This document shows positions 1 through 64,000 of a stretch of DNA of 64,000 nt, piece by piece. The notes beneath the pieces are model-generated. The model searched no databases, was not told the origin of the DNA, and saw only the letters and a list, made by a program, of their open reading frames with translations. This DNA comes from Gammaproteobacteria bacterium. GTDB taxonomy: Bacteria; Pseudomonadota; Gammaproteobacteria; QZLD01. The number at the start of each line of letters is the position of its first letter. Position 1 is the stretch's first letter. The stretch lies in contig JAWSVC010000014.1 in NCBI GenBank assembly GCA_033852075.1, positions 113-64,112 on the forward strand. The letters run 5' to 3'. Made by a program: the position numbers and the translations under genes.

Positions 1-101
1 GTGTAATTTTCTTGTAGCATTTCTGTGACAAACTACCTCGCAAATTAACCATCATGCTTAATTTATACATTTAATTTTTTATTATTAATGAGCGTTAAGA
101 A

Positions 102-2480
102 ATGAGAAACATCCTAAGAAACATTATTTTATCTACATCTATAGTTCTTCTTATATCCTGCGGCGGCAGTGAAGGAAGAAAAGAAAAATACCTGGATCAA
201 GGTATCTCAAAGTTTGAATCCGGAGACTACGAAAAGGCTCGCGTTAGCTTTAAGAATGTTCTGCAAATTGACCCAAAGGATGTTAAAGGCAGGTTTTGGA
301 TTGGCAAAACCATGGAAAAACTTAAGGAGTGGCGCAAAGCTGCAGGATATTACAACTCCACCCTTGATGTTGATCCAAACCATCATGAAGCCACTGTGCG
401 TTTAGGGCGCATAATGTTAATGGCACGAGATGACAAGTCGGCACTGGAAAAGGCAGAAAAACTATTAGCCACTAACCCGCAAGATCCAGACGGCTTAGTA
501 ATCCGTGCCGGAGTTCACTCTATCCGTGGTGATATTACAAACTCTCAAAAAGACGCCGAAGCGGCTCTTAAACAAAATAGCACGCACCTTGATGCCATTG
601 TATTACTAGCATCCATCTATAACCAGCAGGGCAACCAAGATAAAACTTTAGAAATACTTAACCAAGGAATAGCTGCTCATAAAGAAAATATCAGCCTGCG
701 CGCACTTAAGGTCAACATCTTCATTAAACAAAACAAACCAGATGCTGCCATCGCTATCCTAAATGAAATCATAACTATAGAACCTGAAAATCTTGCTCAT
801 AGAGTTAGCTTGGCCAAACTACTTATCTCTCTACAGCAAACAGAAAAGGCCAAGCAAGTACTGGCAAAGGCAATATCTGAAATGCCAGAAGATCTTGAAG
901 CAAAAATAGCTATGGTGGATTTTCTGCAACAAACAGAAGGAGTGCCTGCCGCCGAAGCAAAGCTGCAAGAGATGATTAATCAAAACTCTGAAGAAACAAA
1001 ACTAAAATTTAAGATGGCACACCTGCTTGAAAGCAATAAGAAAGTTGAAGAGGCTAAAGAGGTTTATAACAAGATTATCTCTGATGATGAAACTAGCCCT
1101 AACGCCTTAAAAGCTCGTAATCGCCTTGCGATGATATTGGCTTCAGAAAAAGATATAGATAGCGCTTTACAGCAACTAAGAATCGTACTCGAGGAAAACC
1201 CAAGGGATAACGATGCCCTGATCCTTCGTGGCAACATTGCCATGACTCAAAAGAACGCCATTGATGCAATCGCCGATTACCGTTCAGTTCTACGTGATCA
1301 ACCAGATTCGGCTAAAGTACTAAGCCTTCTTGCGCGTGCACAGGTCGCCAATAAGGAATATGAACTAGCCAAGCAAAACTATCAGCGTGCCCTTGAAGCT
1401 GATCCAATGCTGAAAAGCGTTTATCCTGAACTGGCTCAACTACTGATCGCAAATAAAGAAGCAAATCTAGCGATCAAGGTTCTTGAACAAGGCTTAATGT
1501 TAGATCAAAAACAACTAAATATGCTTGATGCACTAACCAAACTATATATCCAAACTAAGCAGTGGAATGAAGCCAAAAATGCAGCACGTAGACTAGAGTT
1601 CAACTTCCCGGATTCACCGCTTGGCTACTACTACAGTGGCATGATTGCAATGGGTGAGAAGGATTTTGCACAAGCAGAAAAAGATTTCAAACAATCCTTA
1701 TCAATTTCGCCAACTGCAGTTGAGCCATTAAATGGCTTGGTCCGCAGTTTCCTATATCGCCAGCAGCACGATTTAGCTATTGCCTGGTTAGATAGAGTTA
1801 TAGAAAAACATCCTGAACATGCGTTAGCTTATAACTTATTAGGCGAGATCTTGCTTGGACAAAAACAAACAAAAAAGGCAAAGGTAGTTTTTGAGAAGGC
1901 TATATCAATAAAAGAAAACTGGTGGATTCCATATCGTGGTCTTGCAGGTACCTATCTAGCTATGAAGCAAGAAACCAAGGCATTAGAAACTTACCAAAAA
2001 GCCTTGGAAAAAGATTCAAAGGCACTGCGTATCAGATCTGATATGGCCCTTTTGTTGGAGAAGCGCGGTGAATATGAAAAGGCTATAAGCGAATACGAAA
2101 CTATTATGACTCAACAGGAATCTTCTATAGCTGCAAATAATCTGGCAATGATGCTGGTTAGATATCGCAAAGATCAAAAGAGCATAGATCAAGCTTTTGA
2201 GTTAGTTAAAATCTTTGAAGGTAGCGAAAATCCAGCATTAATCGACACTATCGGTTGGGTTAACTACAAAAAAAATAACAATGAAAAAGCAATAGCACTG
2301 CTGGAAAAAGCTGTAGATAAAGCACCACAGGCTGCTGTGATCAGGTATCACTTGGGTATGGCTTATCTGAAAGGAAATCTTAAAGAGATGGCTAAAACCA
2401 ATTTGCAAAAATCTATCGAAGCAGGAATTGATTTTGCCGGAATAGATGAAGCTAAGGATGCCTTAAAAGGAATTAATTAA
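102..2480 (+). CDS. TPR-repeat lipoprotein (792 aa). It has a signal peptide with lipobox LISC|GG and many TPR repeats.
   Basis: Six-frame ORF. N-terminus MRNILRNIILSTSIVLLISCGGSEG is a lipoprotein signal. The sequence is repetitive and helical with TPR-like A/L/Y periodicity throughout. The architecture resembles PEP-CTERM-system TPR lipoproteins (from memory only). Confidence 0.7.
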   Translation: MRNILRNIILSTSIVLLISCGGSEGRKEKYLDQGISKFESGDYEKARVSFKNVLQIDPKDVKGRFWIGKTMEKLKEWRKAAGYYNSTLDVDPNHHEATVRLGRIMLMARDDKSALEKAEKLLATNPQDPDGLVIRAGVHSIRGDITNSQKDAEAALKQNSTHLDAIVLLASIYNQQGNQDKTLEILNQGIAAHKENISLRALKVNIFIKQNKPDAAIAILNEIITIEPENLAHRVSLAKLLISLQQTEKAKQVLAKAISEMPEDLEAKIAMVDFLQQTEGVPAAEAKLQEMINQNSEETKLKFKMAHLLESNKKVEEAKEVYNKIISDDETSPNALKARNRLAMILASEKDIDSALQQLRIVLEENPRDNDALILRGNIAMTQKNAIDAIADYRSVLRDQPDSAKVLSLLARAQVANKEYELAKQNYQRALEADPMLKSVYPELAQLLIANKEANLAIKVLEQGLMLDQKQLNMLDALTKLYIQTKQWNEAKNAARRLEFNFPDSPLGYYYSGMIAMGEKDFAQAEKDFKQSLSISPTAVEPLNGLVRSFLYRQQHDLAIAWLDRVIEKHPEHALAYNLLGEILLGQKQTKKAKVVFEKAISIKENWWIPYRGLAGTYLAMKQETKALETYQKALEKDSKALRIRSDMALLLEKRGEYEKAISEYETIMTQQESSIAANNLAMMLVRYRKDQKSIDQAFELVKIFEGSENPALIDTIGWVNYKKNNNEKAIALLEKAVDKAPQAAVIRYHLGMAYLKGNLKEMAKTNLQKSIEAGIDFAGIDEAKDALKGIN

Positions 2481-2530
2481 CCATAATGGGTTTTTAACCC
2501 CGTGTATTTTGATAACTAGAGGACTATCAT

Positions 2531-4465
2531 ATGAACACAAAGACTGTAATCAATGCGGTTATGGCAGTGGTACTGTTTGTTTACGCTAGTATTGCGTTAG
2601 CTGATTCTGAAATTTTGATTCAAGAAGTAGGGTTTGTTGGTTCCAGTGCCAATGTTGCAACTGGTGAATTTGAACTGACAGAGTCGGGTCGTTATACATT
2701 TTCTATAACAGATCTTTCAACTCAAGATGTTAACAACGAGTTCTTAGAACCATTTGAGGATTTAAATGCTCTTATCATTAAAGATGATCAAGAATATATT
2801 ACAAAATTTAGTAGCGATTTATCGACATCAAATATTCAACTTGAACCGGGTATTTATCAAATAATTATTCACGGAACATCATTACAAACTTCAGGTAAAA
2901 TCAGTCAATACTCTGCTAATGTTATATTGGAAAATCAAGAGACTCCGGTCTATACAAAGGTTGGTTTTATTCCTGAATTATCTAATGAAACTAAAATTGA
3001 AGATGGCTTTATCAATCCTATCGGTATCGAAGAGGATGGGGATTACAAAATATATTTAACCAACTTTGCATTTCCAAAAAGTCTGCAACATCTTCAGCTT
3101 TTAGTTGCTAATAATGCAGACCACAGCTCATCGTTTCAATTAGATGCATCAAACTCTACTCAAGCTATAAGCAGTATATTCTCCGCTACTGCCGGAAATA
3201 CACTAACCATTGCTACAATTGCTGTGGCAGATGAGAGCGTTGGTAAGGGATTATTTGGAATTAAGATGGTTAAGGTTGTTGGAGAATACGAGTTATCTGT
3301 TTTTGAAACCGTAATACCTGTTGGAGAAGAAGATGGAACAACTGATAATGATGTTACCACACTGCACCAAGGGTTTTTCACTGTTCCAGAAAATACTGGC
3401 GGTACTCAAAATTTACAATTTTCCGATTTAAGAAGTGCCACAACTGTATTAGTTGATAATGAAGACTCTTTCATTGAATCCATCGGTTACATAATTCAAG
3501 ATGCTATAACAAACAATGTAATATTAAATACAACAGCAACCGAAGAAACAACTGAGCTTGGGTTACCTTCTGGTGATTACGTGATTCGTTTATTTGTTAA
3601 TAGTTCCATTACCCAAGAAGAGATATTTGGCATTAGAATTAGTGACAAGGCTTCTAACGAAAGGATCTATGATTATACACAAGTTATTGGTAAGGGGTTT
3701 TTACACTCAACACAACTTCCTGCGCTTGCTCAGCAAACTAAACTAATCATTGCTGATCTGTGTGAGCGTGCGCGTTTCTCACAACTTGCGTTAATACTTT
3801 CCAATGGCGTTGATATTATTGATACCGTAAAAATTGAATATTCAGCCAATGATCCCAGTTATTGTTCTAGCCCTGTTGTCGAGGATGTTGAAGTGATTAC
3901 TTCTAGCAGCCTTAGTTACCAGGCTCATATATATGCACTTGCTCCAGAAGAAACTGATCAAGGTACTATTAGACCTGCGTTATTCAATATGCAAATCATA
4001 AATGCAGACTCGGATACATTGATATATGAAAATACTGGGTCTATGCAAGGTGATTACTCATGTATGGGATATGAGTTTGATATTACTTCAGAAGATGGAA
4101 CAGGAACCATTAGCTTGATTGACTATGCGTTCCCTCAAAATTTTGCCGATATCAAATTGGTTATTACCCAAGGTACTGACAAGGTAACTATTTTTACAAC
4201 AAGTGAGGCAGGTTCAAGTTACACCTATGATTCTCTTCAATCTGGTAAATATTTTGCTACGGTCATTGCCGACCTTGCAGATGAATCCGCATTATCAACT
4301 TATGGGATCAAAATGACCTATAAACCTGCTACAAACGTTCCACCGGTAGATAATCAAACCGGAGATGGTGGAAGTGATAGTAGTGGTAGTGGAGGAGGCG
4401 GTAATACGTCTTTACTGCTTGTTTTGATGTTACTACTTGGGGCGAATATCCGTAATAACAAGTAG
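2531..4465 (+). CDS. Secreted repeat-domain protein (644 aa) with a C-terminal GlyGly-CTERM-like sorting signal. The tail is Gly-rich, then a short hydrophobic helix, then basic residues.
   Basis: N-terminal signal peptide MNTKTVINAVMAVVLFVYASIALA. The C-terminus reads ...GDGGSDSSGSGGGGNTSLLLVLMLLLGANIRNNK. There are internal approximately 150-aa repeats (the ...DYAFP... / ...TNFAFP... modules). Only 50 bp separates it from the upstream TPR lipoprotein gene. Confidence 0.6.
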   Translation: MNTKTVINAVMAVVLFVYASIALADSEILIQEVGFVGSSANVATGEFELTESGRYTFSITDLSTQDVNNEFLEPFEDLNALIIKDDQEYITKFSSDLSTSNIQLEPGIYQIIIHGTSLQTSGKISQYSANVILENQETPVYTKVGFIPELSNETKIEDGFINPIGIEEDGDYKIYLTNFAFPKSLQHLQLLVANNADHSSSFQLDASNSTQAISSIFSATAGNTLTIATIAVADESVGKGLFGIKMVKVVGEYELSVFETVIPVGEEDGTTDNDVTTLHQGFFTVPENTGGTQNLQFSDLRSATTVLVDNEDSFIESIGYIIQDAITNNVILNTTATEETTELGLPSGDYVIRLFVNSSITQEEIFGIRISDKASNERIYDYTQVIGKGFLHSTQLPALAQQTKLIIADLCERARFSQLALILSNGVDIIDTVKIEYSANDPSYCSSPVVEDVEVITSSSLSYQAHIYALAPEETDQGTIRPALFNMQIINADSDTLIYENTGSMQGDYSCMGYEFDITSEDGTGTISLIDYAFPQNFADIKLVITQGTDKVTIFTTSEAGSSYTYDSLQSGKYFATVIADLADESALSTYGIKMTYKPATNVPPVDNQTGDGGSDSSGSGGGGNTSLLLVLMLLLGANIRNNK

Positions 4466-4479
4466 CTACCTATACACCA

Positions 4480-4514
4480 GAAGTGCAAGATTAAGACTCT
4501 TGCACTTCTTTCGG
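4480..4514 (+). terminator. Hairpin GAAGTGCAAGA-ttaagac-TCTTGCACTTC followed by TTTC. Likely terminator after the GlyGly-CTERM protein gene.
   Basis: Perfect 11-bp inverted repeat 15 nt after the stop codon, with a short U tract. Confidence 0.4.
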
Positions 4515-4647
4515 ATAGAATTAGAAATCAATTTCATTGCCTAATAAAAACCATCTATTAATAATAATTCTCCATTTCTTTCCTATAATTAAATCCATGG
4601 ATAAATAATTTTCCTTTTGTGCTTTTACCTATCGCTAGGAGTGCAGC

Positions 4648-7137
4648 ATGCGTACCTATAATTTAGCTTTTCGCAGCCATCTAAAAAAAATATTACGACC
4701 ATTAATACTTGTTGTAACAATGGCCTTATGCTGCTTTTCATTTGCTCAAGAAACTTCCGACATTGTTATTACTATAAATGGATCAACAACAGTACACCCA
4801 TTAGCGAATGCTTTTTCTGCTCACTATTCCAAACTACACCCTGAGGTAAGATTTGATATATCTGCAACTGGTAGCGGAGCCGGTGCAAATGCCCTTATAG
4901 AAGGTAAGTGCGACATTGCAAATATGTCTCGCTTTATGAAACAGGCTGAATTCCAAAAGGCTATCGAAAATGGTGTTCTGCCGGTTTTTCATACGGTTGC
5001 CATGGATGCTTTGCTGGTTATTACTCACAAAGACAATCCGATTGATGGGCTTTCCATAAAGCAAGTTCGGCAAATTTATTCCGGCGAAATAACCAATTGG
5101 AAAGAGGTTGGCGGTCGTGATGCTCGAATAACCGTAATTGCTCGGGACTCAAAAAGTGGCACTCAAAAGGTATTCAATGAACTGGTAATGCAGGGACAAT
5201 CAACAAAACCGGAATTTGAGCTAGAACACAATCGCCTGATTCAAACAATGGTGCAAGATGATCCTAATGCTATTGGATATGGAGGTTTGGCCTTTGCAAA
5301 TGGTGTTAAGCCTTTAGCGGTTGATGGCGTTACCCCGGATAGAGAACATATTGCTGCCAGCAAATACCCACTTGCAAGACCTCTTTTTATGGTTACCAAT
5401 GGTTATCCCAAACTTGGTTCTCATATCCAACAGTTTATTAATTTTTATGCTAAGCCGGCTGGACGTCTTGCAGTTGAAGAAGCAGGTTATGTATCCTTAC
5501 AAGGATATGGTGAAGTAACACTTGAAGATGTATTCAAGATTTATTGGCCATGGCTTGCACTGAGCGGATTCCTTATTATGGTTGTATATGCAGCCAGATC
5601 ATATTTATATGCTCGTAATATAAATAAGCATAGAAACAAGCTTAATAATTTACAAAACTACTTATATAACATAATCAATTCCATGCCATCAGTGATAATA
5701 AGTGTTGATAGTAATGGAATTATCAAACAATGGAACGTTCAGGCTGAAAAAATATTTAATTGTTCTTTTGCTGATGCCATAGGATCTAATGCAAGTGAAT
5801 TAATTACTATCAAAAGCCCCATCATAGATAAGCTTTCTGAAAATATTATTTATAACGATGTTTTTTCCGACGTTGAGGTTGAGTCAGTAATAGGTGATGA
5901 AACTCGTTATTTTGATATTACATTATTCCCTTTAAAAGAAGGAGATAGTCAAGGAGCTGTTATTCGTATCGACGATGTAAGTAAAAAGGTTGAGATAGAT
6001 AAAACCCTAAAACAAAGTAGAAAGATGGAAGCAGTTGGACAACTTGCCGGAGGCATTGCACATGACTTTAAAAACATGCTTGGTGCCATTCTAAGCGCTA
6101 GCCAACTATTTCAGTACAGAATGAGCAAGGAAGACCCTAATTTTAAATATGTAGAAATTATAGAAAGCGCATCAGAACAAGCTTCCGATCTTATTAGCAG
6201 ACTTTTAGATTTTTCTCGCAGAAGCAGTATAAGTGCAAAAATTGAGTTGCACAGCGCCATTGAAAATAGCATCAAACTATTAAAGCACAGCCTGCAAAAA
6301 AACATATTAATCGAAACAGATTTTCAGGCAGAAGAGGACACCGTTTTTGGTGATTTTTCGCAACTCCAAAATGTATTTTTAAATCTTGGTATTAATGCTG
6401 GTCATGCAATGCCATCTGGTGGGCACCTTGCATTTAAAACGCGAATTGTTGAACTCACACAGGAGTTTTGTGAACAAAGTTCCTACGCAATAGAACCTGG
6501 AAAATTCTTTCTTGTAGAAGTATCTGATACCGGATCAGGCATCCCCAATAAAATCATAAAAGAAATATTTGATCCTTTTTTCACCACCAAAGATCCTGGC
6601 AAAGGAACTGGGCTTGGCCTTTCTTCTGTAAAGTCAATACTAGAACAACACCATGGAGCTATCAATGTATACAGCGAACTAGGAAAAGGCAGCGTATTCC
6701 ATCTTTACTTCCCATTAGTAGAACCCGAAAAAATAGCCAGTAAGGATATCAAAACACAGTGGATTACTGGTAGTGGAACTATACTTGTAATTGAAGATGA
6801 ACCTATGATTCGTAAGATGACAACATCTATACTTTCAGAGCTTGGTTACAACACCATAACTGCCGTCGATGGTATTGATGGAGTTATCCAGTATGAAAAA
6901 AACGCCTCTTCAATTGATCTTGTTCTGCTAGATCTTGTAATGCCCAAGGCCAGCGGACATGAATGCTTTACACATCTTAAATATATCAATCCAAATGTTA
7001 AGGTAATTGTGTTAACCGGATTCTTACAGCAACAATATCTTGATGAGTTGATTAAAGCCGGCGTATGTGGGTACATCTCAAAACCTTATCGAATCGAAGA
7101 CTTAAGTCAGCTGATTAATCATGTGCTTTCTACTTAG
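4648..7137 (+). CDS. Hybrid sensor histidine kinase (829 aa). Domain order: signal peptide, periplasmic PstS-like phosphate-binding domain, TM, PAS, HisKA, HATPase, C-terminal receiver.
   Basis: The N-terminal domain carries a PBP_like_2/PstS signature (ITINGSTTVHPL...SATGSGAGANALIEGKCDIANMSR). TM helix IYWPWLALSGFLIMVVYAA. H-box GGIAHDFKNMLGAI. G-boxes DTGSGIP...GTGLGLS. REC domain ILVIEDEP...LVLLDLVMP...KPY. Confidence 0.8.
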   Translation: MRTYNLAFRSHLKKILRPLILVVTMALCCFSFAQETSDIVITINGSTTVHPLANAFSAHYSKLHPEVRFDISATGSGAGANALIEGKCDIANMSRFMKQAEFQKAIENGVLPVFHTVAMDALLVITHKDNPIDGLSIKQVRQIYSGEITNWKEVGGRDARITVIARDSKSGTQKVFNELVMQGQSTKPEFELEHNRLIQTMVQDDPNAIGYGGLAFANGVKPLAVDGVTPDREHIAASKYPLARPLFMVTNGYPKLGSHIQQFINFYAKPAGRLAVEEAGYVSLQGYGEVTLEDVFKIYWPWLALSGFLIMVVYAARSYLYARNINKHRNKLNNLQNYLYNIINSMPSVIISVDSNGIIKQWNVQAEKIFNCSFADAIGSNASELITIKSPIIDKLSENIIYNDVFSDVEVESVIGDETRYFDITLFPLKEGDSQGAVIRIDDVSKKVEIDKTLKQSRKMEAVGQLAGGIAHDFKNMLGAILSASQLFQYRMSKEDPNFKYVEIIESASEQASDLISRLLDFSRRSSISAKIELHSAIENSIKLLKHSLQKNILIETDFQAEEDTVFGDFSQLQNVFLNLGINAGHAMPSGGHLAFKTRIVELTQEFCEQSSYAIEPGKFFLVEVSDTGSGIPNKIIKEIFDPFFTTKDPGKGTGLGLSSVKSILEQHHGAINVYSELGKGSVFHLYFPLVEPEKIASKDIKTQWITGSGTILVIEDEPMIRKMTTSILSELGYNTITAVDGIDGVIQYEKNASSIDLVLLDLVMPKASGHECFTHLKYINPNVKVIVLTGFLQQQYLDELIKAGVCGYISKPYRIEDLSQLINHVLST

Positions 7138-7140
7138 ACA
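6952..7140 (+). repeat. Copy 1 of an approximately 188-bp direct repeat. It is the 3' end of the hybrid HK gene and is repeated at 21541-21728.
   Basis: Direct comparison gives about 90% nucleotide identity. Encoded peptide here is ...CFTHLKYINPNVKVIVLTGFLQQQYLDELIKAGVCGYISKPYRIEDLSQLINHVLST. Copy 2 encodes ...CFTHLKYINPNIKVIVLTGFLQQQYLDELIKAGVCGYISKPYRIEDLSKMINHVIST. Confidence 0.85.
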
Positions 7141-7263
7141 CATCGATTTCAGGTTGGACGACATTTGATGAAAGCGGAGAATTATCGTTTGTTAAGAGGC
7201 CGAGCTTTTGATGAATGGAGTAGGGCGAGTTGCGTCCAAAATATAGGTTTGTCAATAACCTGA

Positions 7264-7289
7264 GATGAAACTTTATTCATCCTTTTTTT
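7264..7289 (+). terminator. Hairpin GATGAA-actttat-TTCATC followed by CTTTTTTT.
   Basis: Six-bp stem plus T7 tract, about 130 nt after the HK stop codon. Confidence 0.35.
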
Positions 7290-7342
7290 AATACCAATGC
7301 TAAAAATGGAAAAACTTTTTTAAACAGCAATGAAGCAAAATA

Positions 7343-7708
7343 TTATTTACCTGTTTTTTCAGGAACATAAACCACTTCACCACTGGGTAGCTGATAGGCA
7401 ACACCCAACCGTTGACCGTTGCCACCAATCTCCTCTTCACTAATCTGGTAATGGTCAATTTTCACCCCCTGTTTGGTGATGATCTCCATATTATCCTTGC
7501 CTGGATTTTTTATAATTGTAATATCATCCTTAGATGTTAGTAATTCGGGTACGCTAAGAGCAGTAAACATCGCCAGTATTAATGCCACTGCAAAAACCAT
7601 AGCGACATCAAAAAGGTTAGCAACGGTTGCTAAAGGATCTTCGTCAACAGCTCCAAGCAATTGCTTATACCTTTGACTTTTTGAATTGGGCGTTATTCTA
7701 CCGATCAT
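7343..7708 (-). CDS. Small membrane protein, DUF2149-like (121 aa), with an ExbD/TolR-like single TM. It is the partner of the ExbB-like gene.
   Basis: TM segment DVAMVFAVALILAMF near the N-terminus. The start overlaps the upstream ExbB-like stop by 4 nt. Family assignment is from memory of the conserved ExbB-like/DUF2149/CobN-like neighbourhood. Confidence 0.5.
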   Translation of the reverse strand: MIGRITPNSKSQRYKQLLGAVDEDPLATVANLFDVAMVFAVALILAMFTALSVPELLTSKDDITIIKNPGKDNMEIITKQGVKIDHYQISEEEIGGNGQRLGVAYQLPSGEVVYVPEKTGK

Positions 7709-8394
7709 ACCTGGCGCTTATCTTTATTATAACTAACAGAGGCATTACCGGCAGACACCACTGCATTCTTAACCACACCAATAGGCCCTTGCACAATATA
7801 ACGGGTTAACTGCTCTGTTTGCATCATATCTCTGGCATACCAATATTGCCGGATAATCAGCATTACATAACACAATGCTCCAACTACCAAACCGGCAACG
7901 GTGGTACTAAAGACAATAATAAGTTCCTGAGACATCATCCCCAAATTACCCTGAGAGATGCTCATCAGGGCTGGTCCCATCGGGATCAATGTACCCATTA
8001 GCCCCAACATTGGTCCAATGCGCAATCCGATACGGATACGCGCCAGACGCTTTGCTGCATTAAACTCGATCTCCTGCAACACTTGTTCAAGCAATATTGC
8101 TTCACAGTGAGTTTTTTGCTTTGCCATAATCAATGAAGTTTGCTGCAATAAATACGGAGCGGCAATAGATGAAAGTAATTGGTTAAGGGAAATACGGGAA
8201 GCAGGGGCAGATTTACAAAAATCGCTCAATTGCTGATTCCATATATATCGATTAGTTCGTCGCTCTAACCACTCACGCAAAAACATACCAATTTCATACA
8301 GTGACCATAGCAATGCCAATAAAAGCCCAGTTATAACCGGAACCTTTAATGCTGCGGTGATGGTATAGAGAATAGATGTAACTTGCTCAATCAT
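7705..8394 (-). CDS. MotA/TolQ/ExbB-family proton channel protein (229 aa).
   Basis: Three TM helices with ExbB-like motifs (GPMLGLMGTLIPMGPAL and VFSTTVAGLVVGAL). Overlaps the CobN-like stop. Confidence 0.7.
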   Translation of the reverse strand: MIEQVTSILYTITAALKVPVITGLLLALLWSLYEIGMFLREWLERRTNRYIWNQQLSDFCKSAPASRISLNQLLSSIAAPYLLQQTSLIMAKQKTHCEAILLEQVLQEIEFNAAKRLARIRIGLRIGPMLGLMGTLIPMGPALMSISQGNLGMMSQELIIVFSTTVAGLVVGALCYVMLIIRQYWYARDMMQTEQLTRYIVQGPIGVVKNAVVSAGNASVSYNKDKRQV

Positions 8395-11300
8395 CTGCTA
8401 CATCCTTGATTCGCTGTTTTTTGCCCTGATGGTAGAATCCTACTGCAATCAACAATATGGCAATGATGATAACCACAATCAGAGTCAGGTGGCTCTGAAA
8501 AAAAGAGGAATACTGAACTGGTTTTTCCTGAGGCTGCTGCGCATTTTTCTTTTCCAGCTTTTTACCCTGTATCGGTTCATTAGAAGCCTTTCCAGGAGCG
8601 ATATCGGTAAGTTCAGCAGAGCGCTGTTGATATTGTTCAAGAATTTGGTTTAATTTTGGTGAATTTGGTGCAGAAAGTGTTTTATCAATAAACTGTTCCA
8701 GTTTTTCGTTTCCCCCTTCGCGTACTCCACTAGCGCGACCATGTTTGGCAACCGACTCGGCATAGGCAGCGGCAATCTCAAGACGGGTAGCTTCATCGGC
8801 CTGCCAATAACCTTTGCGTATGGTTTCCAGCATAGTTACAGCCAGTTTTTGAAATGCGTGCGGATTGGTTTTATCAAACCATTCTCTGATATCCAGATTC
8901 TGACTGTCACGCACATAAACATCGGCCACGTTATCCCAGTTGGCATCACTGAATGTCTGTTCACGCATGATTTCCCACCCCATCATGTTGTCGAGATTTT
9001 TAGCCAGGATATTGCCGCCGGCATAACCCTCTTTCATCATCGCCTTAATCCAGTTTGGATTGACCACGCGAATAAGTAAATCCTGCCTTGCAGCGGTAGT
9101 GGAATCAACCAGTTTTGCTTCGTCGGTATTGCGTACATCTACAAACAGCAGTTGCGGTTCGTTACCACTCATCTGCTTGATTGCAAGCGACAGTGTGCCA
9201 TCAACCCACCATGCAAATTTATTGGAAAGAACAAAATCGCGGTTATCGTACCAGCTACGCATAATTGTTTCGGTACCACTAAGAGCCTGGTCAAAAACTT
9301 CAGGTGCATTTTCGCCCCAGATCCCTTCGGTATATACGTGTTTATTGTATTTTAAGAACAGTTCAACAAGTTCCTCGCGACTTTCCCATTCTCCGGAACG
9401 CTCGGTCAGATAAAAAAACCAGTTGTGACTATCGATAATTTCTTCAGGTTTGGCGCCAAACATCCGTGCCTGCGAAAGCGCCAGTGCTCGCTGTTTTGCT
9501 ATACCTTCGGATTCAAGTTGTTTTCTTGTTGCTTCACTATGTTGGTAGACATAGTTATCCGGTTCTTTTTGCGATGCTGCCAGACGAATTGCGCGATCAA
9601 GCAGATGCATCATGGTTGGAAGTTCATCACGATAAACACTACGTGCCGACAAGAATACATCTATACGGGGACGCCCCAGTTCTTCGGCTGGAATCAGTTC
9701 AACATCACGCACCCGGTTCTTAGCATCCCACACCGGACGCACTCCCATCAAGTACAGTATTTGCGATTCAATAATGCCAAAATCACTATAGGTGGCAAAC
9801 GGAATCAGGCTGAACGCGATCTTCTGCGGATATTGGCCTTTGATTTCAAACTCGTCTGCCAGATGTTGATCTATTAACTTTTTCGCCAGATCCCATGATG
9901 CCTTGGATGGCAACTCTTCGGGATTGAGAATATAAAGATTGCGTCCACTTGGCACAACCGCCGGGTTACGTTCCGGACTACCTGATGGCCCCGGCAGAAT
10001 AAACCTACCCTCAAGTGCCGCAAAAACATTATCAATTTCATAATGAGTTTGCTGCAATCCGCTGTTCATCTCAACTGCCACTTCTAGTCCTTCAACAAAG
10101 GCTTCCGGCAATCCAGCAGCAGGAACTTCACCGTCACTTTGTTCCACCGCCTGAGCAAAAGTAAGGTTTTCCTGTAAAACCGATTTCAGAATCTCACGCC
10201 CTTTTTCTTTCAGGAAAAAGATATCCATCTCCTCTTCATCCTCATCATAGAGCTGCTTAAGACTGTTAAGAAAACGTTTTCCAAGACCGGAAACCAGATA
10301 AGGAACCAGTAATTCATCACTTGGAGGTTCTCCCAGAATATGCATTCCGGCCGGAACCTGTGCATTCATCAAGTCATGCAGGTGTAGTGAAAGCTGCTCA
10401 ATCTGCTCTTCCGTCATTAAATCATCCGCCCCTAAAGACAGATTTAAATCTCGATCCATACCGGTTGCAATAGTCTGTTCGGTAACTGCCCTGGCAAAGC
10501 GTTTCTTTAAAAAACCAATACCCAGTTGCTGATAACGATGAATATCTATCTCAAGATTAACCAGTTCATCCGGCAAACCTGCATCCATTAGCGGAGGAGG
10601 AATAAAGCCGATGTGCACAGCATGAGCACGCCGCTTGCTCGGCAATAATTCACTGGTATTGCTGGTCAGCCAGGGATTAATATTGGGCAGATCGCCAAGA
10701 AAAATATCACTCCAATCAGAACGCGACATAACCGCCATTTTCCCTTCATAAAGCCACTCCGAACCATGAGTACCAAAATGAACCAGAGCATCGGCATTAA
10801 AACCGTGTTGTAGCCAGAAATAGGAAGCAAGATAGTGATGCGTGGGAGGCAACAGACTTTCGCGAGTGTCCTGAACCTTCATCGAAGCGGTTAGAGTTTC
10901 ACCTTTAAGCGGCTGAGTAAATAGGATGACATTGCCTAAATCCAGTTTCGGCAAAACCAGATAGCGCTTGCCTTTATCTTCCCATACCATGATTTTTCCC
11001 GGTATCGCCCCCCACTGTTCAAGAACCTGATCCCGACGCCACTGCGGAATATATTCTTCAAACCATTGCTGGTATTGCTCCTCCGGAATAAGTACGGCAT
11101 GACCGCTACGCGCTATCCGGTCGATCTGGGCTGGCTCCCACTCTCCCATCTGTCGACCATGATCCATCATTTGAGTAACCAATTCCTCGGAACTGGATGG
11201 AGCATTATTAATCGTATATCCAGCTTTTTTCATTTCATCAAGAAACTTAATCATACTGCGTGGAGCATTCAGATTATGTGCAGGCCCGCTCATCAGACCG

Positions 11301-12472
11301 GATTTATCAGCTTCCCGGTCATAAATAACCAGTGCTATTTTTTTATTTTTATTAGATTTACGCCGCAGTTGTATCCAGCGTTTTGCGCGCCCGGCAATCC
11401 GGCGAATACGATCTGGGATTGGAATAATCTCTTCCCCGCTATCGTGACCGGTTTCGGTTCCACCAGCCGCCAGCGTTTCAGTGCCACCCTTCATCTCTGC
11501 CGATACAATTTGATGGAACTGCTGCGATTTCGACATGCCGGTCTGGTTGCTTTTGCGCCACTCATCTATTGACTCTTCGGTAAACCACATTGCATGCAGA
11601 CGTGGCACATCCAGTTTTTTCCAAAAATCCGGGCGCTCACGGGTATGTGAGTTCATAATCACCAGATCCGGTTTGAATGTTTCCAGTCGCTCTCGAAACT
11701 TTGGATCATCTGCAATAAAACTAACGGCCAGAATTTTCTGTTCGTGCAACTCATTAATGATTGCTTCTACCACACGAGGCTGATGAAACAGGACATGATG
11801 CCGCCATGTTCCCAATGCCACTCGAGGTGCATCTTGCAGATTCCACCCAGCCTTTTCAGCTTGCTGTAAAAATTGATCGACGGTTTCAAAATCACCATAT
11901 TGAGGGTGCCAGATCCTAACAACCTGTTCAGTAGGCGGAGGATTGATCTCACCCGGACGATTAAACCAGGTAATCAGCGCATAGCGTACCATCTCTTTCA
12001 TTGCTTCTCGTGACAAACCGTAATAGGACGCCATCTGTGGATCGCGCAGCATGTTCTCTGCGCCAATCCATTCCGCCCAGTTATTACATATCGGGCCAGG
12101 ACCAACACAAACCACTTTCAGCTGTGAACGTTTTTTCTTGGCGGTAACTACAGCCTGACGATATTGGTCTTTTAATTGACCTGAAGCAAATGAGGTTATT
12201 ATCAGATCAAATTTAGCCAAATCGGGCAACTTATCACGTCGAAACAGGTCAATCTTAAGTTTTGTAACTGTGACGTTCAGTTCATCCTGATAATCAGCCA
12301 TAGCATCAACCGCGCCACCTGCCATACCGATAACCCCAATGACAATTTTTTTCTCTGCCGGGGAGTTTTTTCTTTCTATCAAAGTATTATCAGCATCTGC
12401 TGCGTGCGCAATCTGAACCACATAGCTCAGCAAAAATATGGCTACTGGAATTAACCGAAAGATTATTTTCAT
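8387..12472 (-). CDS. CobN/Mg-chelatase-family large subunit homolog (1361 aa). It is exported (signal peptide) and has a C-terminal TM anchor. It resembles the HmuS type of TonB-receptor-associated (de)chelatases.
   Basis: Size is typical of CobN/ChlH. The conserved CobN motif ADALVHFGTHGSEWLYEGK is present. N-terminal signal MKIIFRLIPVAIFLLSYVVQIAHAADA. C-terminal TM LTLIVVIIIAILLIAVGFY. Confidence 0.75.
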   Translation of the reverse strand: MKIIFRLIPVAIFLLSYVVQIAHAADADNTLIERKNSPAEKKIVIGVIGMAGGAVDAMADYQDELNVTVTKLKIDLFRRDKLPDLAKFDLIITSFASGQLKDQYRQAVVTAKKKRSQLKVVCVGPGPICNNWAEWIGAENMLRDPQMASYYGLSREAMKEMVRYALITWFNRPGEINPPPTEQVVRIWHPQYGDFETVDQFLQQAEKAGWNLQDAPRVALGTWRHHVLFHQPRVVEAIINELHEQKILAVSFIADDPKFRERLETFKPDLVIMNSHTRERPDFWKKLDVPRLHAMWFTEESIDEWRKSNQTGMSKSQQFHQIVSAEMKGGTETLAAGGTETGHDSGEEIIPIPDRIRRIAGRAKRWIQLRRKSNKNKKIALVIYDREADKSGLMSGPAHNLNAPRSMIKFLDEMKKAGYTINNAPSSSEELVTQMMDHGRQMGEWEPAQIDRIARSGHAVLIPEEQYQQWFEEYIPQWRRDQVLEQWGAIPGKIMVWEDKGKRYLVLPKLDLGNVILFTQPLKGETLTASMKVQDTRESLLPPTHHYLASYFWLQHGFNADALVHFGTHGSEWLYEGKMAVMSRSDWSDIFLGDLPNINPWLTSNTSELLPSKRRAHAVHIGFIPPPLMDAGLPDELVNLEIDIHRYQQLGIGFLKKRFARAVTEQTIATGMDRDLNLSLGADDLMTEEQIEQLSLHLHDLMNAQVPAGMHILGEPPSDELLVPYLVSGLGKRFLNSLKQLYDEDEEEMDIFFLKEKGREILKSVLQENLTFAQAVEQSDGEVPAAGLPEAFVEGLEVAVEMNSGLQQTHYEIDNVFAALEGRFILPGPSGSPERNPAVVPSGRNLYILNPEELPSKASWDLAKKLIDQHLADEFEIKGQYPQKIAFSLIPFATYSDFGIIESQILYLMGVRPVWDAKNRVRDVELIPAEELGRPRIDVFLSARSVYRDELPTMMHLLDRAIRLAASQKEPDNYVYQHSEATRKQLESEGIAKQRALALSQARMFGAKPEEIIDSHNWFFYLTERSGEWESREELVELFLKYNKHVYTEGIWGENAPEVFDQALSGTETIMRSWYDNRDFVLSNKFAWWVDGTLSLAIKQMSGNEPQLLFVDVRNTDEAKLVDSTTAARQDLLIRVVNPNWIKAMMKEGYAGGNILAKNLDNMMGWEIMREQTFSDANWDNVADVYVRDSQNLDIREWFDKTNPHAFQKLAVTMLETIRKGYWQADEATRLEIAAAYAESVAKHGRASGVREGGNEKLEQFIDKTLSAPNSPKLNQILEQYQQRSAELTDIAPGKASNEPIQGKKLEKKNAQQPQEKPVQYSSFFQSHLTLIVVIIIAILLIAVGFYHQGKKQRIKDVADD

Positions 12473-12497
12473 CAGATCCCTTTATGTCACGATTAGA

Positions 12498-14525
12498 TTA
12501 AAGTTTGAAACTAATTGAACTATTAACCAATAACCCTGGCGCCTCTGCCGGAACCGGAGGTACACTGTAGATGTCATAGTTATCATCAAGCAGGTTTTCA
12601 AAACTTAGTGTCCAGGATGATGATGAATTAATATCACCGGAAAATGCTAAATCCAGAGAAATATACTCATCCCTGACTCCTGCCTCATCGTTATCATAAT
12701 CATCATAACGGTCACCTTCATAACGGGCATTCAAATCAATAACTATCCAATCAAACGCCTGAACATTGATTCCAATATTTGCCTTATGTTTTGGAACAAA
12801 CGGTAAATAATTACCAACTATGCCGCTGTCGGTATCATCTTCAGTCACAGTTGAACGATTGTAAGTATAACTTGTACGCAGCTCCCAACCAGGAACAAAT
12901 TCCCAGATTAATTCCGCATCAGTACCATACACCTTAACCCCGGTAATATTGTCAGCCTGACTTTCAAAGGCTGACAAAGTACGATATCCAATAAAATCTT
13001 CACTACGCGTATAATATGTGGCTGCCCGCACCATTAGATCTTTTGTGAAAAAGTGATCTACACCAATTTCTGTAGACCATGCCTTTTCAGGTTCAAGATT
13101 TGGATTACCGTAAAGCAAAGATGGGCCGCGCGAGAATACGGTATAAAGTTGAAATAATGTCGGCGCAGCAAATGATCTACCAATCGATGCACGCAAGGTA
13201 GTTTTTTCCCCCCAGCGATCAACCAGTGAAAGTTTTGGGTTTACTGCAGACCAGGAGCGATCTTCATACTCAATATCCACAGCCGGTCTTCCCATCCCCG
13301 GATTGGTATCGATACTTTTACCATCACTGCTCTGAGAGTAATCGATTCTAAAACCAGGTGTAAAAATCAGCTTATGGTTGGCATAGGCATAGCTCATCTC
13401 ATCCTGTGCAAACAATGAAACTAACAGCTGTTTACCTTCCGCAGTAGCATCACGATCTGCAACATAATCGTTATCCTTATTCATGTAGGTGATACTGGAA
13501 TCAAAGCCTACTGACAACAGATGATTCCTTCCTAACTCAGTATTAAGCTGGAAAAGTTGTCCATATTTTGTTGCATCATCATTTTCCGTATGATCATGAG
13601 TATCATATGTTGGTCTGGCGGAAAGAATAACCTCTCGCTGCAGCGAATTTATATACCCCAATAGAGATATATCCATGCTGTCATTAAGCCATCTTTCATA
13701 GGAAGCGGTTAACAGCGTTGTGCGATTAATCTGGTCGGTAAGTAAAATACCACGGCTATAATCTTCATTTACGTAGTTAAAACCAAGTGAGAATGAGGAA
13801 TCATCATCGATATCTACAGTATATTTACCAAGCATACTGGCATCGGAACGTTCATTTGCAACGTAATAGGGTTGCTCTTCAATAGCCTGAACATAGCCCC
13901 CGGTTTTGTATGCCTTTCCTCCAAGAACATAACCATGCTTTCCAGATTGCGCACCGCTATAAGCAGAAGTTGTAAAGGTATTTAAACTACCATAACCCAG
14001 TTTGAAAATACCGCCATTAATCTTATCAGGACTTTTGGTTATAATATTAATCACCCCTCCCATAGCGCCAGAACCATAAAGGGCTGACATTGGCCCACGC
14101 ACAATCTCGATGCGATCCACCATCTCTTTTGGAATCATTGACCAGTTAACCGATCCTCCCTGACCATCATTAAATGGTATACCATCAACCAATACCAAGG
14201 TTCTGCTTTGATCTTGAATGCCACGCAAGGTAATATCTCGCCCCGGCCCGCACTCGGCAATATGAGTTCTGGAATGGGAAACACTGGAAATACGCTTTAA
14301 ATAATCGTCAATAGTAACTTCTGCTGCCTGTTCCAAATCTTCACCAGACACCACAGTCACCATAGCCGGAGCTTCTACCCAGGCAGACTCCCTTCTGTTG
14401 GCAGTAACCACAACACCACCAATCTCGTCATATGAATCTGTTGCAAAACTAGCAGAGGGGATTGGAAGAAGAGTAATAGATGCCAGGAACAAGGCACACT
14501 TATGATTAAAAGAGAGGAAACACAT
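12498..14525 (-). CDS. TonB-dependent outer-membrane receptor (675 aa).
   Basis: Signal peptide. TonB-box-like DEIGGVVVTANR. Plug-domain motifs (RGPMSALYGSGAMGGVINIITK). C-terminal residue F (..SISFKL). Confidence 0.85.
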   Translation of the reverse strand: MCFLSFNHKCALFLASITLLPIPSASFATDSYDEIGGVVVTANRRESAWVEAPAMVTVVSGEDLEQAAEVTIDDYLKRISSVSHSRTHIAECGPGRDITLRGIQDQSRTLVLVDGIPFNDGQGGSVNWSMIPKEMVDRIEIVRGPMSALYGSGAMGGVINIITKSPDKINGGIFKLGYGSLNTFTTSAYSGAQSGKHGYVLGGKAYKTGGYVQAIEEQPYYVANERSDASMLGKYTVDIDDDSSFSLGFNYVNEDYSRGILLTDQINRTTLLTASYERWLNDSMDISLLGYINSLQREVILSARPTYDTHDHTENDDATKYGQLFQLNTELGRNHLLSVGFDSSITYMNKDNDYVADRDATAEGKQLLVSLFAQDEMSYAYANHKLIFTPGFRIDYSQSSDGKSIDTNPGMGRPAVDIEYEDRSWSAVNPKLSLVDRWGEKTTLRASIGRSFAAPTLFQLYTVFSRGPSLLYGNPNLEPEKAWSTEIGVDHFFTKDLMVRAATYYTRSEDFIGYRTLSAFESQADNITGVKVYGTDAELIWEFVPGWELRTSYTYNRSTVTEDDTDSGIVGNYLPFVPKHKANIGINVQAFDWIVIDLNARYEGDRYDDYDNDEAGVRDEYISLDLAFSGDINSSSSWTLSFENLLDDNYDIYSVPPVPAEAPGLLVNSSISFKL

Positions 14526-14612
14526 ATTTTTTCCTTAATAAAAACAAAACAACGTGTAATACAAAACAAGAGCGGCATATTAATGAAAAAACATGACACT
14601 ATTATTAAGCGC

Positions 14613-16223
14613 TTACATATCGTTAGATTTGATCGGATAATCAACCCATATATGACTTATTCCAAAGGCCCTTACAATAAAATAAATCAGTATTATCCCA
14701 ACCGTTATAATTATCGGCCAATTTGGAAATCTAGCCCATAAAGTAGGGCGATATGACCGCAAATTGATTACCCCTTTAATGATTGATTTGCTTTCGATAT
14801 CTGATTTTTTTACTACCCGCGCATTATCGATAATGGCTGCAACTCCGTAACCGGTTGATCGAATTGCCGGCAAGCCATATTCGGCACTTCTAAGAATAAG
14901 CATATCGAGCTGTTGCTCGGATTCGGAGCTATTACCAAACCATGCATCGTTAGATATATTTACAATCAGACTGCTTTGTTGCGAGATAATATCGTGTGAT
15001 AGTTTTGGCATACCAATTTCATAACAGATCATTGTAGCCAGTGAAATATCCCTACCTATATCCCGAAAGGTAATCGGCAGAGCATTCTCACCTTTATGGT
15101 AAAACTGGCTCTGTTGATATCCACCCAATGAAAATAATGCATATTTACGCTCAGCAAATGGCAATAGAAAATTTTTATCATAACGTCCTGCTGCTTCACC
15201 ATCCGGTGAATATAAAAATGCGGAATTATATATCCTTCTGCTCTCCCCCTTTCCGATAAAAGCAGGGGAACCGGTAAGAAGCCATGCCCCTGTCTTTTGG
15301 GTTATCTCCCTAATTACTTTTTTTGCTAATACAGAATTCTCTACGCCAGAAGTTATAGCGGTTTCCGGCCAAATGATAAGACGGGTATTCTCCGAATCAC
15401 CATCATCAAATGCCAGCAATGACATCTGCCGATAAATAGCCAATGTCTGTTGGTTAAATTCACTATTCCAACGCTGCTTTTGATTGATAACAGGATGAAT
15501 CAATGCAATTTCAATTTCATTTCCGCTTGATCCCTTATTATTAGGCAAGCTCATTACCCCAATCACGAATGTAAGAATGATTATAAAAAATGCCACAGTT
15601 GCCGCTTTAAAAAAGATAGGAATATTCTTAATGCCCCAAAAAAAGATCAGGCAACATAAAATAACTACAAAATGCAATCCAACACCACCGATGTATCCAG
15701 CAAGACCGTGCAAACCGGGAATATTTACAAGAGCAGCAGGGAAAAAACCCCAGCTATTTTCAGGGGAAATATTAATTCTTAACCATTCTATGGTTGTAAA
15801 TATTGATGCAGTTAATGCCGAAAAAAACACAGCTATTATGATGTTTTTCGTATTCACCAATAATGTAATTGGGTATTTGGCAATCTTTACCACCAACCCC
15901 ATCCAGATACCATGAGGAACTACTACCACCGATAAAAATAATAACCACGCAAGTAGCAAATAAAGCTGATAATGATTAGTCAGGGTTTCCAACAACCAAA
16001 AACTAATGGTTATTGCTTTTGTACAACCATAAATAAAACCGCAAATAAATGGATATTTAGATCTCTCTACCGCATAGAAAAAGATTAAAAATGCCGGAAT
16101 AACAATAATAAAACAATGGTATGGAGCAAAAACTAACCGCATAGCTATACCAGAAATCACACACAGCATCAGATAGTTCATTTCCCGGTGTCTTGTTTTT
16201 ATATCAATTAATTTTTGTAACAT
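14613..16223 (-). CDS. lnt: Apolipoprotein N-acyltransferase (Lnt) paralog. It has a polytopic N-terminal domain, a CN-hydrolase domain and a C-terminal TM. The start codon is uncertain (alternatives 16277, 16223 or 16181).
   Basis: Lnt catalytic-triad motifs are present: IWPETA, RYDKNFLLPFAE (E. coli YDKHHLVPFGEF) and MICYEI (E. coli ICYEI). N-terminal match LVFAPYHCF to Lnt LAFSPYDVW. The gene sits in an accessory island rather than the usual ybeX-lnt context. Confidence 0.75.
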   Translation of the reverse strand: MLQKLIDIKTRHREMNYLMLCVISGIAMRLVFAPYHCFIIVIPAFLIFFYAVERSKYPFICGFIYGCTKAITISFWLLETLTNHYQLYLLLAWLLFLSVVVVPHGIWMGLVVKIAKYPITLLVNTKNIIIAVFFSALTASIFTTIEWLRINISPENSWGFFPAALVNIPGLHGLAGYIGGVGLHFVVILCCLIFFWGIKNIPIFFKAATVAFFIIILTFVIGVMSLPNNKGSSGNEIEIALIHPVINQKQRWNSEFNQQTLAIYRQMSLLAFDDGDSENTRLIIWPETAITSGVENSVLAKKVIREITQKTGAWLLTGSPAFIGKGESRRIYNSAFLYSPDGEAAGRYDKNFLLPFAERKYALFSLGGYQQSQFYHKGENALPITFRDIGRDISLATMICYEIGMPKLSHDIISQQSSLIVNISNDAWFGNSSESEQQLDMLILRSAEYGLPAIRSTGYGVAAIIDNARVVKKSDIESKSIIKGVINLRSYRPTLWARFPNWPIIITVGIILIYFIVRAFGISHIWVDYPIKSNDM

Positions 16224-16290
16224 ATGATTAATAATGTAGATGTAACATGTCGGTAAATTTACATTCAGCAGACACATTCAGAAAATAAAT

Positions 16291-16527
16291 ATGCCTAAAG
16301 GAAAGATCCTAAAATACAAGAGCGGTTATAATCCTAACTCCAGCTCGATTGGTACCAACCTTACGCCATTATTAATTGGCGGAGCCGTTATATCATTATG
16401 CATTCCAATTATTTCAATTTTTGTAGCACGCAGAATCAAAAGAAAGAATAAGGCATCTGTTGATATTGATTCTAGTAATAATGATTCTGATAATATTGAA
16501 ACTGAAGATTTAACCGAGAAAGAATAA
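16291..16527 (+). CDS. Hypothetical small membrane protein (78 aa) with one TM and an acidic tail. It is divergent from the lnt paralog. Coding status is uncertain.
   Basis: ORF with TM LTPLLIGGAVISLCIPIISIFVA followed by RRIKRKNK. There is no convincing SD sequence. Confidence 0.25.
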   Translation: MPKGKILKYKSGYNPNSSSIGTNLTPLLIGGAVISLCIPIISIFVARRIKRKNKASVDIDSSNNDSDNIETEDLTEKE

Positions 16528-16552
16528 TCAATAATCTTATTTGCAACAAAAA

Positions 16553-17737
16553 CTACAAATACCCACGAACTACAAACGGGCATTCCGGATCAGGATCTGA
16601 TAACGAACCACTAACAAAACGGCTTACGGCATGACATCCACCTTTGCAGATATTTAGATAATTGCATTTGCTACAGATCGTATCATTACAATCATCCCAG
16701 TTTCTGAATGCAGAAAAGGTATCTGTTTTATTCCAGTTCTCAGCTAGTTGTTCGAGCGGCACATTTTCATTCTCAATAAAGCTACAAGGAGAAGCCAAAC
16801 CATTGGCATTAACTCCTATCAGCCAATTTCCTGCATCACATCCCATAATTGCGAAGTATTCCAGAATTTCACGAGGAGGATTATGAAAACAAATAAATGG
16901 AGTAAATGAGCAATCAAGTTTAAGACTTACCCGATATTTTCTAGCCAGCTTTTTTAACCTGGGATAAAGGTCAATAACCTGCTCGGGTTCTAACTTCATT
17001 TGATCGTAGATATCTTTACCACGCCCTGATGGTTTAAAGCGTAAGAATTCTATATCAACTATCTTTCTCTTTTTGGCATAGGCAATTATTGCCTCTAACG
17101 ATTCATAGTTTTTCCGAGAAATAACACAGTTGATACCAACCCTGATATCGTTTTGTTGCAGCAGTCCAATAGCTTGGTCGGCAAGCTGAAAATGCTCTTC
17201 CGGCCTGCTGGTTTCCAGTTTATTATCGACGCTATCCAGACTTACATTTACCTGTCCAAATACCCTACATTTTTCTGCCAACTCAGGAGTTATAAGATGG
17301 CCGTTTGTTGTTACGTTTGGAACAATATTGTATTGCCGAAAACATTCAGCAAGTTCAAAAAACCACGGAATGGAAAAGGACTCGCCGCCCCCCAGTGCAA
17401 CATGAAATATCTTCATTTCGGCAAGTTTATTGGCAACCGAAATGGCTTTTTGCAGATCTTCTTCTTTATCGTTTAGTTTTTCAATATCATTGCTGGAAGC
17501 CATGTAGCAACCGCTGCAACCTAGAGAGCAATAATCGGTAATGGCATAATGCGCCTCTATCGGCCCGGATAGTATTCCGTTATCTGGTTGATTCCATATA
17601 TCATCATCTTTGCGGCTTAATTCTTTAATATAATTTTTATCCACGAAGGTCAGTGCCGGAGGATTATTGGTGGCAATTATTCCGCCAAATGTTTCGTAAC
17701 GAAGAAGAAAGTCGTCTTGCATTATATTGTTCACCAA
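16553..17737 (-). CDS. Radical SAM enzyme with a C-terminal SPASM domain (394 aa). It is a probable peptide/cofactor-modifying maturase.
   Basis: CX3CX2C motif (CSLGCSGCYM) at about residue 70. C-terminal auxiliary-cluster cysteines (CDAGNW...SPCSF...CSKCNYLNICKGGCHAVS). Confidence 0.8.
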   Translation of the reverse strand: MVNNIMQDDFLLRYETFGGIIATNNPPALTFVDKNYIKELSRKDDDIWNQPDNGILSGPIEAHYAITDYCSLGCSGCYMASSNDIEKLNDKEEDLQKAISVANKLAEMKIFHVALGGGESFSIPWFFELAECFRQYNIVPNVTTNGHLITPELAEKCRVFGQVNVSLDSVDNKLETSRPEEHFQLADQAIGLLQQNDIRVGINCVISRKNYESLEAIIAYAKKRKIVDIEFLRFKPSGRGKDIYDQMKLEPEQVIDLYPRLKKLARKYRVSLKLDCSFTPFICFHNPPREILEYFAIMGCDAGNWLIGVNANGLASPCSFIENENVPLEQLAENWNKTDTFSAFRNWDDCNDTICSKCNYLNICKGGCHAVSRFVSGSLSDPDPECPFVVRGYL

Positions 17738-17771
17738 CTATTCATAGGCGCATTGCCGTCCAAAATAAGTT

Positions 17772-18809
17772 TTACGGCAGATATACCTGCCCCTGAGTCC
17801 CAATTTGAGATAACCGAAGATTAATATCCCAACGGACTTTAGCCCCTTTCATAAAGCCTGCCTGGTAAGTACCGCTGCCGCTTAATTTAGCAGAGGTAAG
17901 TACATTATCTTCAATTCTGGCAGTTACAGTGCCGTTTAGACTATGGAGCTTTATCTTCTGGTTTTTTTCATCAATATCTTCGCGTTTTGCGATATTCCAG
18001 GTAGCTGTATCTCCTGTTTCACTTACCAACTCAAGATCTATTACCGGCTCAATATCTCTGATTATCTCAACCCATTTTTTTCTAACCAGCGGCTCTCCGT
18101 GTGCTTTATCCAGCATCTCATTAACTAAAGCTAACTTGTCATTTTGGAATTGGTTTCCACTGGAATCGTAATATTCAGTTTCACCATCTACAAAATAATA
18201 ATCTCCGTTATAGATTGGCGCAGAAAAAACCTCTTGTTTACTGTTACTTTTACTTGTCTGATATAGCGCAAAATCGCCTTCATCATCCTTTAATAATTTG
18301 AATTTGCTTTTTACGATATAGCTTTCCCCGTCGAAATTATCGCGTCGATTGGTAAAGCTTGGCACCTCAAGTTCCATCTCCCCCGTATAGGCAAAGGAAG
18401 GGAAAAATATCATAAGATTTTTCACCGGCATGGCAAATTGCCGCAATTTTGAAACTGTTTCAAGCCGTTGCGGATCTTTGAAAAGGGACTCCTCCGGATC
18501 ATCGACTACCACGCTGGCAATCGTAATATTCTTTAACTTTGGATCGATTTTACTATCCTGGGAATACTGACTTTGCGCAATAGATTTATTGCCTGCATCC
18601 TTGTCTACTGAATGAGTGGTTTCAGTAATCTGCGGTTTGGGTTGCGACTCACTAATTTGTTTATCAGCTCGCATTACAGAATGCGCAATAGAACCAGATT
18701 TATTTTCTACTTGATTTGCTTCAGCTCTACCCCAATCTTTTGCAATATATAAAAACAGTGCAATAAAACATACCAGCGCAGAAACAACTGCAACTATCCT
18801 GTTCTTCAT
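17772..18809 (-). CDS. Hypothetical exported/membrane-anchored protein (345 aa).
   Basis: N-terminal hydrophobic anchor MKNRIVAVVSALVCFIALFLYIA. No recognisable motifs. Its start overlaps the stop of the upstream gene by 4 nt. Confidence 0.5.
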   Translation of the reverse strand: MKNRIVAVVSALVCFIALFLYIAKDWGRAEANQVENKSGSIAHSVMRADKQISESQPKPQITETTHSVDKDAGNKSIAQSQYSQDSKIDPKLKNITIASVVVDDPEESLFKDPQRLETVSKLRQFAMPVKNLMIFFPSFAYTGEMELEVPSFTNRRDNFDGESYIVKSKFKLLKDDEGDFALYQTSKSNSKQEVFSAPIYNGDYYFVDGETEYYDSSGNQFQNDKLALVNEMLDKAHGEPLVRKKWVEIIRDIEPVIDLELVSETGDTATWNIAKREDIDEKNQKIKLHSLNGTVTARIEDNVLTSAKLSGSGTYQAGFMKGAKVRWDINLRLSQIGTQGQVYLP

Positions 18810-20011
18810 ATAAAGAGCCTTTCGATATAAGTCATCAAACCCAATGAATAAAACAATATATATGTGATACTTAAATGTAATACCATCAAAGATGGAAGAT
18901 AAAACTTCATCTTTATTTCCAATCTTGAATCAAGCTCCATAATCAGACCGTTAGCAACAATAAAGAACAAAGTAACTACCATAATCAATATCATTAACCA
19001 AGGTTCCATTCCTGTCATATTGTTATGTTTTGCATCGGTTAGATAGAATATTACAACCGGCAATATTATTGCTGCGGGAATAAATAACATCGAATGAAAT
19101 AATCCGGTTTTCAGCCCGGAGGCAAGATTAATTTTTTTTATTGGAATAACCTTGTATATCGCGACTAAAGCACCAACCAAAGCTATGAGTGCAATTATAA
19201 ATCCTTTATAACGATTAGAATTAATATTAGCGCGCATCATATCATTTCCAATAAGCCTGCTGGCAAACCCACCTCCCTGTTGTTTAACCAAATTGTAGTA
19301 ACTTTGCGCCTTTCCGAAATTTTTTAATAAATAGTGGCAATCACCTATATTTTTCAAAACTACTACTTTGTGCGGCGAATTTGGATATTCATCTAATATC
19401 CGGTTATAGATTGGTATGGCTTTTCTTATGCTGGAAAATTCCTCTTCATTTTGTGGAATTCTTTGACGCCCCCGATATTCATTTGCCAACCAGAATAAGG
19501 CATCATCTAAAGCCTTATAGTCTGGATAATCCTTCACAAATCTTTCCAGCCTTTGGATAAATACCGCATTTTCTCCGGGACGATAGCTGTTGAGAATAGT
19601 TTGAAACTCTTTATAAGTTACAAGATTTATATCCTTATACCTTTTCAAGGCATTAATTCTTATTTCTGCCCTACGGGAATGCCTTCCATTATATATTTCT
19701 ATATATTCCTGATAGATCTCTAACGCCTCAGATGGTAAAAAAAGTTTTTCGTCGAGTATTACCGCCTTTTTAAAAAGCGATTCTTCTGCATACAACTGAT
19801 CGCCATATTTCGCATAAATCTCTTCATATGCACTTATTGCAACCTGATAGTTATTATAATTTTCATATGACTGAGCTTTTTTAAAAAGCATACGGGCTTC
19901 ATTTTGCCGGTCATCTGTTGTTGATTGTTGCTGTGCGTATAAAGAAAATGAGTAACAAAAACTTATTATAACTAATAAGGTATAAATAAGGGGTCGATGC
20001 ATTGGTTTCAT
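18806..20011 (-). CDS. Membrane protein with an N-terminal signal, a TPR-like periplasmic region and four C-terminal TM helices (401 aa).
   Basis: Signal MKPMHRPLIYTLLVIISFCYSFSLYAQ. TPR-like helical repeats. Four C-terminal hydrophobic helices. Confidence 0.5.
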   Translation of the reverse strand: MKPMHRPLIYTLLVIISFCYSFSLYAQQQSTTDDRQNEARMLFKKAQSYENYNNYQVAISAYEEIYAKYGDQLYAEESLFKKAVILDEKLFLPSEALEIYQEYIEIYNGRHSRRAEIRINALKRYKDINLVTYKEFQTILNSYRPGENAVFIQRLERFVKDYPDYKALDDALFWLANEYRGRQRIPQNEEEFSSIRKAIPIYNRILDEYPNSPHKVVVLKNIGDCHYLLKNFGKAQSYYNLVKQQGGGFASRLIGNDMMRANINSNRYKGFIIALIALVGALVAIYKVIPIKKINLASGLKTGLFHSMLFIPAAIILPVVIFYLTDAKHNNMTGMEPWLMILIMVVTLFFIVANGLIMELDSRLEIKMKFYLPSLMVLHLSITYILFYSLGLMTYIERLFI

Positions 20012-20043
20012 GTTTTTTACGAACTGGTCTAAGATGCAATGCA

Positions 20044-20066
20044 GGTAGATAAATCAATTATCTACC
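20044..20066. promoter_or_regulatory. Perfect 9-bp inverted repeat GGTAGATAA-atcaa-TTATCTACC. Candidate operator with a Fur-like GATAA...TTATC core, upstream of the minus-strand island operon.
   Basis: Read directly from the sequence. It lies in the 75-bp gap between the phosphoesterase stop and the start of the 401-aa gene. Confidence 0.3.
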
Positions 20067-20086
20067 TACTGCAACAGGAAAAATTA

Positions 20087-21322
20087 CTAAAGAACGATAC
20101 GCTCAAGCAATGAGGATGAACTGTTTCCTTGCCCTTGTACCTTATAGGTTTCCATAACCAAAGATGAATCATTAACATCAACTATTACATAGTTCAATAC
20201 ATCTTCATATTTGTGAATTGTGGCGTTCGAAGAAATATCTTCTATCTGAATAATCGGGCTACCACCACCACCGCTTAATATGTAATGGATACCATTCATT
20301 TCCAGATGCTGATAATCATGATCGTGCCCTTCAAAAACAGCTTTTACACCATATTGTTCAAACAAAGGACGAAGATTATTTACCAGAACCGGATTATCAC
20401 CCCAGGAAGAAGCTGAATGAACAGGTACATGCAGTGAAACAAAGATATGATCTATATCAATGTCTGCTGCGGCATTTTGCAGGTCAGACTGAATAAAGTT
20501 ATATTGCGACGTTCCCGGTAACAGTAAATCATAGCTGTCATTGTTACTGGTGTATTTTCCGGTGTTTATCACCAAGATATGCACGTTGCCATAATTGTAT
20601 GAATAATAAGCAAAGTCACCGCTATTACCAGAACTCATAAGGTAACTGTCAAAATAGGTATTTCCAGTACCATTGCCATCTGAAAATTCATGATTCCCAT
20701 AAGTAGGCACAAGAGGATGATTACGTAAAAGATCCTTTTCAACATCGAAAAAGTTAATTACGTCATCCATATCTGTTCCATCAAGTGCAAAATCACCAAC
20801 ATGCAAAACAAAATCAGGAGATTTAGAGGCCATGCTCTGGCATACAGGAAGATGATCGTCATTATCACCATAAGCAGCTACAATATCCTCATACCATGCG
20901 GCTTCACGGGTATCCCCGTAAACAGCAAAACGGAAAGGAAGACGACTTCCCTTTGGAAGCGCAGTTACAAATGAGCCAACCGGACTGGTTGTTCCATCGG
21001 ACGTAACCGTATAGTAATACCGGGTATTGGTACTTAAACCGGAAAGTGTCATCTTTCTGATCTTACCGGAAGAGATCTGATGAGTAACATAATTACTCAT
21101 ATTTGAATTTAAAGAAACCTTAAGGGTTGCAGAATCAGAATTGTACGTTTCAAATGCTATTCCAACAGAATCCGATGTTAATTGCTGCAATAGCGGATAA
21201 ACACGAAATCCAGTTTCCGGGTCATCCCCCCCTGCAAATGCTGAAGATGAAATAATAAAAAAAAAGGGTAGTAAAGAATATTTTAGAAAACGATTGAGAT
21301 TTGGCATTACCTTCAACTCCAT
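20087..21322 (-). CDS. Secreted calcineurin-like metallophosphoesterase of the purple-acid-phosphatase type (411 aa).
   Basis: Signal peptide. Metallophosphatase motifs GDTRE, HVGDFALDG, GNHEF and GHDHDYQH. Confidence 0.7.
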   Translation of the reverse strand: MELKVMPNLNRFLKYSLLPFFFIISSSAFAGGDDPETGFRVYPLLQQLTSDSVGIAFETYNSDSATLKVSLNSNMSNYVTHQISSGKIRKMTLSGLSTNTRYYYTVTSDGTTSPVGSFVTALPKGSRLPFRFAVYGDTREAAWYEDIVAAYGDNDDHLPVCQSMASKSPDFVLHVGDFALDGTDMDDVINFFDVEKDLLRNHPLVPTYGNHEFSDGNGTGNTYFDSYLMSSGNSGDFAYYSYNYGNVHILVINTGKYTSNNDSYDLLLPGTSQYNFIQSDLQNAAADIDIDHIFVSLHVPVHSASSWGDNPVLVNNLRPLFEQYGVKAVFEGHDHDYQHLEMNGIHYILSGGGGSPIIQIEDISSNATIHKYEDVLNYVIVDVNDSSLVMETYKVQGQGNSSSSLLERIVL

Positions 21323-21540
21323 GATTAATTAACCATAACCAGATATCTACTTAACTTGTTCTCAGAAAAAACAAAATTATGAAATAAATAACATGGCAAA
21401 TAGTAATAATTAATTATGAATCTAATGTTACACAAAAATTAAATAATACAATTAGCTAAAAAACCGCAAGCATCTATTGATACAATCAACAGCCATTGCT
21501 CGCAATACCCTAACCCCAGTAAAAATGTACCGGTCAAGTC

Positions 21541-21728
21541 TAACCGGACATAAATGCTTTACACACCTAAAATACATCAATCCAAATATTAAGGTAATTG
21601 TGTTAACCGGATTCTTACAGCAACAATATCTTGATGAGTTGATTAAAGCCGGAGTATGTGGGTACATCTCAAAACCTTATCGAATTGAAGATCTGAGCAA
21701 AATGATTAATCATGTTATTTCTACTTAG
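21541..21728 (+). pseudogene. Orphan 3'-terminal fragment of a hybrid-HK gene homologous to the 4648-7137 gene (copy 2 of the direct repeat). It has no upstream gene body.
   Basis: Encodes only the last ~60 residues of the receiver domain. The upstream sequence is AT-rich non-coding. Differences from copy 1 are mostly synonymous or conservative. Confidence 0.7.
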
Positions 21729-22671
21729 CCGGATCGATTATTCTTATTTCATTGAGTTTTTTGCTTAGGCGTTTGATAAACTGATAATACTGTTGCTTTT
21801 GTAGTAAGGTATTATCCGATTTGATAGATTGTAATTGTGCAAGAAAACGGGATGCTTCACCTTGGGCGCGTGAGATTTGTTGGTGTTTGTAGGAGCTGGC
21901 TTCCTGTTGGATATTATTAGCGTACTCCCTGGCTTCCGGAATCGCCCGGTTTTTAAAGGCATGAGCTATATTTAGAGCCTTTTTGCGCTCCTGCCTTGCC
22001 TGGATGACATCGTCAAAATAGCGTTGCGTTTGTTTAGGTGGTGCAATTTCGCGTATCTCTACAAAGGCTATTCTTATGCCTGAATCAAACTGGTTTAGCT
22101 TTTGTTGCAGTAGTTGCTTTACCCCATCCTCTATTCTTTTTTTACCTGTGGTTAAAACATCGTCAACATTGGTTTTTGATATTAATTTCAGTACACTTGA
22201 AGCGGTAAAACCTTTTATTAGCAACTCAGTATCGCGGGTTGAAATCAGGTATTTATCCGGGCTGATGACATTGTATTTAATCAGCAGGTTGGCATTTACG
22301 ATATTGTTGTCGCCAGTAATGCAGTATGTTGTTAGGTTGGATGACTTGATGTAATTATGTGCGCGGGAGCCAAATTCCCATCCTGAACTGGCAAAGTCGT
22401 CGACTATGATAGAGCGGACGTTTTTGGAGTCGATTCTGGTAACCTGGTCAGTAGGTGTTGGTAGGGCATAATGTAAGCCGGGTTGTACATTAGGATCAAT
22501 TATTTTACCGAATCGTTGCTGTACGCCGATTTGACTTGGGTCTATGTAGTAAAATCCGGTGGCAAAATAGATAACTATCAATACACAAATTACTAGACCT
22601 GCATAATGCACCAGCTGTTTTTGTAACGATTTAAGATTTGCAGGGTTATCATTTGGGGTATTACGACTCAT
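21721..22671 (-). CDS. SPFH/band-7 protein, HflK-like (316 aa).
   Basis: N-terminal TM, then SPFH core YYIDPSQIGVQQRFGKI...GLHYALP. The C-terminal coiled coil resembles HflK. One-nt overlap (ATGA) with the upstream gene. Confidence 0.7.
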   Translation of the reverse strand: MSRNTPNDNPANLKSLQKQLVHYAGLVICVLIVIYFATGFYYIDPSQIGVQQRFGKIIDPNVQPGLHYALPTPTDQVTRIDSKNVRSIIVDDFASSGWEFGSRAHNYIKSSNLTTYCITGDNNIVNANLLIKYNVISPDKYLISTRDTELLIKGFTASSVLKLISKTNVDDVLTTGKKRIEDGVKQLLQQKLNQFDSGIRIAFVEIREIAPPKQTQRYFDDVIQARQERKKALNIAHAFKNRAIPEAREYANNIQQEASSYKHQQISRAQGEASRFLAQLQSIKSDNTLLQKQQYYQFIKRLSKKLNEIRIIDPAK

Positions 22672-23570
22672 TATTGATTACCATTTTTATTCGATTTTTC
22701 CAGGTCGTTGGTCAGGTATTTCATCAAGTCGGATTCAGTAGATAGCAATAATGTTGATTTTTCATCAAAGATCGATTCATATGCCTCTAATGAGCGGATA
22801 AATTCAAAGTAGTCCTGGTCCTGGCTATATGCCTGAGCGTATATCTTTAGTGCTTCCTTATCAGCCTCTCCCTTGATAATCAGAGATTGCTTTTCCGCAG
22901 TCGCTTTGATTTCCTGTGCCTGTCTTTTGGCTTCAGCTACAATTTTACCGGCGTCTTCTCTCCCTTCTGCGCGTATTTTTTCTGCTTCCATCTCTCGTTC
23001 TGCCTTCATGCGCTCATAAACCGATTTCATAACTACGGCAGGATAGGAGAGACGGATAATGCCAATGTGTTCGATGCTAACGCCGTATTTTGTTACGGCG
23101 CTTTGGTTTGATGTTGCTATTAGTTCTTGTTCAATCATATCTATCTTAACTTGTGACGGATCGCTGTTGATGATTTGATGGATGGAGTAATCGCTGAAAA
23201 CAATTCCAAGTTGGGAATTAATCATGTCGCTGATTTTTTGTCTGCCATTATCGATGTTTTGTAGTGATTGAAAAAATACGACAGGATCTTTGATCTTCCA
23301 GGCGATAAAACAGCTGGTTATTATTGGATTTTTATCCCCCAAAAGAAGCTGGATTGGTTGGGTATCGATCTGTTGCAGACGTTTGTCAAAACGGTTTACC
23401 TTATTTATAAAACCAGGCATCTTAAAGTGCAATCCAGGCTGGTCAATGGTGCGAACCGACTTTCCGAACTGGGTTACAATTCCCCATTCCCGCTCATCTA
23501 TTGAGAATGTTGAAGTTACTGATAAACTTGCTGTTAGCAGAATTAAGATGCTAATCACGAATAGGCGCAC
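22671..23570 (-). CDS. SPFH/band-7 protein, HflC-like (299 aa).
   Basis: The C-terminal region YERMKAEREMEAEKIRAEGRE...DYFEFIRSLEAYESIF aligns closely with E. coli HflC (YNRMRAEREAVARRHRSQGQE...DFYAFIRSLRAYENSF). Confidence 0.75.
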   Translation of the reverse strand: MRLFVISILILLTASLSVTSTFSIDEREWGIVTQFGKSVRTIDQPGLHFKMPGFINKVNRFDKRLQQIDTQPIQLLLGDKNPIITSCFIAWKIKDPVVFFQSLQNIDNGRQKISDMINSQLGIVFSDYSIHQIINSDPSQVKIDMIEQELIATSNQSAVTKYGVSIEHIGIIRLSYPAVVMKSVYERMKAEREMEAEKIRAEGREDAGKIVAEAKRQAQEIKATAEKQSLIIKGEADKEALKIYAQAYSQDQDYFEFIRSLEAYESIFDEKSTLLLSTESDLMKYLTNDLEKSNKNGNQ

Positions 23571-25347
23571 GGCGTTTTACCTCTTTTGGTTCTGGGCTTA
23601 CTTCTGGAAGTTTTTGCTCTTGTTGTTGTTTGTTTATTTGCCGGTACAGGAAACGTTCCTTATATAGCAGGTATGTGGATATACCGGAACTTGGCTCGTA
23701 AATGATCTTTTCGCCTTCGCTGATGGATTTAACCTGAGCAGTGAGCTGCATATGCTTAGTGATTATTTGGGGATATTGCCGGTATGAGTCAAGTTGGAGC
23801 AAATAATTCTGGGATTCTCCCTGGGCAAGCTGAATCTTGCTGTTACTTTCTGATTGCGCCTGTGATATCAGTTGCGATGAGTTTAATTTTGCATCGGGTA
23901 TCATCACATTGTGTTTTACCTTGGCCTGATTAATCATGGTTTCTCTGGTTTGAGTAGCTGCGACAAGTTGTTCAAATGATATTGCTACATTTGCAGGAGG
24001 GTGAAAATCTTTTAGATCCAGCCTTACAATCTCCAGTCCGCTTTTTAATTGATCTAACTGTGATTGAATATTTGTGGTTACCTGGTCTACCCACTTTTTG
24101 CGTTTATACAGTGCAAGATCATAAAACTCATTGCGCGTAAAAGTAGCTATTAGTTCTTGCATGCATATCTGAGATGCAAGCTGTTCGGGATTGGTGGTGT
24201 TTAAGAAAAAGTTTTCTACGTCATTAATCCGGTAATGTAATGAGATATAAGGTTGGAAGAAGTTATTATCGGCAGACATAAATTCAAGTTTGTCTCCGTG
24301 TGATTTTCCCCAGATCAGGGCGATGTTTTTATCGCTGATATTTCCAACCTCTATGGTTTTTACCTGACCACTGTTGATCTTATTTGCTTTATCTATAGGC
24401 CATGGCCACTTGAAATATAACCCCGGAGATAATGTGGTCCCAGGATTAATAATGCGGCCAAACCTGGTAATAACAGCTTGTTGATTAATCTCAATCTGTA
24501 CCAGCGAGGTAGAAAGCCAAAATACCACTGCAGCAGTTGTTGCAAGAGCCAAGCCTGCTTTAAGTATTTTTCTGGAAGTGTTTACGATGGATGCCAAGTC
24601 GTTTCTTTTATCAGGATGTAGATCAAAGATATCGCAAAACCATGTGCCGACTTTATTGCCAAGATGGCGATCGAATAGGGAGAAAAGCATGGTGGTGATT
24701 CGATATTCTGTCAAATAGCCATGTTTATGTTTTGTCATAGAAAGCAGCGTGTTTATGCCTGTCTCTACGGCGAAGAGTAATATCATTAGTCCAATTACAC
24801 CACCGATGTATTTATCAACATTGATTCCGAAGTTGTAGATAATCAGCGAAAAACCGGTAAGTAGTGATATCACCATATCGGTGCGGTTGTGCTGGCTATC
24901 AGCCTTTAGTGCAGCTGAGTTTTCTGTTTCTGCGGTTATTGCCTCGAATCGGTAGATGAAAAATGAACCAAAGGAAAGCAGGATAAAGATCATCCCGGTT
25001 ATAAGAGGGTTATCAACAGTTACCGGTTCGCTGGAGAGGATACGTAAAAATATTGATAGCGCGATGATGAAAAGCCAAATACTTATGAGCATGGCGATTA
25101 TCAGCTCAGGGTCTTTCCAGTTATGACGGGGGTTATGAGATGTGTTGTTAGAGTATTCTGTACTACGTCGGTTGCTTAGCCAGATTGTAAATACAACCAA
25201 TGCGGTAGTGGTGATATCGGAGAAGCTATGCCAAGCCTCGGAGAAAACTGCAAGGCTTCCAGAAAGCCAGTAAGCAAAAAACTTAATGACTGTTAGCAGG
25301 GTAATTATTGCAAGGCTTATTATTCCAGCCCTAAGTTTATTTGGCAT
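23551..25347 (-). CDS. Fusion protein (598 aa). An N-terminal cation-diffusion-facilitator-like 6-TM domain is followed by an extra TM and an HflK-like SPFH domain with a long coiled-coil tail.
   Basis: CDF TM2-type motif YWLSGSLAVFSEAWHSFSDI and TM5-type SQHNRTDMV. SPFH core EINQQAVITRFGRIINPGTTLSPGLYFKWPWP. Overlaps the downstream HflC-like gene by 20 nt. Confidence 0.6.
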   Translation of the reverse strand: MPNKLRAGIISLAIITLLTVIKFFAYWLSGSLAVFSEAWHSFSDITTTALVVFTIWLSNRRSTEYSNNTSHNPRHNWKDPELIIAMLISIWLFIIALSIFLRILSSEPVTVDNPLITGMIFILLSFGSFFIYRFEAITAETENSAALKADSQHNRTDMVISLLTGFSLIIYNFGINVDKYIGGVIGLMILLFAVETGINTLLSMTKHKHGYLTEYRITTMLFSLFDRHLGNKVGTWFCDIFDLHPDKRNDLASIVNTSRKILKAGLALATTAAVVFWLSTSLVQIEINQQAVITRFGRIINPGTTLSPGLYFKWPWPIDKANKINSGQVKTIEVGNISDKNIALIWGKSHGDKLEFMSADNNFFQPYISLHYRINDVENFFLNTTNPEQLASQICMQELIATFTRNEFYDLALYKRKKWVDQVTTNIQSQLDQLKSGLEIVRLDLKDFHPPANVAISFEQLVAATQTRETMINQAKVKHNVMIPDAKLNSSQLISQAQSESNSKIQLAQGESQNYLLQLDSYRQYPQIITKHMQLTAQVKSISEGEKIIYEPSSGISTYLLYKERFLYRQINKQQQEQKLPEVSPEPKEVKRRAPIRD

Positions 25348-25666
25348 ATGTTTGCATCGAAGTAAAAAACAAAAATAGGTATAACCTTTTTTCTTTGTTC
25401 AAGAAAAATTGAAAGTTATGCAACTATCTTATCTAAAGAAATAATTTCAACAGAAAAACATTACAAACAGGTGACAATAACGCAAAGTAATAAAATTATG
25501 ATAAAGCGTTTCATGATTATTTAATAAAGATTTAACCAGATTGTAACGATCTGTTATCAAAATCCTTTGCTTGAAACTTGTAGCTTTAATATTTATTTGG
25601 TTCGTCTTTATTAATTATTGTTGCAGGTTAATCCCCTTTTTGAGGCTTAATTTTTAGGAGAGTAAT

Positions 25667-27376
25667 ATGAGACGTTTAATTTCTGTATGCGCTATTACAG
25701 CCGCTGCTATGATTGCATCGCCTGTAGTGAGCGCTGCTAATAGTGATAGTTTAAGACAGAGCAAGAAGGTTAAGAATGTAATCTTTATGATACCTGATGG
25801 ATGCGATGCCAGTGTTCAGACTTTGGCGCGTTGGATGAAAGGTGAGTCACTACAGCTTGATAGCATGAACAATGGTATGGTTCGTACCGAAATGGCTAAT
25901 TCTGTTATCACCGGTTCTGCTGCTGCTTCAACTGCTTTCGCAACAGGCGAGAAAACAACTGTGCGTTTCCTTGGCGTTGCTCCTCGCACAGAAGATATGC
26001 TTTCAACTTATATCCCTCCAGTAGATAAAGAGCCATATGAGCCTATGGCGAGTATTCTTGAAGGAGCCAAACAAAAAGGTAAGGCTACCGGTTTGGTTGC
26101 AACCAGTCGTATTACTCATGCTACTCCAGCTGGTTTTGCTGTGCATATTCATGATCGAGGTATGGATAATGAGATCATGGAACATATGGTTTATCAGGAT
26201 ATCGATGTGGTATTCGGTGGTGGTAAGCGTCATCTATTGCCAAAAAGCGAAGGCGGAAAGCGTACAGATGGTGAAAACCTAGTAAATGTACTTGTTGATC
26301 GTGGTTATCAATTTGTTGAAACCAAAGATCAGCTTGAAGATCTGGAAGAAGGTAAGGCTTGGGGTATGTTCGCATCCAGTCATATGCAGGCAGATATTGA
26401 TCGTGCTGAATTTGCTCCAGAAGAGCCTTCTATTGCAGAAATGACAGCAAAGGCGATCGATCTTCTTTCTCAGGATAAAGACGGTTTCTTCCTAATGGTT
26501 GAAGGTAGTCAGGTTGATTGGGCTGGTCACGCAAATGATCCAAAATATATGTTTACTGATTTCATCGCTTTTGATGAGGCGGTAAAAGTGGCTGTTGATT
26601 TTGCTAAGATGGATGGAAACACCGTTGTTGTTGCTTTCCCGGATCACAATACAGGTGCTTTGAGTATCGGTAATGTTAATACTGATAAGACATATACTAC
26701 ATTAAGTGTTGAAGACATGATGGGACCATTGCAAGGCATGCGCATTACCGGTACTGGTTTGCAGATGAAGATTGGTAACGATCTTTCTCCTGAGAATATC
26801 ATTGCAAACATTCAAGAGTGGTGGGGAATTTCAGCCACAATGGAGGATGCTGCCGAGATTTTAGCTCATATGAATAAAGGCTGGTCTGTAGGTTATGCTA
26901 TTGGTTATGTAATCAGCAAAAACCACACAGTATTCGGTTGGACTACACATGGACACAACGCTGAAGACGTTCAGGTTTGGACTTATGGTATCAACTATCC
27001 TCTAGGTACTATCGATAATACAGATCTTGCAAAAATGGCTGCAGACATGATGCGTTTTGACCTAAAAGACATAGATGCAGAACTGTTTATTGAAGTAAGT
27101 GAAGCTTTCAGTGCGGATGAGTGGGAGCTGGATGCAATCACAGATCCGGAAAACCCTGTTCTTCACATCAAGGACGCAGTTCTTCCTGTATCAAAAGACT
27201 TAGTTATTCAGGGCGATAAAACCACAGAGATGGAAGGTATAGTTGTATATTCTCCAATGAGCGATAAGGTTTATATCCCTAAAGAGGCTGTTGATATAAT
27301 CAATGGTGAAGATGATGATAATGATGATTGCCAATGGCCATGGCCTTGGCTTTGTAAGATTGCTGCAAATGATTAG
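25667..27376 (+). CDS. phoA: Secreted alkaline phosphatase of the PhoA family (569 aa).
   Basis: Blocks align with E. coli PhoA: MIPDGCDAS (GDGMGDS), VITGSAAASTAFATGEKT (VTDSAASATAWSTGVKT), FFLMVEGSQVDWAGHANDP (FFLQVEGASIDKQDHAANP) and AFPDHNTG (TADHAHAS). Signal peptide present. Confidence 0.8.
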   Translation: MRRLISVCAITAAAMIASPVVSAANSDSLRQSKKVKNVIFMIPDGCDASVQTLARWMKGESLQLDSMNNGMVRTEMANSVITGSAAASTAFATGEKTTVRFLGVAPRTEDMLSTYIPPVDKEPYEPMASILEGAKQKGKATGLVATSRITHATPAGFAVHIHDRGMDNEIMEHMVYQDIDVVFGGGKRHLLPKSEGGKRTDGENLVNVLVDRGYQFVETKDQLEDLEEGKAWGMFASSHMQADIDRAEFAPEEPSIAEMTAKAIDLLSQDKDGFFLMVEGSQVDWAGHANDPKYMFTDFIAFDEAVKVAVDFAKMDGNTVVVAFPDHNTGALSIGNVNTDKTYTTLSVEDMMGPLQGMRITGTGLQMKIGNDLSPENIIANIQEWWGISATMEDAAEILAHMNKGWSVGYAIGYVISKNHTVFGWTTHGHNAEDVQVWTYGINYPLGTIDNTDLAKMAADMMRFDLKDIDAELFIEVSEAFSADEWELDAITDPENPVLHIKDAVLPVSKDLVIQGDKTTEMEGIVVYSPMSDKVYIPKEAVDIINGEDDDNDDCQWPWPWLCKIAAND

Positions 27377-27409
27377 TAGTTGATATCAATAATTAGTAGT
27401 TAATGTTTT

Positions 27410-27440
27410 AAGCCACTCCAAACGGAGTGGCTTATTTAAT
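27410..27440 (+). terminator. Hairpin AAGCCACTCC-aaac-GGAGTGGCTT followed by ATTTAAT. Likely phoA terminator.
   Basis: Ten-bp perfect stem 34 nt after the phoA stop codon. Confidence 0.55.
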
Positions 27441-27636
27441 AAATGAACGGCAGCGTTATATAATTAACCGTATGTTTGAGGATGACTTCAAAGGATTTAT
27501 GAATACCTCAAAATACGCCAAACTAGCAAAATGCTCGAATGATACAGCGTTAAGGGATATTCAGGATCTTAAGGCCAAGTCAATATTTATCCAAAACCCT
27601 GGTGGTGGCAGAAGTACCAGTTATCGTATTAAATAA
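27427..27636 (+). pseudogene. C-terminal remnant (about 65 aa, winged-helix tail) of a Fic/Doc-family gene. There is no N-terminal Fic domain upstream.
   Basis: The peptide ...INERQRYIINRMF...SKYAKLAKCSNDTALRDIQDLKAKSIFIQNPGGGRSTSYRIK matches the typical C-terminal wHTH of Fic proteins (…TATRDLKDLVEKGIL..GKGRSTYY). The ORF has only a GTG start and begins inside the phoA terminator. Confidence 0.5.
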
Positions 27637-27702
27637 CCATTTTTTAATCATAGGGTACGAGCTTATATTTTATTATTAATACGGTAAGGAATATATATAG
27701 AT

Positions 27703-28509
27703 ATGTTGAAATCTAAAGATGGGACAAATATACATGTACTTACTAAAGGTTTAGGGAAACCTTTACTATTTTTAAATGGATTAAGGTCAACATTGGGGTG
27801 TTGGAAAAGACAGGTTAATCTACTAAGTAATCGTTATCAATGCGTTTGCTATGATCATCGAGGTGTTGGTAAAAGCGATAAGCCAAGTGTGGTTTATTCC
27901 TTCCAAAATCACATGGATGATATTGAAGCTATAATTAACCATTATTCAATGCAATTTCCTATTTTAATCGGTCACTCAATGGGAGTTATACGCGCTTTGC
28001 AATATGCATTATCAAATCAAGCTAACTTAAAAGGTTTGGTTCTTATTAATGGCGCGGCTCATATCAATATGAGTCTAAAGTTGATGATGCGTACAACACT
28101 AAAAGCTATAGAAAATAATAATAAAGAATTGCTTGATGCCATGAATGAAATTGGCTTGGCAATTACGTTCGGAGAAAAAAGTCTGTTAGATTTAGAACCA
28201 AGATTTAATGATTTTGTTGATTCAGCATTTGCTGGTGTAACGTTGGAGTCTGCGAAAAATTTATATGCAGGAATTTTAGAAGAAGAAATTGATTTGCGAG
28301 AAAGGCTTTCTGAAATAAAAATACCAGTATTGATTGTTGCTGGTGATGAAGATCTTCAATTTCCAAGTAAATATGCTCAAGATATGAGTGAGTTGTTACC
28401 AAATGCTGAATATAGAATGCTAAAAGGGTGCGGTCACTTTGCGCTTAGTGAAAAGCCGGATGAACTAAATGAAATACTGGATGAATTTTTAGAAAGGATA
28501 GGTAAGTAA
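27703..28509 (+). CDS. Alpha/beta-fold hydrolase (268 aa).
   Basis: Nucleophile elbow GHSMG. Conserved HGxG-like region (LFLNGLRSTL...CYDHRGVGKS). C-terminal His motif GCGHF. Confidence 0.75.
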   Translation: MLKSKDGTNIHVLTKGLGKPLLFLNGLRSTLGCWKRQVNLLSNRYQCVCYDHRGVGKSDKPSVVYSFQNHMDDIEAIINHYSMQFPILIGHSMGVIRALQYALSNQANLKGLVLINGAAHINMSLKLMMRTTLKAIENNNKELLDAMNEIGLAITFGEKSLLDLEPRFNDFVDSAFAGVTLESAKNLYAGILEEEIDLRERLSEIKIPVLIVAGDEDLQFPSKYAQDMSELLPNAEYRMLKGCGHFALSEKPDELNEILDEFLERIGK

Positions 28510-28999
28510 AAAAATGGAGCTAGGGATTCGATAATTATAGATAACATATTGAAATATAATGATATGGATGCCGAAAAATCTATCCGGTGTTACTAAAATT
28601 AAATGTCACGCTTTATATTTAGCGTGAATATTTAAATAAACTCCAAAGCCCATGTTGTCCATAAATTCTTATACTGGTTTTCTAATTCAAGCAGCTTATT
28701 TCTTTCTGTATTGAAGGTATTTCAGCGCATCCATTTTGGTTTAGGCGGATACTCTGAATTTCCATATAAATCATCAAGATATAAATGTTGCCCCCCCTCA
28801 AACATTTCTTTACGCTTTTTTCGTATCCTATAATGGCACAGGATTTGGGGACAGATAATGGAATACAATAAAGAAATTCAATCTAAAAATGACGAGAAAT
28901 GACGAGTGGACTAAAGAAAAGAGTGTATGTTTTTCCTATAATCCTTAGATAGTTGTGTCATTTTACTCTAAAAAACAATGAAAAAAGGAGAATCTTCTG

Positions 29000-31900
29000 T
29001 TGCAATTTCAGGGATATAGTGTTGATGGCATTGTAGACAGCAGTGACAGTACTATTGTCTATAGAGCCAGAAGCGGTGACGGGGATGAAAAAATTATCAT
29101 CAAAGTGACTGCAAAGGAGTATCCTTCAGAATCTGAACTTTCAAGATACAGACATGAATATGAGGTGCTCAAATCAGTAAGTATTGACGGAGTTGTTGAT
29201 ATTGTTGATCTGAAAAGCAGCAATAAGGGACTTGCTCTTTTTTTTAAGGATTTTGGTGGAACATCACTATCCACATTGATAAAGACAGACACCTTTCCTC
29301 TTATGGAAAAACTATCAATAATGAGGAAAGTTACTGATATTGTCGGAAGAATTCATGAAAACAAAATAATTCACAAGGATATAAATCCATCAAACATAAT
29401 ATACAACCGCAAGGACTCTATTCTTAAAATTATCGATTTTGGTATCGCTGATAAGTTAACTTCATCTCAGGATGCATCAATTTCAAGCAGCAGCTTTGAA
29501 GGAACTCTTGCCTATATGGCTCCTGAACAGACCGGAAGAATAAACAGAAAAACTGATTACAGATCAGACCTCTATTCTTTAGGTGCGACTTTTTATGAAA
29601 TACTTACCGGAAATCCACCATTTGTTTCAGATGATCCAATGGAGTTTATCCATTCACATATTGCCAAAACGCCTATTCCCCCTGTGAAATTCAACGAGGA
29701 TATTCCAGACGTTGTATCTGCTATTGTAATGAAGCTTTTGTCAAAGGATCCTGAAGACAGATATCAGAGTGCTGCAGGACTTTCTTTAGATTTTCAGAAT
29801 GTAATTAAAGCACTGGAAGAGAATGGGGCAGCAGATTTCTTTACTCTGGCTGAGAGAGATATTTCTACAGTTTTAAATATTCCTTCAAAGTTATATGGCA
29901 GAGAAAAACAGATTTCTTTGTTAATGAATGTGTTTGAAAGAGTATCAGAAGGACGAAGTGAAATAGTTCTTGTAAATGGATATGCCGGTGTTGGTAAAAG
30001 TTCACTGGTAATGGAGATTCACAAACCGGTAGTTAAGCACAGAGGCTATTTTATACAGGGTAAATTTGATCAGTATAAAAGAGATGTTCCATACTCTTCA
30101 TTTATTTCTGCTTTCAAGGAAATGATCAGACTCATTATGGTGGAGAGTGAGGAGAATATTGATTTCTGGAAAGAGAAAATTCTATCTGCAGTTGGAGTGA
30201 ATGGAAAGGTTATTCTTGAGGTTATTCCTGAACTGGAAAGTATAATAGGGCTTCAGCCGGAAATTCCTGACCTTCCACCTGAAGAATCAAAGAACAGATT
30301 TAAGTACACTTTCAAAAATTTTGTAAAGGCTATTTCAACAAAGGAGCACCCTCTTGTCATATTTTTTGATGATCTGCAGTGGGCTGATTCTGCTTCTCTG
30401 GAACTTATTCATCTTCTTACAACGGATAGCGATCTGGGGTATGCTTTAATTATAGGAGCATCAAGAGAAGAAGATCTGAATAGATCAGAAAGTACTAATA
30501 CCCTGAAGGAAATAGCTAAAGATGGTGGGGTAATTACAGAGATAAAACTGACTCCTCTTGAAATAAGGGATGTTGTAAATCTGCTGTCTGATACTGTTCA
30601 ATGTGATAAAAAAAATGTTACTGACCTTGCTGAACTTTGTTATAAAAAAACCGCAGGTAATCCGTTTTTTCTGAATCAATTCATAAATATGCTTTATGAA
30701 GAAGATCTGATCCACCTTAATATATCTCTGAGAGAATGGAAATGGAATCTGAAAAACATTATGTCCGCCAACTTTACGGACAATGTTATAGATTTCATGA
30801 TTCAGAAAATCGGGAAGGTTGATTCTGAGGCTCAGGAAATGCTTAAAAAGGCAGCTTGTATAAGTAGTGAATTTGATCTGAAAATGCTCTCTATTGTGGC
30901 TGAAAAGTCTGAAATTGATGTGGCAGAAAGCTTATGGCAATGTATGTCAGAAGGGCTGATCCTTCCTGTTAGGGGTGTTTTTACAATATCAGCTCTTCAG
31001 AATATTGATATTAATTTTGAAAATGCACCTGTCTACAAGTTTGTACATGACAGGGTGATGCAGGCAGCATATTCAATGATTGCTGAAGAAAAGAGAAAAG
31101 AGCTGCATCTTAAAATTTTCAGATTAATGAATGAACGTATTTCAACAGATGTATTTGATGAAAAACTTTTTGATATAGTAAATCAGTTGAATTACTGCAG
31201 AGAACTAATTGATGAAGATGATGAAAGATACTTATCTGCATCAATCTACCTTAAAGCCGGAATCAAAGCAAAAAGTTCAGCTGCCTATAATACAGCCAGA
31301 AACTGTTTTACATCTGCTGTTTCTTTATTAAATAAAAAAGACTGGGAACAGAAATATGAACTTACCAGAGATGTCTATCTGGCGGCGGCAGAAGCAGAGT
31401 ATCTCTGCACAGACCTTGAGAGTATGGAAAATCTGGTAAGTACCTTTCTTGAAAATGCAAAAACAAAGATGGATATAGTTAAGATCTATGAAGTCAGAGT
31501 AAGAGGCAAGATTGCATCCGGAGACAGGATGGATGCTATAAAAGATGGCATAGATATTTTAAAAAAACTTGGTGTTAAACTGAAACTTCATCCTACAAAG
31601 CTTGATGTTCTTTTTGCACTGATTAAAACAAGAATAAGTTTTATGTTATCAGGTAAAAGTCTTGAGAATCCAATTGAAATGACAGATTCCGATAAACTGG
31701 CAACTATGAAATTCTTCTCTCTTGTAGGGCCTTCAGCATATGTTGTTGAACCAAACTTAACGCCATTAATCATTCTTAAGCTGGCTGAATTTTCTGTAAG
31801 ATATGGGCAGTCCAGATTTTCAGCTTTTGCTCATGTGACTTATGGTTATCTTTTAACAGCATATATTGGTGACTTGGAAAATGGGTACAAGGAAGGCGTA

Positions 31901-34051
31901 AGAGGTCTTGAGGTTGCGGATAAGTATGATGTAAAAGGAATGTTTGCAAAATCAAGAATGCTTTTCGGTTGTTACATCCAGCACTACAGACACCATGCGA
32001 AAGATGCAATTCCTATTCTCTTTGAAGGATATTATAAAGGATTGGATGCAGGTGATTTTGAGTTTGCTGCATACGATATTCTTATCTATCTGTTTAATAG
32101 TTTTGTAACTGGAAAAAACCTAGATGAACTCAGGGCAGAAATTAATAAATATGAAAAGGAAGTTTACCAGATAAAGCAGACTGTTCAGCTCAGATGGATA
32201 AGAATTTATCACCAGATGTCTATTTATCTTATTGATGGTCCTCATAAAAGCGGAAATTTTGAAGGGAGCGTTTTTAAAGAGAGTGAAATGCTTCCTGATA
32301 CTAATGAAGATAAGGATAAAACTGCAGTTTTTAATCTTCTTTCAAGTAAAATGATAGTAAATTTTATTTATGATAAATTGGAAATTGCCCAGCAAAACGG
32401 AGAAGAAGCAGAAAAAAATCTTCATTATGTAATCGGTTCTTTTGATTATCTTCTGTTTCCATTTAACTATTCCTATGTACTACTGGGGATGTATGAATCT
32501 GTTGACGATAAAAGGAAGAAAGAAATTTTAAGAAAAGTTAAAAAATATCAGAAGAAGGCAAAACCAATTATAAAAAGTGCACCTGAAAACTATCTTCATA
32601 AATACAGGCTTGTTGAAGCGCTTCTTGCTGATATTTCAGGAGATATTTTAAAAGCTATAAATCTTTTTGATGAAGCGATAAAACTGGCTGGGGAAAATGG
32701 ATTTATCATGGATGAGGCTGTTGCCAACGAGTTTGCTGCCAAATTCTATGTAAAAAGAGGAAAAGAAAAAACTGCTAAAATATATTTTACAGATGCATTT
32801 TATCTATACAGAACCTGGGGAGCTGTTGCCAAGTCGGAAAAAATAATAAGAGATCATAAGGATTTTATACTTTTGGATATGCCGTCTTCCTTCTCAAATT
32901 CATACAGAACAACTATAACTCACTTTTGCGCAGATACAACAATACCAGATGCTTCAGCAACTCTTGATTTCAAGTCTCTTTTAAAAGCTTCCATGACTGT
33001 TTCCATGGAGATTGTTCTGGATAAACTTCTCGAGAATCTTATGAGAATTATTGTTGAAAATGCAGGAGCACAGAATGGGGTTCTCATTTTAAAAAATGGT
33101 AAAAAATTTCTAGTGGAATCTGAATGGGGCTTCGAGGATAATTCTGTAAAAGTTCTTAGATCTATTCATCTGGATGAATATCAAAATATTCCCAAAAGTA
33201 TAGTTAACTATGTAATAAGATCAAAAGAATCTGTTGTCCTTGATAACGCTGCTGAACATAACAAATATTCTAATGATGAATACATTAAAAAGTATTCGCC
33301 AAAATCAGTTGTATGTGCACCTTTAATTAAAAAGGGCGAAATTACAGGTGTTTATTATCTGGAAAATAATGCTGTAGCTAATAGTTTTACTCAGGATAGG
33401 CTGGAAGTTTTAAATATACTTAGTTCTCAGGCTGCAATTTCAATTGAAAATGCCTATCTTTATCATTCTCTGGAAGATACAAATAAAAATCTGGAACAGA
33501 AAGTAAAAGAGAGGACAATGGAGCTTTCTGATGCATATGAAAAAATCAAGCATCTTGCAATGGTTGATTCTCTTACAGGACTTCCCAACAGAAGAAATAT
33601 TCTCGAGAAAATAGAACATGAAAAAGTTCGCGGTCAAAGATCCCAAAAGCCATTCTCAGTTATTATTGGAGATATTGACTTCTTCAAAAAATTCAATGAT
33701 ACCTATGGTCATGACTGCGGAGATTTTGTTCTTAAAAAAGTTGCAGATACTATTAAGAAATCTCTTAGAAAACAGGATTATGTAGCTAGATGGGGTGGAG
33801 AAGAGTTTCTTTTAATTCTTCCTGAAACCGATGGCTCAGGCTCTGTAGTTGCTGCTGAACAGGTTAGAAAAAGTGTTGAAGAGAGCAATTTAATCTATAA
33901 GGATGTTCCTCTTAATATCACAATGACATTCGGAACTTCCACTTTTAACTTTGGTGATGATTTTGAAGAGAAGCTAAAAGCTGCAGACGAAGCTCTTTAT
34001 GAAGGAAAAGAGAGCGGCAGAAACAGAGTTGTCCTTAGTTCTTCTAATTAG
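29000..34051 (+). CDS. Giant multidomain signalling protein (1683 aa). Domain order: Ser/Thr protein kinase, AAA_16-type NTPase, TPR-like helical array, GAF, GGDEF diguanylate cyclase. A TTG start follows a strong SD (AAGGAG 9 nt upstream).
   Basis: Kinase motifs HKDINPSNII, DFGIA and APEQ. Walker A GYAGVGKSS. GGDEF motif RWGGEEF with DHD in ...DTYGHDCGDF. Arg codons are predominantly AGA/AGG, whereas core genes here use CGT/CGC. Confidence 0.8.
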   Translation: MQFQGYSVDGIVDSSDSTIVYRARSGDGDEKIIIKVTAKEYPSESELSRYRHEYEVLKSVSIDGVVDIVDLKSSNKGLALFFKDFGGTSLSTLIKTDTFPLMEKLSIMRKVTDIVGRIHENKIIHKDINPSNIIYNRKDSILKIIDFGIADKLTSSQDASISSSSFEGTLAYMAPEQTGRINRKTDYRSDLYSLGATFYEILTGNPPFVSDDPMEFIHSHIAKTPIPPVKFNEDIPDVVSAIVMKLLSKDPEDRYQSAAGLSLDFQNVIKALEENGAADFFTLAERDISTVLNIPSKLYGREKQISLLMNVFERVSEGRSEIVLVNGYAGVGKSSLVMEIHKPVVKHRGYFIQGKFDQYKRDVPYSSFISAFKEMIRLIMVESEENIDFWKEKILSAVGVNGKVILEVIPELESIIGLQPEIPDLPPEESKNRFKYTFKNFVKAISTKEHPLVIFFDDLQWADSASLELIHLLTTDSDLGYALIIGASREEDLNRSESTNTLKEIAKDGGVITEIKLTPLEIRDVVNLLSDTVQCDKKNVTDLAELCYKKTAGNPFFLNQFINMLYEEDLIHLNISLREWKWNLKNIMSANFTDNVIDFMIQKIGKVDSEAQEMLKKAACISSEFDLKMLSIVAEKSEIDVAESLWQCMSEGLILPVRGVFTISALQNIDINFENAPVYKFVHDRVMQAAYSMIAEEKRKELHLKIFRLMNERISTDVFDEKLFDIVNQLNYCRELIDEDDERYLSASIYLKAGIKAKSSAAYNTARNCFTSAVSLLNKKDWEQKYELTRDVYLAAAEAEYLCTDLESMENLVSTFLENAKTKMDIVKIYEVRVRGKIASGDRMDAIKDGIDILKKLGVKLKLHPTKLDVLFALIKTRISFMLSGKSLENPIEMTDSDKLATMKFFSLVGPSAYVVEPNLTPLIILKLAEFSVRYGQSRFSAFAHVTYGYLLTAYIGDLENGYKEGVRGLEVADKYDVKGMFAKSRMLFGCYIQHYRHHAKDAIPILFEGYYKGLDAGDFEFAAYDILIYLFNSFVTGKNLDELRAEINKYEKEVYQIKQTVQLRWIRIYHQMSIYLIDGPHKSGNFEGSVFKESEMLPDTNEDKDKTAVFNLLSSKMIVNFIYDKLEIAQQNGEEAEKNLHYVIGSFDYLLFPFNYSYVLLGMYESVDDKRKKEILRKVKKYQKKAKPIIKSAPENYLHKYRLVEALLADISGDILKAINLFDEAIKLAGENGFIMDEAVANEFAAKFYVKRGKEKTAKIYFTDAFYLYRTWGAVAKSEKIIRDHKDFILLDMPSSFSNSYRTTITHFCADTTIPDASATLDFKSLLKASMTVSMEIVLDKLLENLMRIIVENAGAQNGVLILKNGKKFLVESEWGFEDNSVKVLRSIHLDEYQNIPKSIVNYVIRSKESVVLDNAAEHNKYSNDEYIKKYSPKSVVCAPLIKKGEITGVYYLENNAVANSFTQDRLEVLNILSSQAAISIENAYLYHSLEDTNKNLEQKVKERTMELSDAYEKIKHLAMVDSLTGLPNRRNILEKIEHEKVRGQRSQKPFSVIIGDIDFFKKFNDTYGHDCGDFVLKKVADTIKKSLRKQDYVARWGGEEFLLILPETDGSGSVVAAEQVRKSVEESNLIYKDVPLNITMTFGTSTFNFGDDFEEKLKAADEALYEGKESGRNRVVLSSSN

Positions 34052-34060
34052 TCTTCCCTG

Positions 34061-34082
34061 AAAAAGTGCTTTCCTGCACTTT
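34061..34082 (+). terminator. Hairpin AAAAGTGC-tttcct-GCACTTTT, a weak terminator after the giant gene.
   Basis: Eight-bp stem about 10 nt after the stop codon. The U-tract is part of the stem. Confidence 0.3.
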
Positions 34083-34294
34083 TCCAGTAGTCGCTGCAAA
34101 AATGCTAACGCAAAACGTGGTTGTGCTTGAATTTTCTTGCTCGCATTTGCCTCAACGGCAAATGACGGGCTGTCCATGGCCCGCTCGTCGACCAGAAAAA
34201 ACGATTTTAGAGTAGATTCCTAGTCGAAATGATCATATGTTTTTTGAGTCGAAGCCTTGTGCTTCGGGTTCTCATCCTAATTTTCAAGCTATCA

Positions 34295-34343
34295 AATAAA
34301 AAAACCTTGTCCAGACGCGCTTCGCTTAAAGTCTTGACAAGGG
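34295..34343 (-). terminator. Rho-independent terminator downstream of tRNA-Ser. The stem is CCTTGTCAAGAC/GTCTGGACAAGG-like, followed by a T7 run on the minus strand.
   Basis: Twelve-bp stem with one mismatch, then TTTTTTT (minus strand), 12 nt after the tRNA 3' end. Confidence 0.6.
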
Positions 34344-34355
34344 TTTTGAATTCGA

Positions 34356-34445
34356 TGGCGGAGAGCGAGGGATTCGAACCCTCGATAGAGTTACCCCTAT
34401 ACACCCTTAGCAGGGGTGCGCCTTCAGCCACTCGGCCAGCTCTCC
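34356..34445 (-). tRNA. serV: tRNA-Ser (anticodon GCU), 90 nt, with a long variable arm.
   Basis: Reverse complement reads GGAGAGCTGGCCGAGTGG...CCCCTGCTAAGGGTG...GAGGGTTCGAATCCCTCGCTCTCCGCCA. The anticodon loop is CT-GCT-AA. Position downstream of csrA mirrors the E. coli arrangement. Confidence 0.85.
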
Positions 34446-34548
34446 GGGATGCAGCTCTGCATGGGATGCAGAGCTGTATTTAATGATGCGTAGAATACGT
34501 AAATTTAACGAAAAGGTAAAGTCAAAAAATAGATTTTTTTCTAATTTA

Positions 34549-34752
34549 TTATTGATTACCGAAGTTGTCGTCCATACCGTCGGTTTCTTTTTCTCTTCTG
34601 ATTCTTTCGTAAATTTCTTCACGGTGTACAGATACTTCTTTAGGTGCGTTAACACCAATACGTACCTGGTTTCCTTTAACACCTAATACGGTAACAGTTA
34701 CATCGTCACCAATCATTAATGTTTCGCCTACTCTTCGTGTAAGTATAAGCAC
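34549..34752 (-). CDS. csrA: Carbon storage regulator CsrA (67 aa).
   Basis: [51 protein letters not shown] is near-identical to E. coli CsrA. Confidence 0.95.
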
Positions 34753-34923
34753 GACTTTCTCCTTGTTCTTTCAAAATCTGCAAGATATTAATTAATATCC
34801 CGTTTCCATTGGGTTTCTTCCCTGCAATTCTTCTTTTACACTAAGCATAGTAAAATAAATGAAATTTTGCAGAATTTTAGGCAGTTTTTTATTTAAACTG
34901 CCAACCCTTTATCACTATATTGG

Positions 34924-36156
34924 CTATTCCTGAATTGCTTCTTCAGCATCCAGGCCAAAAGCACTGTGTAACGCTCTAACTCCAAGTTCAAGATACTTCT
35001 CATTCACAACGGCAGAGATCTTAATTTCAGAGGTAGCAATCATATTAATATTGATGCCTTCATTTGAAAGCGTTTCAAACATCTTGGTTGCTACTCCTGC
35101 ATGTGAACGCATGCCTACACCAACAATTGAGATCTTAACGATCTTATCATCACCTGATACTGATTCAGCTCCCATGGCTTTTGTTGTTTCTTTCAGAATC
35201 TCCATGGTTTTTTCAAAGTCACGTTTGTGAACCGTAAATGTAAAGTCAGTATGTCCATCAATGCCAGTGTTCTGAATGATCATATCGACTTCGATATTTG
35301 CATCAGATACTGGGCCAAGGATCTTAAATGCTATTCCTGGTGTGTCTGGTACTCGAGTAACAGTTATTTTGGCTTCGTCACGGTTAAATGCAATTCCGGA
35401 TACTATTGGTTCTTCCACGTCAGATTCCTCAAATGTGATCAGTGTTCCTGGACCTTCTTTAAACGAAGAAAGCACTCTAAGCGGAACTTTGTATTTGCCT
35501 GCAAATTCTACAGATCTAATCTGTAATACCTTTGAGCCCAGACTGGCCATTTCCAGCATCTCTTCAAAGGTGATCTTTTCAAGTCTTTTGGCTTTAGATA
35601 CAACCCTTGGGTCAGTAGTATATACTCCGTCAACATCTGTATAAATTTGGCATTCGTCAGCCTTTAGGGCTGCTGCTAATGCTACTGCTGTCGTATCTGA
35701 TCCGCCGCGACCAAGGGTGGTTATGCAACCATTTTCGGTGACGCCCTGAAATCCAGCGACAATTATTACCTTGCCTTCATCAAGATCTTTTCGAATTTTT
35801 TGTCCGTCTATCTCTTTGATTCTGGCTTTGGTGTGTTCTTCGTCGGTAAGAATCCTAACCTGTGTGCCTGTATATGATTTGGCAGGACAGCCAATTTCAT
35901 GTAGTGCCATGGTTAAAAGAGAGATGGTAACCTGTTCACCGGTTGAAAGAAGAACATCCATTTCTCTTGGATTAGGACGTGCCTGCATTTGGCTGGCTAG
36001 GTCAGTAAGTCTGTTGGTTTCTCCGCTCATTGCAGATACAACAACTATAAGCTGGTCACCACCTTCGATAGCGGCCTTTACTTTCTTGGCAACATTTTTG
36101 ATTCTGTCAGGGTCACCGACGGATGTGCCGCCATACTTTTGAACAATTAATGCCAT
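34924..36156 (-). CDS. lysC: Aspartate kinase (410 aa, monofunctional, with ACT domains).
   Basis: N-terminal MALIVQKYGGTSVGD...VVVSAMSGETN. C-terminal tandem ACT domains. It sits upstream of csrA as in vibrios. Confidence 0.85.
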   Translation of the reverse strand: MALIVQKYGGTSVGDPDRIKNVAKKVKAAIEGGDQLIVVVSAMSGETNRLTDLASQMQARPNPREMDVLLSTGEQVTISLLTMALHEIGCPAKSYTGTQVRILTDEEHTKARIKEIDGQKIRKDLDEGKVIIVAGFQGVTENGCITTLGRGGSDTTAVALAAALKADECQIYTDVDGVYTTDPRVVSKAKRLEKITFEEMLEMASLGSKVLQIRSVEFAGKYKVPLRVLSSFKEGPGTLITFEESDVEEPIVSGIAFNRDEAKITVTRVPDTPGIAFKILGPVSDANIEVDMIIQNTGIDGHTDFTFTVHKRDFEKTMEILKETTKAMGAESVSGDDKIVKISIVGVGMRSHAGVATKMFETLSNEGININMIATSEIKISAVVNEKYLELGVRALHSAFGLDAEEAIQE

Positions 36157-36426
36157 AAATCTGCCTAAATTGTGTTAGAAAGATATTAAAATTTGTACTG
36201 AATGCCTAACAGGAAAAACACCACAACCAACCGTTTATTTGTATGGCATCCTGCCGTTCGCAATTTGTGTCATTAATTCAATGACATGCGATTATAATAT
36301 GGTTTTGTTTTAATAATACTTGATAGAGGCTATCAGATAATTCGCGTAACGCCGTTATATTTAACACTAAATTGCTAATTAAATAAACCGAAATTATGTG
36401 TATTTGGTCATAAATATTAGAATAAA

Positions 36427-36945
36427 TTATAAAACCAGCCCCATAACAAGGTCATCTTCTCTGGTTTCATCTAAATTCTGAACCCTTTTACGTAATCTTC
36501 CTTCAATTTCAAAGCCAAGCGATTTGTAAAGATTAATTCCTTTGGTATTACTCTCACGAGCAAAAAGCTCAATTCTGGTTATATTAGATTTGTTGTTTTT
36601 TATGTGGGATATAAAATCAGAGAATAATCTCTTTCCGATACCGTTACCTTGGAAATTAGGTGATATCGCAATAGTTATGTTGCCAATTACATGCTGAAAA
36701 CATTTTATTCCTGGTGATTGACCGTGAATAACTCCGGTTATCTTATCGGTTTGCATATCAATGGCTATCAGGCAGACTCCGTTATCTAATGCAGAGCATA
36801 TATTAGTTTCTATGTAAGTAAGATCAATTTCCTCTTCAAGCCTAGCCAAATAACCAGGTATCGAGGCTACTTCTTTATATAGATCGAAGATCTTTGGAAT
36901 ATCATTTTTAGTCGCTGGTTTAATGATCATAGGTTGAAAACACAA
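36427..36945 (-). CDS. GNAT-family N-acetyltransferase (172 aa).
   Basis: Acetyl-CoA binding motif QGNGIGKRLFSDFI (Q/RxxGxG/A). Confidence 0.7.
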   Translation of the reverse strand: MCFQPMIIKPATKNDIPKIFDLYKEVASIPGYLARLEEEIDLTYIETNICSALDNGVCLIAIDMQTDKITGVIHGQSPGIKCFQHVIGNITIAISPNFQGNGIGKRLFSDFISHIKNNKSNITRIELFARESNTKGINLYKSLGFEIEGRLRKRVQNLDETREDDLVMGLVL

Positions 36946-36994
36946 AAAATTGTTAATTGTAGATTTAGTGTATAATGACCAAATTGATTATGCC

Positions 36995-39900
36995 ATGGAT
37001 GGATCTTTTGTGCTGAAACTTTATCAGAGCAATAAATTGGAAATTCTACTGGAATACCTGAATGACTCGCTGGCAACAGGTAGAACTAATCCTTTGATAC
37101 CTGAACGTATAATTGTTCAAAATAGTGGAGTAGGACAATGGGTTGCGCAGCAATTGGCCTCCAAAATCGGTATTTTTGCTAACTTTAGTTTTGAACTACC
37201 AACCAGTTTTGCCTGGGATATTATTCGCAAATTTATTGATGCCCCTTTACGCGCTGATTTAGAAAAGGATGAATTGGTTTGGCAGATATTTGCTCAAATT
37301 TATTCACAATCGCAGGATTTGGAAGAAGTGCAGGTCTATTTGGGGAATAAAACTAGCGCTGATTTTGATAACAAATTATTTAATCTTTCTTATCAGTTAG
37401 CTGATATTTACGATCAATATCAGGTTTATCGTCAGGACTGGGTTTTATGTTGGGATAAAAGAAATGGTTGGGATAAAGAAGGCAGTTGTGGAAAATGTGA
37501 GGTAGATAGTAACCACTGGCAGGTGCGTCTTTGGCAAAAAATATCTCAAACCGGATCAGAAAATCACCGTGCTGCTTTGATGAATGAATTTTTTGAATTG
37601 TTTCAAAGTGGAAACTTTAGTTCTGAACAAATAATTAAAAATCTTCCGCAAAGAATATCGATATTTGGCATTGATACCCTAGCTCCGATCTATCTGCAGT
37701 TTTTTGCAGTGTTATCTGAATACATAGATGTAACTATTTATAGCTTTAATGCATGTATGGAGTATTGGGGCGATATTGCCTCAGAAAAGCAACTTGCGAG
37801 CAGGCGCCTGCGGGGTGAAGCCTCAGATATGGTTGAATATATCGAAACAGGTAATAATCTACTTTCGTCTATGGGCAAGGTAGGTCGAGCTTATCATGAG
37901 CTATTGCTAAACCATGATATTCAGGAATTTGATTGCTTTGATAAGTTTGGTGTTGAGGAATTTGAAGGCACGTTCGGCCTTTTGCAAAATGTTCAGAATG
38001 ATATCCTGACATTGCAGAATGGTTCTGGGAATTGCGATGTTCCCGATGGATCAATTCAGGTACATGACTGCCATACTTCACTTAGAGAATTAGAGGTGTT
38101 GCATGATCAATTATTGAATATGTTTGATAATGATGATCAGCTGAAACCTAGCGATATTGTGGTTATGACTCCAGATATCAATAAGTACGCACCGTCTATT
38201 GAGGCAGTTTTTGGAAGCAAGTTATCAGTTGATAACCAATATGGGTCTGACCTGTATATCCCTTGGTCAATTGCAGATAGAACAACTGTTGTCGAAAGTC
38301 CCGTTATTCAAGCACTGTTACAGCTTGTAGGTATCTCCAAATCCAGAATGACTGCTAGTGAGGTAATTGAGGTTTTAAAGGTTCCCGCTGTTACTTCACG
38401 TTTTGGTTTAACAGAAAAAGATCTGAATAATATTTTGCAGTGGATTGATGCTAGCGGCATTCGTTGGGGGCTTGATTCTCATTTTCGTAAAAGATTTGGC
38501 TTGCCTGAAACTGAACTGAATAGCTGGCAGTTTGGGTTGGAACGGATGTTATTGGGATACGCTCTGGGTGGTGATTCTCAGATTTGTTTTGATAGATGTG
38601 GTTATGAGCAGATAGAGGGGAGTAATGCTGAGACTCTTGGAAGGTTAACGCAGTTTATTTATAAAATAGGATTATTTATAGATCAGTTTTCATCGAAGCA
38701 TAGTGCTTTGGATTGGCAACTTATCTTAAATAGTTTGGTGGATACTTTCTTTAATGAAGACGAAGAGAGTGAGGCCGTGTTACAGCAGGTAAGAAGCTAT
38801 ATTGATGATATGGTGAATATCTGTGAGAAGACCCCGCTGTTTGAGCAAGATGTTTTAGATATTGATGTTATTCAGGAATATCTTACCCAAGGATTAACTA
38901 ATCAGGTCAGCGGGGGGGCATTTATAGCAGGTAAGGTAACATTTTGTACTTTACAACCAATGCGTGCAATTCCATTCAAGGTGGTTTGCCTGCTTGGGAT
39001 GAATGATGGCGAGTTTCCTCGGCAGTCTAAACGTTCATCCTTAGATTTGATTGCTCATAACAGGCCAAGGTTGGGCGATAGAAACAGAAGGGATGATGAT
39101 AGATATCTGTTTTTGCAATCTTTGCTTTCGGCTAGAGATAAACTTTATATTAGCTATAGCGGTCGTAGTGTAATTGATAATTCATATAAGATGCCGTCAA
39201 CTTTGGTTTGTGAATTATTTGATTATTTTGAAAGATATTACTCGATAGAGCAAAAAGATCTGGTAACCATACATCCGTTACAGCCTTTCGATAAAGAATA
39301 CTTTGGCTCTGATTCAGGGAACAGTTTTCTTCAAAACTCAAGGCTGTTTAGCTATGCCAAACATTGGTTAAAAGCATCTGATTCTAAGGATATAAATCAA
39401 CAATTAGGTATTTTTATTGATCAGGATTTGCCGGATCCAGAAGAAGAGTTTCGAACTATTACTATTGATGATCTTCTACGATTCTTTAAAAATCCTGCAG
39501 CATTTTTATTAAAGAATAGATTGAGTATTAATCTAGATATCCCAGATATTCAATTGCACGACGATGAGCCATTCGCGCTTGGTTATCTTGAAAACTATAA
39601 TATCAGTGATCAACTTCTGCATGGATTTTTACACGGACAGGAACGGGATAATTTATATCTGCAAAGCAGTTTGTCCGGTGATTTGCCTTATGGTTACCTT
39701 GGTAAAAAGAATTTTAATGTTGTTGCCGATGGTATTGAAGAATTGGCAGAAAAGATCAAACCATTTATCGAATTACCTTTGCTGCGAGTTAGTGGTGAGA
39801 TTGAATTGCAGAATATTCATTTATCAGGAGTGATTGACGATCTATTTGATGAAGGATTGATTCTGTATAGAGCAGGGAAACTACGTCCGATCGATAGAAT

Positions 39901-40294
39901 TGAATTAAATATAAAGCACTTGTTTTTGCAGTTGGTTGCAAACTTTAATAAGCCCGCATATTTCTTTGCGGTTGACGATGAACTTATTCTTAATCCTGTT
40001 ACAGACCCAGTAGCTGAATTATCTAAAATTCTGAATTTTTATTGGCAAGGGTTGTATTCACCATTTCCATTTTTCGCTAATACCTCATTTGCATACGCGC
40101 AAACAGTTATTGAGAAGAATGATGCAGAAAAGGCAATGGAAGAGGCTCGCAAAGTCTGGAATGGTTATATGTTTTCCGGTGAGGCTCAGGAACCATATAA
40201 TTGGGTAATCTATAAAGGTTATTTTCCGGAACATGATAAGTTCGTAGATACTGCTGTTGATGTATTTGATCAGCGATTACTGGGGGAATGCTAA
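36995..40294 (+). CDS. recC: Exodeoxyribonuclease V gamma subunit RecC. The likely ATG is at 36995; the ORF tracker's TTG at 36950 is unlikely. A TATAAT hexamer lies at 36971-36976.
   Basis: Long collinear similarity to E. coli RecC: LYQSNKLEILLEYL (VYHSNRLDVLEALM), IPFKVVCLLGMNDGEFPRQ and RRDDDRYLFLQSLLSARDKLYISYSGRS. Confidence 0.9.
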   Translation: MDGSFVLKLYQSNKLEILLEYLNDSLATGRTNPLIPERIIVQNSGVGQWVAQQLASKIGIFANFSFELPTSFAWDIIRKFIDAPLRADLEKDELVWQIFAQIYSQSQDLEEVQVYLGNKTSADFDNKLFNLSYQLADIYDQYQVYRQDWVLCWDKRNGWDKEGSCGKCEVDSNHWQVRLWQKISQTGSENHRAALMNEFFELFQSGNFSSEQIIKNLPQRISIFGIDTLAPIYLQFFAVLSEYIDVTIYSFNACMEYWGDIASEKQLASRRLRGEASDMVEYIETGNNLLSSMGKVGRAYHELLLNHDIQEFDCFDKFGVEEFEGTFGLLQNVQNDILTLQNGSGNCDVPDGSIQVHDCHTSLRELEVLHDQLLNMFDNDDQLKPSDIVVMTPDINKYAPSIEAVFGSKLSVDNQYGSDLYIPWSIADRTTVVESPVIQALLQLVGISKSRMTASEVIEVLKVPAVTSRFGLTEKDLNNILQWIDASGIRWGLDSHFRKRFGLPETELNSWQFGLERMLLGYALGGDSQICFDRCGYEQIEGSNAETLGRLTQFIYKIGLFIDQFSSKHSALDWQLILNSLVDTFFNEDEESEAVLQQVRSYIDDMVNICEKTPLFEQDVLDIDVIQEYLTQGLTNQVSGGAFIAGKVTFCTLQPMRAIPFKVVCLLGMNDGEFPRQSKRSSLDLIAHNRPRLGDRNRRDDDRYLFLQSLLSARDKLYISYSGRSVIDNSYKMPSTLVCELFDYFERYYSIEQKDLVTIHPLQPFDKEYFGSDSGNSFLQNSRLFSYAKHWLKASDSKDINQQLGIFIDQDLPDPEEEFRTITIDDLLRFFKNPAAFLLKNRLSINLDIPDIQLHDDEPFALGYLENYNISDQLLHGFLHGQERDNLYLQSSLSGDLPYGYLGKKNFNVVADGIEELAEKIKPFIELPLLRVSGEIELQNIHLSGVIDDLFDEGLILYRAGKLRPIDRIELNIKHLFLQLVANFNKPAYFFAVDDELILNPVTDPVAELSKILNFYWQGLYSPFPFFANTSFAYAQTVIEKNDAEKAMEEARKVWNGYMFSGEAQEPYNWVIYKGYFPEHDKFVDTAVDVFDQRLLGEC

Positions 40295-43200
40295 TGAATC
40301 GACTTGATCTATTAACATTTCCTCTTACTGGTCGAAGCCTGATCGAAGCAAGTGCAGGGACAGGCAAGACCTATACCATAGCTGCATTATACCTGCGAGC
40401 AATAATTGAACATCAATACCAGCCGCAACAGATACTGGTGGTTACCTTTACTAAGGCCGCTACTCAGGAGTTAAGGGAGCGGATTAGAAGTTTGATTAAA
40501 GATGCGCTAAATTTTTTACGCTATCAAACTGATAAACAATATGATCCAGTTGTTCAGCAGATACTTGAAAAATATCCTAAAGATAATTGGGATGAAATTA
40601 AGCAACACCTTAATGATTGTTTGGTAACGATGGACGAATCAGCGATTTTTACCATTCATGGTTTTGTGCATAGGGTTTTATCAGAAAGTGCTTTTGAAAC
40701 CGGTAATGTTTTCGAGATGCAATTAGTTGATAGTGATGATGATCTTTTGGAAATAGCCTGTAATGATTTTTGGCGTCTTTGTATTACCCGAATGGGAAGT
40801 ACCGAATTAGAGATACTTGATGCAGTGTTTTCCAGTCCGTATTGGATAAAAAAAGATCTAAGGCAGCTTTTGCGTAGTAAAGATATAAAGTTAATTCCTA
40901 ATCAGGAATCATCACAAATCACAACTGATGACTATATCCATATCTATAAGCAAGCCAAGGATTTATGGCTTGATAGTTATGAAGAGATAATTTCCCTGAT
41001 ATTAGAAGCAACCGAGAAAAAATACCTGCACGGAGGAAGCTATAAAGAGTATCTGATTAATAATGCAATTGAACTAATAAACGGGTTTTTTGTTGCATCC
41101 GGCGTTAATATCAATGTGTCTGATAAAACCAAATATTTTTGTCAGAATCATATTGTTTCAAAAAAGAAGAAGGGGCTTGATGATAAAATTCCTTATCACC
41201 GTTTTTTTGAATTATGGGAACAGATTTTTGAGACATCCAAGCCGCTTTCGATCCAGTTCAAATTAAAGGTATTGAAAGATGCTGTTGCCTACTGCGGTAA
41301 TAGATTGATGCAGCTGAAACTGCGTAATAAGGTGATGGCGCATGATGATGTTTTGGACTTATTAGACCAGGCCTTGCAGAGTCAGTTTGGCAGTAAATTA
41401 TCTGCGTCAATTCGCCAAAAGTATCCTTTGGCTATGATAGATGAATTTCAGGATACAGATAATATTCAGTATCAGATTTTCTCTATGATCTATCCCGATA
41501 ATTCCAACCTGATAATGATTGGTGATCCCAAACAGGCTATATATAGCTTTAGGGGAGGAGATATCTTTACCTATCTTCAGGCGCAACAGGAAACCAATGC
41601 AACTAATAGATTTACGCTTGATACTAATTGGCGTTCTACATCTGGCCTAATTAAGGCGGTTAATAGTATTTTTTCCAATAAAGAAGAACCTTTTATCTAT
41701 TCGGGGATAGAGTTTGTAGATGTTAAGGCCAGCGGCAAACATGATGATTTTCAATTTGCTATTAATAGCAAGGTAGTAGAGCCATTAACAATCTGGCATA
41801 TCCCGGTTACTGAAGAAAACCAGGGGTACAGTCCCAAAGGCTATATCAAAAAGGATATTGCTAAGGAACTGGTGGCGTACTCAACAGCCGGAGAGGTCGT
41901 TAGACTACTTGAACCGAAAACTAAGGCAATGGTTGATGGAAGGTTGGTAAACCCGACAGATATTACTGTATTGGTACGTAACGCTAAACAGGCATATCTT
42001 ATTATTGAAGCCTTGCGATCCAGAGGAATCTCCTGTGCTTATCAGGGGAATGATAGCGTATTTGCAGCCAATCAGGCGCTGGAACTTAATACAATTTTGC
42101 ATGCATTAGCCTTTCCAGAGAACGAATCCTATCTATTATCATCACTAGCAACTGGATTGATTGGTAAGACATCATCGCAGATTCTGTTAATGCAGCAGGA
42201 TGAGAAGGGGTGGGATGAACTATCAAGGCAAGTTATTAGGTTGCACCAGCAATGGCACAAAGGACATTTTATCCAGACCATTTATCAGTTCTTACACTTG
42301 ATGGATATTCCTGCAAATTGTTTGCAGCAAGAAAATGGTGAACGGGCATTAACTAATCTTCTGCATCTTATTGAACTATTACAACAGGCGACAAAAACTA
42401 CGCATGGAATTAATGGGTTATTAGCTTGGTATAAGCAGCAACTTGGTGATGAAACTGTCGTTGAAGAAAAACAGTTACGCCTGGAAAGTGATAGTGATCT
42501 GATTAATGTAGTAACTATCCATAAAAGTAAGGGATTGGAATATTCAATTGTGTTTGCACCATTTTTATGGGATGTATCGCCTAATAGAAGTAGTACAGCA
42601 AAGTTTCATGATATCGATACTGATGGTATAGCAACTACCGTTATCGATTTTGGATCTGATGAGTTGAAAGAGCATAAGGAGTTGGCAACAAAAGAAGAAT
42701 TATCTGAAGAGATCAGGTTGATGTATGTGGCTCTAACCAGAGCTAAACACAAGTGCTATATAAGTTGGGGTAAAATTGCTTATATAGAAAAGTCGCCTAT
42801 AGGATTCTTGTTAGATCGTGATTCTGAAATTAAAAACTTGGATGATGATCAAATCTGTGAAAATTTATCACGGCTTGTTGCTAAAAGTGATAATACAATC
42901 GAGTTAATTAAGTTGCCAGAATATAGCGAAAGAGTTAAACAACGTGCAGATGTTGAAGTTAAGCTAAGTGCCATGGAATTTACGGGGGGAATCGAAGATT
43001 ATTATCGGATATCAAGTTTTACCTCGTTATCATCAACAGTAGAGCATAATCACGATGTTGGTGTTTATGGGAGTGAATCATCACAAATTCAATATCAGGA
43101 ACTGGCACGAGAACTGGTAGAAGAACACAAGGAAATTTCGGGGGAACAACTAACGATTTTTGATTTTCCCAAAGGTGCCAGGGCGGGGGTATTTTTTCAT

Positions 43201-43848
43201 CATATTTTGGAAAATATCGATTTTCAAGATGCTGATTCCGAGCACTCTGATCAACTAATAGAAAAATCGCTGCGTAAGTTTGGCTTTGATCAACAATGGT
43301 ATGAAATTGTAAAGAATAATATCCTTGCAGTAATTGATTGTAGCCTTGGTGATTCAAATGTTAGCTTGTCCAAAATTGCAGGTACCAATAGAGTAAATGA
43401 GATGGAATTCATGCTAAGTCATGGAAGGGTCTCAAATAGCCAGATTAATTTTATTCTGAATAAATATGAAAAATATAATCGTATAGATAGACCTCTTGAA
43501 TTTGGTCAAATTGAGGGTTTATTGAAAGGGTTTATCGATCTGACTTTTGAATATCAAGGTAAATACTACATAGTTGACTATAAAACTAATTATCTGGGGA
43601 ATGACTATTCTTTTTATAACGTCGAAGGTTTGCAGGAATCTATAATTGATCATGATTATGATTTGCAATACATAATCTATAGCGCAGCTTTGCATCGTTA
43701 TCTTACTGAAATTCTTCCTGAATATACGTATAAAGATAATTTTGGCGGTGTTTATTATTTGTATTTGCGTGGAATTAGCGAATATGGGGAAGGCGGTGTT
43801 TATTATGACAAACCACCGCAGAAGCTGCTTGAAGAGATATTTATATAA
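40288..43848 (+). CDS. recB: Exodeoxyribonuclease V beta subunit RecB (1186 aa).
   Basis: LIEASAGTGKTYTIAALYLR Walker A. UvrD-helicase motifs (DEFQDTD, GDPKQAIYSFRGGDIF, TIHKSKGLEY). Nuclease domain GFIDLTFEYQGKYYIVDYKTN. Overlaps the recC stop. Confidence 0.9.
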   Translation: MLMNRLDLLTFPLTGRSLIEASAGTGKTYTIAALYLRAIIEHQYQPQQILVVTFTKAATQELRERIRSLIKDALNFLRYQTDKQYDPVVQQILEKYPKDNWDEIKQHLNDCLVTMDESAIFTIHGFVHRVLSESAFETGNVFEMQLVDSDDDLLEIACNDFWRLCITRMGSTELEILDAVFSSPYWIKKDLRQLLRSKDIKLIPNQESSQITTDDYIHIYKQAKDLWLDSYEEIISLILEATEKKYLHGGSYKEYLINNAIELINGFFVASGVNINVSDKTKYFCQNHIVSKKKKGLDDKIPYHRFFELWEQIFETSKPLSIQFKLKVLKDAVAYCGNRLMQLKLRNKVMAHDDVLDLLDQALQSQFGSKLSASIRQKYPLAMIDEFQDTDNIQYQIFSMIYPDNSNLIMIGDPKQAIYSFRGGDIFTYLQAQQETNATNRFTLDTNWRSTSGLIKAVNSIFSNKEEPFIYSGIEFVDVKASGKHDDFQFAINSKVVEPLTIWHIPVTEENQGYSPKGYIKKDIAKELVAYSTAGEVVRLLEPKTKAMVDGRLVNPTDITVLVRNAKQAYLIIEALRSRGISCAYQGNDSVFAANQALELNTILHALAFPENESYLLSSLATGLIGKTSSQILLMQQDEKGWDELSRQVIRLHQQWHKGHFIQTIYQFLHLMDIPANCLQQENGERALTNLLHLIELLQQATKTTHGINGLLAWYKQQLGDETVVEEKQLRLESDSDLINVVTIHKSKGLEYSIVFAPFLWDVSPNRSSTAKFHDIDTDGIATTVIDFGSDELKEHKELATKEELSEEIRLMYVALTRAKHKCYISWGKIAYIEKSPIGFLLDRDSEIKNLDDDQICENLSRLVAKSDNTIELIKLPEYSERVKQRADVEVKLSAMEFTGGIEDYYRISSFTSLSSTVEHNHDVGVYGSESSQIQYQELARELVEEHKEISGEQLTIFDFPKGARAGVFFHHILENIDFQDADSEHSDQLIEKSLRKFGFDQQWYEIVKNNILAVIDCSLGDSNVSLSKIAGTNRVNEMEFMLSHGRVSNSQINFILNKYEKYNRIDRPLEFGQIEGLLKGFIDLTFEYQGKYYIVDYKTNYLGNDYSFYNVEGLQESIIDHDYDLQYIIYSAALHRYLTEILPEYTYKDNFGGVYYLYLRGISEYGEGGVYYDKPPQKLLEEIFI

Positions 43849-44117
43849 TTAAATATATTTGAATTGCCTAGATTTCTTCGAGAAATATAAATTTTAGAAA
43901 AAAGCTAATGGTTCAAAGCATTTATATTGGTATTGTGATAACTTTTAAAGTCTGGACTATAATTAAGTTATATTACTTTGCCTATAAGTAAGGTATATGG
44001 GTCTGTTTGTTTAAAGATTGATGTTTGGTTTTATAAAAAGCGCATTAAACAGTGGGTGAAAGCTGTTAATGGTGTACATAGATATACGCTTTTAGGAATT
44101 TTTGATTTTTAATAGAC

Positions 44118-47100
44118 ATGAATGAAAAAAGAACCATAAAAAAAGATATCTCTAGACTATTTATTATTATTGCAATTTCGATTTCAGTAACTGCATCCTT
44201 ATTTACTATAACATCAGTTAAAAGAATGGTTGAAAGCCATATTAGTGAAAATCTTTTAGCAGTCGCTCAATTAAAGATGGATGCTATAGAGACAAGGTTT
44301 AAGCACGGAATATCCTTGGCAGATCAAATATCATTAGATATTGATGTGCGTAATAATTTTATGGATGCGGTTGTAAGAGATGGAAATTCTGAGCAAATCA
44401 CTAAGTCAAAGCAACAACTAAGAACCATATTAGAAGAGAAGCTTGGGGTATCAACAGATATAATTTGGGCAGACCTATATGATGTAAATTATAAATTGGT
44501 TGCCAAAATCGGGAATGAAAATGTAATTGATAGTGAGTCAGTGTATAAACATGATGACGATATAAACAGTATTAGAGAGTCAAGAATTGGTGACTTTTAT
44601 GCTATTGGTGAAGATATTTATCACAACATTATCATGCCAATTTTTCATCCGCTTAGAACATATGACGTAATCGGTTATATGGTAATTAGTCATCATTGCC
44701 CATACCAGTTTAATAATTTTAATAATTTTAATAAATTTACAATGTTTGGCAAAACCGGTGAATTTATTGTTGCCCAAAAACAAAATAATGAAATAGTTAT
44801 AATTAGCAAATTAAGGCATAAACAAAGCTTACCTTTAACCGAAAAATATTCTTTGGGTTCAGACTTGCAAAATATACTTGCAAGCGCATTTTCTGGAGTT
44901 GGTGGGCATATTAGAGGTTTGGATTATAGAGGAAAAGAGGTGGTTTCCTCTTATCTGTATTTGGAAAATGAAAAAATTGCTGTAATTGCAAAGATTGATA
45001 GTGACGAGGTTTTTGAAGATGTTGAATGGCTGTGTGCCGGATTATTTCTGATTCTATTAGCAGCAGTAATAATAACCTATTTTTTCGTATCTAAAAAACT
45101 TGAGCGGGCATTAGAGCCAGTAGCAGAGCTTGAACATGGAGCAAGAATATTTGCGCAAGGGGATCTTGGTTACCGTATTCCAATTATTGGTAGTAACGAG
45201 CTTAGTCGCTTAACCAGGATTTTTAACGGCATGGCTGAGAAGCTAGAAAAAGTTACAGCATCTAAAGAAGAATTAAATAATCAGATCGAAAAACAGCGAG
45301 AAGTTGAACGGCAACTGTATGAAGAAAGAGCAAAACTAGAGGCAATATTTGAATCAAATAACGATAGTATTGTGGTATGGGATAAAGATTATTACCACAT
45401 ATATGTAAATCGTGCAGCAGCTAAGAAAATTAGTAGAACTAAACGCAGAATTATTGGGAAAAACGTTAAAGAAGTGTTTGCAGATCGTCCTGATATTGCA
45501 GAGTTCTGGATGAGTAAAGTTAAACAAGTGTTCACTGATGGTGAGCCTTTGGAATCAAGTCAAGAATTTAATCTTTACGGTAAACACTTTTATGCTGAAT
45601 TTACGATATCTCCAATTGTAAGTGAAGGTGATGAAATTATTGCCGTAGGCATGATCCTTCGAGATATAACCAAACGTAAACTTGCTGAGGATTCCGCTAG
45701 AGAATCAAGACAAATGTTACATAATGTTATTAATAGTATCCCGGTAAGTGTTTTTTGGAAAGATGTTGATAGTAGATTCCTTGGTGCAAATATGAACTTA
45801 GCTAAAATGCTAGGATTTAATTCACCTGAAGAATTAATAGGTAAAACTGATTTTGATATAAATAGTAAGGAGTTTGCAGAAGATTATAGAAAAGATGATC
45901 TAGAGGTTATGGAGAGTAAACAGCCAAAGCTTAATTATGAGGAAAACTTTATTGATGAGAATGGAAATAAAATAGTTATTAATACTTCTAAGGTTCCATT
46001 GTTACGCAATGATGGCACAGTATATAGTGTCCTTGGGTGTTTTGTAGATGTTACCGAACGTTTTAATTTTATTGAAAGGCTCAAAGAAGCACAACGTGAA
46101 GCTGATCTTGCTAATAAATCTAAAAGTGACTTTTTGGCCTCTATGAGCCATGAGATTCGTACCCCAATAAATGCCATAATTGGAATGGCAGATGTTCTGG
46201 AACAAAGTGGCATTAACTCTAGTCAAAGCGAATATATCAAAATATTAAAGGCTGCCGGTGAAAACTTATCCCATCTTGTTAATAATATTCTGGATTATAC
46301 CAAGATAGAAACGGGTGATATTGAGTTACATGACGAAGAATTTTCTTTAGGGGATGCATTAAATGATTCAGTAAATCTAATTATGTTGAAGACACATGAA
46401 AAGAATATTTATCTGAATATGAATGTTGATGCAGAGGTACAGTTACGATTATACGGTGATCTAGGTAAATTAAGACAGATATTATTAAATTTATTGAATA
46501 ATGCAGCAAAATTTACCAATAGTGGCGGTATAGATCTAAATGTATCTGAATGGCAGCATGCAACGCCAGGTAAATATATGCTCCTTTTCGAGATAGTTGA
46601 TACGGGATCTGGAATACCTGCCGCTAAGATAGAAACCATTTTTGAAAGATTCATCAGGCTTGATGATTCTGATTCTCAAGGCGGTGCGGGATTAGGTTTG
46701 TCTATATGCAAAGAATTAGTGTCGGCACTTGGTGGTGAAATATGGGTGGAAAGCGAAGAAGGTAAAGGTAGTAAATTTAGCTTTACTGCGTCGTTTAAAC
46801 CGCTGGATATGATGAAGATGGTAAAACATCAAAATTCTGGAAAACTCTCATTAAGAGGTACGGTTGCTAATGTATGTTGTAATAGTCTGGATTTATCTGA
46901 GCAAATGATAAAGACATTAGAAGAGTGGAAGATTAGGGTTAAGCATACAACAGAGCCAACAGAAAAATGCATTGCTGAAAAATCTGATTTTATAATTTTA
47001 ATGCCAGATGAAAAAATGCTGGATGCCATGGTTGAGAGGTATAAAAAAGAGGATCTGGAAAAAGTTGCGGATAAGGTAATAATTATTCCGCAAAATCCGG

Positions 47101-47645
47101 ATGTATTAGAGTCTGAAAAATTGAATAAGCTGGGTTTAAAAATATATTTGAATCAGCCTATAGTTAGAAAAGAACTGTATGACCAATTGGATCGAATCCA
47201 TAAACAGCGCGATAAAAATTCAGGATCTCCTGTATCATCTGATGGTAAATTCAAATGGTATGATCCTGCCAGGGTTCGTGTATTGATTGCAGATGATGAT
47301 CCGATAACAAAAAAAGTTATGCGCCTGGCATTTGAAAATCTTGGTTATTGTATTGATATTGCCAGTAATGGTAACGAAGTATTGGAATTTATGAAAAAAG
47401 ATTTCTATGACATCGTATTTATGGATACCGATATGCCGGAGATGGATGGTAATGAAACAACCAGACAAATAAGAGAACTGGAAAAAGATAGCGAAACAAG
47501 GGTTCCTATTGTCGCAGTTACCGCTAAGGTGTTTGATGAAGATCGTAAAAAGGCATTTGATTCAGGAATTGATTGGTTTTTGTCTAAACCGATAATTGTA
47601 GAGCAGATGGTGGAGGCTATAAATAAGCTGGTCAAATTGAATTAA
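44118..47645 (+). CDS. Hybrid sensor histidine kinase (1175 aa). Domain order: TM, periplasmic Cache-like domain, TM, HAMP, two PAS domains, HisKA, HATPase, a degenerate middle region, and a C-terminal receiver.
   Basis: H-box FLASMSHEIRTPINAI. G-boxes VDTGSGIP...GGAGLGLSI. REC domain VLIADDDP...DIVFMDTDMPEMDG...SKP. The coding sequence contains a 9-bp tandem repeat (FNNFNNFNKF). Confidence 0.8.
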   Translation: MNEKRTIKKDISRLFIIIAISISVTASLFTITSVKRMVESHISENLLAVAQLKMDAIETRFKHGISLADQISLDIDVRNNFMDAVVRDGNSEQITKSKQQLRTILEEKLGVSTDIIWADLYDVNYKLVAKIGNENVIDSESVYKHDDDINSIRESRIGDFYAIGEDIYHNIIMPIFHPLRTYDVIGYMVISHHCPYQFNNFNNFNKFTMFGKTGEFIVAQKQNNEIVIISKLRHKQSLPLTEKYSLGSDLQNILASAFSGVGGHIRGLDYRGKEVVSSYLYLENEKIAVIAKIDSDEVFEDVEWLCAGLFLILLAAVIITYFFVSKKLERALEPVAELEHGARIFAQGDLGYRIPIIGSNELSRLTRIFNGMAEKLEKVTASKEELNNQIEKQREVERQLYEERAKLEAIFESNNDSIVVWDKDYYHIYVNRAAAKKISRTKRRIIGKNVKEVFADRPDIAEFWMSKVKQVFTDGEPLESSQEFNLYGKHFYAEFTISPIVSEGDEIIAVGMILRDITKRKLAEDSARESRQMLHNVINSIPVSVFWKDVDSRFLGANMNLAKMLGFNSPEELIGKTDFDINSKEFAEDYRKDDLEVMESKQPKLNYEENFIDENGNKIVINTSKVPLLRNDGTVYSVLGCFVDVTERFNFIERLKEAQREADLANKSKSDFLASMSHEIRTPINAIIGMADVLEQSGINSSQSEYIKILKAAGENLSHLVNNILDYTKIETGDIELHDEEFSLGDALNDSVNLIMLKTHEKNIYLNMNVDAEVQLRLYGDLGKLRQILLNLLNNAAKFTNSGGIDLNVSEWQHATPGKYMLLFEIVDTGSGIPAAKIETIFERFIRLDDSDSQGGAGLGLSICKELVSALGGEIWVESEEGKGSKFSFTASFKPLDMMKMVKHQNSGKLSLRGTVANVCCNSLDLSEQMIKTLEEWKIRVKHTTEPTEKCIAEKSDFIILMPDEKMLDAMVERYKKEDLEKVADKVIIIPQNPDVLESEKLNKLGLKIYLNQPIVRKELYDQLDRIHKQRDKNSGSPVSSDGKFKWYDPARVRVLIADDDPITKKVMRLAFENLGYCIDIASNGNEVLEFMKKDFYDIVFMDTDMPEMDGNETTRQIRELEKDSETRVPIVAVTAKVFDEDRKKAFDSGIDWFLSKPIIVEQMVEAINKLVKLN

Positions 47646-47679
47646 ATTCTGGCTTATTTTTCCTAATACTGCGTTATAA

Positions 47680-47747
47680 CTGCAGGCTTTTTTCATCACA
47701 TATTATTTATATGCATCCTCAAAAAGGCTTCGCTATGCCTTGTCTTA
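47680..47747. repeat. Copy A of an approximately 68-bp intergenic repeat element. Copy B is at 51274-51340 at about 85% identity. Each copy ends in a small hairpin (CAAGGC-N8-GCCTTG type).
   Basis: Direct alignment of caggcttttttcatcacatattatttatatgcatcctcaaaaaggcttcgctatgccttgtctta with caggcttttttcgtcacatattttatatatgcttcctcgcaaggcttcgatatgccttgtcttta. Confidence 0.65.
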
Positions 47748-47803
47748 GAAAAAATATTCCCAGAATTAACTATGCGCATGAATAAAAATGAAATTCCACA
47801 AAT

Positions 47804-49474
47804 CTAATATTCAACTCTATTACGACCATTCTCTTTAGCCTTATAAAGCATACTATCGGCATTAGAAATACAGGCTCTGGAATTTTGTGAGCAGTTACAT
47901 GCGGCGCAGCCAATACTAATCGTTATGGTTATTTCATTGTCATCAATTATTACTGGTGTAGCTTCGATTTTAGACCTAACCCTTTCTGCAAAAAGTGCAG
48001 CCCCATCAATTGGGCAATCAGGAAGAATTACCACAAATTCTTCGCCACCATAGCGACAAACAACATCGGCAGATCGAGCCAAGTCACTGATTGTATCTGC
48101 AACCTGTTTAAGAGCAATGTTCCCAGCTTCGTGACCATGGGTGTCATTGAAATCTTTAAAATGATCGATATCGGCCATAACTAAACATATGGATTCATAT
48201 TTCTTGGTTCGACGATTATTTTTTTCCAGCATATTGGCTAGAGCATTTTGGAAATATCCAAAATTATATAATCCAGTTAAATAATCATGAGTGGCAATTT
48301 GTTGAAGTTTTTTTACCTTAATGTTTAAGCGTCGATTGAGGTCCTCAATTTGTTGTTTTTGATTTTCAATCTCTTCATACATTCGAGCATTTTCCATGGC
48401 AATTCCCAAATATGAAGCAACGGCTTCAAGCATTTCTCTATCGCTGAAGTTTAGAATTGTCGTCTTAGAGAGTGTTCCCATCCAGAAAACTCCGATTGCC
48501 TTTTCATTTTGTCTGATAGGGATAAATACAGTGCTTTTAATCTCTTTTATTTGATTGAGGGCATTGCGATCGTGTTCTGCCATCGGTAGGGAAATGACTT
48601 TATCTATATCTGGTATATAGATTAATGAATCATTTTCAAAGCAGGAGGACATGGCTCCGTCATTGGAAGATAAACTGCACAAATTATGGTTAGACCATAC
48701 CTTAAGTTGGGAAATCTTTTCTTCGTATTCGGGACTAAGTGTTTTCCAGTGTTGAGGTATCAGAAAACCGTTTTCGTTGGTGAAAATGCTTCCAAAATGG
48801 AAACCATAGTGGGTGATCAGTCCAGAAAGAACGGTTTCAAATAATTCTGTAAAGCAACTAATCCCTCCAATGCTGTTAATTAATCCTATTATTTGTTGAT
48901 GCTTATCTCCGGATTCCTCAATGTTGTCATTCTGACGCACAAATACCTCATATTTATAACAAGAGTATATGTACGGAGTTATTACCTCTAGCATATTGTT
49001 AATATTTTCAATTTGCTCATCAGAGAAAGAATTACTATGAGAGATTGCCTGGAATGTACCAATAGTGTCATCATTAAAAATAAGTGGGAACACAATAAAT
49101 TCAGTTATAGACCAAGCATCGAAAACGGTGCTTATATGGTCATCATAACGGCTTATATTGTCCTTATTTAGAAGTATGTGGTGTTTGCTTTTAATCGCCT
49201 CAATATCAGGAATATTTTTATTAACATCAATGTGATAGCCAAGAAGTGATCCCTCTAAGGCTTTGAGTTGATCTATTAAGTGAATTGATTCAACATTTAG
49301 ATATTCTTTATTGAAGTCTAAACAGTAGAATATACAGCTGTCGATATCAGTATTTTCGAATAAAAAAGATGCAGCAGAATCCAAACATTGTTTTAGATCA
49401 ATTTTTCCTGCAAGTAGCTGATAAATTTTCTTTTCTAAATCATTTATATTCATTTTTATAAAAATATTGTCCAT
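47804..49474 (-). CDS. GAF-domain diguanylate cyclase (556 aa, GGDEF).
   Basis: GGDEF motif RYGGEEF with upstream DHFKDFNDTHGHEAGN. N-terminal GAF-like regions. Confidence 0.8.
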   Translation of the reverse strand: MDNIFIKMNINDLEKKIYQLLAGKIDLKQCLDSAASFLFENTDIDSCIFYCLDFNKEYLNVESIHLIDQLKALEGSLLGYHIDVNKNIPDIEAIKSKHHILLNKDNISRYDDHISTVFDAWSITEFIVFPLIFNDDTIGTFQAISHSNSFSDEQIENINNMLEVITPYIYSCYKYEVFVRQNDNIEESGDKHQQIIGLINSIGGISCFTELFETVLSGLITHYGFHFGSIFTNENGFLIPQHWKTLSPEYEEKISQLKVWSNHNLCSLSSNDGAMSSCFENDSLIYIPDIDKVISLPMAEHDRNALNQIKEIKSTVFIPIRQNEKAIGVFWMGTLSKTTILNFSDREMLEAVASYLGIAMENARMYEEIENQKQQIEDLNRRLNIKVKKLQQIATHDYLTGLYNFGYFQNALANMLEKNNRRTKKYESICLVMADIDHFKDFNDTHGHEAGNIALKQVADTISDLARSADVVCRYGGEEFVVILPDCPIDGAALFAERVRSKIEATPVIIDDNEITITISIGCAACNCSQNSRACISNADSMLYKAKENGRNRVEY

Positions 49475-49715
49475 TAATTATTATTATATTTATAAGATAC
49501 AATAATGCCTGTTTTATTAAAAAAATCAAACTATAAGGTCACAAAATAAATTTTTGTAAGAACACCTAAAAAGGGAGTGGTAAAAAGCTAACAACGCTCT
49601 GAACTTGATAAAAACCAAATTAGTTAGTAAACGGTAATCAAGGCATTTGAATTTTTGTGTTAACTATGAAATATTCAGCGTCAGTAAAAATGATTATGTA
49701 ATCTAAGGAGTAAAG

Positions 49716-51113
49716 ATGGGCTACATACAGTTACAGCAGATCGTAAAAGAAAGCGTAAAAGTAGGCGATCAGATTTCTGTGCAGGGTTGGGTAAGAACCA
49801 GAAGAGATTCCAAGGCAGGACTTTCTTTTATAGCTCTGCATGATGGCTCATGTTTTGATACCGTGCAGATAATTGCGCTGGATACTCTGGAAAATTATGA
49901 AGAGATTAAACGTCTGACAGCAGGTTGCTCAATTCAGATTCATGGAGTTATTAAAGAATCAGAAGGAGGGGGGCAGAAGTACGAAATTCATGCAGATAAC
50001 ATCGAAGTAATCGGATGGGTGGAAAATCCGGATACATACCCAGTATCCGCTAAACGTCATACCCTTGAATACTTGCGTGAATATGCCCACTTGCGTCCAA
50101 GAACCAATGTTATCGGCGCAGTTACCAGAATAAGGCATTGTCTATCACAGGCAATCCACAATTTTTTCCACGAAAACGGTTTCTACTGGATTCATACCCC
50201 AATCGTTACCGCCAGTGACTGTGAAGGGGCTGGGGAGATGTTTCGCGTAAGTACGTTGGATATGAATAATTTACCACGAACTGAAGCTGATCATGTTGAT
50301 TATAGTCAGGATTTTTTTGGCAAAGAATCATTTCTAACAGTATCAGGTCAGCTAAATGTTGAAACCTACTGTTGTGCAATGTCCAAGGTCTATACCTTTG
50401 GCCCAACCTTTAGAGCTGAAAATTCTAATACCAGTCGTCACCTGTCAGAATTCTGGATGATAGAGCCTGAAGTGGCGTTTGCCGATCTGAACCATGTAGC
50501 AAAATTAGCAGAGCAGATGCTTAAATACATAGTCAAAAGAGTGCTTGATGAGCGTAGAGACGACATGGAGTTCTTTGCTCAACGTATAGATAAAGAAGCA
50601 ATAACCAGATTGGAAAAATTACTGAATTCCGAATTTATTGAGATCAACTATTGTCAGGCGATTGATATTCTTGAACAGTCAGGAGAAAAATTTGAATTTC
50701 CGGTTAAATGGGGAATCGATCTGCAATCGGAGCATGAACGATACTTATGTGAAAAACACTTTGATGCACCGGTCATCATTAAAAACTATCCCCGTGATAT
50801 AAAGGCTTTCTATATGCGCCAGAATGATGATGGCAAAACCGTAGCTGCAATGGATGTAATTGCACCAGGAATTGGAGAAATCATAGGTGGTAGTCAGCGC
50901 GAAGAAAGATTAGATAAATTTGATGCCAGACTTGATGAAATGGGGCTGAGTAAAGAAGATTATTGGTGGTATCGTGATTTACGTAGGTATGGAACAGTAC
51001 CGCATGCAGGGTTTGGATTGGGGTTTGAGAGGCTCATTTCATATGTGACCGGAATGAAGAATGTTAGAGATGTTATTCCATTTCCTAGAACCCCAGGCCA
51101 CGCGCAATTCTAA
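49716..51113 (+). CDS. asnS: Asparagine--tRNA ligase (465 aa).
   Basis: Near-collinear identity with E. coli AsnS ([15 protein letters not shown]..., [43 protein letters not shown]). The RBS AAGGAG lies 8 nt upstream. Confidence 0.95.
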
Positions 51114-51137
51114 AAAAACTATTACGCTCACTTATGC

Positions 51138-51206
51138 TGTGTTAAAAAGTGCATTAAAACTGCTCACATACCTGTATGTATGCTCCGCGTATTTAAAGCA
51201 CTTTTT
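51138..51206 (+). terminator. Nested stem-loop downstream of asnS. The outer stem is AAAAAGTGC...GCACTTTTT and the inner palindrome is ACATAC-ct-GTATGT. Possible terminator or structured element.
   Basis: Nine-bp outer inverted repeat separated by 51 nt containing a 6-bp palindrome. A T-run lies at the 3' side. Confidence 0.3.
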
Positions 51207-51273
51207 GCCTTGCCTAAGTTTCGCTCATAACGTTTTTTTCATTCGTATTTATTATCTAAATATGGCGTCATTG

Positions 51274-51340
51274 CTCCAGGCTTTTTTCGTCACATATTTT
51301 ATATATGCTTCCTCGCAAGGCTTCGATATGCCTTGTCTTT
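51274..51340. repeat. Copy B of the approximately 68-bp repeat element (see 47680-47747).
   Basis: See copy A. Confidence 0.65.
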
Positions 51341-51427
51341 AAGTAAATATTTTGCAAATCGCGCCTCGATCTTGGAAAAATATACTTAGAATTCTTTTAA
51401 AAATATCGATTGGAACATTCCCACTCG

Positions 51428-51561
51428 TTCCCAACGTCCCCGTTGGGAATGCATACACTCTAGAAAATAAGCGCTCCCAAACTGGAGTTTGGGAGCGAGG
51501 AAGAAATCTTGAAATTGAAGCAAATCAAAAAAATTACGTCATTCCCAACTCGATTGGGAAT
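51428..51561. repeat. Cluster of three REP-like palindromes sharing a TCCCAA...TTGGGA core. They are TTCCCAACG-tcc-CCGTTGGGAA (51428-51449), CGCTCCCAAACT-gg-AGTTTGGGAGCG (51472-51497) and ATTCCCAA-ctcga-TTGGGAAT (51541-51561).
   Basis: Read directly from the sequence. They lie in a 750-bp noncoding tract between asnS and the next gene. The overlapping 86-aa ORF (51352-51612) is judged spurious. Confidence 0.55.
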
Positions 51562-51867
51562 CTCGAAATGCTTGCACTAAACCCCCAGAATGAACGGGAT
51601 TTTGAGTTTTAAATACTTTTCACCCCTTAATAACATTACCCAATAACGCTTTGCAGCAAATAGCAACATTTTCCCCGGACAGTAGTGGGCTTGACCGGGC
51701 AATCCAGAAATCTTTTGGTATTTTAGTGTAATACAAGCATCATAAATCGGTGTTATTCTAATAAAAGATTGGATAAGTCGTTGATAATTTAATAAACTAT
51801 GCGCGGACCATTATGAATGGACGGCGTAATTTAAAGAAAATACGCTATTTACTCACGGGGAATCAAA

Positions 51868-54465
51868 ATGAAAAAATTAGTACTTGCCTCATTATTAAGT
51901 GCAAGCTTATCTACTGCGGTTGCTGCACCGTTTGTTTCAACAGGAAATGATGTTTCATCAGTTGCAGGGATTGATGCATCTCAATATGAAAGTTTTGATG
52001 ATATTGTTATGCAATATATGGAATACCAAGAAGCCACTAGTGGTACCGTCGGTGTTGTAAAAGACGGGCGTTTGGTATTAGCGCGTAGCTACGGTATAGC
52101 AAAACAAGCAGAAAATCTGCAAACCCATCCGGATAATATTTTTCGCGTTGCTAGCTTAGGTAAAACACTATCAGCAATTGCCATAACCAAATTAGCGCAA
52201 GACGGTTTATTGGACTTAGATGGCCAGGTATTTGGAGCCGGTGGGATTTTAGAGAACGTTGTTATTCCAGACGGAGGGAGCTTTGATAACAGTGGTTATG
52301 ATAGTGTTATCAAAGAACAAGCTCTTTACGAAGACATTACAGTTCGTGACATTCTTCAACACAGATCAGGTATGTCACATAGCTATGATCCTATGTTTGA
52401 TCACAATCGTATCCGTGCAGAGTTAGGATTGGATCATCCGCCAAGTTGTAATGAGATGGCGAACTACTATACAGGGCGTTATCCGCTAAATGCAGTGTCT
52501 GGACGTACGAGTGCCTATTCCAATATTGGTTATTGTGTTGCACATTTAATTGTCGAAGAAGTTAGTGGTCAAGCTTACGATACCTATTTACAGGAAAATA
52601 TTTTTCAGGAGAACTCTGTAGCTGCGCTAAGTCGTTCACTACCAGAGGATCGCGTTGACCATGAAGTGGATTATATCAGTACTTATAGTACCAAGTCAGT
52701 TTTCGATCCTAGTGTTTATGTGCCAGTAGCCGATGGAGGCTTTTATTCTGAAGGTGGTGGCGGTATGGCGACATCCGCAAAAGATTTTTTACACCTTATT
52801 GCAACTATTCTTGGTCCGGTAAATGATCAATCGTTATTGACAGATGCTTCTGTAGCGGAACTGTTAAGTGTCCCAGAGCAAAGTAAAAAAGAGGATGGGT
52901 GTTTTGATATTGAAGCGACTAACGACGAACATGTTGCTGCAGGCCGTGCTACTTTTGAAACTGTGCAAGAATGCACCGGTTACTGGTTCTGGCAAACATG
53001 CACAGATGTGAATACTTATGTCGCAAAAGGCTCAAACGATGACCTTGGTTCCAGTGGGTCAACATTAACAACATTAAATACCACAGATTCTGGAAGCTCG
53101 TTTAACGATAGCGCATGCCCTGTTGTTAACCCGTATCAATGGAGTGGTTTGGGTGTTGGTGTTGCTAGAAACGATGATAATGATGAGAAAGTTGTTTGGA
53201 ACATTGGTGGTGTTCCTGGCACGCAAGCGCAGTTTGTACGTTGGATTGAAGACGATTTGATGTGGTTCATGGCGTTTAATATTGAAACACGCTTTGATAC
53301 TGATGATTGTAGACTTGAAAATGGCGGTAGTTTTAATGGAGATACATTCCTGGGTACTGATTTTGATAATGATGCAGATCATTCTTGGATATGCCATCAA
53401 GACCCTATGATGCAAAAGGCTCGTCGTCAAATCGATGTAACTAACTATCCAACATATGATCTTTTTGATAAAGATATCAATGCGCAAGCACCGGGAATTG
53501 AGTTTTCCACTATTACAAATGGTAATTGTGACAACATAGTTGGCCAGGTAACAGATGATCGTTGGGTAAAACAGCTAGAGATTTTTGTATCTGGACAATG
53601 GGAACCGGTGCATTTAGAACTTAGCCAATTTACAACAGAGCAATGTGTTGATCAGGGTGATAGCACGGTTTATCTACGTGCTACAGATGATCATGGCTTG
53701 CAAACAGAGGTTCAGGTCTATACTGGCCCGATAGATTACAGGCCTGTTGTAACTATTGATAATACATCTACAAATGTTGATTGTATCTATCTTGAAGGAA
53801 CTGCCAGCGATGACGATACATTGGTTAGTGTAGAGTATGTGCTGGATGGAGTTACCTATCCGGTAGATAGTTTGATAGGAGATCAATGGACTGCTAGTCA
53901 ATGTGGTTTGTCGGATAGAAACTATCCGGTTAGTGCACGTGCAACTGATAATGCGGAACAAAGCTCAGAAACAGAAACGCAGGTTGTTAGGCTATCAAAT
54001 CAAGGTCCGGATGTCTTAGAATTCAATGTAGTTGTTGATGGTGACTGTATTAACGTGAGTGGCAGTATGTATGACGTTAATGGTATTGCCAAGGTTCAGG
54101 TAGCGATTGATGGTAATTATCAGAATGCAGTAAAAAATGCTAATTTATTCGAATACGAAGAATGTGGCTTTGGTGTTGGTACATATGGAACCAGTGTAAA
54201 GGTTACTGATTATGCTAATGATGAGAATGAAGTATATGGTCCAAACGCCGTAGTTGAAACTGTAACACCGGTATGTGTAACTGCAGATAACCTTGCTCAT
54301 ATTAGTGAAGGTAGAGCTGTAGCCTGCACCATTTATTATTCACCTCATGCTTGTGCAGAAGGTTCTGGTACGGATTTAGGCTTCGCTGCTAGTTACTATA
54401 GTCAAACTTCAACATTACTAGAAACCTCTCCTGGGTATTGGGAAAAGGTTAGTAGCTGTCCTTAA
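51868..54465 (+). CDS. Secreted serine hydrolase of the beta-lactamase/PBP4-esterase family with a large C-terminal extension containing repeated Ig-like modules (865 aa).
   Basis: Signal peptide. SxxK motif (FRVASLGKTL) and YxN motif (YSNIGY). The C-terminal about 450 aa has three similar modules, each with paired Cys (DCI...ECG / QCG). Confidence 0.7.
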   Translation: MKKLVLASLLSASLSTAVAAPFVSTGNDVSSVAGIDASQYESFDDIVMQYMEYQEATSGTVGVVKDGRLVLARSYGIAKQAENLQTHPDNIFRVASLGKTLSAIAITKLAQDGLLDLDGQVFGAGGILENVVIPDGGSFDNSGYDSVIKEQALYEDITVRDILQHRSGMSHSYDPMFDHNRIRAELGLDHPPSCNEMANYYTGRYPLNAVSGRTSAYSNIGYCVAHLIVEEVSGQAYDTYLQENIFQENSVAALSRSLPEDRVDHEVDYISTYSTKSVFDPSVYVPVADGGFYSEGGGGMATSAKDFLHLIATILGPVNDQSLLTDASVAELLSVPEQSKKEDGCFDIEATNDEHVAAGRATFETVQECTGYWFWQTCTDVNTYVAKGSNDDLGSSGSTLTTLNTTDSGSSFNDSACPVVNPYQWSGLGVGVARNDDNDEKVVWNIGGVPGTQAQFVRWIEDDLMWFMAFNIETRFDTDDCRLENGGSFNGDTFLGTDFDNDADHSWICHQDPMMQKARRQIDVTNYPTYDLFDKDINAQAPGIEFSTITNGNCDNIVGQVTDDRWVKQLEIFVSGQWEPVHLELSQFTTEQCVDQGDSTVYLRATDDHGLQTEVQVYTGPIDYRPVVTIDNTSTNVDCIYLEGTASDDDTLVSVEYVLDGVTYPVDSLIGDQWTASQCGLSDRNYPVSARATDNAEQSSETETQVVRLSNQGPDVLEFNVVVDGDCINVSGSMYDVNGIAKVQVAIDGNYQNAVKNANLFEYEECGFGVGTYGTSVKVTDYANDENEVYGPNAVVETVTPVCVTADNLAHISEGRAVACTIYYSPHACAEGSGTDLGFAASYYSQTSTLLETSPGYWEKVSSCP

Positions 54466-54486
54466 TTAGTTTTTGTTATAAATTAA

Positions 54487-54518
54487 AAAGCCTCGACCTT
54501 TGGTTGGGGCTTTTTTTT
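54487..54518 (+). terminator. GC-rich hairpin followed by T8 (…GGTTGGGGCTTTTTTTTG).
   Basis: About 20 nt after the hydrolase stop codon. Confidence 0.55.
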
Positions 54519-54669
54519 GCCCAAAAATAGCGCGCTTCCCCAAAGCTAAAATCTATATGCCCCAAGAAAGAACGTGCCATAATATTATGGTGCACTAGCT
54601 GCGCCAAGTTTGGGCGTTGGCTTTGATTTTGTTGTTTGTAAGTTGTTGTTTTATATGTAATCCCTGTTT

Positions 54670-54685
54670 TGGCACACTTTCTGCT
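54670..54685 (+). promoter_or_regulatory. Sigma-54 (-24/-12) promoter candidate TGGCAC-actttc-TGCT for glnK-amtB. A near-palindromic NtrC-like site GTGCCATAATATTATGGTGCAC lies at 54571-54592.
   Basis: GG and GC dinucleotides are at the canonical 10-bp spacing, about 83 nt upstream of the glnK ATG. The upstream 14-bp perfect palindrome CCATAATATTATGG is flanked by TGGTGCA-type half sites. Confidence 0.5.
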
Positions 54686-54707
54686 CTATAAGCACCAATA
54701 CAAATAG

Positions 54708-55106
<399 letters not shown>

Positions 55107-55146
55107 CTGAATTATATATAAAGCAAGAAAATTGAAGGATATACAA

Positions 55147-56439
55147 ATGAAACGATTGTTACGTCTAGTACCGTTACTATTAACTGCAGTGCCGAGTATC
55201 GCTTTGGCTGCTGATGAGCTAAGTTCAGGTGATACCGCCTGGATTATTACCGCATGTGCGTTGGTTCTATTTATGACCATTCCTGGTCTTTCTCTATTTT
55301 ATGCAGGTATGGCGCGCGCTAAAAATGCCTTGTCAATTATGATGCAGTGTTTAACGATTACAGGCATCGCAACTATTTTATGGGTTATTTGTGTATACAG
55401 TATTGCCTTTGGTGATGGCGGTAGTGCTAATGCTTTCTGGGGTGGTCTTGATAATTTGTTTTTAAAGAATTTGAGTGTTGATGCACTTTCCGGTTCTATT
55501 CCTGAAAGTGTATTTTCAATGTTTCAGCTTACCTTTGCAATTATTACTCCTTCACTGATTATTGGTGCCTTTGCTGAACGTATTAAATTCTCAGCGATGC
55601 TTCTTTTTGTAACAGTATGGATCCTATTGGTTTATGGGCCTGTATGTCACTGGGTATGGGGCGGTGGCTTCCTTGGTGATCATGGTGTTATCGATTTTGC
55701 TGGTGGTACTGTTGTTCATATTAATGCAGGTATCGCTGGTCTGGTTGCAGCTATTGTAATCGGTAAACGTAAAGGTTATCCAAACACAGCAATGCCTCCA
55801 CACAGCCTGGTACTTACCTGTGTTGGTACTGGTATGCTTTGGGTAGGTTGGTTTGGTTTTAATGCTGGTAGTGCTCTTGCTGCTGATGGTGCTGCGGGTA
55901 TGGCAATGTTTACTACTCAAATTGCAACAGCAACAGCAGCTATTACCTGGTTGGTGATTGAATGGGTTCTACACAAAAAACCTAGTGCTTTGGGCGCGGC
56001 TTCTGGTGCAATTGCTGGTCTGGTTGCTATTACTCCAGCTTGCGGAAACGTAGGTCCAGCTGGTGCGATGATTATGGGCTTTATTTCAGCTATCGGTTGT
56101 TTTCTTGGTGCTACCAAAATCAAACACTATTTTGGTTATGATGATTCTTTGGATGCGTTTGGTGTTCATGGTATTGGTGGAACCATTGGTGCAATTCTAG
56201 CTGGTGTTTTTTGTGCTCCAGAATTGGGTGGCCTTGGTTTTGGTGGAGAAAACACAGGGATAGGTCAGCAACTTTATGCGCAGATTATAGGTGTTGTTGT
56301 GACTTATGCTTATTCCGGCATATTAAGTTATATCCTGTTAAAGATTATCGACAAGGTTATTGGACTTCGTGTTAGCCTTGAAGAAGAAACCGAAGGTCTT
56401 GATATTGCGAGCCATGGTGAAAAGGGATATAACCTATAA
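55147..56439 (+). CDS. amtB: Ammonium transporter AmtB (signal peptide plus 11 TM helices).
   Basis: Conserved Amt motifs (DFAGGTVVHINAG, GFNAGSA, HGIGGTIGAIL). Immediately downstream of glnK. The ATG at 55147 follows SD GAAGGA. Confidence 0.9.
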   Translation: MKRLLRLVPLLLTAVPSIALAADELSSGDTAWIITACALVLFMTIPGLSLFYAGMARAKNALSIMMQCLTITGIATILWVICVYSIAFGDGGSANAFWGGLDNLFLKNLSVDALSGSIPESVFSMFQLTFAIITPSLIIGAFAERIKFSAMLLFVTVWILLVYGPVCHWVWGGGFLGDHGVIDFAGGTVVHINAGIAGLVAAIVIGKRKGYPNTAMPPHSLVLTCVGTGMLWVGWFGFNAGSALAADGAAGMAMFTTQIATATAAITWLVIEWVLHKKPSALGAASGAIAGLVAITPACGNVGPAGAMIMGFISAIGCFLGATKIKHYFGYDDSLDAFGVHGIGGTIGAILAGVFCAPELGGLGFGGENTGIGQQLYAQIIGVVVTYAYSGILSYILLKIIDKVIGLRVSLEEETEGLDIASHGEKGYNL

Positions 56440-56461
56440 ACTAAAAATATAGTTAAATTTA

Positions 56462-56497
56462 AAAGGCATCTTTCGAAGGTGCCTTTTTATTTTTTGG
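56462..56497 (+). terminator. Hairpin AAAGGCATC-tttcgaa-GGTGCCTTT followed by a TTATTTTTTGG U-tract.
   Basis: About 20 nt after the amtB stop codon. Confidence 0.6.
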
Positions 56498-56711
56498 TAT
56501 TAATTAATGTGACAATTTACACAATCTTGTCATGTACTATTACTTAAAAGTGACAAAAATCGTAACTAGTGCTTTAGCAGCCGTGATAATTGGTAACCAT
56601 GACCGGACAAACGGCAAAATTTCTAGTAACGTTATTGGCATGTATATTGATTATTTATTAACCACTAAGGTGTGTTTTTCAGATGATAACTACTAAAGTG
56701 GGGTTAAGAAT

Positions 56712-57161
56712 ATGAATAACAGTGATAACAGCGTACAAAATAGAGATCAAAAAAAACTAGAGGCTGATTACCATCAGGCCTGCTGTTATCAATATGGGAT
56801 TGATGGCAATGTAGATTACGATAAAGCATTTTTCTATTATCGCAAATGCGCTATGCGTGGTTATGCTCCTGCACAAAACGCTTTAGGTTTTATGTATCTT
56901 TCCGGTGAAGGGATAAATAAAGACGATTCTTTGGCATTTAAATGGTTAAGATCTGCGGCAGATCAGGATTATGCGCCTGCTTTATTAAATATCAGCTATT
57001 TATATATAGATGGGATTGGAACAGAAATAGATGTACAAAAAGGACTCAACTGCATCTATTCAGCTGCGAAAAAAGGGTGTGATGATGCAAGATTTACTCT
57101 TGAAAGCAGAATAGCTGAGTGTATGGATATAGATGTAGCTTCAATTTTTGGAGTTAAATAA
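56712..57161 (+). CDS. Sel1-repeat protein (149 aa), apparently cytoplasmic.
   Basis: Tandem Sel1 motifs (GYAPAQNALGFMYLSGEGINKDDSLAFKWLRSAADQDYAPA...). Confidence 0.7.
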   Translation: MNNSDNSVQNRDQKKLEADYHQACCYQYGIDGNVDYDKAFFYYRKCAMRGYAPAQNALGFMYLSGEGINKDDSLAFKWLRSAADQDYAPALLNISYLYIDGIGTEIDVQKGLNCIYSAAKKGCDDARFTLESRIAECMDIDVASIFGVK

Positions 57162-57309
57162 TAAGAGTTAATTCACTGGAATAAGCTTGGTAGATTATTA
57201 TATAATTCCTGACCATAATTCATTTCTATGAATAAGTAGTAATGTTTTTACATTGATCTGTCATATTTACAGATTATCAAAGTTTAAATTATTGTTTGCA
57301 GGCTAGTTA

Positions 57310-58059
57310 ATGCTTGATTTATATATTAAAGATTGGTCGGTATGGATTCCAGGGCTTGAATCAGAATCTGATTTGACATTATGGGCTAATGGGGAAAAAA
57401 CTATCGATGATGACGGTTCTGCTCCTAAGGTTGCTTTAGTGCCTCCAGCTATGCGTCGTAGATTGGGGCGTCTTGGTAAAATTTCCCTAAATGTTGCTGG
57501 TGAACTTATCGAAAGAAATGGTTATATGCCATCAATTTTTTGTTCAAGACATGGTGAGATCCAAACGACTATACAAATGTTAAAAGATTTGATTTGGAAT
57601 AATGATATATCACCAACCAAATTCAGTCTTTCTGTACATAACGCCATAAGTGGTATTTTTACTATTGCTAACAAGGATGACTTGTCAACAACTGCAATAA
57701 CAGCAGCTCAACAAGATTTAATTAACTGTTTTTACGAAGCATACGGACAGCTTAAAACAGGTGAATGTAGCCAGGTTTTATGTGTTATATATGATGAGCC
57801 AATTCCAGAAGAATATCAGCGATATTGTCCGTTACCGCCATATTCATATGCTGTAGGTTTTGTTTTTAGTCTTGAGGATGGAATTAAGTGCTCTTTTTCA
57901 CAACCGCAAGCATGTGATGAAACTGATAACAAAGCTGATACTGGAGTATTAGCGCTAGAGTTTATTAAATCCATCTTTTTAAAAAAGGATGTTGCAAAGT
58001 TAACTTTTGATAATTATCAAGGTAAACGAGTTTGGATGATTGGCCTTGAAAACTATTAA
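57310..58059 (+). CDS. Beta-ketoacyl-synthase-related small protein (249 aa). It is the first gene of the APE-type cluster and may be a KS-like/chain-length-factor-like accessory protein.
   Basis: Position and size match the leading small KS-like gene of aryl-polyene clusters. Its own sequence motifs are weak. It overlaps the next gene by 20 nt. Confidence 0.4.
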   Translation: MLDLYIKDWSVWIPGLESESDLTLWANGEKTIDDDGSAPKVALVPPAMRRRLGRLGKISLNVAGELIERNGYMPSIFCSRHGEIQTTIQMLKDLIWNNDISPTKFSLSVHNAISGIFTIANKDDLSTTAITAAQQDLINCFYEAYGQLKTGECSQVLCVIYDEPIPEEYQRYCPLPPYSYAVGFVFSLEDGIKCSFSQPQACDETDNKADTGVLALEFIKSIFLKKDVAKLTFDNYQGKRVWMIGLENY

Positions 58060-58819
58060 TTTTTATTGGCGTTTGTTTGCTACTGCATTTTGTTTTTTTG
58101 TTTTTGGAGTGGGTGGAGTCTTAATTGCTCTGGTTGTTGCACCACTGATTATATTAGTGTTTAGGAATAAAGAAACGAGGCATATTAAAGGGAAGCTTTT
58201 TATTCATTATAGCTTTCGATTATTTATCGAATTAATGCGGTTTGTTGGTGTCCTTTCATACACAGTTGAAGGTGTGGAAAAGTTTAAAGAACCTGGGCAG
58301 CTGTTTTTGGCTAATCATCCATCTCTTATTGATGTAGTGTTTATGATTGCATTTATTCCTAAAACTGACTGTGTAGTTAAAGATAAACTAATTAAAAACC
58401 CATTTACCTATGGCCCAGTCAAGGCTGCCGGATATATAATGAATGCCGATCCAGATAAGGTATTACAAAAATCAATTGAATCAATTAAATCTGGAAATTC
58501 ACTTATTATCTTTCCAGAAGGTACTCGTACAACTCCAGGAGAGACAATAAAGTTTAAAAGAGGTGCTGCAAATGTTGCTCTTCGGGGATGTGTAGATATT
58601 ACGCCAGTGGTAATAGGCTGCGTTCCAACTACTTTAACCAAGTCTGATAAGTGGTATCATATACCGTCGAAAAAGCTTCATTTTACGATGGTGGCTAGAG
58701 AGAAAATTAGTATTGCGAGATTCATGGAAGAAAAAAGCACAAATATTGCTGCTCGTTCCCTGACTAAATCGCTAGAAGATTATTTTAAACAGGAGATTAG
58801 TAACTTATGTCTGAATTAG
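58040..58819 (+). CDS. PlsC-family (lysophospholipid) acyltransferase (259 aa).
   Basis: HX4D motif NHPSLIDV. PEGTRT motif (FPEGTRTTPGE). N-terminal TM. Confidence 0.7.
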   Translation: MALKTINFYWRLFATAFCFFVFGVGGVLIALVVAPLIILVFRNKETRHIKGKLFIHYSFRLFIELMRFVGVLSYTVEGVEKFKEPGQLFLANHPSLIDVVFMIAFIPKTDCVVKDKLIKNPFTYGPVKAAGYIMNADPDKVLQKSIESIKSGNSLIIFPEGTRTTPGETIKFKRGAANVALRGCVDITPVVIGCVPTTLTKSDKWYHIPSKKLHFTMVAREKISIARFMEEKSTNIAARSLTKSLEDYFKQEISNLCLN

Positions 58820-59067
58820 CCCTAGAGCTTAAAGAACTTATTATTGAAACACTTAATTTAGAAGATGTTTCTGTTGATGATATTGAAGATGAGGCTCCAT
58901 TGTTTGGTGATGGTCTTGGTCTTGATTCAATTGATGCGTTAGAGCTAGGTGTAGCTTTACAGAAAAGATATGCGGTTAAAGTAAAATCTGATGCAGAAGA
59001 GAATAGGGAGCACTTTTATAGTATTAAAACACTTGAAAAGTTCATTTCTGAGTCAGCAAAGGCATAG
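58807..59067 (+). CDS. Acyl carrier protein (86 aa).
   Basis: Phosphopantetheine-attachment motif GLDSIDALEL. Confidence 0.75.
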   Translation: MSELALELKELIIETLNLEDVSVDDIEDEAPLFGDGLGLDSIDALELGVALQKRYAVKVKSDAEENREHFYSIKTLEKFISESAKA

Positions 59068-59083
59068 TTGGAGGCTGGGTTTT

Positions 59084-59332
59084 ATGCAAACTAAAGAAGA
59101 AATTTTTGCGATGGTTGCGGATTTATTGGAAGAACTATTTGAGGTAGATAAATCTTCTATCACGATGGAAACCAACTTATATGAAGATCTTGATATAGAC
59201 AGTATCGATGCAGTTGATCTAGTAGTTAAGCTAAAAACTGTTACTGGAAAGAAAATACAACCAGATGAGTTTAAGGCCGTAAGAACTATGGAAAATGTGG
59301 TCGATGTTGTAAGTGGGTTGGTAAATTCATAA
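59084..59332 (+). CDS. Second acyl carrier protein (83 aa). The start is at the ATG after SD GGAGG.
   Basis: Motif DLDIDSIDAVDL. The tandem ACP pair is typical of APE clusters. Confidence 0.7.
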   Translation: MQTKEEIFAMVADLLEELFEVDKSSITMETNLYEDLDIDSIDAVDLVVKLKTVTGKKIQPDEFKAVRTMENVVDVVSGLVNS

Positions 59333-59402
59333 TTTCTGAAGTTAAATGGCTGGTTGATTTTTATCGGTTTGCTGGCAGTGTTGTCGTTAAATAGCGTTAA
59401 TT

Positions 59403-59987
59403 ATGAAAAAGCTTTTAAATATACTTCTGACAATATCAATCATCCTTTATCCGGTGCTTGTTTATTTAGGATTACAGCACTTTGATGTCAGAGTAGTGGC
59501 AGTTCTGATTCTTATAATTCTTGCTATTAGATATTGGCTAAGCAGAAAAAGTGATAATTCAGGGCGTGGGCTACCGCAATTCAGGATTGTGTTAATTTTT
59601 GGAATTCTGCTGATTATTGGTGCATTAGCCACAAATAACGAATATGGGATAAAGTTATATCCTGCTATTGTTAATTTGGGGATGTTGGTGATTTTTGCCT
59701 CCAGTCTTTATTGGCCGCCACCTATTATTGAAAGATTTGCCCGGATTATGGATAAAAACTTTCCTGATGAGGCTATGCCATATGCCAGAAAAGTAACCAT
59801 AGCCTGGAGTCTATTTTTTTTATTAAATGGTTTGGCTGCTGTTTGGACAACATTCTTTGCCAGTCAAAAAGTTTGGGCAGCGTATAATGGCTTTATCTCA
59901 TATCTTTTGATTGGTTTGATGTTTGCTGGTGAGTTTATTGTTCGCAAAATAGTAATGCGTAAGATTGAGCAGGAACGTAAGGCATAG
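59403..59987 (+). CDS. Integral membrane protein (194 aa, about 5 TM helices). Belongs to the APE cluster.
   Basis: Hydrophobic helices throughout. Conserved position between the ACPs and the ligase gene. Confidence 0.5.
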   Translation: MKKLLNILLTISIILYPVLVYLGLQHFDVRVVAVLILIILAIRYWLSRKSDNSGRGLPQFRIVLIFGILLIIGALATNNEYGIKLYPAIVNLGMLVIFASSLYWPPPIIERFARIMDKNFPDEAMPYARKVTIAWSLFFLLNGLAAVWTTFFASQKVWAAYNGFISYLLIGLMFAGEFIVRKIVMRKIEQERKA

Positions 59988-60027
59988 ATAATCCAAGACA
60001 GAATGAACTAATTATTGGGAAATTAAA

Positions 60028-61797
60028 TTGAATAGTTTGAGTATTAGTAACTCTCTAAAGAATAAAAAAGAGCTACCCGTAGCCATCTTAAGTGATGGTA
60101 AGACGGTATTGTGGCAACAATTTATATCCCATATCTCAGCTTATCAATCAGATATCGAAAATGAATTTGGTTGTGGAGCAGAGAATAAACTAGCCATTTA
60201 TTTTGAAGACAGTTATCAATTTTTAACAACTTTCTGTGCAATCCTTATCTCCGGTAACAGTGTTGTAATGCCGGGAAATAATCTTAAAGGCACATGTGCA
60301 AATTTAACCGATTATGTGGATGGCTTTATTGGTGATTTTGATAATGAAATAGTTTCAGAATTGAAAGTAAAGCATATAAAACCGATTTCCATAGCTAATG
60401 TTGAGTTGCTATCAGATGAATTCGTCGTCCCTGTTATATCATCAGATAAACCATTGGTATCATTGTTTACTTCGGGTTCGTCTGGTGCTCCTAAACTTAT
60501 AGAAAAGTCTCTGCGTCAGTTAGAGGTTGAGGTCAATTCTTTAGATCAGCTTTGGGGGGATAAAATCAGCGATAGTATTATTGTTGGCAGTGTTTCTCAT
60601 CAGCATATATATGGCTTGTTATTCCGTATTCTTTGGCCATTGTTATCTGGACGTACTCTTTATGCTGAAATTTTGACTTATCCTGAAGAGATGCATGGGG
60701 TTCTAAAAAGCTTTGAATCCAGTATCTTGGTTTCTAGCCCTACACAACTATCCAGATTACCTGATTCAATTGAATGGAATCTTTTGCGAGGAAAGATTAA
60801 GGCGGTGTTTTCATCTGGAGCTCCTTTGGAAAAGCAAAGCAGTTTGCACGCTCGTGATAGTTTTGGTGTTGGAGTAATAGAAGTGCTTGGCAGCACTGAA
60901 ACAGGTGGAATTGCTTATAAGTGTGAGGATGGTGTTAATCCTGCATCCTGGACAGCATTTCCGGAAGTAGTTGTAAGTCGTGATGAAACTACCGGGGCAA
61001 TGCAACTAATATCACCACGATTACCGGATAATGAACTGTATACAACTACAGATAAAATAAAATTTACTGAAGATGAAAAAGGTTTTGTTCTATTAGGTAG
61101 AACCGACAGAATTGTAAAGATTGAAGGTAAGAGATTGTCGCTTGATGAAATGGAAGCTGTACTTTTAGAACATCCATTTATTAATTCGTGTCGAATTATT
61201 ACTTTTACTGAGGCAAGGCAGGTTATTGCTGTAGCAGCCACTTTAACCTCAAAAGGGAAAGACTACTTTGTAGATAAAGGGAAATTTAAACTCAACAGAG
61301 AGCTGGTTTCATTTTTGCGCGGTAGCTTTGAGAATGTATTGATGCCAAGAAAGTGGCGTTATATCGATGAGATTCCAGTTAATGCTCAAGGAAAGTTAGA
61401 GCATGAAAAAATAAGAGAGCTGTTTATTGATGTAGAGAAGCCAAAGTTTCCAGAGGTTATTGGTGCAAATGTTGATGCTGATAACGCCTCTTTGCAGATT
61501 TATGTTCCTGATAATATCTATTATTTTGCCGGACATTTCCCGGGAACATCAATACTTGCAGGGGTTGTGCAGTTAACTTGGGCAGCACATTATGCAAAAC
61601 AATATTTTGATATCGAGATAAACTCAAAACAGTTAGATGCAATTAAGTTTCAAAATGTAATAACTCCTGGGGCCAATATAACACTGGATTTAAAATATAA
61701 CCGCGATAAATCTAATGTAGCTTTTAAGTACTATTCCAAAGAAAAACAGTCTGAAGAAATTCAGTATTCCAGTGGAAGAATAAAGTTGGAATTATAA
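60028..61797 (+). CDS. Bifunctional protein (589 aa). An AMP-dependent adenylating ligase domain is fused to a C-terminal FabA/FabZ-like hotdog dehydratase.
   Basis: AMP-binding motif LFTSGSSGAPKLIEKS. C-terminal FAGHFPGTSILAGVVQLTWAAHYA (FabZ-type HFPG motif). Confidence 0.65.
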   Translation: MNSLSISNSLKNKKELPVAILSDGKTVLWQQFISHISAYQSDIENEFGCGAENKLAIYFEDSYQFLTTFCAILISGNSVVMPGNNLKGTCANLTDYVDGFIGDFDNEIVSELKVKHIKPISIANVELLSDEFVVPVISSDKPLVSLFTSGSSGAPKLIEKSLRQLEVEVNSLDQLWGDKISDSIIVGSVSHQHIYGLLFRILWPLLSGRTLYAEILTYPEEMHGVLKSFESSILVSSPTQLSRLPDSIEWNLLRGKIKAVFSSGAPLEKQSSLHARDSFGVGVIEVLGSTETGGIAYKCEDGVNPASWTAFPEVVVSRDETTGAMQLISPRLPDNELYTTTDKIKFTEDEKGFVLLGRTDRIVKIEGKRLSLDEMEAVLLEHPFINSCRIITFTEARQVIAVAATLTSKGKDYFVDKGKFKLNRELVSFLRGSFENVLMPRKWRYIDEIPVNAQGKLEHEKIRELFIDVEKPKFPEVIGANVDADNASLQIYVPDNIYYFAGHFPGTSILAGVVQLTWAAHYAKQYFDIEINSKQLDAIKFQNVITPGANITLDLKYNRDKSNVAFKYYSKEKQSEEIQYSSGRIKLEL

Positions 61798-62550
61798 ATG
61801 AGTGAACTTCAACAAAGCCAATATTGTGTAGTTATACCAATCTATAATCATGAAAAATTTATTGAATCTACCTTAAATAGAATTTTCCCATTTAAACTAC
61901 CGATTATTATTGTTAATGATGGTAGTAGAGATGAATGTACCCAGATATTGAATCAGCTTCAGGAACGTTATGATTCTGTCGATGTGCTTCACCTTCCTCA
62001 AAATGGAGGTAAAGGTGCTGCTGTAATAGCTGGTCTGAATAAGGCATATGCAGATGGTTATAAATATGCCGTACAGATAGACGCCGATGGCCAGCATGAT
62101 ATTGAAAAACTAAATGAGTTGCTGGCTGTATCAAAGGCAAGCCCCGAAGCATTGGTGACAGCTGTACCTGTATATGATGAATCGGTACCCAAAGGACGCC
62201 TGATAGCTCGTTATATCACCCATATTTGGGTTTGGATAAATACGCTTTCCTTTAATATTAAAGATTCCATGTGTGGTTATAGAGTTTATCCATTGCAAGC
62301 CACCTGTAATTTATTGCAGCGAGTAAGCCTTGGGCTGCGTATGGACTTTGATATTGAGATATTGGTAAGGCTTTTTTGGGATGGTGTTGATATCAAAAAC
62401 TTCCCGATTAAGGTTATTTATCATGATGATGGGATATCTCATTTTGATGCTGTACAAGATAATATTCTGATTTCCAAGATGCATGCAAGGTTGTTTTTCG
62501 GGATGCTGATTCGCCTTCCTAAACTATTACTTAGAAAGGTTCTTCCTTAA
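61798..62550 (+). CDS. Family-2 glycosyltransferase (250 aa).
   Basis: IIVNDGSRDE and DADGQHD (DxD) motifs. Confidence 0.7.
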   Translation: MSELQQSQYCVVIPIYNHEKFIESTLNRIFPFKLPIIIVNDGSRDECTQILNQLQERYDSVDVLHLPQNGGKGAAVIAGLNKAYADGYKYAVQIDADGQHDIEKLNELLAVSKASPEALVTAVPVYDESVPKGRLIARYITHIWVWINTLSFNIKDSMCGYRVYPLQATCNLLQRVSLGLRMDFDIEILVRLFWDGVDIKNFPIKVIYHDDGISHFDAVQDNILISKMHARLFFGMLIRLPKLLLRKVLP

Positions 62551-63503
62551 TGGCTAACTCAGATATTAGTAATGAAAAACACTGGGCAGATGTAAAAGAA
62601 GCCGGTGCCAGTATTGGCATGAAGGTTCTTTACTATATTTTGGTTATCTTTGGTGCAATCCCTGTTTATATAGCTCTTTACCCTGTAATTTTATATTTCT
62701 ACTTATTTAAGTCAGAAGCCAGAAAGGCATCGCGTGAATACCTGGGTAATCTTGCTACCTGCTATCCTGAACTTAAGTTAAAATCATCGCCATTAATTGG
62801 TTTTAAGCATTTCCTACAGTTCGCCAATCTGATCGTAGATAAGGTGCAGGTATGGATGGGTAGGTTAAATATTGAAGATTTGGAATTTGTAGACAGACAA
62901 ATAATTACTGATTACATGAATAATGGAACCGGTGCACTACTTGTTGGCTCTCACCATGGAAATTTAGAGGTGTGTCGCGGATTATCACGCCAGGTGCCAG
63001 GCGTAAAGGTTAATGTTTTAGTCCATACCAAGCATGCAATGAAATTTAATTCATTACTGTCAGATGTTGATGCATCAAATAGAATGAATCTGATTCAGGT
63101 AAGCGAAATTGATCCGGCAACTATTATTTTTCTAAAGGAAAAAATTGATAATGGTGAGTTTGTGGTTATTGTTGGTGATAGAATCCCAATATCAAGCGAT
63201 AGTACTCAGCAGGCTGAATTTTTAGGAAAGCAGGCAGATTTTCCGATTGGTCCATATGTATTAGCCATGTTATTAGGTTGTCCAATTGTGCTTATTTTCT
63301 GCTTGAAGCACTCTGGAAAATACAAGATGTATTTTGAAAAATTTGTAGATAGGGTTAAACGGGTCAGGAAAGATCGTGATTCGGTGTTTGCAGATTTAGT
63401 ACAGCAATATGCAAAACGTTTGGAACATTATTGTAAATTAGCTCCACTGCAATGGGGTAACTTCTTCCCATTCTGGTCTCAAAAAGGTAATCAGAAATCA
63501 TGA
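62550..63503 (+). CDS. LpxL/HtrB-family lipid A biosynthesis (lauroyl/myristoyl) acyltransferase homolog (317 aa).
   Basis: N-terminal TM. HHGN-E motif (VGSHHGNLEV). Its stop overlaps the next gene's start (ATGA). Confidence 0.6.
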   Translation: MANSDISNEKHWADVKEAGASIGMKVLYYILVIFGAIPVYIALYPVILYFYLFKSEARKASREYLGNLATCYPELKLKSSPLIGFKHFLQFANLIVDKVQVWMGRLNIEDLEFVDRQIITDYMNNGTGALLVGSHHGNLEVCRGLSRQVPGVKVNVLVHTKHAMKFNSLLSDVDASNRMNLIQVSEIDPATIIFLKEKIDNGEFVVIVGDRIPISSDSTQQAEFLGKQADFPIGPYVLAMLLGCPIVLIFCLKHSGKYKMYFEKFVDRVKRVRKDRDSVFADLVQQYAKRLEHYCKLAPLQWGNFFPFWSQKGNQKS

Positions 63504-64000
63504 GTGAAAATATTATTAAGGTTGATAACTCATCTTTAACTATTGAACAGGTTTGTGCTGTAGCCAAAAGAAAGCAGCAACTAACCCTGAGTAAAGATGA
63601 TTCGTTTCGTTCTTTTATTGAAAAAGGAACTGAGTTTTTAGATAAACTCTTAGAGAAAGATGGTGCTATTTACGGGGTTACAACCGGCTATGGGGATTCT
63701 TGTACAGTTAAGGTTCCTCTGGAATTAGTTAATGATCTTCCAATCCATCTGTATACGTTTCATGGGTGTGGTCTGGGGGAATTTTTTGATGATGAAACCG
63801 GAAGAGCGGTGTTAATGACCCGTCTTGCTTCTCTGACCAAGGGATTTTCTGGAGTTAGTTATAATCTTCTGGCACAACTGGCGTTATTGATTGAAAAAGG
63901 CATTACTCCAATTATTCCTCAAGAAGGCTCTGTAGGGGCAAGTGGTGACCTAACGCCTTTATCATATGTTGCTGCATCATTGTGTGGAAAACGTAAAGTT
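63500..64000 (+). CDS. Aromatic amino-acid ammonia-lyase (HAL/TAL/PAL family, MIO-dependent). The N-terminal 167 codons are present; the ORF continues past the window end.
   Basis: Translated manually: MSENIIKVDNSSLTIEQV...GVTTGYGDS...GSVGASGDLTPLSYVAAS. The Ala-Ser-Gly MIO-forming triad lies within the conserved GxxGASGDLxPL block. No stop codon occurs before position 64000. Confidence 0.8.
   Translation, partial: MSENIIKVDNSSLTIEQVCAVAKRKQQLTLSKDDSFRSFIEKGTEFLDKLLEKDGAIYGVTTGYGDSCTVKVPLELVNDLPIHLYTFHGCGLGEFFDDETGRAVLMTRLASLTKGFSGVSYNLLAQLALLIEKGITPIIPQEGSVGASGDLTPLSYVAASLCGKRKV

Follow-up and report, generated by a model that had tools for sequence, protein, structure and literature searches.

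A cation diffusion facilitator domain fused to an HflK-like SPFH protein in a three-gene module that recurs beside exported phosphoesterases

The window, that is, the whole stretch of 64,000 nucleotides analyzed here, contains three consecutive minus-strand genes for SPFH proteins, which we refer to in order of transcription as F, C, and K (table 1). A preliminary description of this DNA had reported overlaps of 20 nt and 1 nt between the three genes, and the open reading frames lie exactly where it placed them, with F and C sharing positions 23551-23570 and C and K meeting in a TAATG at 22671. A Shine-Dalgarno-like AGAGG is located 9 nt ahead of the GTG of gene C. The triad is divergent from an alkaline phosphatase gene, recognized as phoA in the preliminary description, and is followed on its own strand, 398 bp downstream, by a metallophosphoesterase gene whose product has a signal-peptide-like N-terminus. 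The same description also had the triad abut an "island boundary," which did not hold up: there is no GC step at this place, only a switch in gene strand and a decayed response-regulator fragment. The fragment occupies positions 21477-21728, near the downstream end of the triad.

Table 1. Features of the F-C-K locus and its neighbors (positions in the window)
Feature	Position	Strand	Remarks
Gene F	23551-25347	-	598 aa, ATG start; CDF membrane domain fused to HflK-like SPFH protein
F aa 1-203, CDF six-helix membrane domain	24739-25347	-	PF01545
F transport-site codons	H40 25228-25230; D44 25216-25218; H153 24889-24891; D157 24877-24879	-	
F aa 204-261, cytosolic linker	24565-24738	-	About 57 aa; in place of usual CDF C-terminal domain
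F aa 262-284, seventh TM helix	24496-24564	-	Counterpart of HflK membrane anchor
F aa 285-598, periplasmic HflK-like SPFH1/2, coiled coil, and C-terminal region	23554-24495	-	
Gene C	22671-23570	-	299 aa, GTG start; HflC-like SPFH protein, single N-terminal TM helix (aa 3-21)
Gene K	21721-22671	-	316 aa, ATG start; HflK-like SPFH protein, single N-terminal TM helix (aa 20-38)
Divergent intergenic region, triad/alkaline phosphatase gene	25348-25666	.	319 bp
PhoA-family alkaline phosphatase, exported	25667-27376	+	569 aa; PF00245, E 1.9e-78; signal peptide
Purple-acid-phosphatase-like metallophosphoesterase, exported	20087-21322	-	411 aa; PF00149 Metallophos and PF16656 Pur_ac_phosph_N

F had been described as a cation diffusion facilitator (CDF)-like membrane domain followed by an HflK-like SPFH domain, and Pfam bears this out, with the Cation_efflux model PF01545 matching residues 9-203 (E 8.7e-20, 71.8 bits against a cutoff of 26.6) and the Band_7 model PF01145 matching residues 284-476 (E 8.9e-21). 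The preliminary description had made its reading depend on a match of the N-terminal domain to CDF models; the match covers positions 2-196 of the 198 in the Pfam profile, essentially its full length, and the transport site is intact. This site is formed by the motifs HSFSD (residues 40-44) and HNRTD (residues 153-157), in which H40, D44, H153, and D157 align with D45, D49, H153, and D157 of site A in YiiP and are invariant across 27 F homologs that are 28-73% identical, as are E37 and W39 in the same domain. In a comparison with TIGR01297, the domain scores 78.4 bits, just below the cutoff of 82.35, and the match spans positions 3-196 of this 285-position model; the ZT_dimer model PF16916 has no match in F. 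A profile of the F CDF family matches Escherichia coli FieF at 9.4e-12. Hints as to the metal diverge: an HD-HD site such as that of F is typical of Zn-type CDFs, the top-scoring models are FieF, MamM/MamB, and MntE and not ZitB, and the genes that recur near the triad include Fe- and Mn-linked ones.

The linker that follows the CDF domain contains nine Lys/Arg residues, is conserved in length among the homologs, and forms only short helices in the AlphaFold2 model (pLDDT 63-71). Beyond it, a hydrophobic stretch at residues 260-285 corresponds in the alignment to residues 82-100, the TM helix, of E. coli HflK, and the SPFH part as a whole aligns with HflK residues 82-348, apart from an insertion of ~18 aa in SPFH1 (about aa 336-356) that bears the invariant residues W346 and H350. 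Hydropathy predicts seven helices with the N-terminus in and the C-terminus out, in a positive-inside pattern. The AlphaFold2 model of F has a mean pLDDT of 80.9, and Foldseek matches it to both HflK (7vhq_E, 8e-17) and the membrane domain of YiiP (8f6k_B, 2e-6). As judged from its sequence, F is a CDF membrane domain that lacks the cytoplasmic C-terminal domain and is joined through a linker and an anchor of its own to an HflK-like SPFH protein.

The assignment of the second and third genes as HflC-like and HflK-like stands, as both exceed the equivalog cutoffs of the corresponding NCBIfam models (C against TIGR01932, 190.1 bits with a cutoff of 134.4; K against TIGR01933, 171.9 bits with a cutoff of 159.4) and have E. 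coli HflC (7vhp_G, 1.2e-38) and HflK (3.5e-33), respectively, as their best solved relatives. The match of K to HflK is in two pieces that flank an insertion of ~24 aa in SPFH1, at the same position as the insertion in F. F scores 111.0 bits with TIGR01933, under the equivalog cutoff, and is 26% identical to K over 265 aa. F, C, and K form three separate orthologous groups, and on alignment and profile scores we regard F as a K-type paralog that is HflK-like and constitutes an orthologous group of its own. Based on hydropathy, alignments to E. coli HflK/HflC, and the F model, each of the three proteins is predicted to have an N-in membrane anchor followed by a periplasmic SPFH domain, a coiled coil, and a C-terminal domain.

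A survey of other genomes for the same fusion, suggested in the preliminary description, identified it in 78 clusters at 90% identity and, at 50%, in about 142, with full-length fused proteins in several phyla and down to 23-25% identity. The order F-C-K is found in 70 of the 74 loci that were fetched, and the remaining four end at a contig edge; thus, all 70 loci long enough to be judged have this order, typically with 4-nt overlaps. They belong to Desulfobacterota, Planctomycetota, Acidobacteriota, SAR324, and Gammaproteobacteria, and the F-C-K loci from the genome scan are all in metagenome-assembled genomes (MAGs), some of which are multi-megabase assemblies labeled as chromosomes. We found no publication that describes a CDF-SPFH fusion, and the F-C-K module represents an undescribed system present in many uncultured bacteria.

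The divergent intergenic region offers few clues to regulation. Its core (25440-25580) is ~85% conserved in an alignment with the closest relative (L003); promoter-like matches in the region are generic only, and Rfam has no match there. A Pho-box-like TTGTAAC-GAT-CTGTTAT at about 25541-25560 is only a weak lead because its spacing is 10 bp rather than 11 bp, and the searches revealed no metal riboswitch and no clear Pho, Zur, or Fur box.

The neighbors of the triad are more telling. Among the two nearest genes on each side of the triad loci, Metallophos is the top Pfam family (7 upstream and 13 downstream), and Alk_phosphatase and 5_nucleotid_C are each found 2 times upstream and 3 times downstream. 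By gene rank, Metallophos fills 17 of 234 slots at ranks 1-2, 4 of 214 at ranks 3-4, and none of 338 at rank 5 or beyond, a roughly tenfold concentration in the nearest slots (17/234 versus 4/552; Fisher p = 1.3e-6) that is not corrected for phylogeny and comes from loci that are not phylogenetically independent and in which ORF calling was crude. A phosphoesterase is encoded within four genes at only about 28-30% of triad loci. These phosphoesterases comprise at least five architectures in at least seven arrangements across several phyla, and many of their genes directly follow the triad in the same orientation, 10-264 nt away. All 18 Metallophos neighbors examined, as well as the alkaline phosphatase in the window, carry N-terminal signal peptides or lipoboxes. 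A PhoA-type alkaline phosphatase adjoins the triad in five genomes (the window, L003, L002, L065, and L066), and in L003, the nearest relative, synteny with the window is limited to the alkaline phosphatase and the triad. In the reverse direction, none of 48 metagenomic loci with relatives of the window alkaline phosphatase (56% identity or less) shows triad genes in the available flanks. Other recurring neighbors are FeoB (8 loci), DtxR-type regulators (10 loci), and DUF1007/NicO. The association with exported metallophosphoesterases, which is absent from the preliminary description, is the strongest functional clue; because the module is often located beside secreted metal-dependent phosphatases, it may supply them with metal.

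We tentatively propose, with slightly less than even confidence, that the translationally coupled F-C-K operon encodes a cage-bound CDF exporter from which periplasmic phosphoesterases obtain metal. Operon structure and homology are our grounds for inferring that F, C, and K assemble together and where the CDF domain would lie with respect to the cage. F, C, and K would be the three components of an HflK/HflC-type SPFH assembly located at the inner membrane, on its periplasmic side. In its HflK/C-like ring or cage, C would alternate with F and K, and F, one of two HflK-type subunits, would be covalently tied to a YiiP/FieF-like metal/proton antiporter domain. The oligomer may stand in for the absent CDF C-terminal domain in dimerization and hold the exporter at or inside the cage. 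The CDF domain would carry a divalent transition metal, with Zn2+ or Fe2+/Mn2+ as candidates, from the cytoplasm to the periplasm, and the purpose would be to provide Sec-exported binuclear phosphoesterases with metal and not to detoxify in bulk. The putative recipients in the window are the PhoA-type alkaline phosphatase encoded divergently from the triad and the purple-acid-phosphatase-like enzyme encoded downstream of it.

A less probable alternative, although one of some weight, is that the triad is a metal efflux or homeostasis module, in which the CDF domain rids the cell of excess Zn2+, Fe2+, or Mn2+, its SPFH partners serve only as a scaffold that stabilizes, gates, or controls the turnover of the exporter, and the phosphoesterases are coincidental or co-regulated. 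The intact transport site and the efflux pump FieF/YiiP as closest solved relative are in line with detoxification, there are known cases of SPFH proteins that bind channels and modulate them (stomatin-AQP1, PDB 9zd2, is among the fold matches of F), and the FeoB, DtxR-type, and DUF1007/NicO neighbors point to general metal homeostasis. About 70% of the triad loci have no phosphoesterase nearby, and one genome has two triads, one adjoining DtxR/FeoB and the other a phosphoesterase. However, efflux leaves unexplained both the concentration of exported metallophosphoesterases beside the triad and the conserved block of alkaline phosphatase and triad, and it gives no reason for a plain exporter to need three obligatory SPFH paralogs at every locus. 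Moreover, classic metal-resistance families, efflux-type regulators, and other resistance pumps are all absent from the 25 commonest neighbor families on either side.

It is improbable that the triad is instead a specialized FtsH-modulating HflK/C paralog, whose CDF domain senses metal or is gated by it and thereby adjusts the degradation of membrane proteins by FtsH instead of transporting metal in bulk. C and K score above the HflC and HflK equivalog cutoffs and match the subunits of the cage that encloses FtsH in E. coli, and in Bacillus subtilis a genetic link connects FtsH to exoenzyme metalation (PMC10550928), but ftsH is absent from the 25 commonest neighbor families on either side of the triad, all four transport-site residues are invariant, as transport would predict, and F and K have a family-specific SPFH1 insertion that is missing from E. 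coli HflK. Finally, that the fusion is an artefact (a frameshift or misassembly of a CDF gene and hflK) or that these are the housekeeping hflKC genes has next to no probability and was rejected: the one mild point in favor is that all known carriers are MAGs, whereas the same full-length fusion is found in many clusters from independent assemblies, an independent Logan assembly contains an exact copy of the genes in the window, the F-C-K order is uniform, a chance join would not account for a CDF part without its C-terminal domain or for a linker of conserved length, and the context is not hfq-hflX, as the preliminary description had noted, with no HflX-type GTPase among 122 upstream neighbors, where GTPase-domain matches are to FeoB only.

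Among known systems, the triad resembles HflK/HflC of E. coli (PDB 7vhp, 7wi3, 9cz2) in that C and K pass the respective models, the proteins share the anchor, SPFH1/2, and coiled coil, and the genes are adjacent and coupled. Unlike that system, the triad comprises not two but three subunits, two of them K-type paralogs, and one subunit carries an N-terminal six-helix transporter; F and K have the 18-24-aa SPFH1 insertion, C is about 35 aa shorter than HflC, and in the window the genes adjoin an alkaline phosphatase and a metallophosphoesterase instead of the usual hfq-hflX-hflK-hflC context. The six-helix domain of F is full-length relative to the CDF transporters YiiP/FieF (PDB 2qfi, 3h90, 5vrf), aligns with the transport site of YiiP residue for residue, and matches the YiiP membrane domain in Foldseek. 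Because it has no cytoplasmic C-terminal domain, F has no counterpart of YiiP sites B and C or of the usual dimer interface; its transport site begins with His (HD-HD, as in ZnT8) and not Asp, and the protein continues C-terminally into the seventh helix and the periplasmic SPFH domain.

The proposed metal supply has parallels in other systems. In vertebrates, the alkaline phosphatase TNAP is loaded with zinc by the CDF transporters ZnT5-ZnT6 and ZnT7 (PMC3799634), and here, too, a CDF exporter would move metal from the cytosol to the compartment in which a secreted alkaline phosphatase acquires its fold, the link in our case being gene neighborhood; in contrast to the triad, these transporters are eukaryotic, act in the early secretory pathway, have no SPFH partner, and have kept their CDF C-terminal domains. 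In B. subtilis, the TerC exporters MeeF and MeeY metalate exoenzymes and co-purify with SecYEG, FtsH, and the SPFH proteins FloT and FloA (PMC10550928). As proposed for the triad, these are metal exporters dedicated to Sec-exported enzymes and linked to SPFH scaffolds, whereas the exoenzyme link of the triad is again gene neighborhood; they belong to the TerC family and not to the CDFs, the association is non-covalent and with flotillins rather than HflK/C, and the metal is manganese. A relay from YiiP to a periplasmic metallochaperone has been described in Pseudomonas aeruginosa (PMC13231896). SPFH oligomers that associate with a membrane transport protein or a dedicated partner are known from stomatin with AQP1 or ASIC channels and from QmcA-YbbJ (PDB 9zd2, 8z5g; PMC3433786), and the stomatin-AQP1 and QmcA-YbbJ structures are among the Foldseek matches of the F model. 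In those pairs the client is a separate polypeptide, whereas in F the transporter belongs to the SPFH subunit itself, which would fix both its stoichiometry and its location.

Three consecutive, overlapping genes on the minus strand, F (a CDF–SPFH fusion), C (HflC-like), and K (HflK-like), make up the triad considered here. The preliminary description had reported overlaps of 20 nt and 1 nt in this triad, and the ORF coordinates agree: F and C share 20 nt, C and K share 1 nt (TAATG), and a ribosome-binding site (AGAGG) lies 9 nt 5′ of the GTG of C. The assignment of C as HflC-like and K as HflK-like is borne out by NCBIfam, because C scores 190.1 against an HflC equivalog cutoff of 134.4 and K scores 171.9 against an HflK cutoff of 159.4. 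The proposed joining of a CDF membrane domain to an HflK-like SPFH domain in F was recovered with Pfam, which matched both Cation_efflux (residues 9–203, model positions 2–196 of 198, E value 8.7e-20) and Band_7/SPFH (residues 284–476, E value 8.9e-21), and the HSFSD and HNRTD motifs named at the outset are located at residues 40–44 and 153–157, respectively. The divergent gene described as phoA indeed encodes an alkaline phosphatase (PF00245) that carries a signal peptide. This description of the triad is accurate apart from the island boundary placed beside it, for which no compositional evidence was found. An 83-aa ORF between the triad and a metallophosphoesterase gene matches only the C-terminal half of the response-regulator receiver domain (PF00072 positions 55–111), the frame upstream of it is riddled with stop codons, and at its 3′ end it overlaps the K stop codon; it is a decayed gene remnant.

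Positions of the triad and other features (window positions unless a comparison locus, L plus number, is named)
Feature	Position	Strand	Description
F	23551-25347	-	598 aa, ATG start (ORF listing)
Insertion in F	~24280-24342		SPFH1 insertion
C	22671-23570	-	299 aa, GTG start (ORF listing)
K	21721-22671	-	316 aa, ATG start (ORF listing)
Insertion in K	~22324-22407		SPFH1 insertion
Alkaline phosphatase	25667-27376		PF00245
Receiver-domain remnant	21477-21728	+	83 aa
Phosphoesterase	20087-21322		Purple-acid-phosphatase-like
ExbB-like	7705-8394	-	Cluster 7705-14525
CobN-like chelatase	8387-12472	-	1361 aa; cluster 7705-14525
TonB-dependent receptor	12498-14525	-	Cluster 7705-14525
Hybrid histidine kinase	4648-7137	+	PBP_like_2, PAS-HisKA-HATPase-REC
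Multidomain protein	29000-34051	+	1683 aa; Ser/Thr kinase, AAA_16, GAF, GGDEF
Large signaling protein	44118-47645		
Large signaling protein	47804-49474		
DtxR-like, DUF1007, NicO-like	L015 7514-9880		Just upstream of triad
DtxR-like, DUF1007, NicO-like	L016 7690-9771		Just upstream of triad
Secreted protein	L069 13667-14416		~249 aa
Group II intron domain	L035 361-441		RF00029, 55 bits

The hydropathy and charge distribution of F indicate six CDF helices with the N-terminus inside; these are followed by a Lys/Arg-rich cytosolic linker (residues 204–261, nine K/R) and a seventh helix (residues 262–284). Because the seventh helix comes after a cytosolic linker, the protein beyond residue 284 is periplasmic, which is the topology of HflK. 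In phmmer comparisons with solved structures, residues 267–555 align with E. coli HflK 82–348, a span that runs from its membrane anchor into the C-terminal region. The SPFH portion of F resembles HflK, yet its 111 bits fall below the NCBIfam HflK cutoff. Since F resembles K (26% identity over 265 residues) and is barely similar to C, we regard F as a second K-type paralog. Relative to E. coli HflK, F carries an insertion of ~18 residues around residues 336–356 that contains the invariant W346 and H350, and K carries one of ~24 residues at the same SPFH1 position (residues ~89–116) with a conserved D92–F93; these insertions could provide a surface for metal hand-off or client binding. A profile of the CDF part built from 14 family members has E. 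coli FieF/YiiP as its best match (9.4e-12), with ZnT1, ZnT4, and ZnT8 weaker, and H40, D44, H153, and D157 of F align with the YiiP transport site residues D45, D49, H153, and D157. Pfam detected no ZT_dimer domain in F. In an AlphaFold2 model of F (mean pLDDT 80.9 over the whole model) the linker forms only short helices, and a Foldseek search against the PDB with F returned HflK (7vhq_E, 8e-17), further subunits of SPFH cages, and the membrane domain of YiiP. We are confident that F joins a CDF membrane domain, which keeps a conserved transport site but lacks the CDF C-terminal domain, to a periplasmic module of HflK type. On this architecture, a CDF can do without its C-terminal domain if another oligomerizing module is attached.

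We surveyed other genomes for the same fusion and found that it recurs in several phyla with the order F-C-K kept. Both domains occur together in 78 clusters (29–71% identity) in a search of 5.8 billion proteins, and an exhaustive HMMER search of 1.84 billion representatives gave 142 matches at E ≤1e-30, nearly all of them full-length fusions, down to 23–25% identity. Scanning of GTDB species genomes yielded 71 loci, every one from a MAG, and the carriers include Desulfobacterota (Desulfobacter, Desulfosarcina, Desulfospira, Desulfatiglans, and Desulfobulbaceae), Planctomycetota, Acidobacteriota, SAR324, Gemmatimonadota, bins labeled Rickettsiales, and two Gammaproteobacteria; the closest relative is L003 from MAG Madre6, whose F is 71% identical. 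Six-frame HMM searches recovered F-C-K in 70 of 74 loci, the remaining four stopping at a contig edge, and the usual gene junctions are 4-nt overlaps; the two further SPFH genes are obligatorily co-encoded with F and translationally coupled. Among 27 aligned members H40, D44, H153, and D157 are invariant along with E37 and W39, as are W346, H350, D447, H449, P450, and P451 in the periplasmic half. Two genomes carry two triads each (L009 and L045 in OY762069.1; L010 and L011 in CAXXDG010000003.1), and in the Desulfobulbaceae two-triad genome one copy lies by DtxR and FeoB and the other by a MetallophosN/C phosphoesterase, which hints at sub-functionalization or different metals. A full-text literature search for CDF–SPFH fusions and related terms found no description, and the triad is apparently an undescribed, conserved three-gene module in which two well-known families are newly combined.

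To survey the genome context, we took every locus and scanned the two genes closest to the triad on either side against Pfam. The top neighbor family on either side is the metallophosphoesterase family Metallophos (PF00149), with 7 of 122 genes upstream and 13 of 113 downstream, and Alk_phosphatase (PhoA-type) and 5_nucleotid_C each account for 2 of 122 and 3 of 113, respectively. Using the farther genes of the same loci as an internal control, we counted Metallophos 17 times in 234 slots at ranks 1–2 from the triad, 4 times in 214 slots at ranks 3–4, and 0 times in 338 slots at rank 5 or more (Fisher p 1.3e-6, not phylogeny-corrected and based on crude ORF calls). The neighboring phosphoesterases represent at least five architectures, namely the purple-acid-phosphatase-like protein of the window, a MetallophosN/C type, 5′-nucleotidase types of ~700 aa and ~1170 aa, and plain Metallophos proteins of 450–740 aa. 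PhoA-type alkaline phosphatases, confirmed by tblastn and six-frame HMM searches, adjoin the triad divergently upstream in the window and in L003 and directly downstream in loci L002, L065, and L066. Synteny between the window and L003 is limited to the alkaline phosphatase and the triad, both flanks being different, and a 130-nt core of the intergenic region is ~85% conserved between them. Many phosphoesterase genes trail K on the same strand at gaps of 10–264 nt (10 nt in L022, 47 nt in L068, 70 nt in L029, and 77 nt in L030). All 18 identified Metallophos neighbors have a signal peptide or lipobox at the N-terminus, as does the alkaline phosphatase of the window; therefore, these phosphoesterases are exported unfolded and must receive their metal outside the cytoplasm. 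In the reverse test, the available flanks of 48 metagenomic loci with alkaline phosphatase relatives, many on short contigs and most relatives ≤43% identical, contained no triad; the association thus points from triad to phosphoesterases and not the other way.

An all-against-all comparison of 1031 neighbor ORFs revealed no universal fourth gene, with no family in more than 10 loci besides the SPFH genes; the triad is self-contained. FeoB is a neighbor of the triad in 8 loci and DtxR-family regulators in 10, which suggests Fe2+ or Mn2+ as the metal; many Metallophos enzymes use Fe or Mn. The HD-HD site is a Zn-type motif, and alkaline phosphatase uses zinc. Speaking against zinc, by NCBIfam score the CDF domain of F is closest to FieF, MamM/B, and MntE. 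A magnetosome-type CDF was rejected: MamM and MamB, next-best among the NCBIfam matches, score 43 and 36 bits against 350-bit cutoffs, the 25 commonest neighbor families include no mam genes, and the taxa are not specifically magnetotactic. These 25 families, on either side, also lack P-type ATPases, RND efflux pumps, and MerR/ArsR regulators. NUBPL-type P-loop proteins are recurrent neighbors. In L015 and L016 a DtxR-like regulator, a DUF1007 protein, and a NicO-like permease precede the triad, all on its strand in L016 and with the regulator opposite in L015; the latter two are a putative Ni/Co/Zn uptake pair. A secreted protein of ~249 aa without a Pfam match lies directly beside the triad in ten loci of Desulfatiglans/Acidobacteria type (L019, L025, L027, L028, L029, L032, L034, L067, L068, and L069) and is a candidate accessory or client protein. 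Rfam searches for metal riboswitches near the triad found none in the window, even at E values up to 1, and in 17 other loci none reached the gathering score; a search for Pho, Zur, and Fur boxes in the divergent intergenic region yielded nothing beyond a Pho-box-like pair whose spacing is wrong. The group II intron domain in L035 is probably unrelated. Elsewhere in the window, the ExbB-like, CobN-like, and TonB-dependent receptor genes, on the same strand as and downstream of the triad, form a putative outer-membrane metal-acquisition cluster, and the hybrid histidine kinase, which has a PstS-like phosphate-binding sensor and lies near the phosphatase genes, may sense phosphate or anions. The window also encodes three large signaling proteins.

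Our tentative proposal, to which we give a near-even chance, is that the triad is a caged CDF exporter that supplies metal to exported binuclear phosphoesterases. E. coli HflK/C forms a 12+12 cage. Judging from those structures, C would alternate with both K-type subunits to form a ring or cage, and the oligomer would take the place of the CDF C-terminal domain and bring the membrane domains together; free K may dilute the bulky F so that the ring is able to close. CDF biochemistry suggests that divalent metal would then leave for the periplasm at the cage in exchange for protons, and the neighborhoods and precedents suggest that it would reach the binuclear phosphoesterases. As precedents, TerC exporters metalate exoenzymes and co-purify with SecYEG, FtsH, FloT, and FloA (PMC10550928), TNAP is loaded by ZnT5-6 and ZnT7 (PMC3799634), and YiiP and PmcY form a relay (PMC13231896).

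A simple efflux or homeostasis pump, scaffolded by SPFH proteins, would fit the metal-homeostasis neighbors and the absence of a phosphoesterase from 70% of loci; however, it leaves the phosphoesterase enrichment and the need for three SPFH paralogs unexplained, and we consider it somewhat unlikely. That the triad is an HflKC variant that modulates FtsH, with its CDF domain as a metal sensor, appears quite improbable. The recurrent full-length fusions and constant gene order rule out a frameshift or assembly artifact, and an artifactual or housekeeping hflKC origin is refuted, with a negligible probability.

The caged exporter can also be pictured more specifically, and this we judge rather improbable, as a periplasmic "metalation chamber" in which the built-in CDF exporter locally enriches a scarce metal and nascent Sec-exported phosphoesterases are metalated there. 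The metal would be concentrated inside or under the cage, and the phosphoesterases would gain their binuclear centers on emergence, with SecYEG and FtsH perhaps close by. Free Zn2+ and other thiophilic metals are extremely scarce in sulfidic sediments; such a chamber would load periplasmic enzymes from the buffered cytoplasmic metal pool. If true, the natural fusion would be the first case in which the client of a bacterial SPFH cage is revealed by covalent linkage.

Cryo-EM structures of SPFH cages (HflK/C, prohibitin, stomatin, flotillin, and erlin) have appeared since 2022, and to our knowledge little is yet settled about their effect on enclosed proteins. In the present fusion, which is widely conserved, transporter and cage subunit are covalently joined, so that the client is known, and the three genes form a defined operon; the module therefore lends itself well to asking how caging affects a transporter. 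The triad is of interest both for this natural covalent client and for a connection, open to testing, between a CDF exporter and metal loading of exported phosphatases. How bacterial periplasmic and secreted metalloenzymes get the right metal is, as far as we know, a separate open problem, and the TerC work of 2023 is reportedly among the first mechanistic entries on exoenzyme metalation. Metal supply by CDF–SPFH proteins encoded beside exported alkaline phosphatases, purple-acid-type phosphatases, and 5′-nucleotidases would carry the TerC idea over into another transporter family, the Gram-negative periplasm, and organisms of anoxic sediments, and would mirror the eukaryotic pathway from ZnT5-6 and ZnT7 to TNAP.

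Follow-up and report, generated by a model that had tools for sequence, protein, structure and literature searches.

The family of proteins that join a kinase to an NTPase reaches its greatest abundance in cyanobacteria, where its members serve as housekeeping-type sensors (PMC2176072). Its closest described systems are the cyanobacterial “dual protein kinases” HstK/Alr2258 and Pkn41/Pkn42 (cbSTKIII), in which an N-terminal Hanks kinase with an HKD motif, an AAA_16 nucleotide-binding oligomerisation domain (NOD), a long helical region and a GAF domain precede a HisKA/HATPase output with or without a receiver. NCBI annotates these proteins as trifunctional Ser/Thr kinase/ATP-binding protein/sensor histidine kinase. 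In the fungal group X hybrid histidine kinases (Candida albicans Chk1 and S. pombe Mak2/Mak3), S_TKc, AAA and GAF domains likewise stand before the output (PMC9069115). A 1826-aa protein of Clostridium thermocellum carries a kinase, 6 TPRs and a GGDEF domain (Krupa & Srinivasan 2005, PMC1262709). Counterparts of the central region are the STAND proteins PH0952 (6mfv) and MalT, where a core of nucleotide-binding (NBD), helical (HD) and winged-helix (WHD) domains is followed by a TPR-like solenoid; the activation scheme for STAND proteins runs from a closed form with ADP bound to an open one with ATP bound that multimerises (PMC6468293). This large family has barely been studied biochemically, judging by the literature we searched, in which we found neither a biochemical characterisation of any protein with Pkinase-AAA_16-GAF-GGDEF architecture nor an experimental characterisation of members with a GGDEF output.

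The gene described here lies in a 64-kb stretch of DNA from an uncultured gammaproteobacterium (“the window”, to which all coordinates refer). Its product shares its first ~1490 residues with the cyanobacterial dual kinases (37-41% identity over ~90% of the query) but ends in a GGDEF domain and belongs to a gammaproteobacterial rather than a cyanobacterial host. Because only these N-terminal residues are common and HisKA and HATPase_c are absent, we did not class it as an HstK-type dual kinase. The fungal group X kinases, likened to it by their described architecture, differ in being eukaryotic and in their histidine kinase-receiver output. PH0952 and MalT share the order of core and solenoid without detectable sequence similarity outside the P-loop, and whereas the effector of MalT is a DNA-binding domain, here the effectors at either end of the protein are enzymes.

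Domain architecture and predicted fold

An intact open reading frame of 1683 codons occupies positions 29000..34051 of the forward strand. It starts at a TTG codon nine bases downstream of a Shine-Dalgarno sequence (AAGGAG, 28985-28990), as proposed in a first-pass annotation made from the sequence alone; the span given there for the gene, 28510-34355, exceeds its actual extent at both ends. Homologues cover 99-100% of the protein when aligned.

A Pfam scan of the product returned four domain matches, every one far above its gathering score and all in agreement with the domains and motifs quoted in that annotation. A Hanks-type protein kinase domain (Pkinase, residues 19-257, E 2e-38, 132.8 bits, cut-off 31.7) is encoded at 29054..29770 and is followed by an AAA_16 match (residues 297-484, E 5e-42, 144.6 bits, cut-off 32.6). 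Near the C-terminus are a GAF domain (residues 1340-1482, 33017..33445, E 6e-14, 53.3 bits), then a helical linker and a GGDEF diguanylate cyclase domain (PF00990, residues 1520-1676, 33557..34027, E 2e-45, 155.1 bits, cut-off 23.8). The GGDEF part also scored 172 bits with TIGR00254 (cut-off 37.4), and the NCBIfam DgcA model aligned over 12-339/340 with the GAF-GGDEF module at a score under the DgcA cut-off. Neither Pfam nor NCBIfam matched HisKA or HATPase in the protein, whose C-terminus is the GGDEF domain. The product is thus a predicted cytoplasmic signalling protein of the family in which Ser/Thr kinase, STAND NTPase, TPR-like sensor and GAF domain are followed by a variable output.

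The region between the kinase and GAF domains matched none of the Pfam TPR models. Since sequence searches of the PDB with the NOD-TPR core, both single and profile, returned nothing but P-loop noise, we modelled residues 281-1330 with AlphaFold2 (pLDDT 79.7, pTM 0.73) and compared folds instead. In the model a five-strand alpha/beta NBD is followed by a helical bundle and small beta-hairpin winged helices; together they form a predicted nucleotide-binding oligomerisation module of the STAND type (residues 281-695, 29840..31084). About 30 paired, antiparallel helices then make up a TPR-like alpha-solenoid of some 600 residues (residues 696-1289, 31085..32866), across which pLDDT is mostly 80-95. 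The top Foldseek match in the PDB was the STAND-TPR protein PH0952 (6mfv_A, E 2e-9), with further matches to Cdc6/Orc1, NLRs and MalT (8bob) and to the TPR proteins APC/C subunits, Tom70, Ski3 and SPY. A long TPR-like array, which had been read from the sequence, is therefore found as a solenoid behind the NOD core, although it has no Pfam TPR match. With Walker A and B motifs, an NBD, a helical domain and a winged helix ahead of a repeat sensor, the modelled module is predicted to be a STAND NTPase, and its solenoid is presumed to act as a sensor or autoinhibitory arm.

Catalytic residues

We compared the active-site residues of the protein with those of 26 diverse family members. The kinase domain has the catalytic loop HKDINPSN (125-132), a DFG motif at D146 and an APE motif (174-176), and its core residues K35, E53, H125-K126-D127, N132, D146-F-G and A174-P-E are invariant or nearly so. 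Its glycine-rich loop, on the other hand, is degenerate: it reads DSSDSTIVY (family consensus ESxNSxVY), all three glycines of GxGxxG being replaced, and HKD with an invariant K126 stands in place of HRD. Because the glycine loop is lost and HRD has become HKD, the residues predict an atypical, non-RD member of the Hanks-type kinases.

The NTPase has a Walker A motif, GYAGVGKS (327-334; GYAGVGKSS at 327-335), and a Walker B motif, VIFFDD (453-458; FFDD at 455-458), and G327, G330, G332, K333, D457 and D458 are invariant. In the GGDEF domain the active site GGEEF (1599-1603) is accompanied by DIDFFKKFND (1558-1567) and GKESGRNR (1669-1676). The allosteric I-site of PleD and WspR, RxxD, sits five residues before GG[DE]EF; here RKQD (1590-1593) is followed by YVARW and then by GGEEF. 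Active-site and I-site motifs are all intact, and the domain is a predicted diguanylate cyclase.

Relationship to other family members

The GGDEF output had been called unusual in the first-pass annotation. This view did not survive a count of the best 119 homologues, whose outputs include histidine kinase (43), cyclase (26), GGDEF (22) and PP2C (20) domains: the full Pkinase-AAA_16-GAF-GGDEF architecture occurs in 22 of them, and the clostridial protein with kinase, TPRs and GGDEF has been in print since 2005. Database proteins of this architecture (P0002-P0004, P0039, P0042, P0107, P0108 from Herminiimonas and P0113 from Crinalium) resemble the query in domain order, in length (1639-1711 aa) and in their GGEEF and RxxD motifs, but are merely 36-40% identical to it. 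The NOD-TPR core family comprises 10,688 clusters at 50% identity, and 160 plasmid records hold homologues that cover at least 80% of the query, which speaks for the family's mobility. The matches listed for the whole protein in genome contigs were distant ones to the GGDEF domain and a single full-length one at 31%. In a rough neighbor-joining tree, the GGDEF-type members were scattered among those with other outputs and the query stood alone on a long branch. By sequence, then, the protein is ordinary, if very divergent, within a known family of very large size. From the point of view of annotation, too, the result is ordinary: an accessory signalling gene of known architecture.

We searched about 15 billion proteins in two ways, by word index against 5.8 billion clusters and exhaustively with HMMER against 1.84 billion representatives. 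The protein matched only itself at 100%; the next match was at 39% in the word-indexed search and at 41% with HMMER, so that this collection holds no other protein above 41% identity, and the protein's own cluster has one member. Any ortholog called in the collection should have surfaced. For lysC, 870 bp from the ORF, about nine relatives were found at 86-90% identity.

A genome-specific segment beside tRNA-Ser

Homology to relatives stops at ~27,441 and restarts at ~34,247. The 6.8 kb between (~27,441-34,246) are specific to this genome and join two blocks that lie apart in the relatives, and hence mark a synteny break. We placed the left edge at ~27,441 because the terminator-like hairpin after the alkaline phosphatase (AlkP) gene (27410..27433, forward strand) is the last sequence common to relative L137 in a pairwise DNA alignment through the AlkP stop, and the right edge at ~34,246 because the 3' flank of tRNA-Ser is conserved with L085. 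The relatives have the order recB-recC-acetyltransferase-lysC-csrA-tRNA-Ser, then unrelated content; in L137 and L138 an HflK-HflC-CDF/Band7-AlkP block is followed by parC/parE. What lies beside tRNA-Ser in the relatives is an integrase island, a FeoAB-CDF block or MCP blocks, and an att-like 17-mer is duplicated in two of them. With both flanking blocks compared, the 1683-aa gene was absent from the loci of about 10 relatives, all of them metagenome-assembled genomes (MAGs) or metagenome contigs, from which a copy elsewhere could escape through incomplete assembly. A search of metagenome contigs with AlkP, in a collection that does not contain the host clade, gave a best match of 55-56%, on short contigs.

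The segment opens with the 3'-terminal remnant of a Fic-family gene (27441..27636, forward strand), ~65 of ~380 residues that correspond to the C-terminal winged-helix part. Phmmer aligned it with residues 303-369 of the Fic family protein 8cil_A in the PDB (E 1.4e-5), and Pfam gave weak HTH matches; the Fic homology begins right at the left breakpoint. An alpha/beta-hydrolase gene follows (27703..28509, forward strand, 268 aa; Abhydrolase_1, E 1e-27), which is of ordinary composition (rho CpG 0.83) and is not found beside AlkP in L137 and L138. We considered it as an ortholog of the lysC-side hydrolase of L086-L088 and rejected this at 26% identity. The large gene is preceded by a non-coding leader of 490 bp (28510..28999) that carries its Shine-Dalgarno sequence. 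A zone of gene remnants had been supposed here; neither translation in six frames nor scanning against Pfam at E<=10 revealed any at 28510-29000 or at 34052-34355, and the true remnant is the Fic C-terminus. Nothing in plasmids matched 27377-29000 by blastn.

Ten bases past the ORF stop is a terminator-like hairpin (AAAAAGTGC-TTTCCT-GCACTTTT, 34061..34083, forward strand), and the RNA fold of 34040-34360 has z = -4.0. The native 3' flank of tRNA-Ser (34247..34355, reverse strand) includes a terminator hairpin at 34305-34342 and is conserved in L085 by multiple alignment. Next come tRNA-Ser(GCU) (34356..34445, reverse strand; ARAGORN and Rfam), the sole match in an Rfam scan of 27.0-35.2 kb for riboswitches and other RNAs, and csrA (34549..34752, reverse strand), which is part of a conserved lysC-csrA-tRNA-Ser core block; Pfam CsrA was found at the equivalent position in all relatives compared (lysC-side loci). 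The ORF thus adjoins the csrA-tRNA-Ser locus, as first described.

Like tRNA-linked genomic islands, the segment borders the 3' end of a tRNA at which relatives have an integrase island, is missing from relatives, and has conserved flanks, a cargo gene of foreign composition and a degraded fic gene. It differs from them in that the native tRNA 3' flank is in place and foreign composition is confined to the ORF. No integrase or transposase occurs in the window, there is no integrase ORF at 27.4-34.4 kb, the 3' 25-mer of the tRNA occurs once in the window with up to 3 mismatches allowed, and there are no long direct repeats. A classical tRNA island is therefore not marked by an integrase or att repeat in the window.

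A model for signalling by the protein

We offer the following scheme tentatively, as one possible reading of the architecture: a STAND switch, operated by ADP/ATP exchange and by ligand-released autoinhibition of the TPR arm, would multimerise the protein, pairing the GGDEF domains and activating a non-RD kinase that has no glycine loop, so that one sensing event would yield both c-di-GMP and protein phosphorylation. At rest the TPR arm would keep the ADP-bound NOD closed. A ligand or partner sensed by the TPR-like region, the GAF domain or both could then trigger exchange of ADP for ATP and multimerisation; this, together with the helical linker from GAF to GGDEF, would pair the GGDEF domains for c-di-GMP synthesis, which the RxxD I-site would cap through product inhibition. 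The N-terminal kinase, gathered by the same multimerisation, may phosphorylate itself or a partner and thereby give a second output or a feedback. If the scheme were true, modules of this kind could be plugged into a new host and signal there with no need of partner genes, since this copy would have arrived recently as one self-contained gene. The proposed coupling of STAND multimerisation to c-di-GMP synthesis is testable.

Two other readings of the protein were weighed. The kinase domain might be a pseudokinase that binds nucleotides or serves as a scaffold without catalysis, which would leave the protein as a regulated diguanylate cyclase only. The replacement of all three loop glycines and of HRD by HKD, both family-wide, would fit this reading; nevertheless, the beta3 Lys, the alphaC Glu, the catalytic Asp and Asn, DFG and APE are so well conserved that we argue for retained phosphotransfer, and the Pfam Pkinase score is high. 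We consider a pseudokinase doubtful. It is considerably harder to see the protein as an anti-phage or conflict sensor of the Avs/NLR-like STAND type, in which recognition of a pathogen would turn on kinase and nucleotide-signal effectors. Such a role would suit a protein that combines a STAND NTPase, a TPR-like sensor and N-terminal effector domains and is encoded in a variable region beside a tRNA and a fic remnant; the PADLOC kinase models PD-T4-6, mad6, MkoA and Stk2 match the kinase domain, and GGDEF domains have been described among the signal generators of conflict systems, though as rare ones (PMC7159879). However, the PADLOC matches are limited to the generic kinase domain (residues ~4-285) and leave the NTPase and sensor unmatched, the neighbors are the hydrolase, the fic remnant and housekeeping genes with no partner defence genes nearby, and the family swaps classical signalling outputs (histidine kinase, cyclase, PP2C and GGDEF) and is commonest among the housekeeping-type sensors of cyanobacteria (PMC2176072). 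A defence role is therefore very unlikely.

Composition and origin of the gene

In the first-pass annotation a foreign origin had been argued from codon choice, with Arg mostly as AGA/AGG in this gene and as CGT/CGC in recC, asnS and the TPR lipoprotein. The first half of this held: AGR codons make up 61 of 65 Arg codons in the ORF vs 273 of 705 (Fisher p 2.5e-19), with Leu, Gln and Ser choices shifted as well. The second half did not, as recC, asnS and the TPR lipoprotein use AGR for 49%, 52% and 35% of Arg codons. Taking the 64-kb window alone as the “genome” reference, the dinucleotide delta* of the ORF, 144.7, is the maximum (mean 55, sd 27), and its rho CpG is 0.40 vs 0.81. Depletion of CpG is seen in all three codon phases and in every 500-bp bin of the ORF (rho 0.24-0.50, vs 0.83-1.2 in both flanks), and the CpG and AGR anomaly ends exactly at the ORF borders. 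Because the hydrolase and the non-coding DNA are native-like in composition, the 6.8-kb segment is not one homogeneous island.

Other measures are unremarkable. The GC3 (0.268), Karlin codon bias (0.247) and GC of the ORF lie inside the range of the window's genes, so GC3 and global codon statistics, which had been suggested as a check, do not make it an outlier. The segment is slightly AT-rich, as had been said (GC 0.33-0.37 vs ~0.38 for the window), but not special in this, since 43-47 kb is as AT-rich.

Taken together, an identity of 41% or less to any other protein, the absence of the gene from the loci of about 10 relatives and the CpG and AGR anomaly over the ORF agree with the foreign origin first proposed: no ortholog was found at the same locus in close relatives, and AGR and CpG differ from the average. 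We infer that this accessory gene for a GGDEF-output protein of a known family, found in this genome only, probably came in by horizontal transfer at single-gene scale, its donor being AT-rich, CpG-poor and AGA-preferring. The locus would then illustrate cleanly how one gene is acquired with no obvious mobile element, its foreign signature confined to an ORF in a rearranged region beside a tRNA that has been targeted repeatedly in relatives.

It could be speculated that the gene is instead an old resident which came down by vertical descent and has disappeared from all the relatives sampled, and that its odd codons and CpG content stem from a gene-specific constraint such as very low expression. 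Unexceptional GC3 and overall codon bias, native-looking hydrolase and intergenic DNA, the lack of mobility genes and att repeats and the incompleteness of the sampled MAGs are all consistent with this. In an old resident, however, amelioration would be expected, yet rho CpG is 0.40 up to the exact ORF borders and in all codon phases; other long regulatory genes of the window are normal (e.g., the hybrid kinase at 44118..47645, rho 0.81, AGR 0.61); independent losses would be needed in all ~10 relatives across at least four locus types; and homologues nowhere exceed 41%. Long residence is thus unlikely. Another possibility is an assembly or binning chimera, with the ORF of another organism joined to this contig by misassembly, as a metagenome-derived contig with a sharp change of composition at the ORF borders might suggest. 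This is extremely unlikely: an independent Logan contig matches 21656..34384 with 0 mismatches in 3 samples and runs from AlkP through the fic remnant, the hydrolase and the ORF into the start of tRNA-Ser; DNA of relatives is homologous on both sides of the ORF within 200-1600 bp; and misassembly would rarely deliver exactly one intact gene with its own Shine-Dalgarno sequence and terminator. Horizontal acquisition therefore remains our preferred explanation.

As for the putative donor, the two nearest neighbors in the tree were tried and rejected: L148 also favors AGR but differs in CpG level and in its CAG/CTT preferences, and L149 does not resemble the query. The best match to the codon usage of the ORF was a weak one, to a low-GC Firmicutes-like contig, at RSCU r 0.80-0.86, vs 0.66 to the window.

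Domain architecture of the large protein

The first-pass annotation had described a single ORF combining a kinase, an NTPase, a TPR-like array, a GAF domain and a GGDEF domain. This ORF lies at 29000..34051 on the forward strand (1683 codons), and its TTG start is preceded by the Shine-Dalgarno sequence AAGGAG at 28985-28990; the start is credible because the resulting N-terminus lines up with those of homologues. Pfam placed Pkinase at residues 19-257, AAA_16 at 297-484, GAF at 1340-1482 and GGDEF at 1520-1676, all far above gathering score, and NCBIfam agreed (TIGR00254 GGDEF, 172 bits against a cut-off of 37). Every motif quoted earlier for the protein is present, and its multidomain organization was confirmed, with the TPR-like array supported by a predicted structure. 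The GGDEF domain also has an I-site RxxD (RKQD, 1590-1593), which precedes GGEEF by the canonical five residues.

No Pfam TPR model matched the protein, and PDB searches with the middle region (about 1,000 residues), as a single sequence and as an eight-member profile, returned only P-loop noise. We therefore modeled residues 281-1330 with AlphaFold2 from an 8-member alignment (pLDDT 79.7, pTM 0.73). In the model, a five-stranded alpha/beta NTPase fold is followed by a helical bundle, winged-helix elements and paired helices, about 30 of them at model residues 416-1009. Foldseek against PDB ranked the STAND-with-TPR protein PH0952 first (6mfv_A, E 2e-9), then Cdc6/Orc1, plant and animal NLRs, MalT and numerous TPR solenoids. 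At the level of a predicted structure, this fold order and this ranking support the reading that the middle region comprises a STAND NTPase and a TPR-like array.

A divergent member of the kinase-STAND family

Apart from its self match (100%), the best match of the large protein had 39% identity, and its 90% cluster has one member. An exhaustive HMMER search with the NOD-TPR core (the STAND nucleotide-binding module and the TPR-like helical arm) against 1.84 billion cluster representatives found the nearest neighbor at 41% identity and recovered 10,688 family representatives with E<=1e-30. Of the 150 best matches, almost all span the full core, beginning near residue 281 like the query. As judged from these comparisons, the large gene is a very divergent new member of a known, very large family. 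Members of the family are also found on plasmids (160 records, mostly Nostocales megaplasmids).

Among the 119 best non-self matches of the large protein, the output is a histidine kinase in 43, a class III cyclase in 26, GGDEF in 22 (some with PAS or EAL), PP2C/SpoIIE in 20 and another type in eight. GGDEF-type proteins are dispersed among the other types in a rough neighbor-joining tree of the shared region, which suggests that outputs have been swapped repeatedly within the family. The cyanobacterial members known as “dual protein kinases” (HstK, Pkn41/42; PMC2176072) have a histidine kinase output whereas the large protein has GGDEF. A 1826-residue Clostridium thermocellum protein with a kinase, 6 TPR and GGDEF was listed in 2005 (PMC1262709). 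Given this listing and the GGDEF count among homologues, we reject the earlier view of c-di-GMP synthesis as an unusual output.

In 26 aligned members, K35, E53, H125-K126-D127, N132, D146 and P175-E176 of the kinase and the Walker A glycines and lysine and D457-D458 of the NTPase are invariant or nearly so. Throughout the family, the glycine-rich loop of the kinase (residues 13-23, 29036-29068) lacks its glycines and the catalytic loop is an invariant HKD, not HRD (non-RD; residues 125-127, 29372-29380), yet the remaining catalytic residues are all kept. A defense role is unsupported, since PADLOC models match the generic kinase domain only.

We infer each step of a possible mechanism by analogy with PH0952 and MalT (PMC6468293). 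The TPR arm would keep the ADP-bound NOD closed until a ligand at the TPR and/or GAF modules brought about ATP binding and multimerization. Diguanylate cyclases work only when two GTP-loaded domains meet, and multimerization together with the GAF-GGDEF helical linker would pair the GGDEF domains. The I-site may restrain output, while the N-terminal non-RD kinase could act as a second output or as feedback.

Genomic context

The neighbors of the large gene are typical of a gammaproteobacterium: csrA (34549..34752) and tRNA-Ser(GCU) (34356..34445), both on the reverse strand, lie on one side with lysC, an acetyltransferase, recC and recB, and HflK, HflC, a CDF-Band7 fusion and alkaline phosphatase lie on the other. 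HflK-like and HflC-like genes and the 598-aa fusion form an operon at 21721..25347 (reverse strand); the fusion joins a cation-diffusion-facilitator membrane domain to a Band_7/HflK-like domain, as do about 80 homologues. At 36950..47645, and in the relatives' contigs L082 and L085, a gene for a large hybrid histidine kinase, not recD, comes after recC and recB, and no recD was seen within the 64-kb window.

About nine relatives, all uncultured Gammaproteobacteria, match lysC at 86-90% identity. Their contigs keep the lysC-csrA-tRNA-Ser block and vary past the tRNA. The closest relatives, L082 and L083, have a tyrosine integrase/AlpA island exactly at the tRNA-Ser(GCU) 3' end (Arm-DNA-bind_3/Phage_integrase and AlpA, at 11969-13219 and 4417-5667). 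L085 and L142 have an MCP-containing block and a second copy of the 17-nt tRNA 3' end 204 bp downstream (11991-12007 and 11993-12009), which is an att-like scar of past integration or excision. A FeoAB-CDF insertion occupies the site in L086, L087, L146 and L147, and two unnamed ~240-aa proteins and an MCP in L088, L144 and L145. The large gene is absent from all of these contigs; orthologs at the same locus in all close relatives, which would have spoken against foreign origin, were not found. On the other side, relatives of the CDF-Band7 protein (71%) have parC/parE after alkaline phosphatase instead of the hydrolase and the large gene. The site, next to a tRNA, is a rearranged junction at which insertions vary between relatives.

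DNA alignment delimited a genome-specific segment of 6.8 kb. At its left edge (~27,441), homology to L137, a relative's contig from the alkaline phosphatase side, stops just past a common terminator hairpin; at its right edge (~34,246), homology to L085 covers ~110 nt 3' of the tRNA, terminator included. Exactly where L137 homology ends, a truncated Fic-family gene begins (27441-27636, forward strand), of which the winged-helix C-terminal part alone survives (8cil_A residues 303-369, E 1.4e-5). An alpha/beta hydrolase follows, then 490 bp with no homology detectable by Pfam, Rfam, plasmid blastn or six-frame translation, and then the large gene, which brings its own Shine-Dalgarno sequence and terminator-like hairpin. 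Between it and tRNA-Ser, a long hairpin (CCTTGTC...GACAAGG, 34305-34342) with T-runs on both sides is kept in L085 with compensatory changes and is probably a bidirectional terminator.

Composition and origin

Codon and GC3 statistics, proposed as a check on foreign origin, were unremarkable against the other window genes (GC 0.350, GC3 0.268, Karlin codon bias 0.247). More specific signals did set the gene apart: 61 of its 65 Arg codons are AGR, compared to 273/705 elsewhere (Fisher p 2.5e-19), and it also avoids NCG codons and departs in its codon choices for Leu, Gln and Ser. The Arg contrast drawn with recC, asnS and the TPR lipoprotein was nevertheless overstated, as these use 35-52% AGR. 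The dinucleotide signature distance of 29001-34000 was the window maximum (144.7; mean 55, sd 27). Rho CpG was 0.24-0.50 in all 500-bp bins within the ORF, compared to 0.83-1.2 in the intergenic DNA on either side and in the hydrolase, and a minimum of 0.53 among other window genes. CpG is depleted at codon positions 1-2, 2-3 and 3-1, indicating a dinucleotide bias and not mere codon preference. A second outlier of opposite compositional direction is the CobN-like chelatase region (7705-14525, reverse strand, especially 8387..12472), with GC 0.45-0.46, 8-9% Arg AGR and a tetranucleotide correlation to the window down to 0.80.

No integrase was found in the segment beside tRNA-Ser, and a search of the window for tRNA 3'-end duplicates and long direct repeats found no att repeat. 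Since the native tRNA flank is also intact and the foreign composition is confined to the ORF, the segment is not a classical tRNA island.

The large gene is probably of foreign origin, as the first-pass annotation proposed: no match exceeds 41%, the gene is missing from relatives' loci and the CpG/AGR anomaly is limited to the ORF. Recent horizontal acquisition fits these observations. Vertical inheritance could also leave the gene missing from relatives' loci if it was lost multiple times, and we consider this unlikely. An assembly artefact is more improbable still: a separately assembled Logan contig (three samples) matches 21656..34384 with no mismatch, which argues against a chimera.

Codon usage of the large gene is closer to that of a low-GC Firmicutes-like contig with a homologue (r 0.80-0.86) than to that of the window genes (0.66). 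Other compositional features of that contig differ from the large gene, and no donor can be assigned. The homologue P0107 lies on L148 (GCA_050260055.1), a contig labelled Ignavibacteriales. Its neighbors there are SLH-domain, SpoIIID and DUF1540 genes, a context that is Firmicutes-like and conflicts with the taxonomic label.
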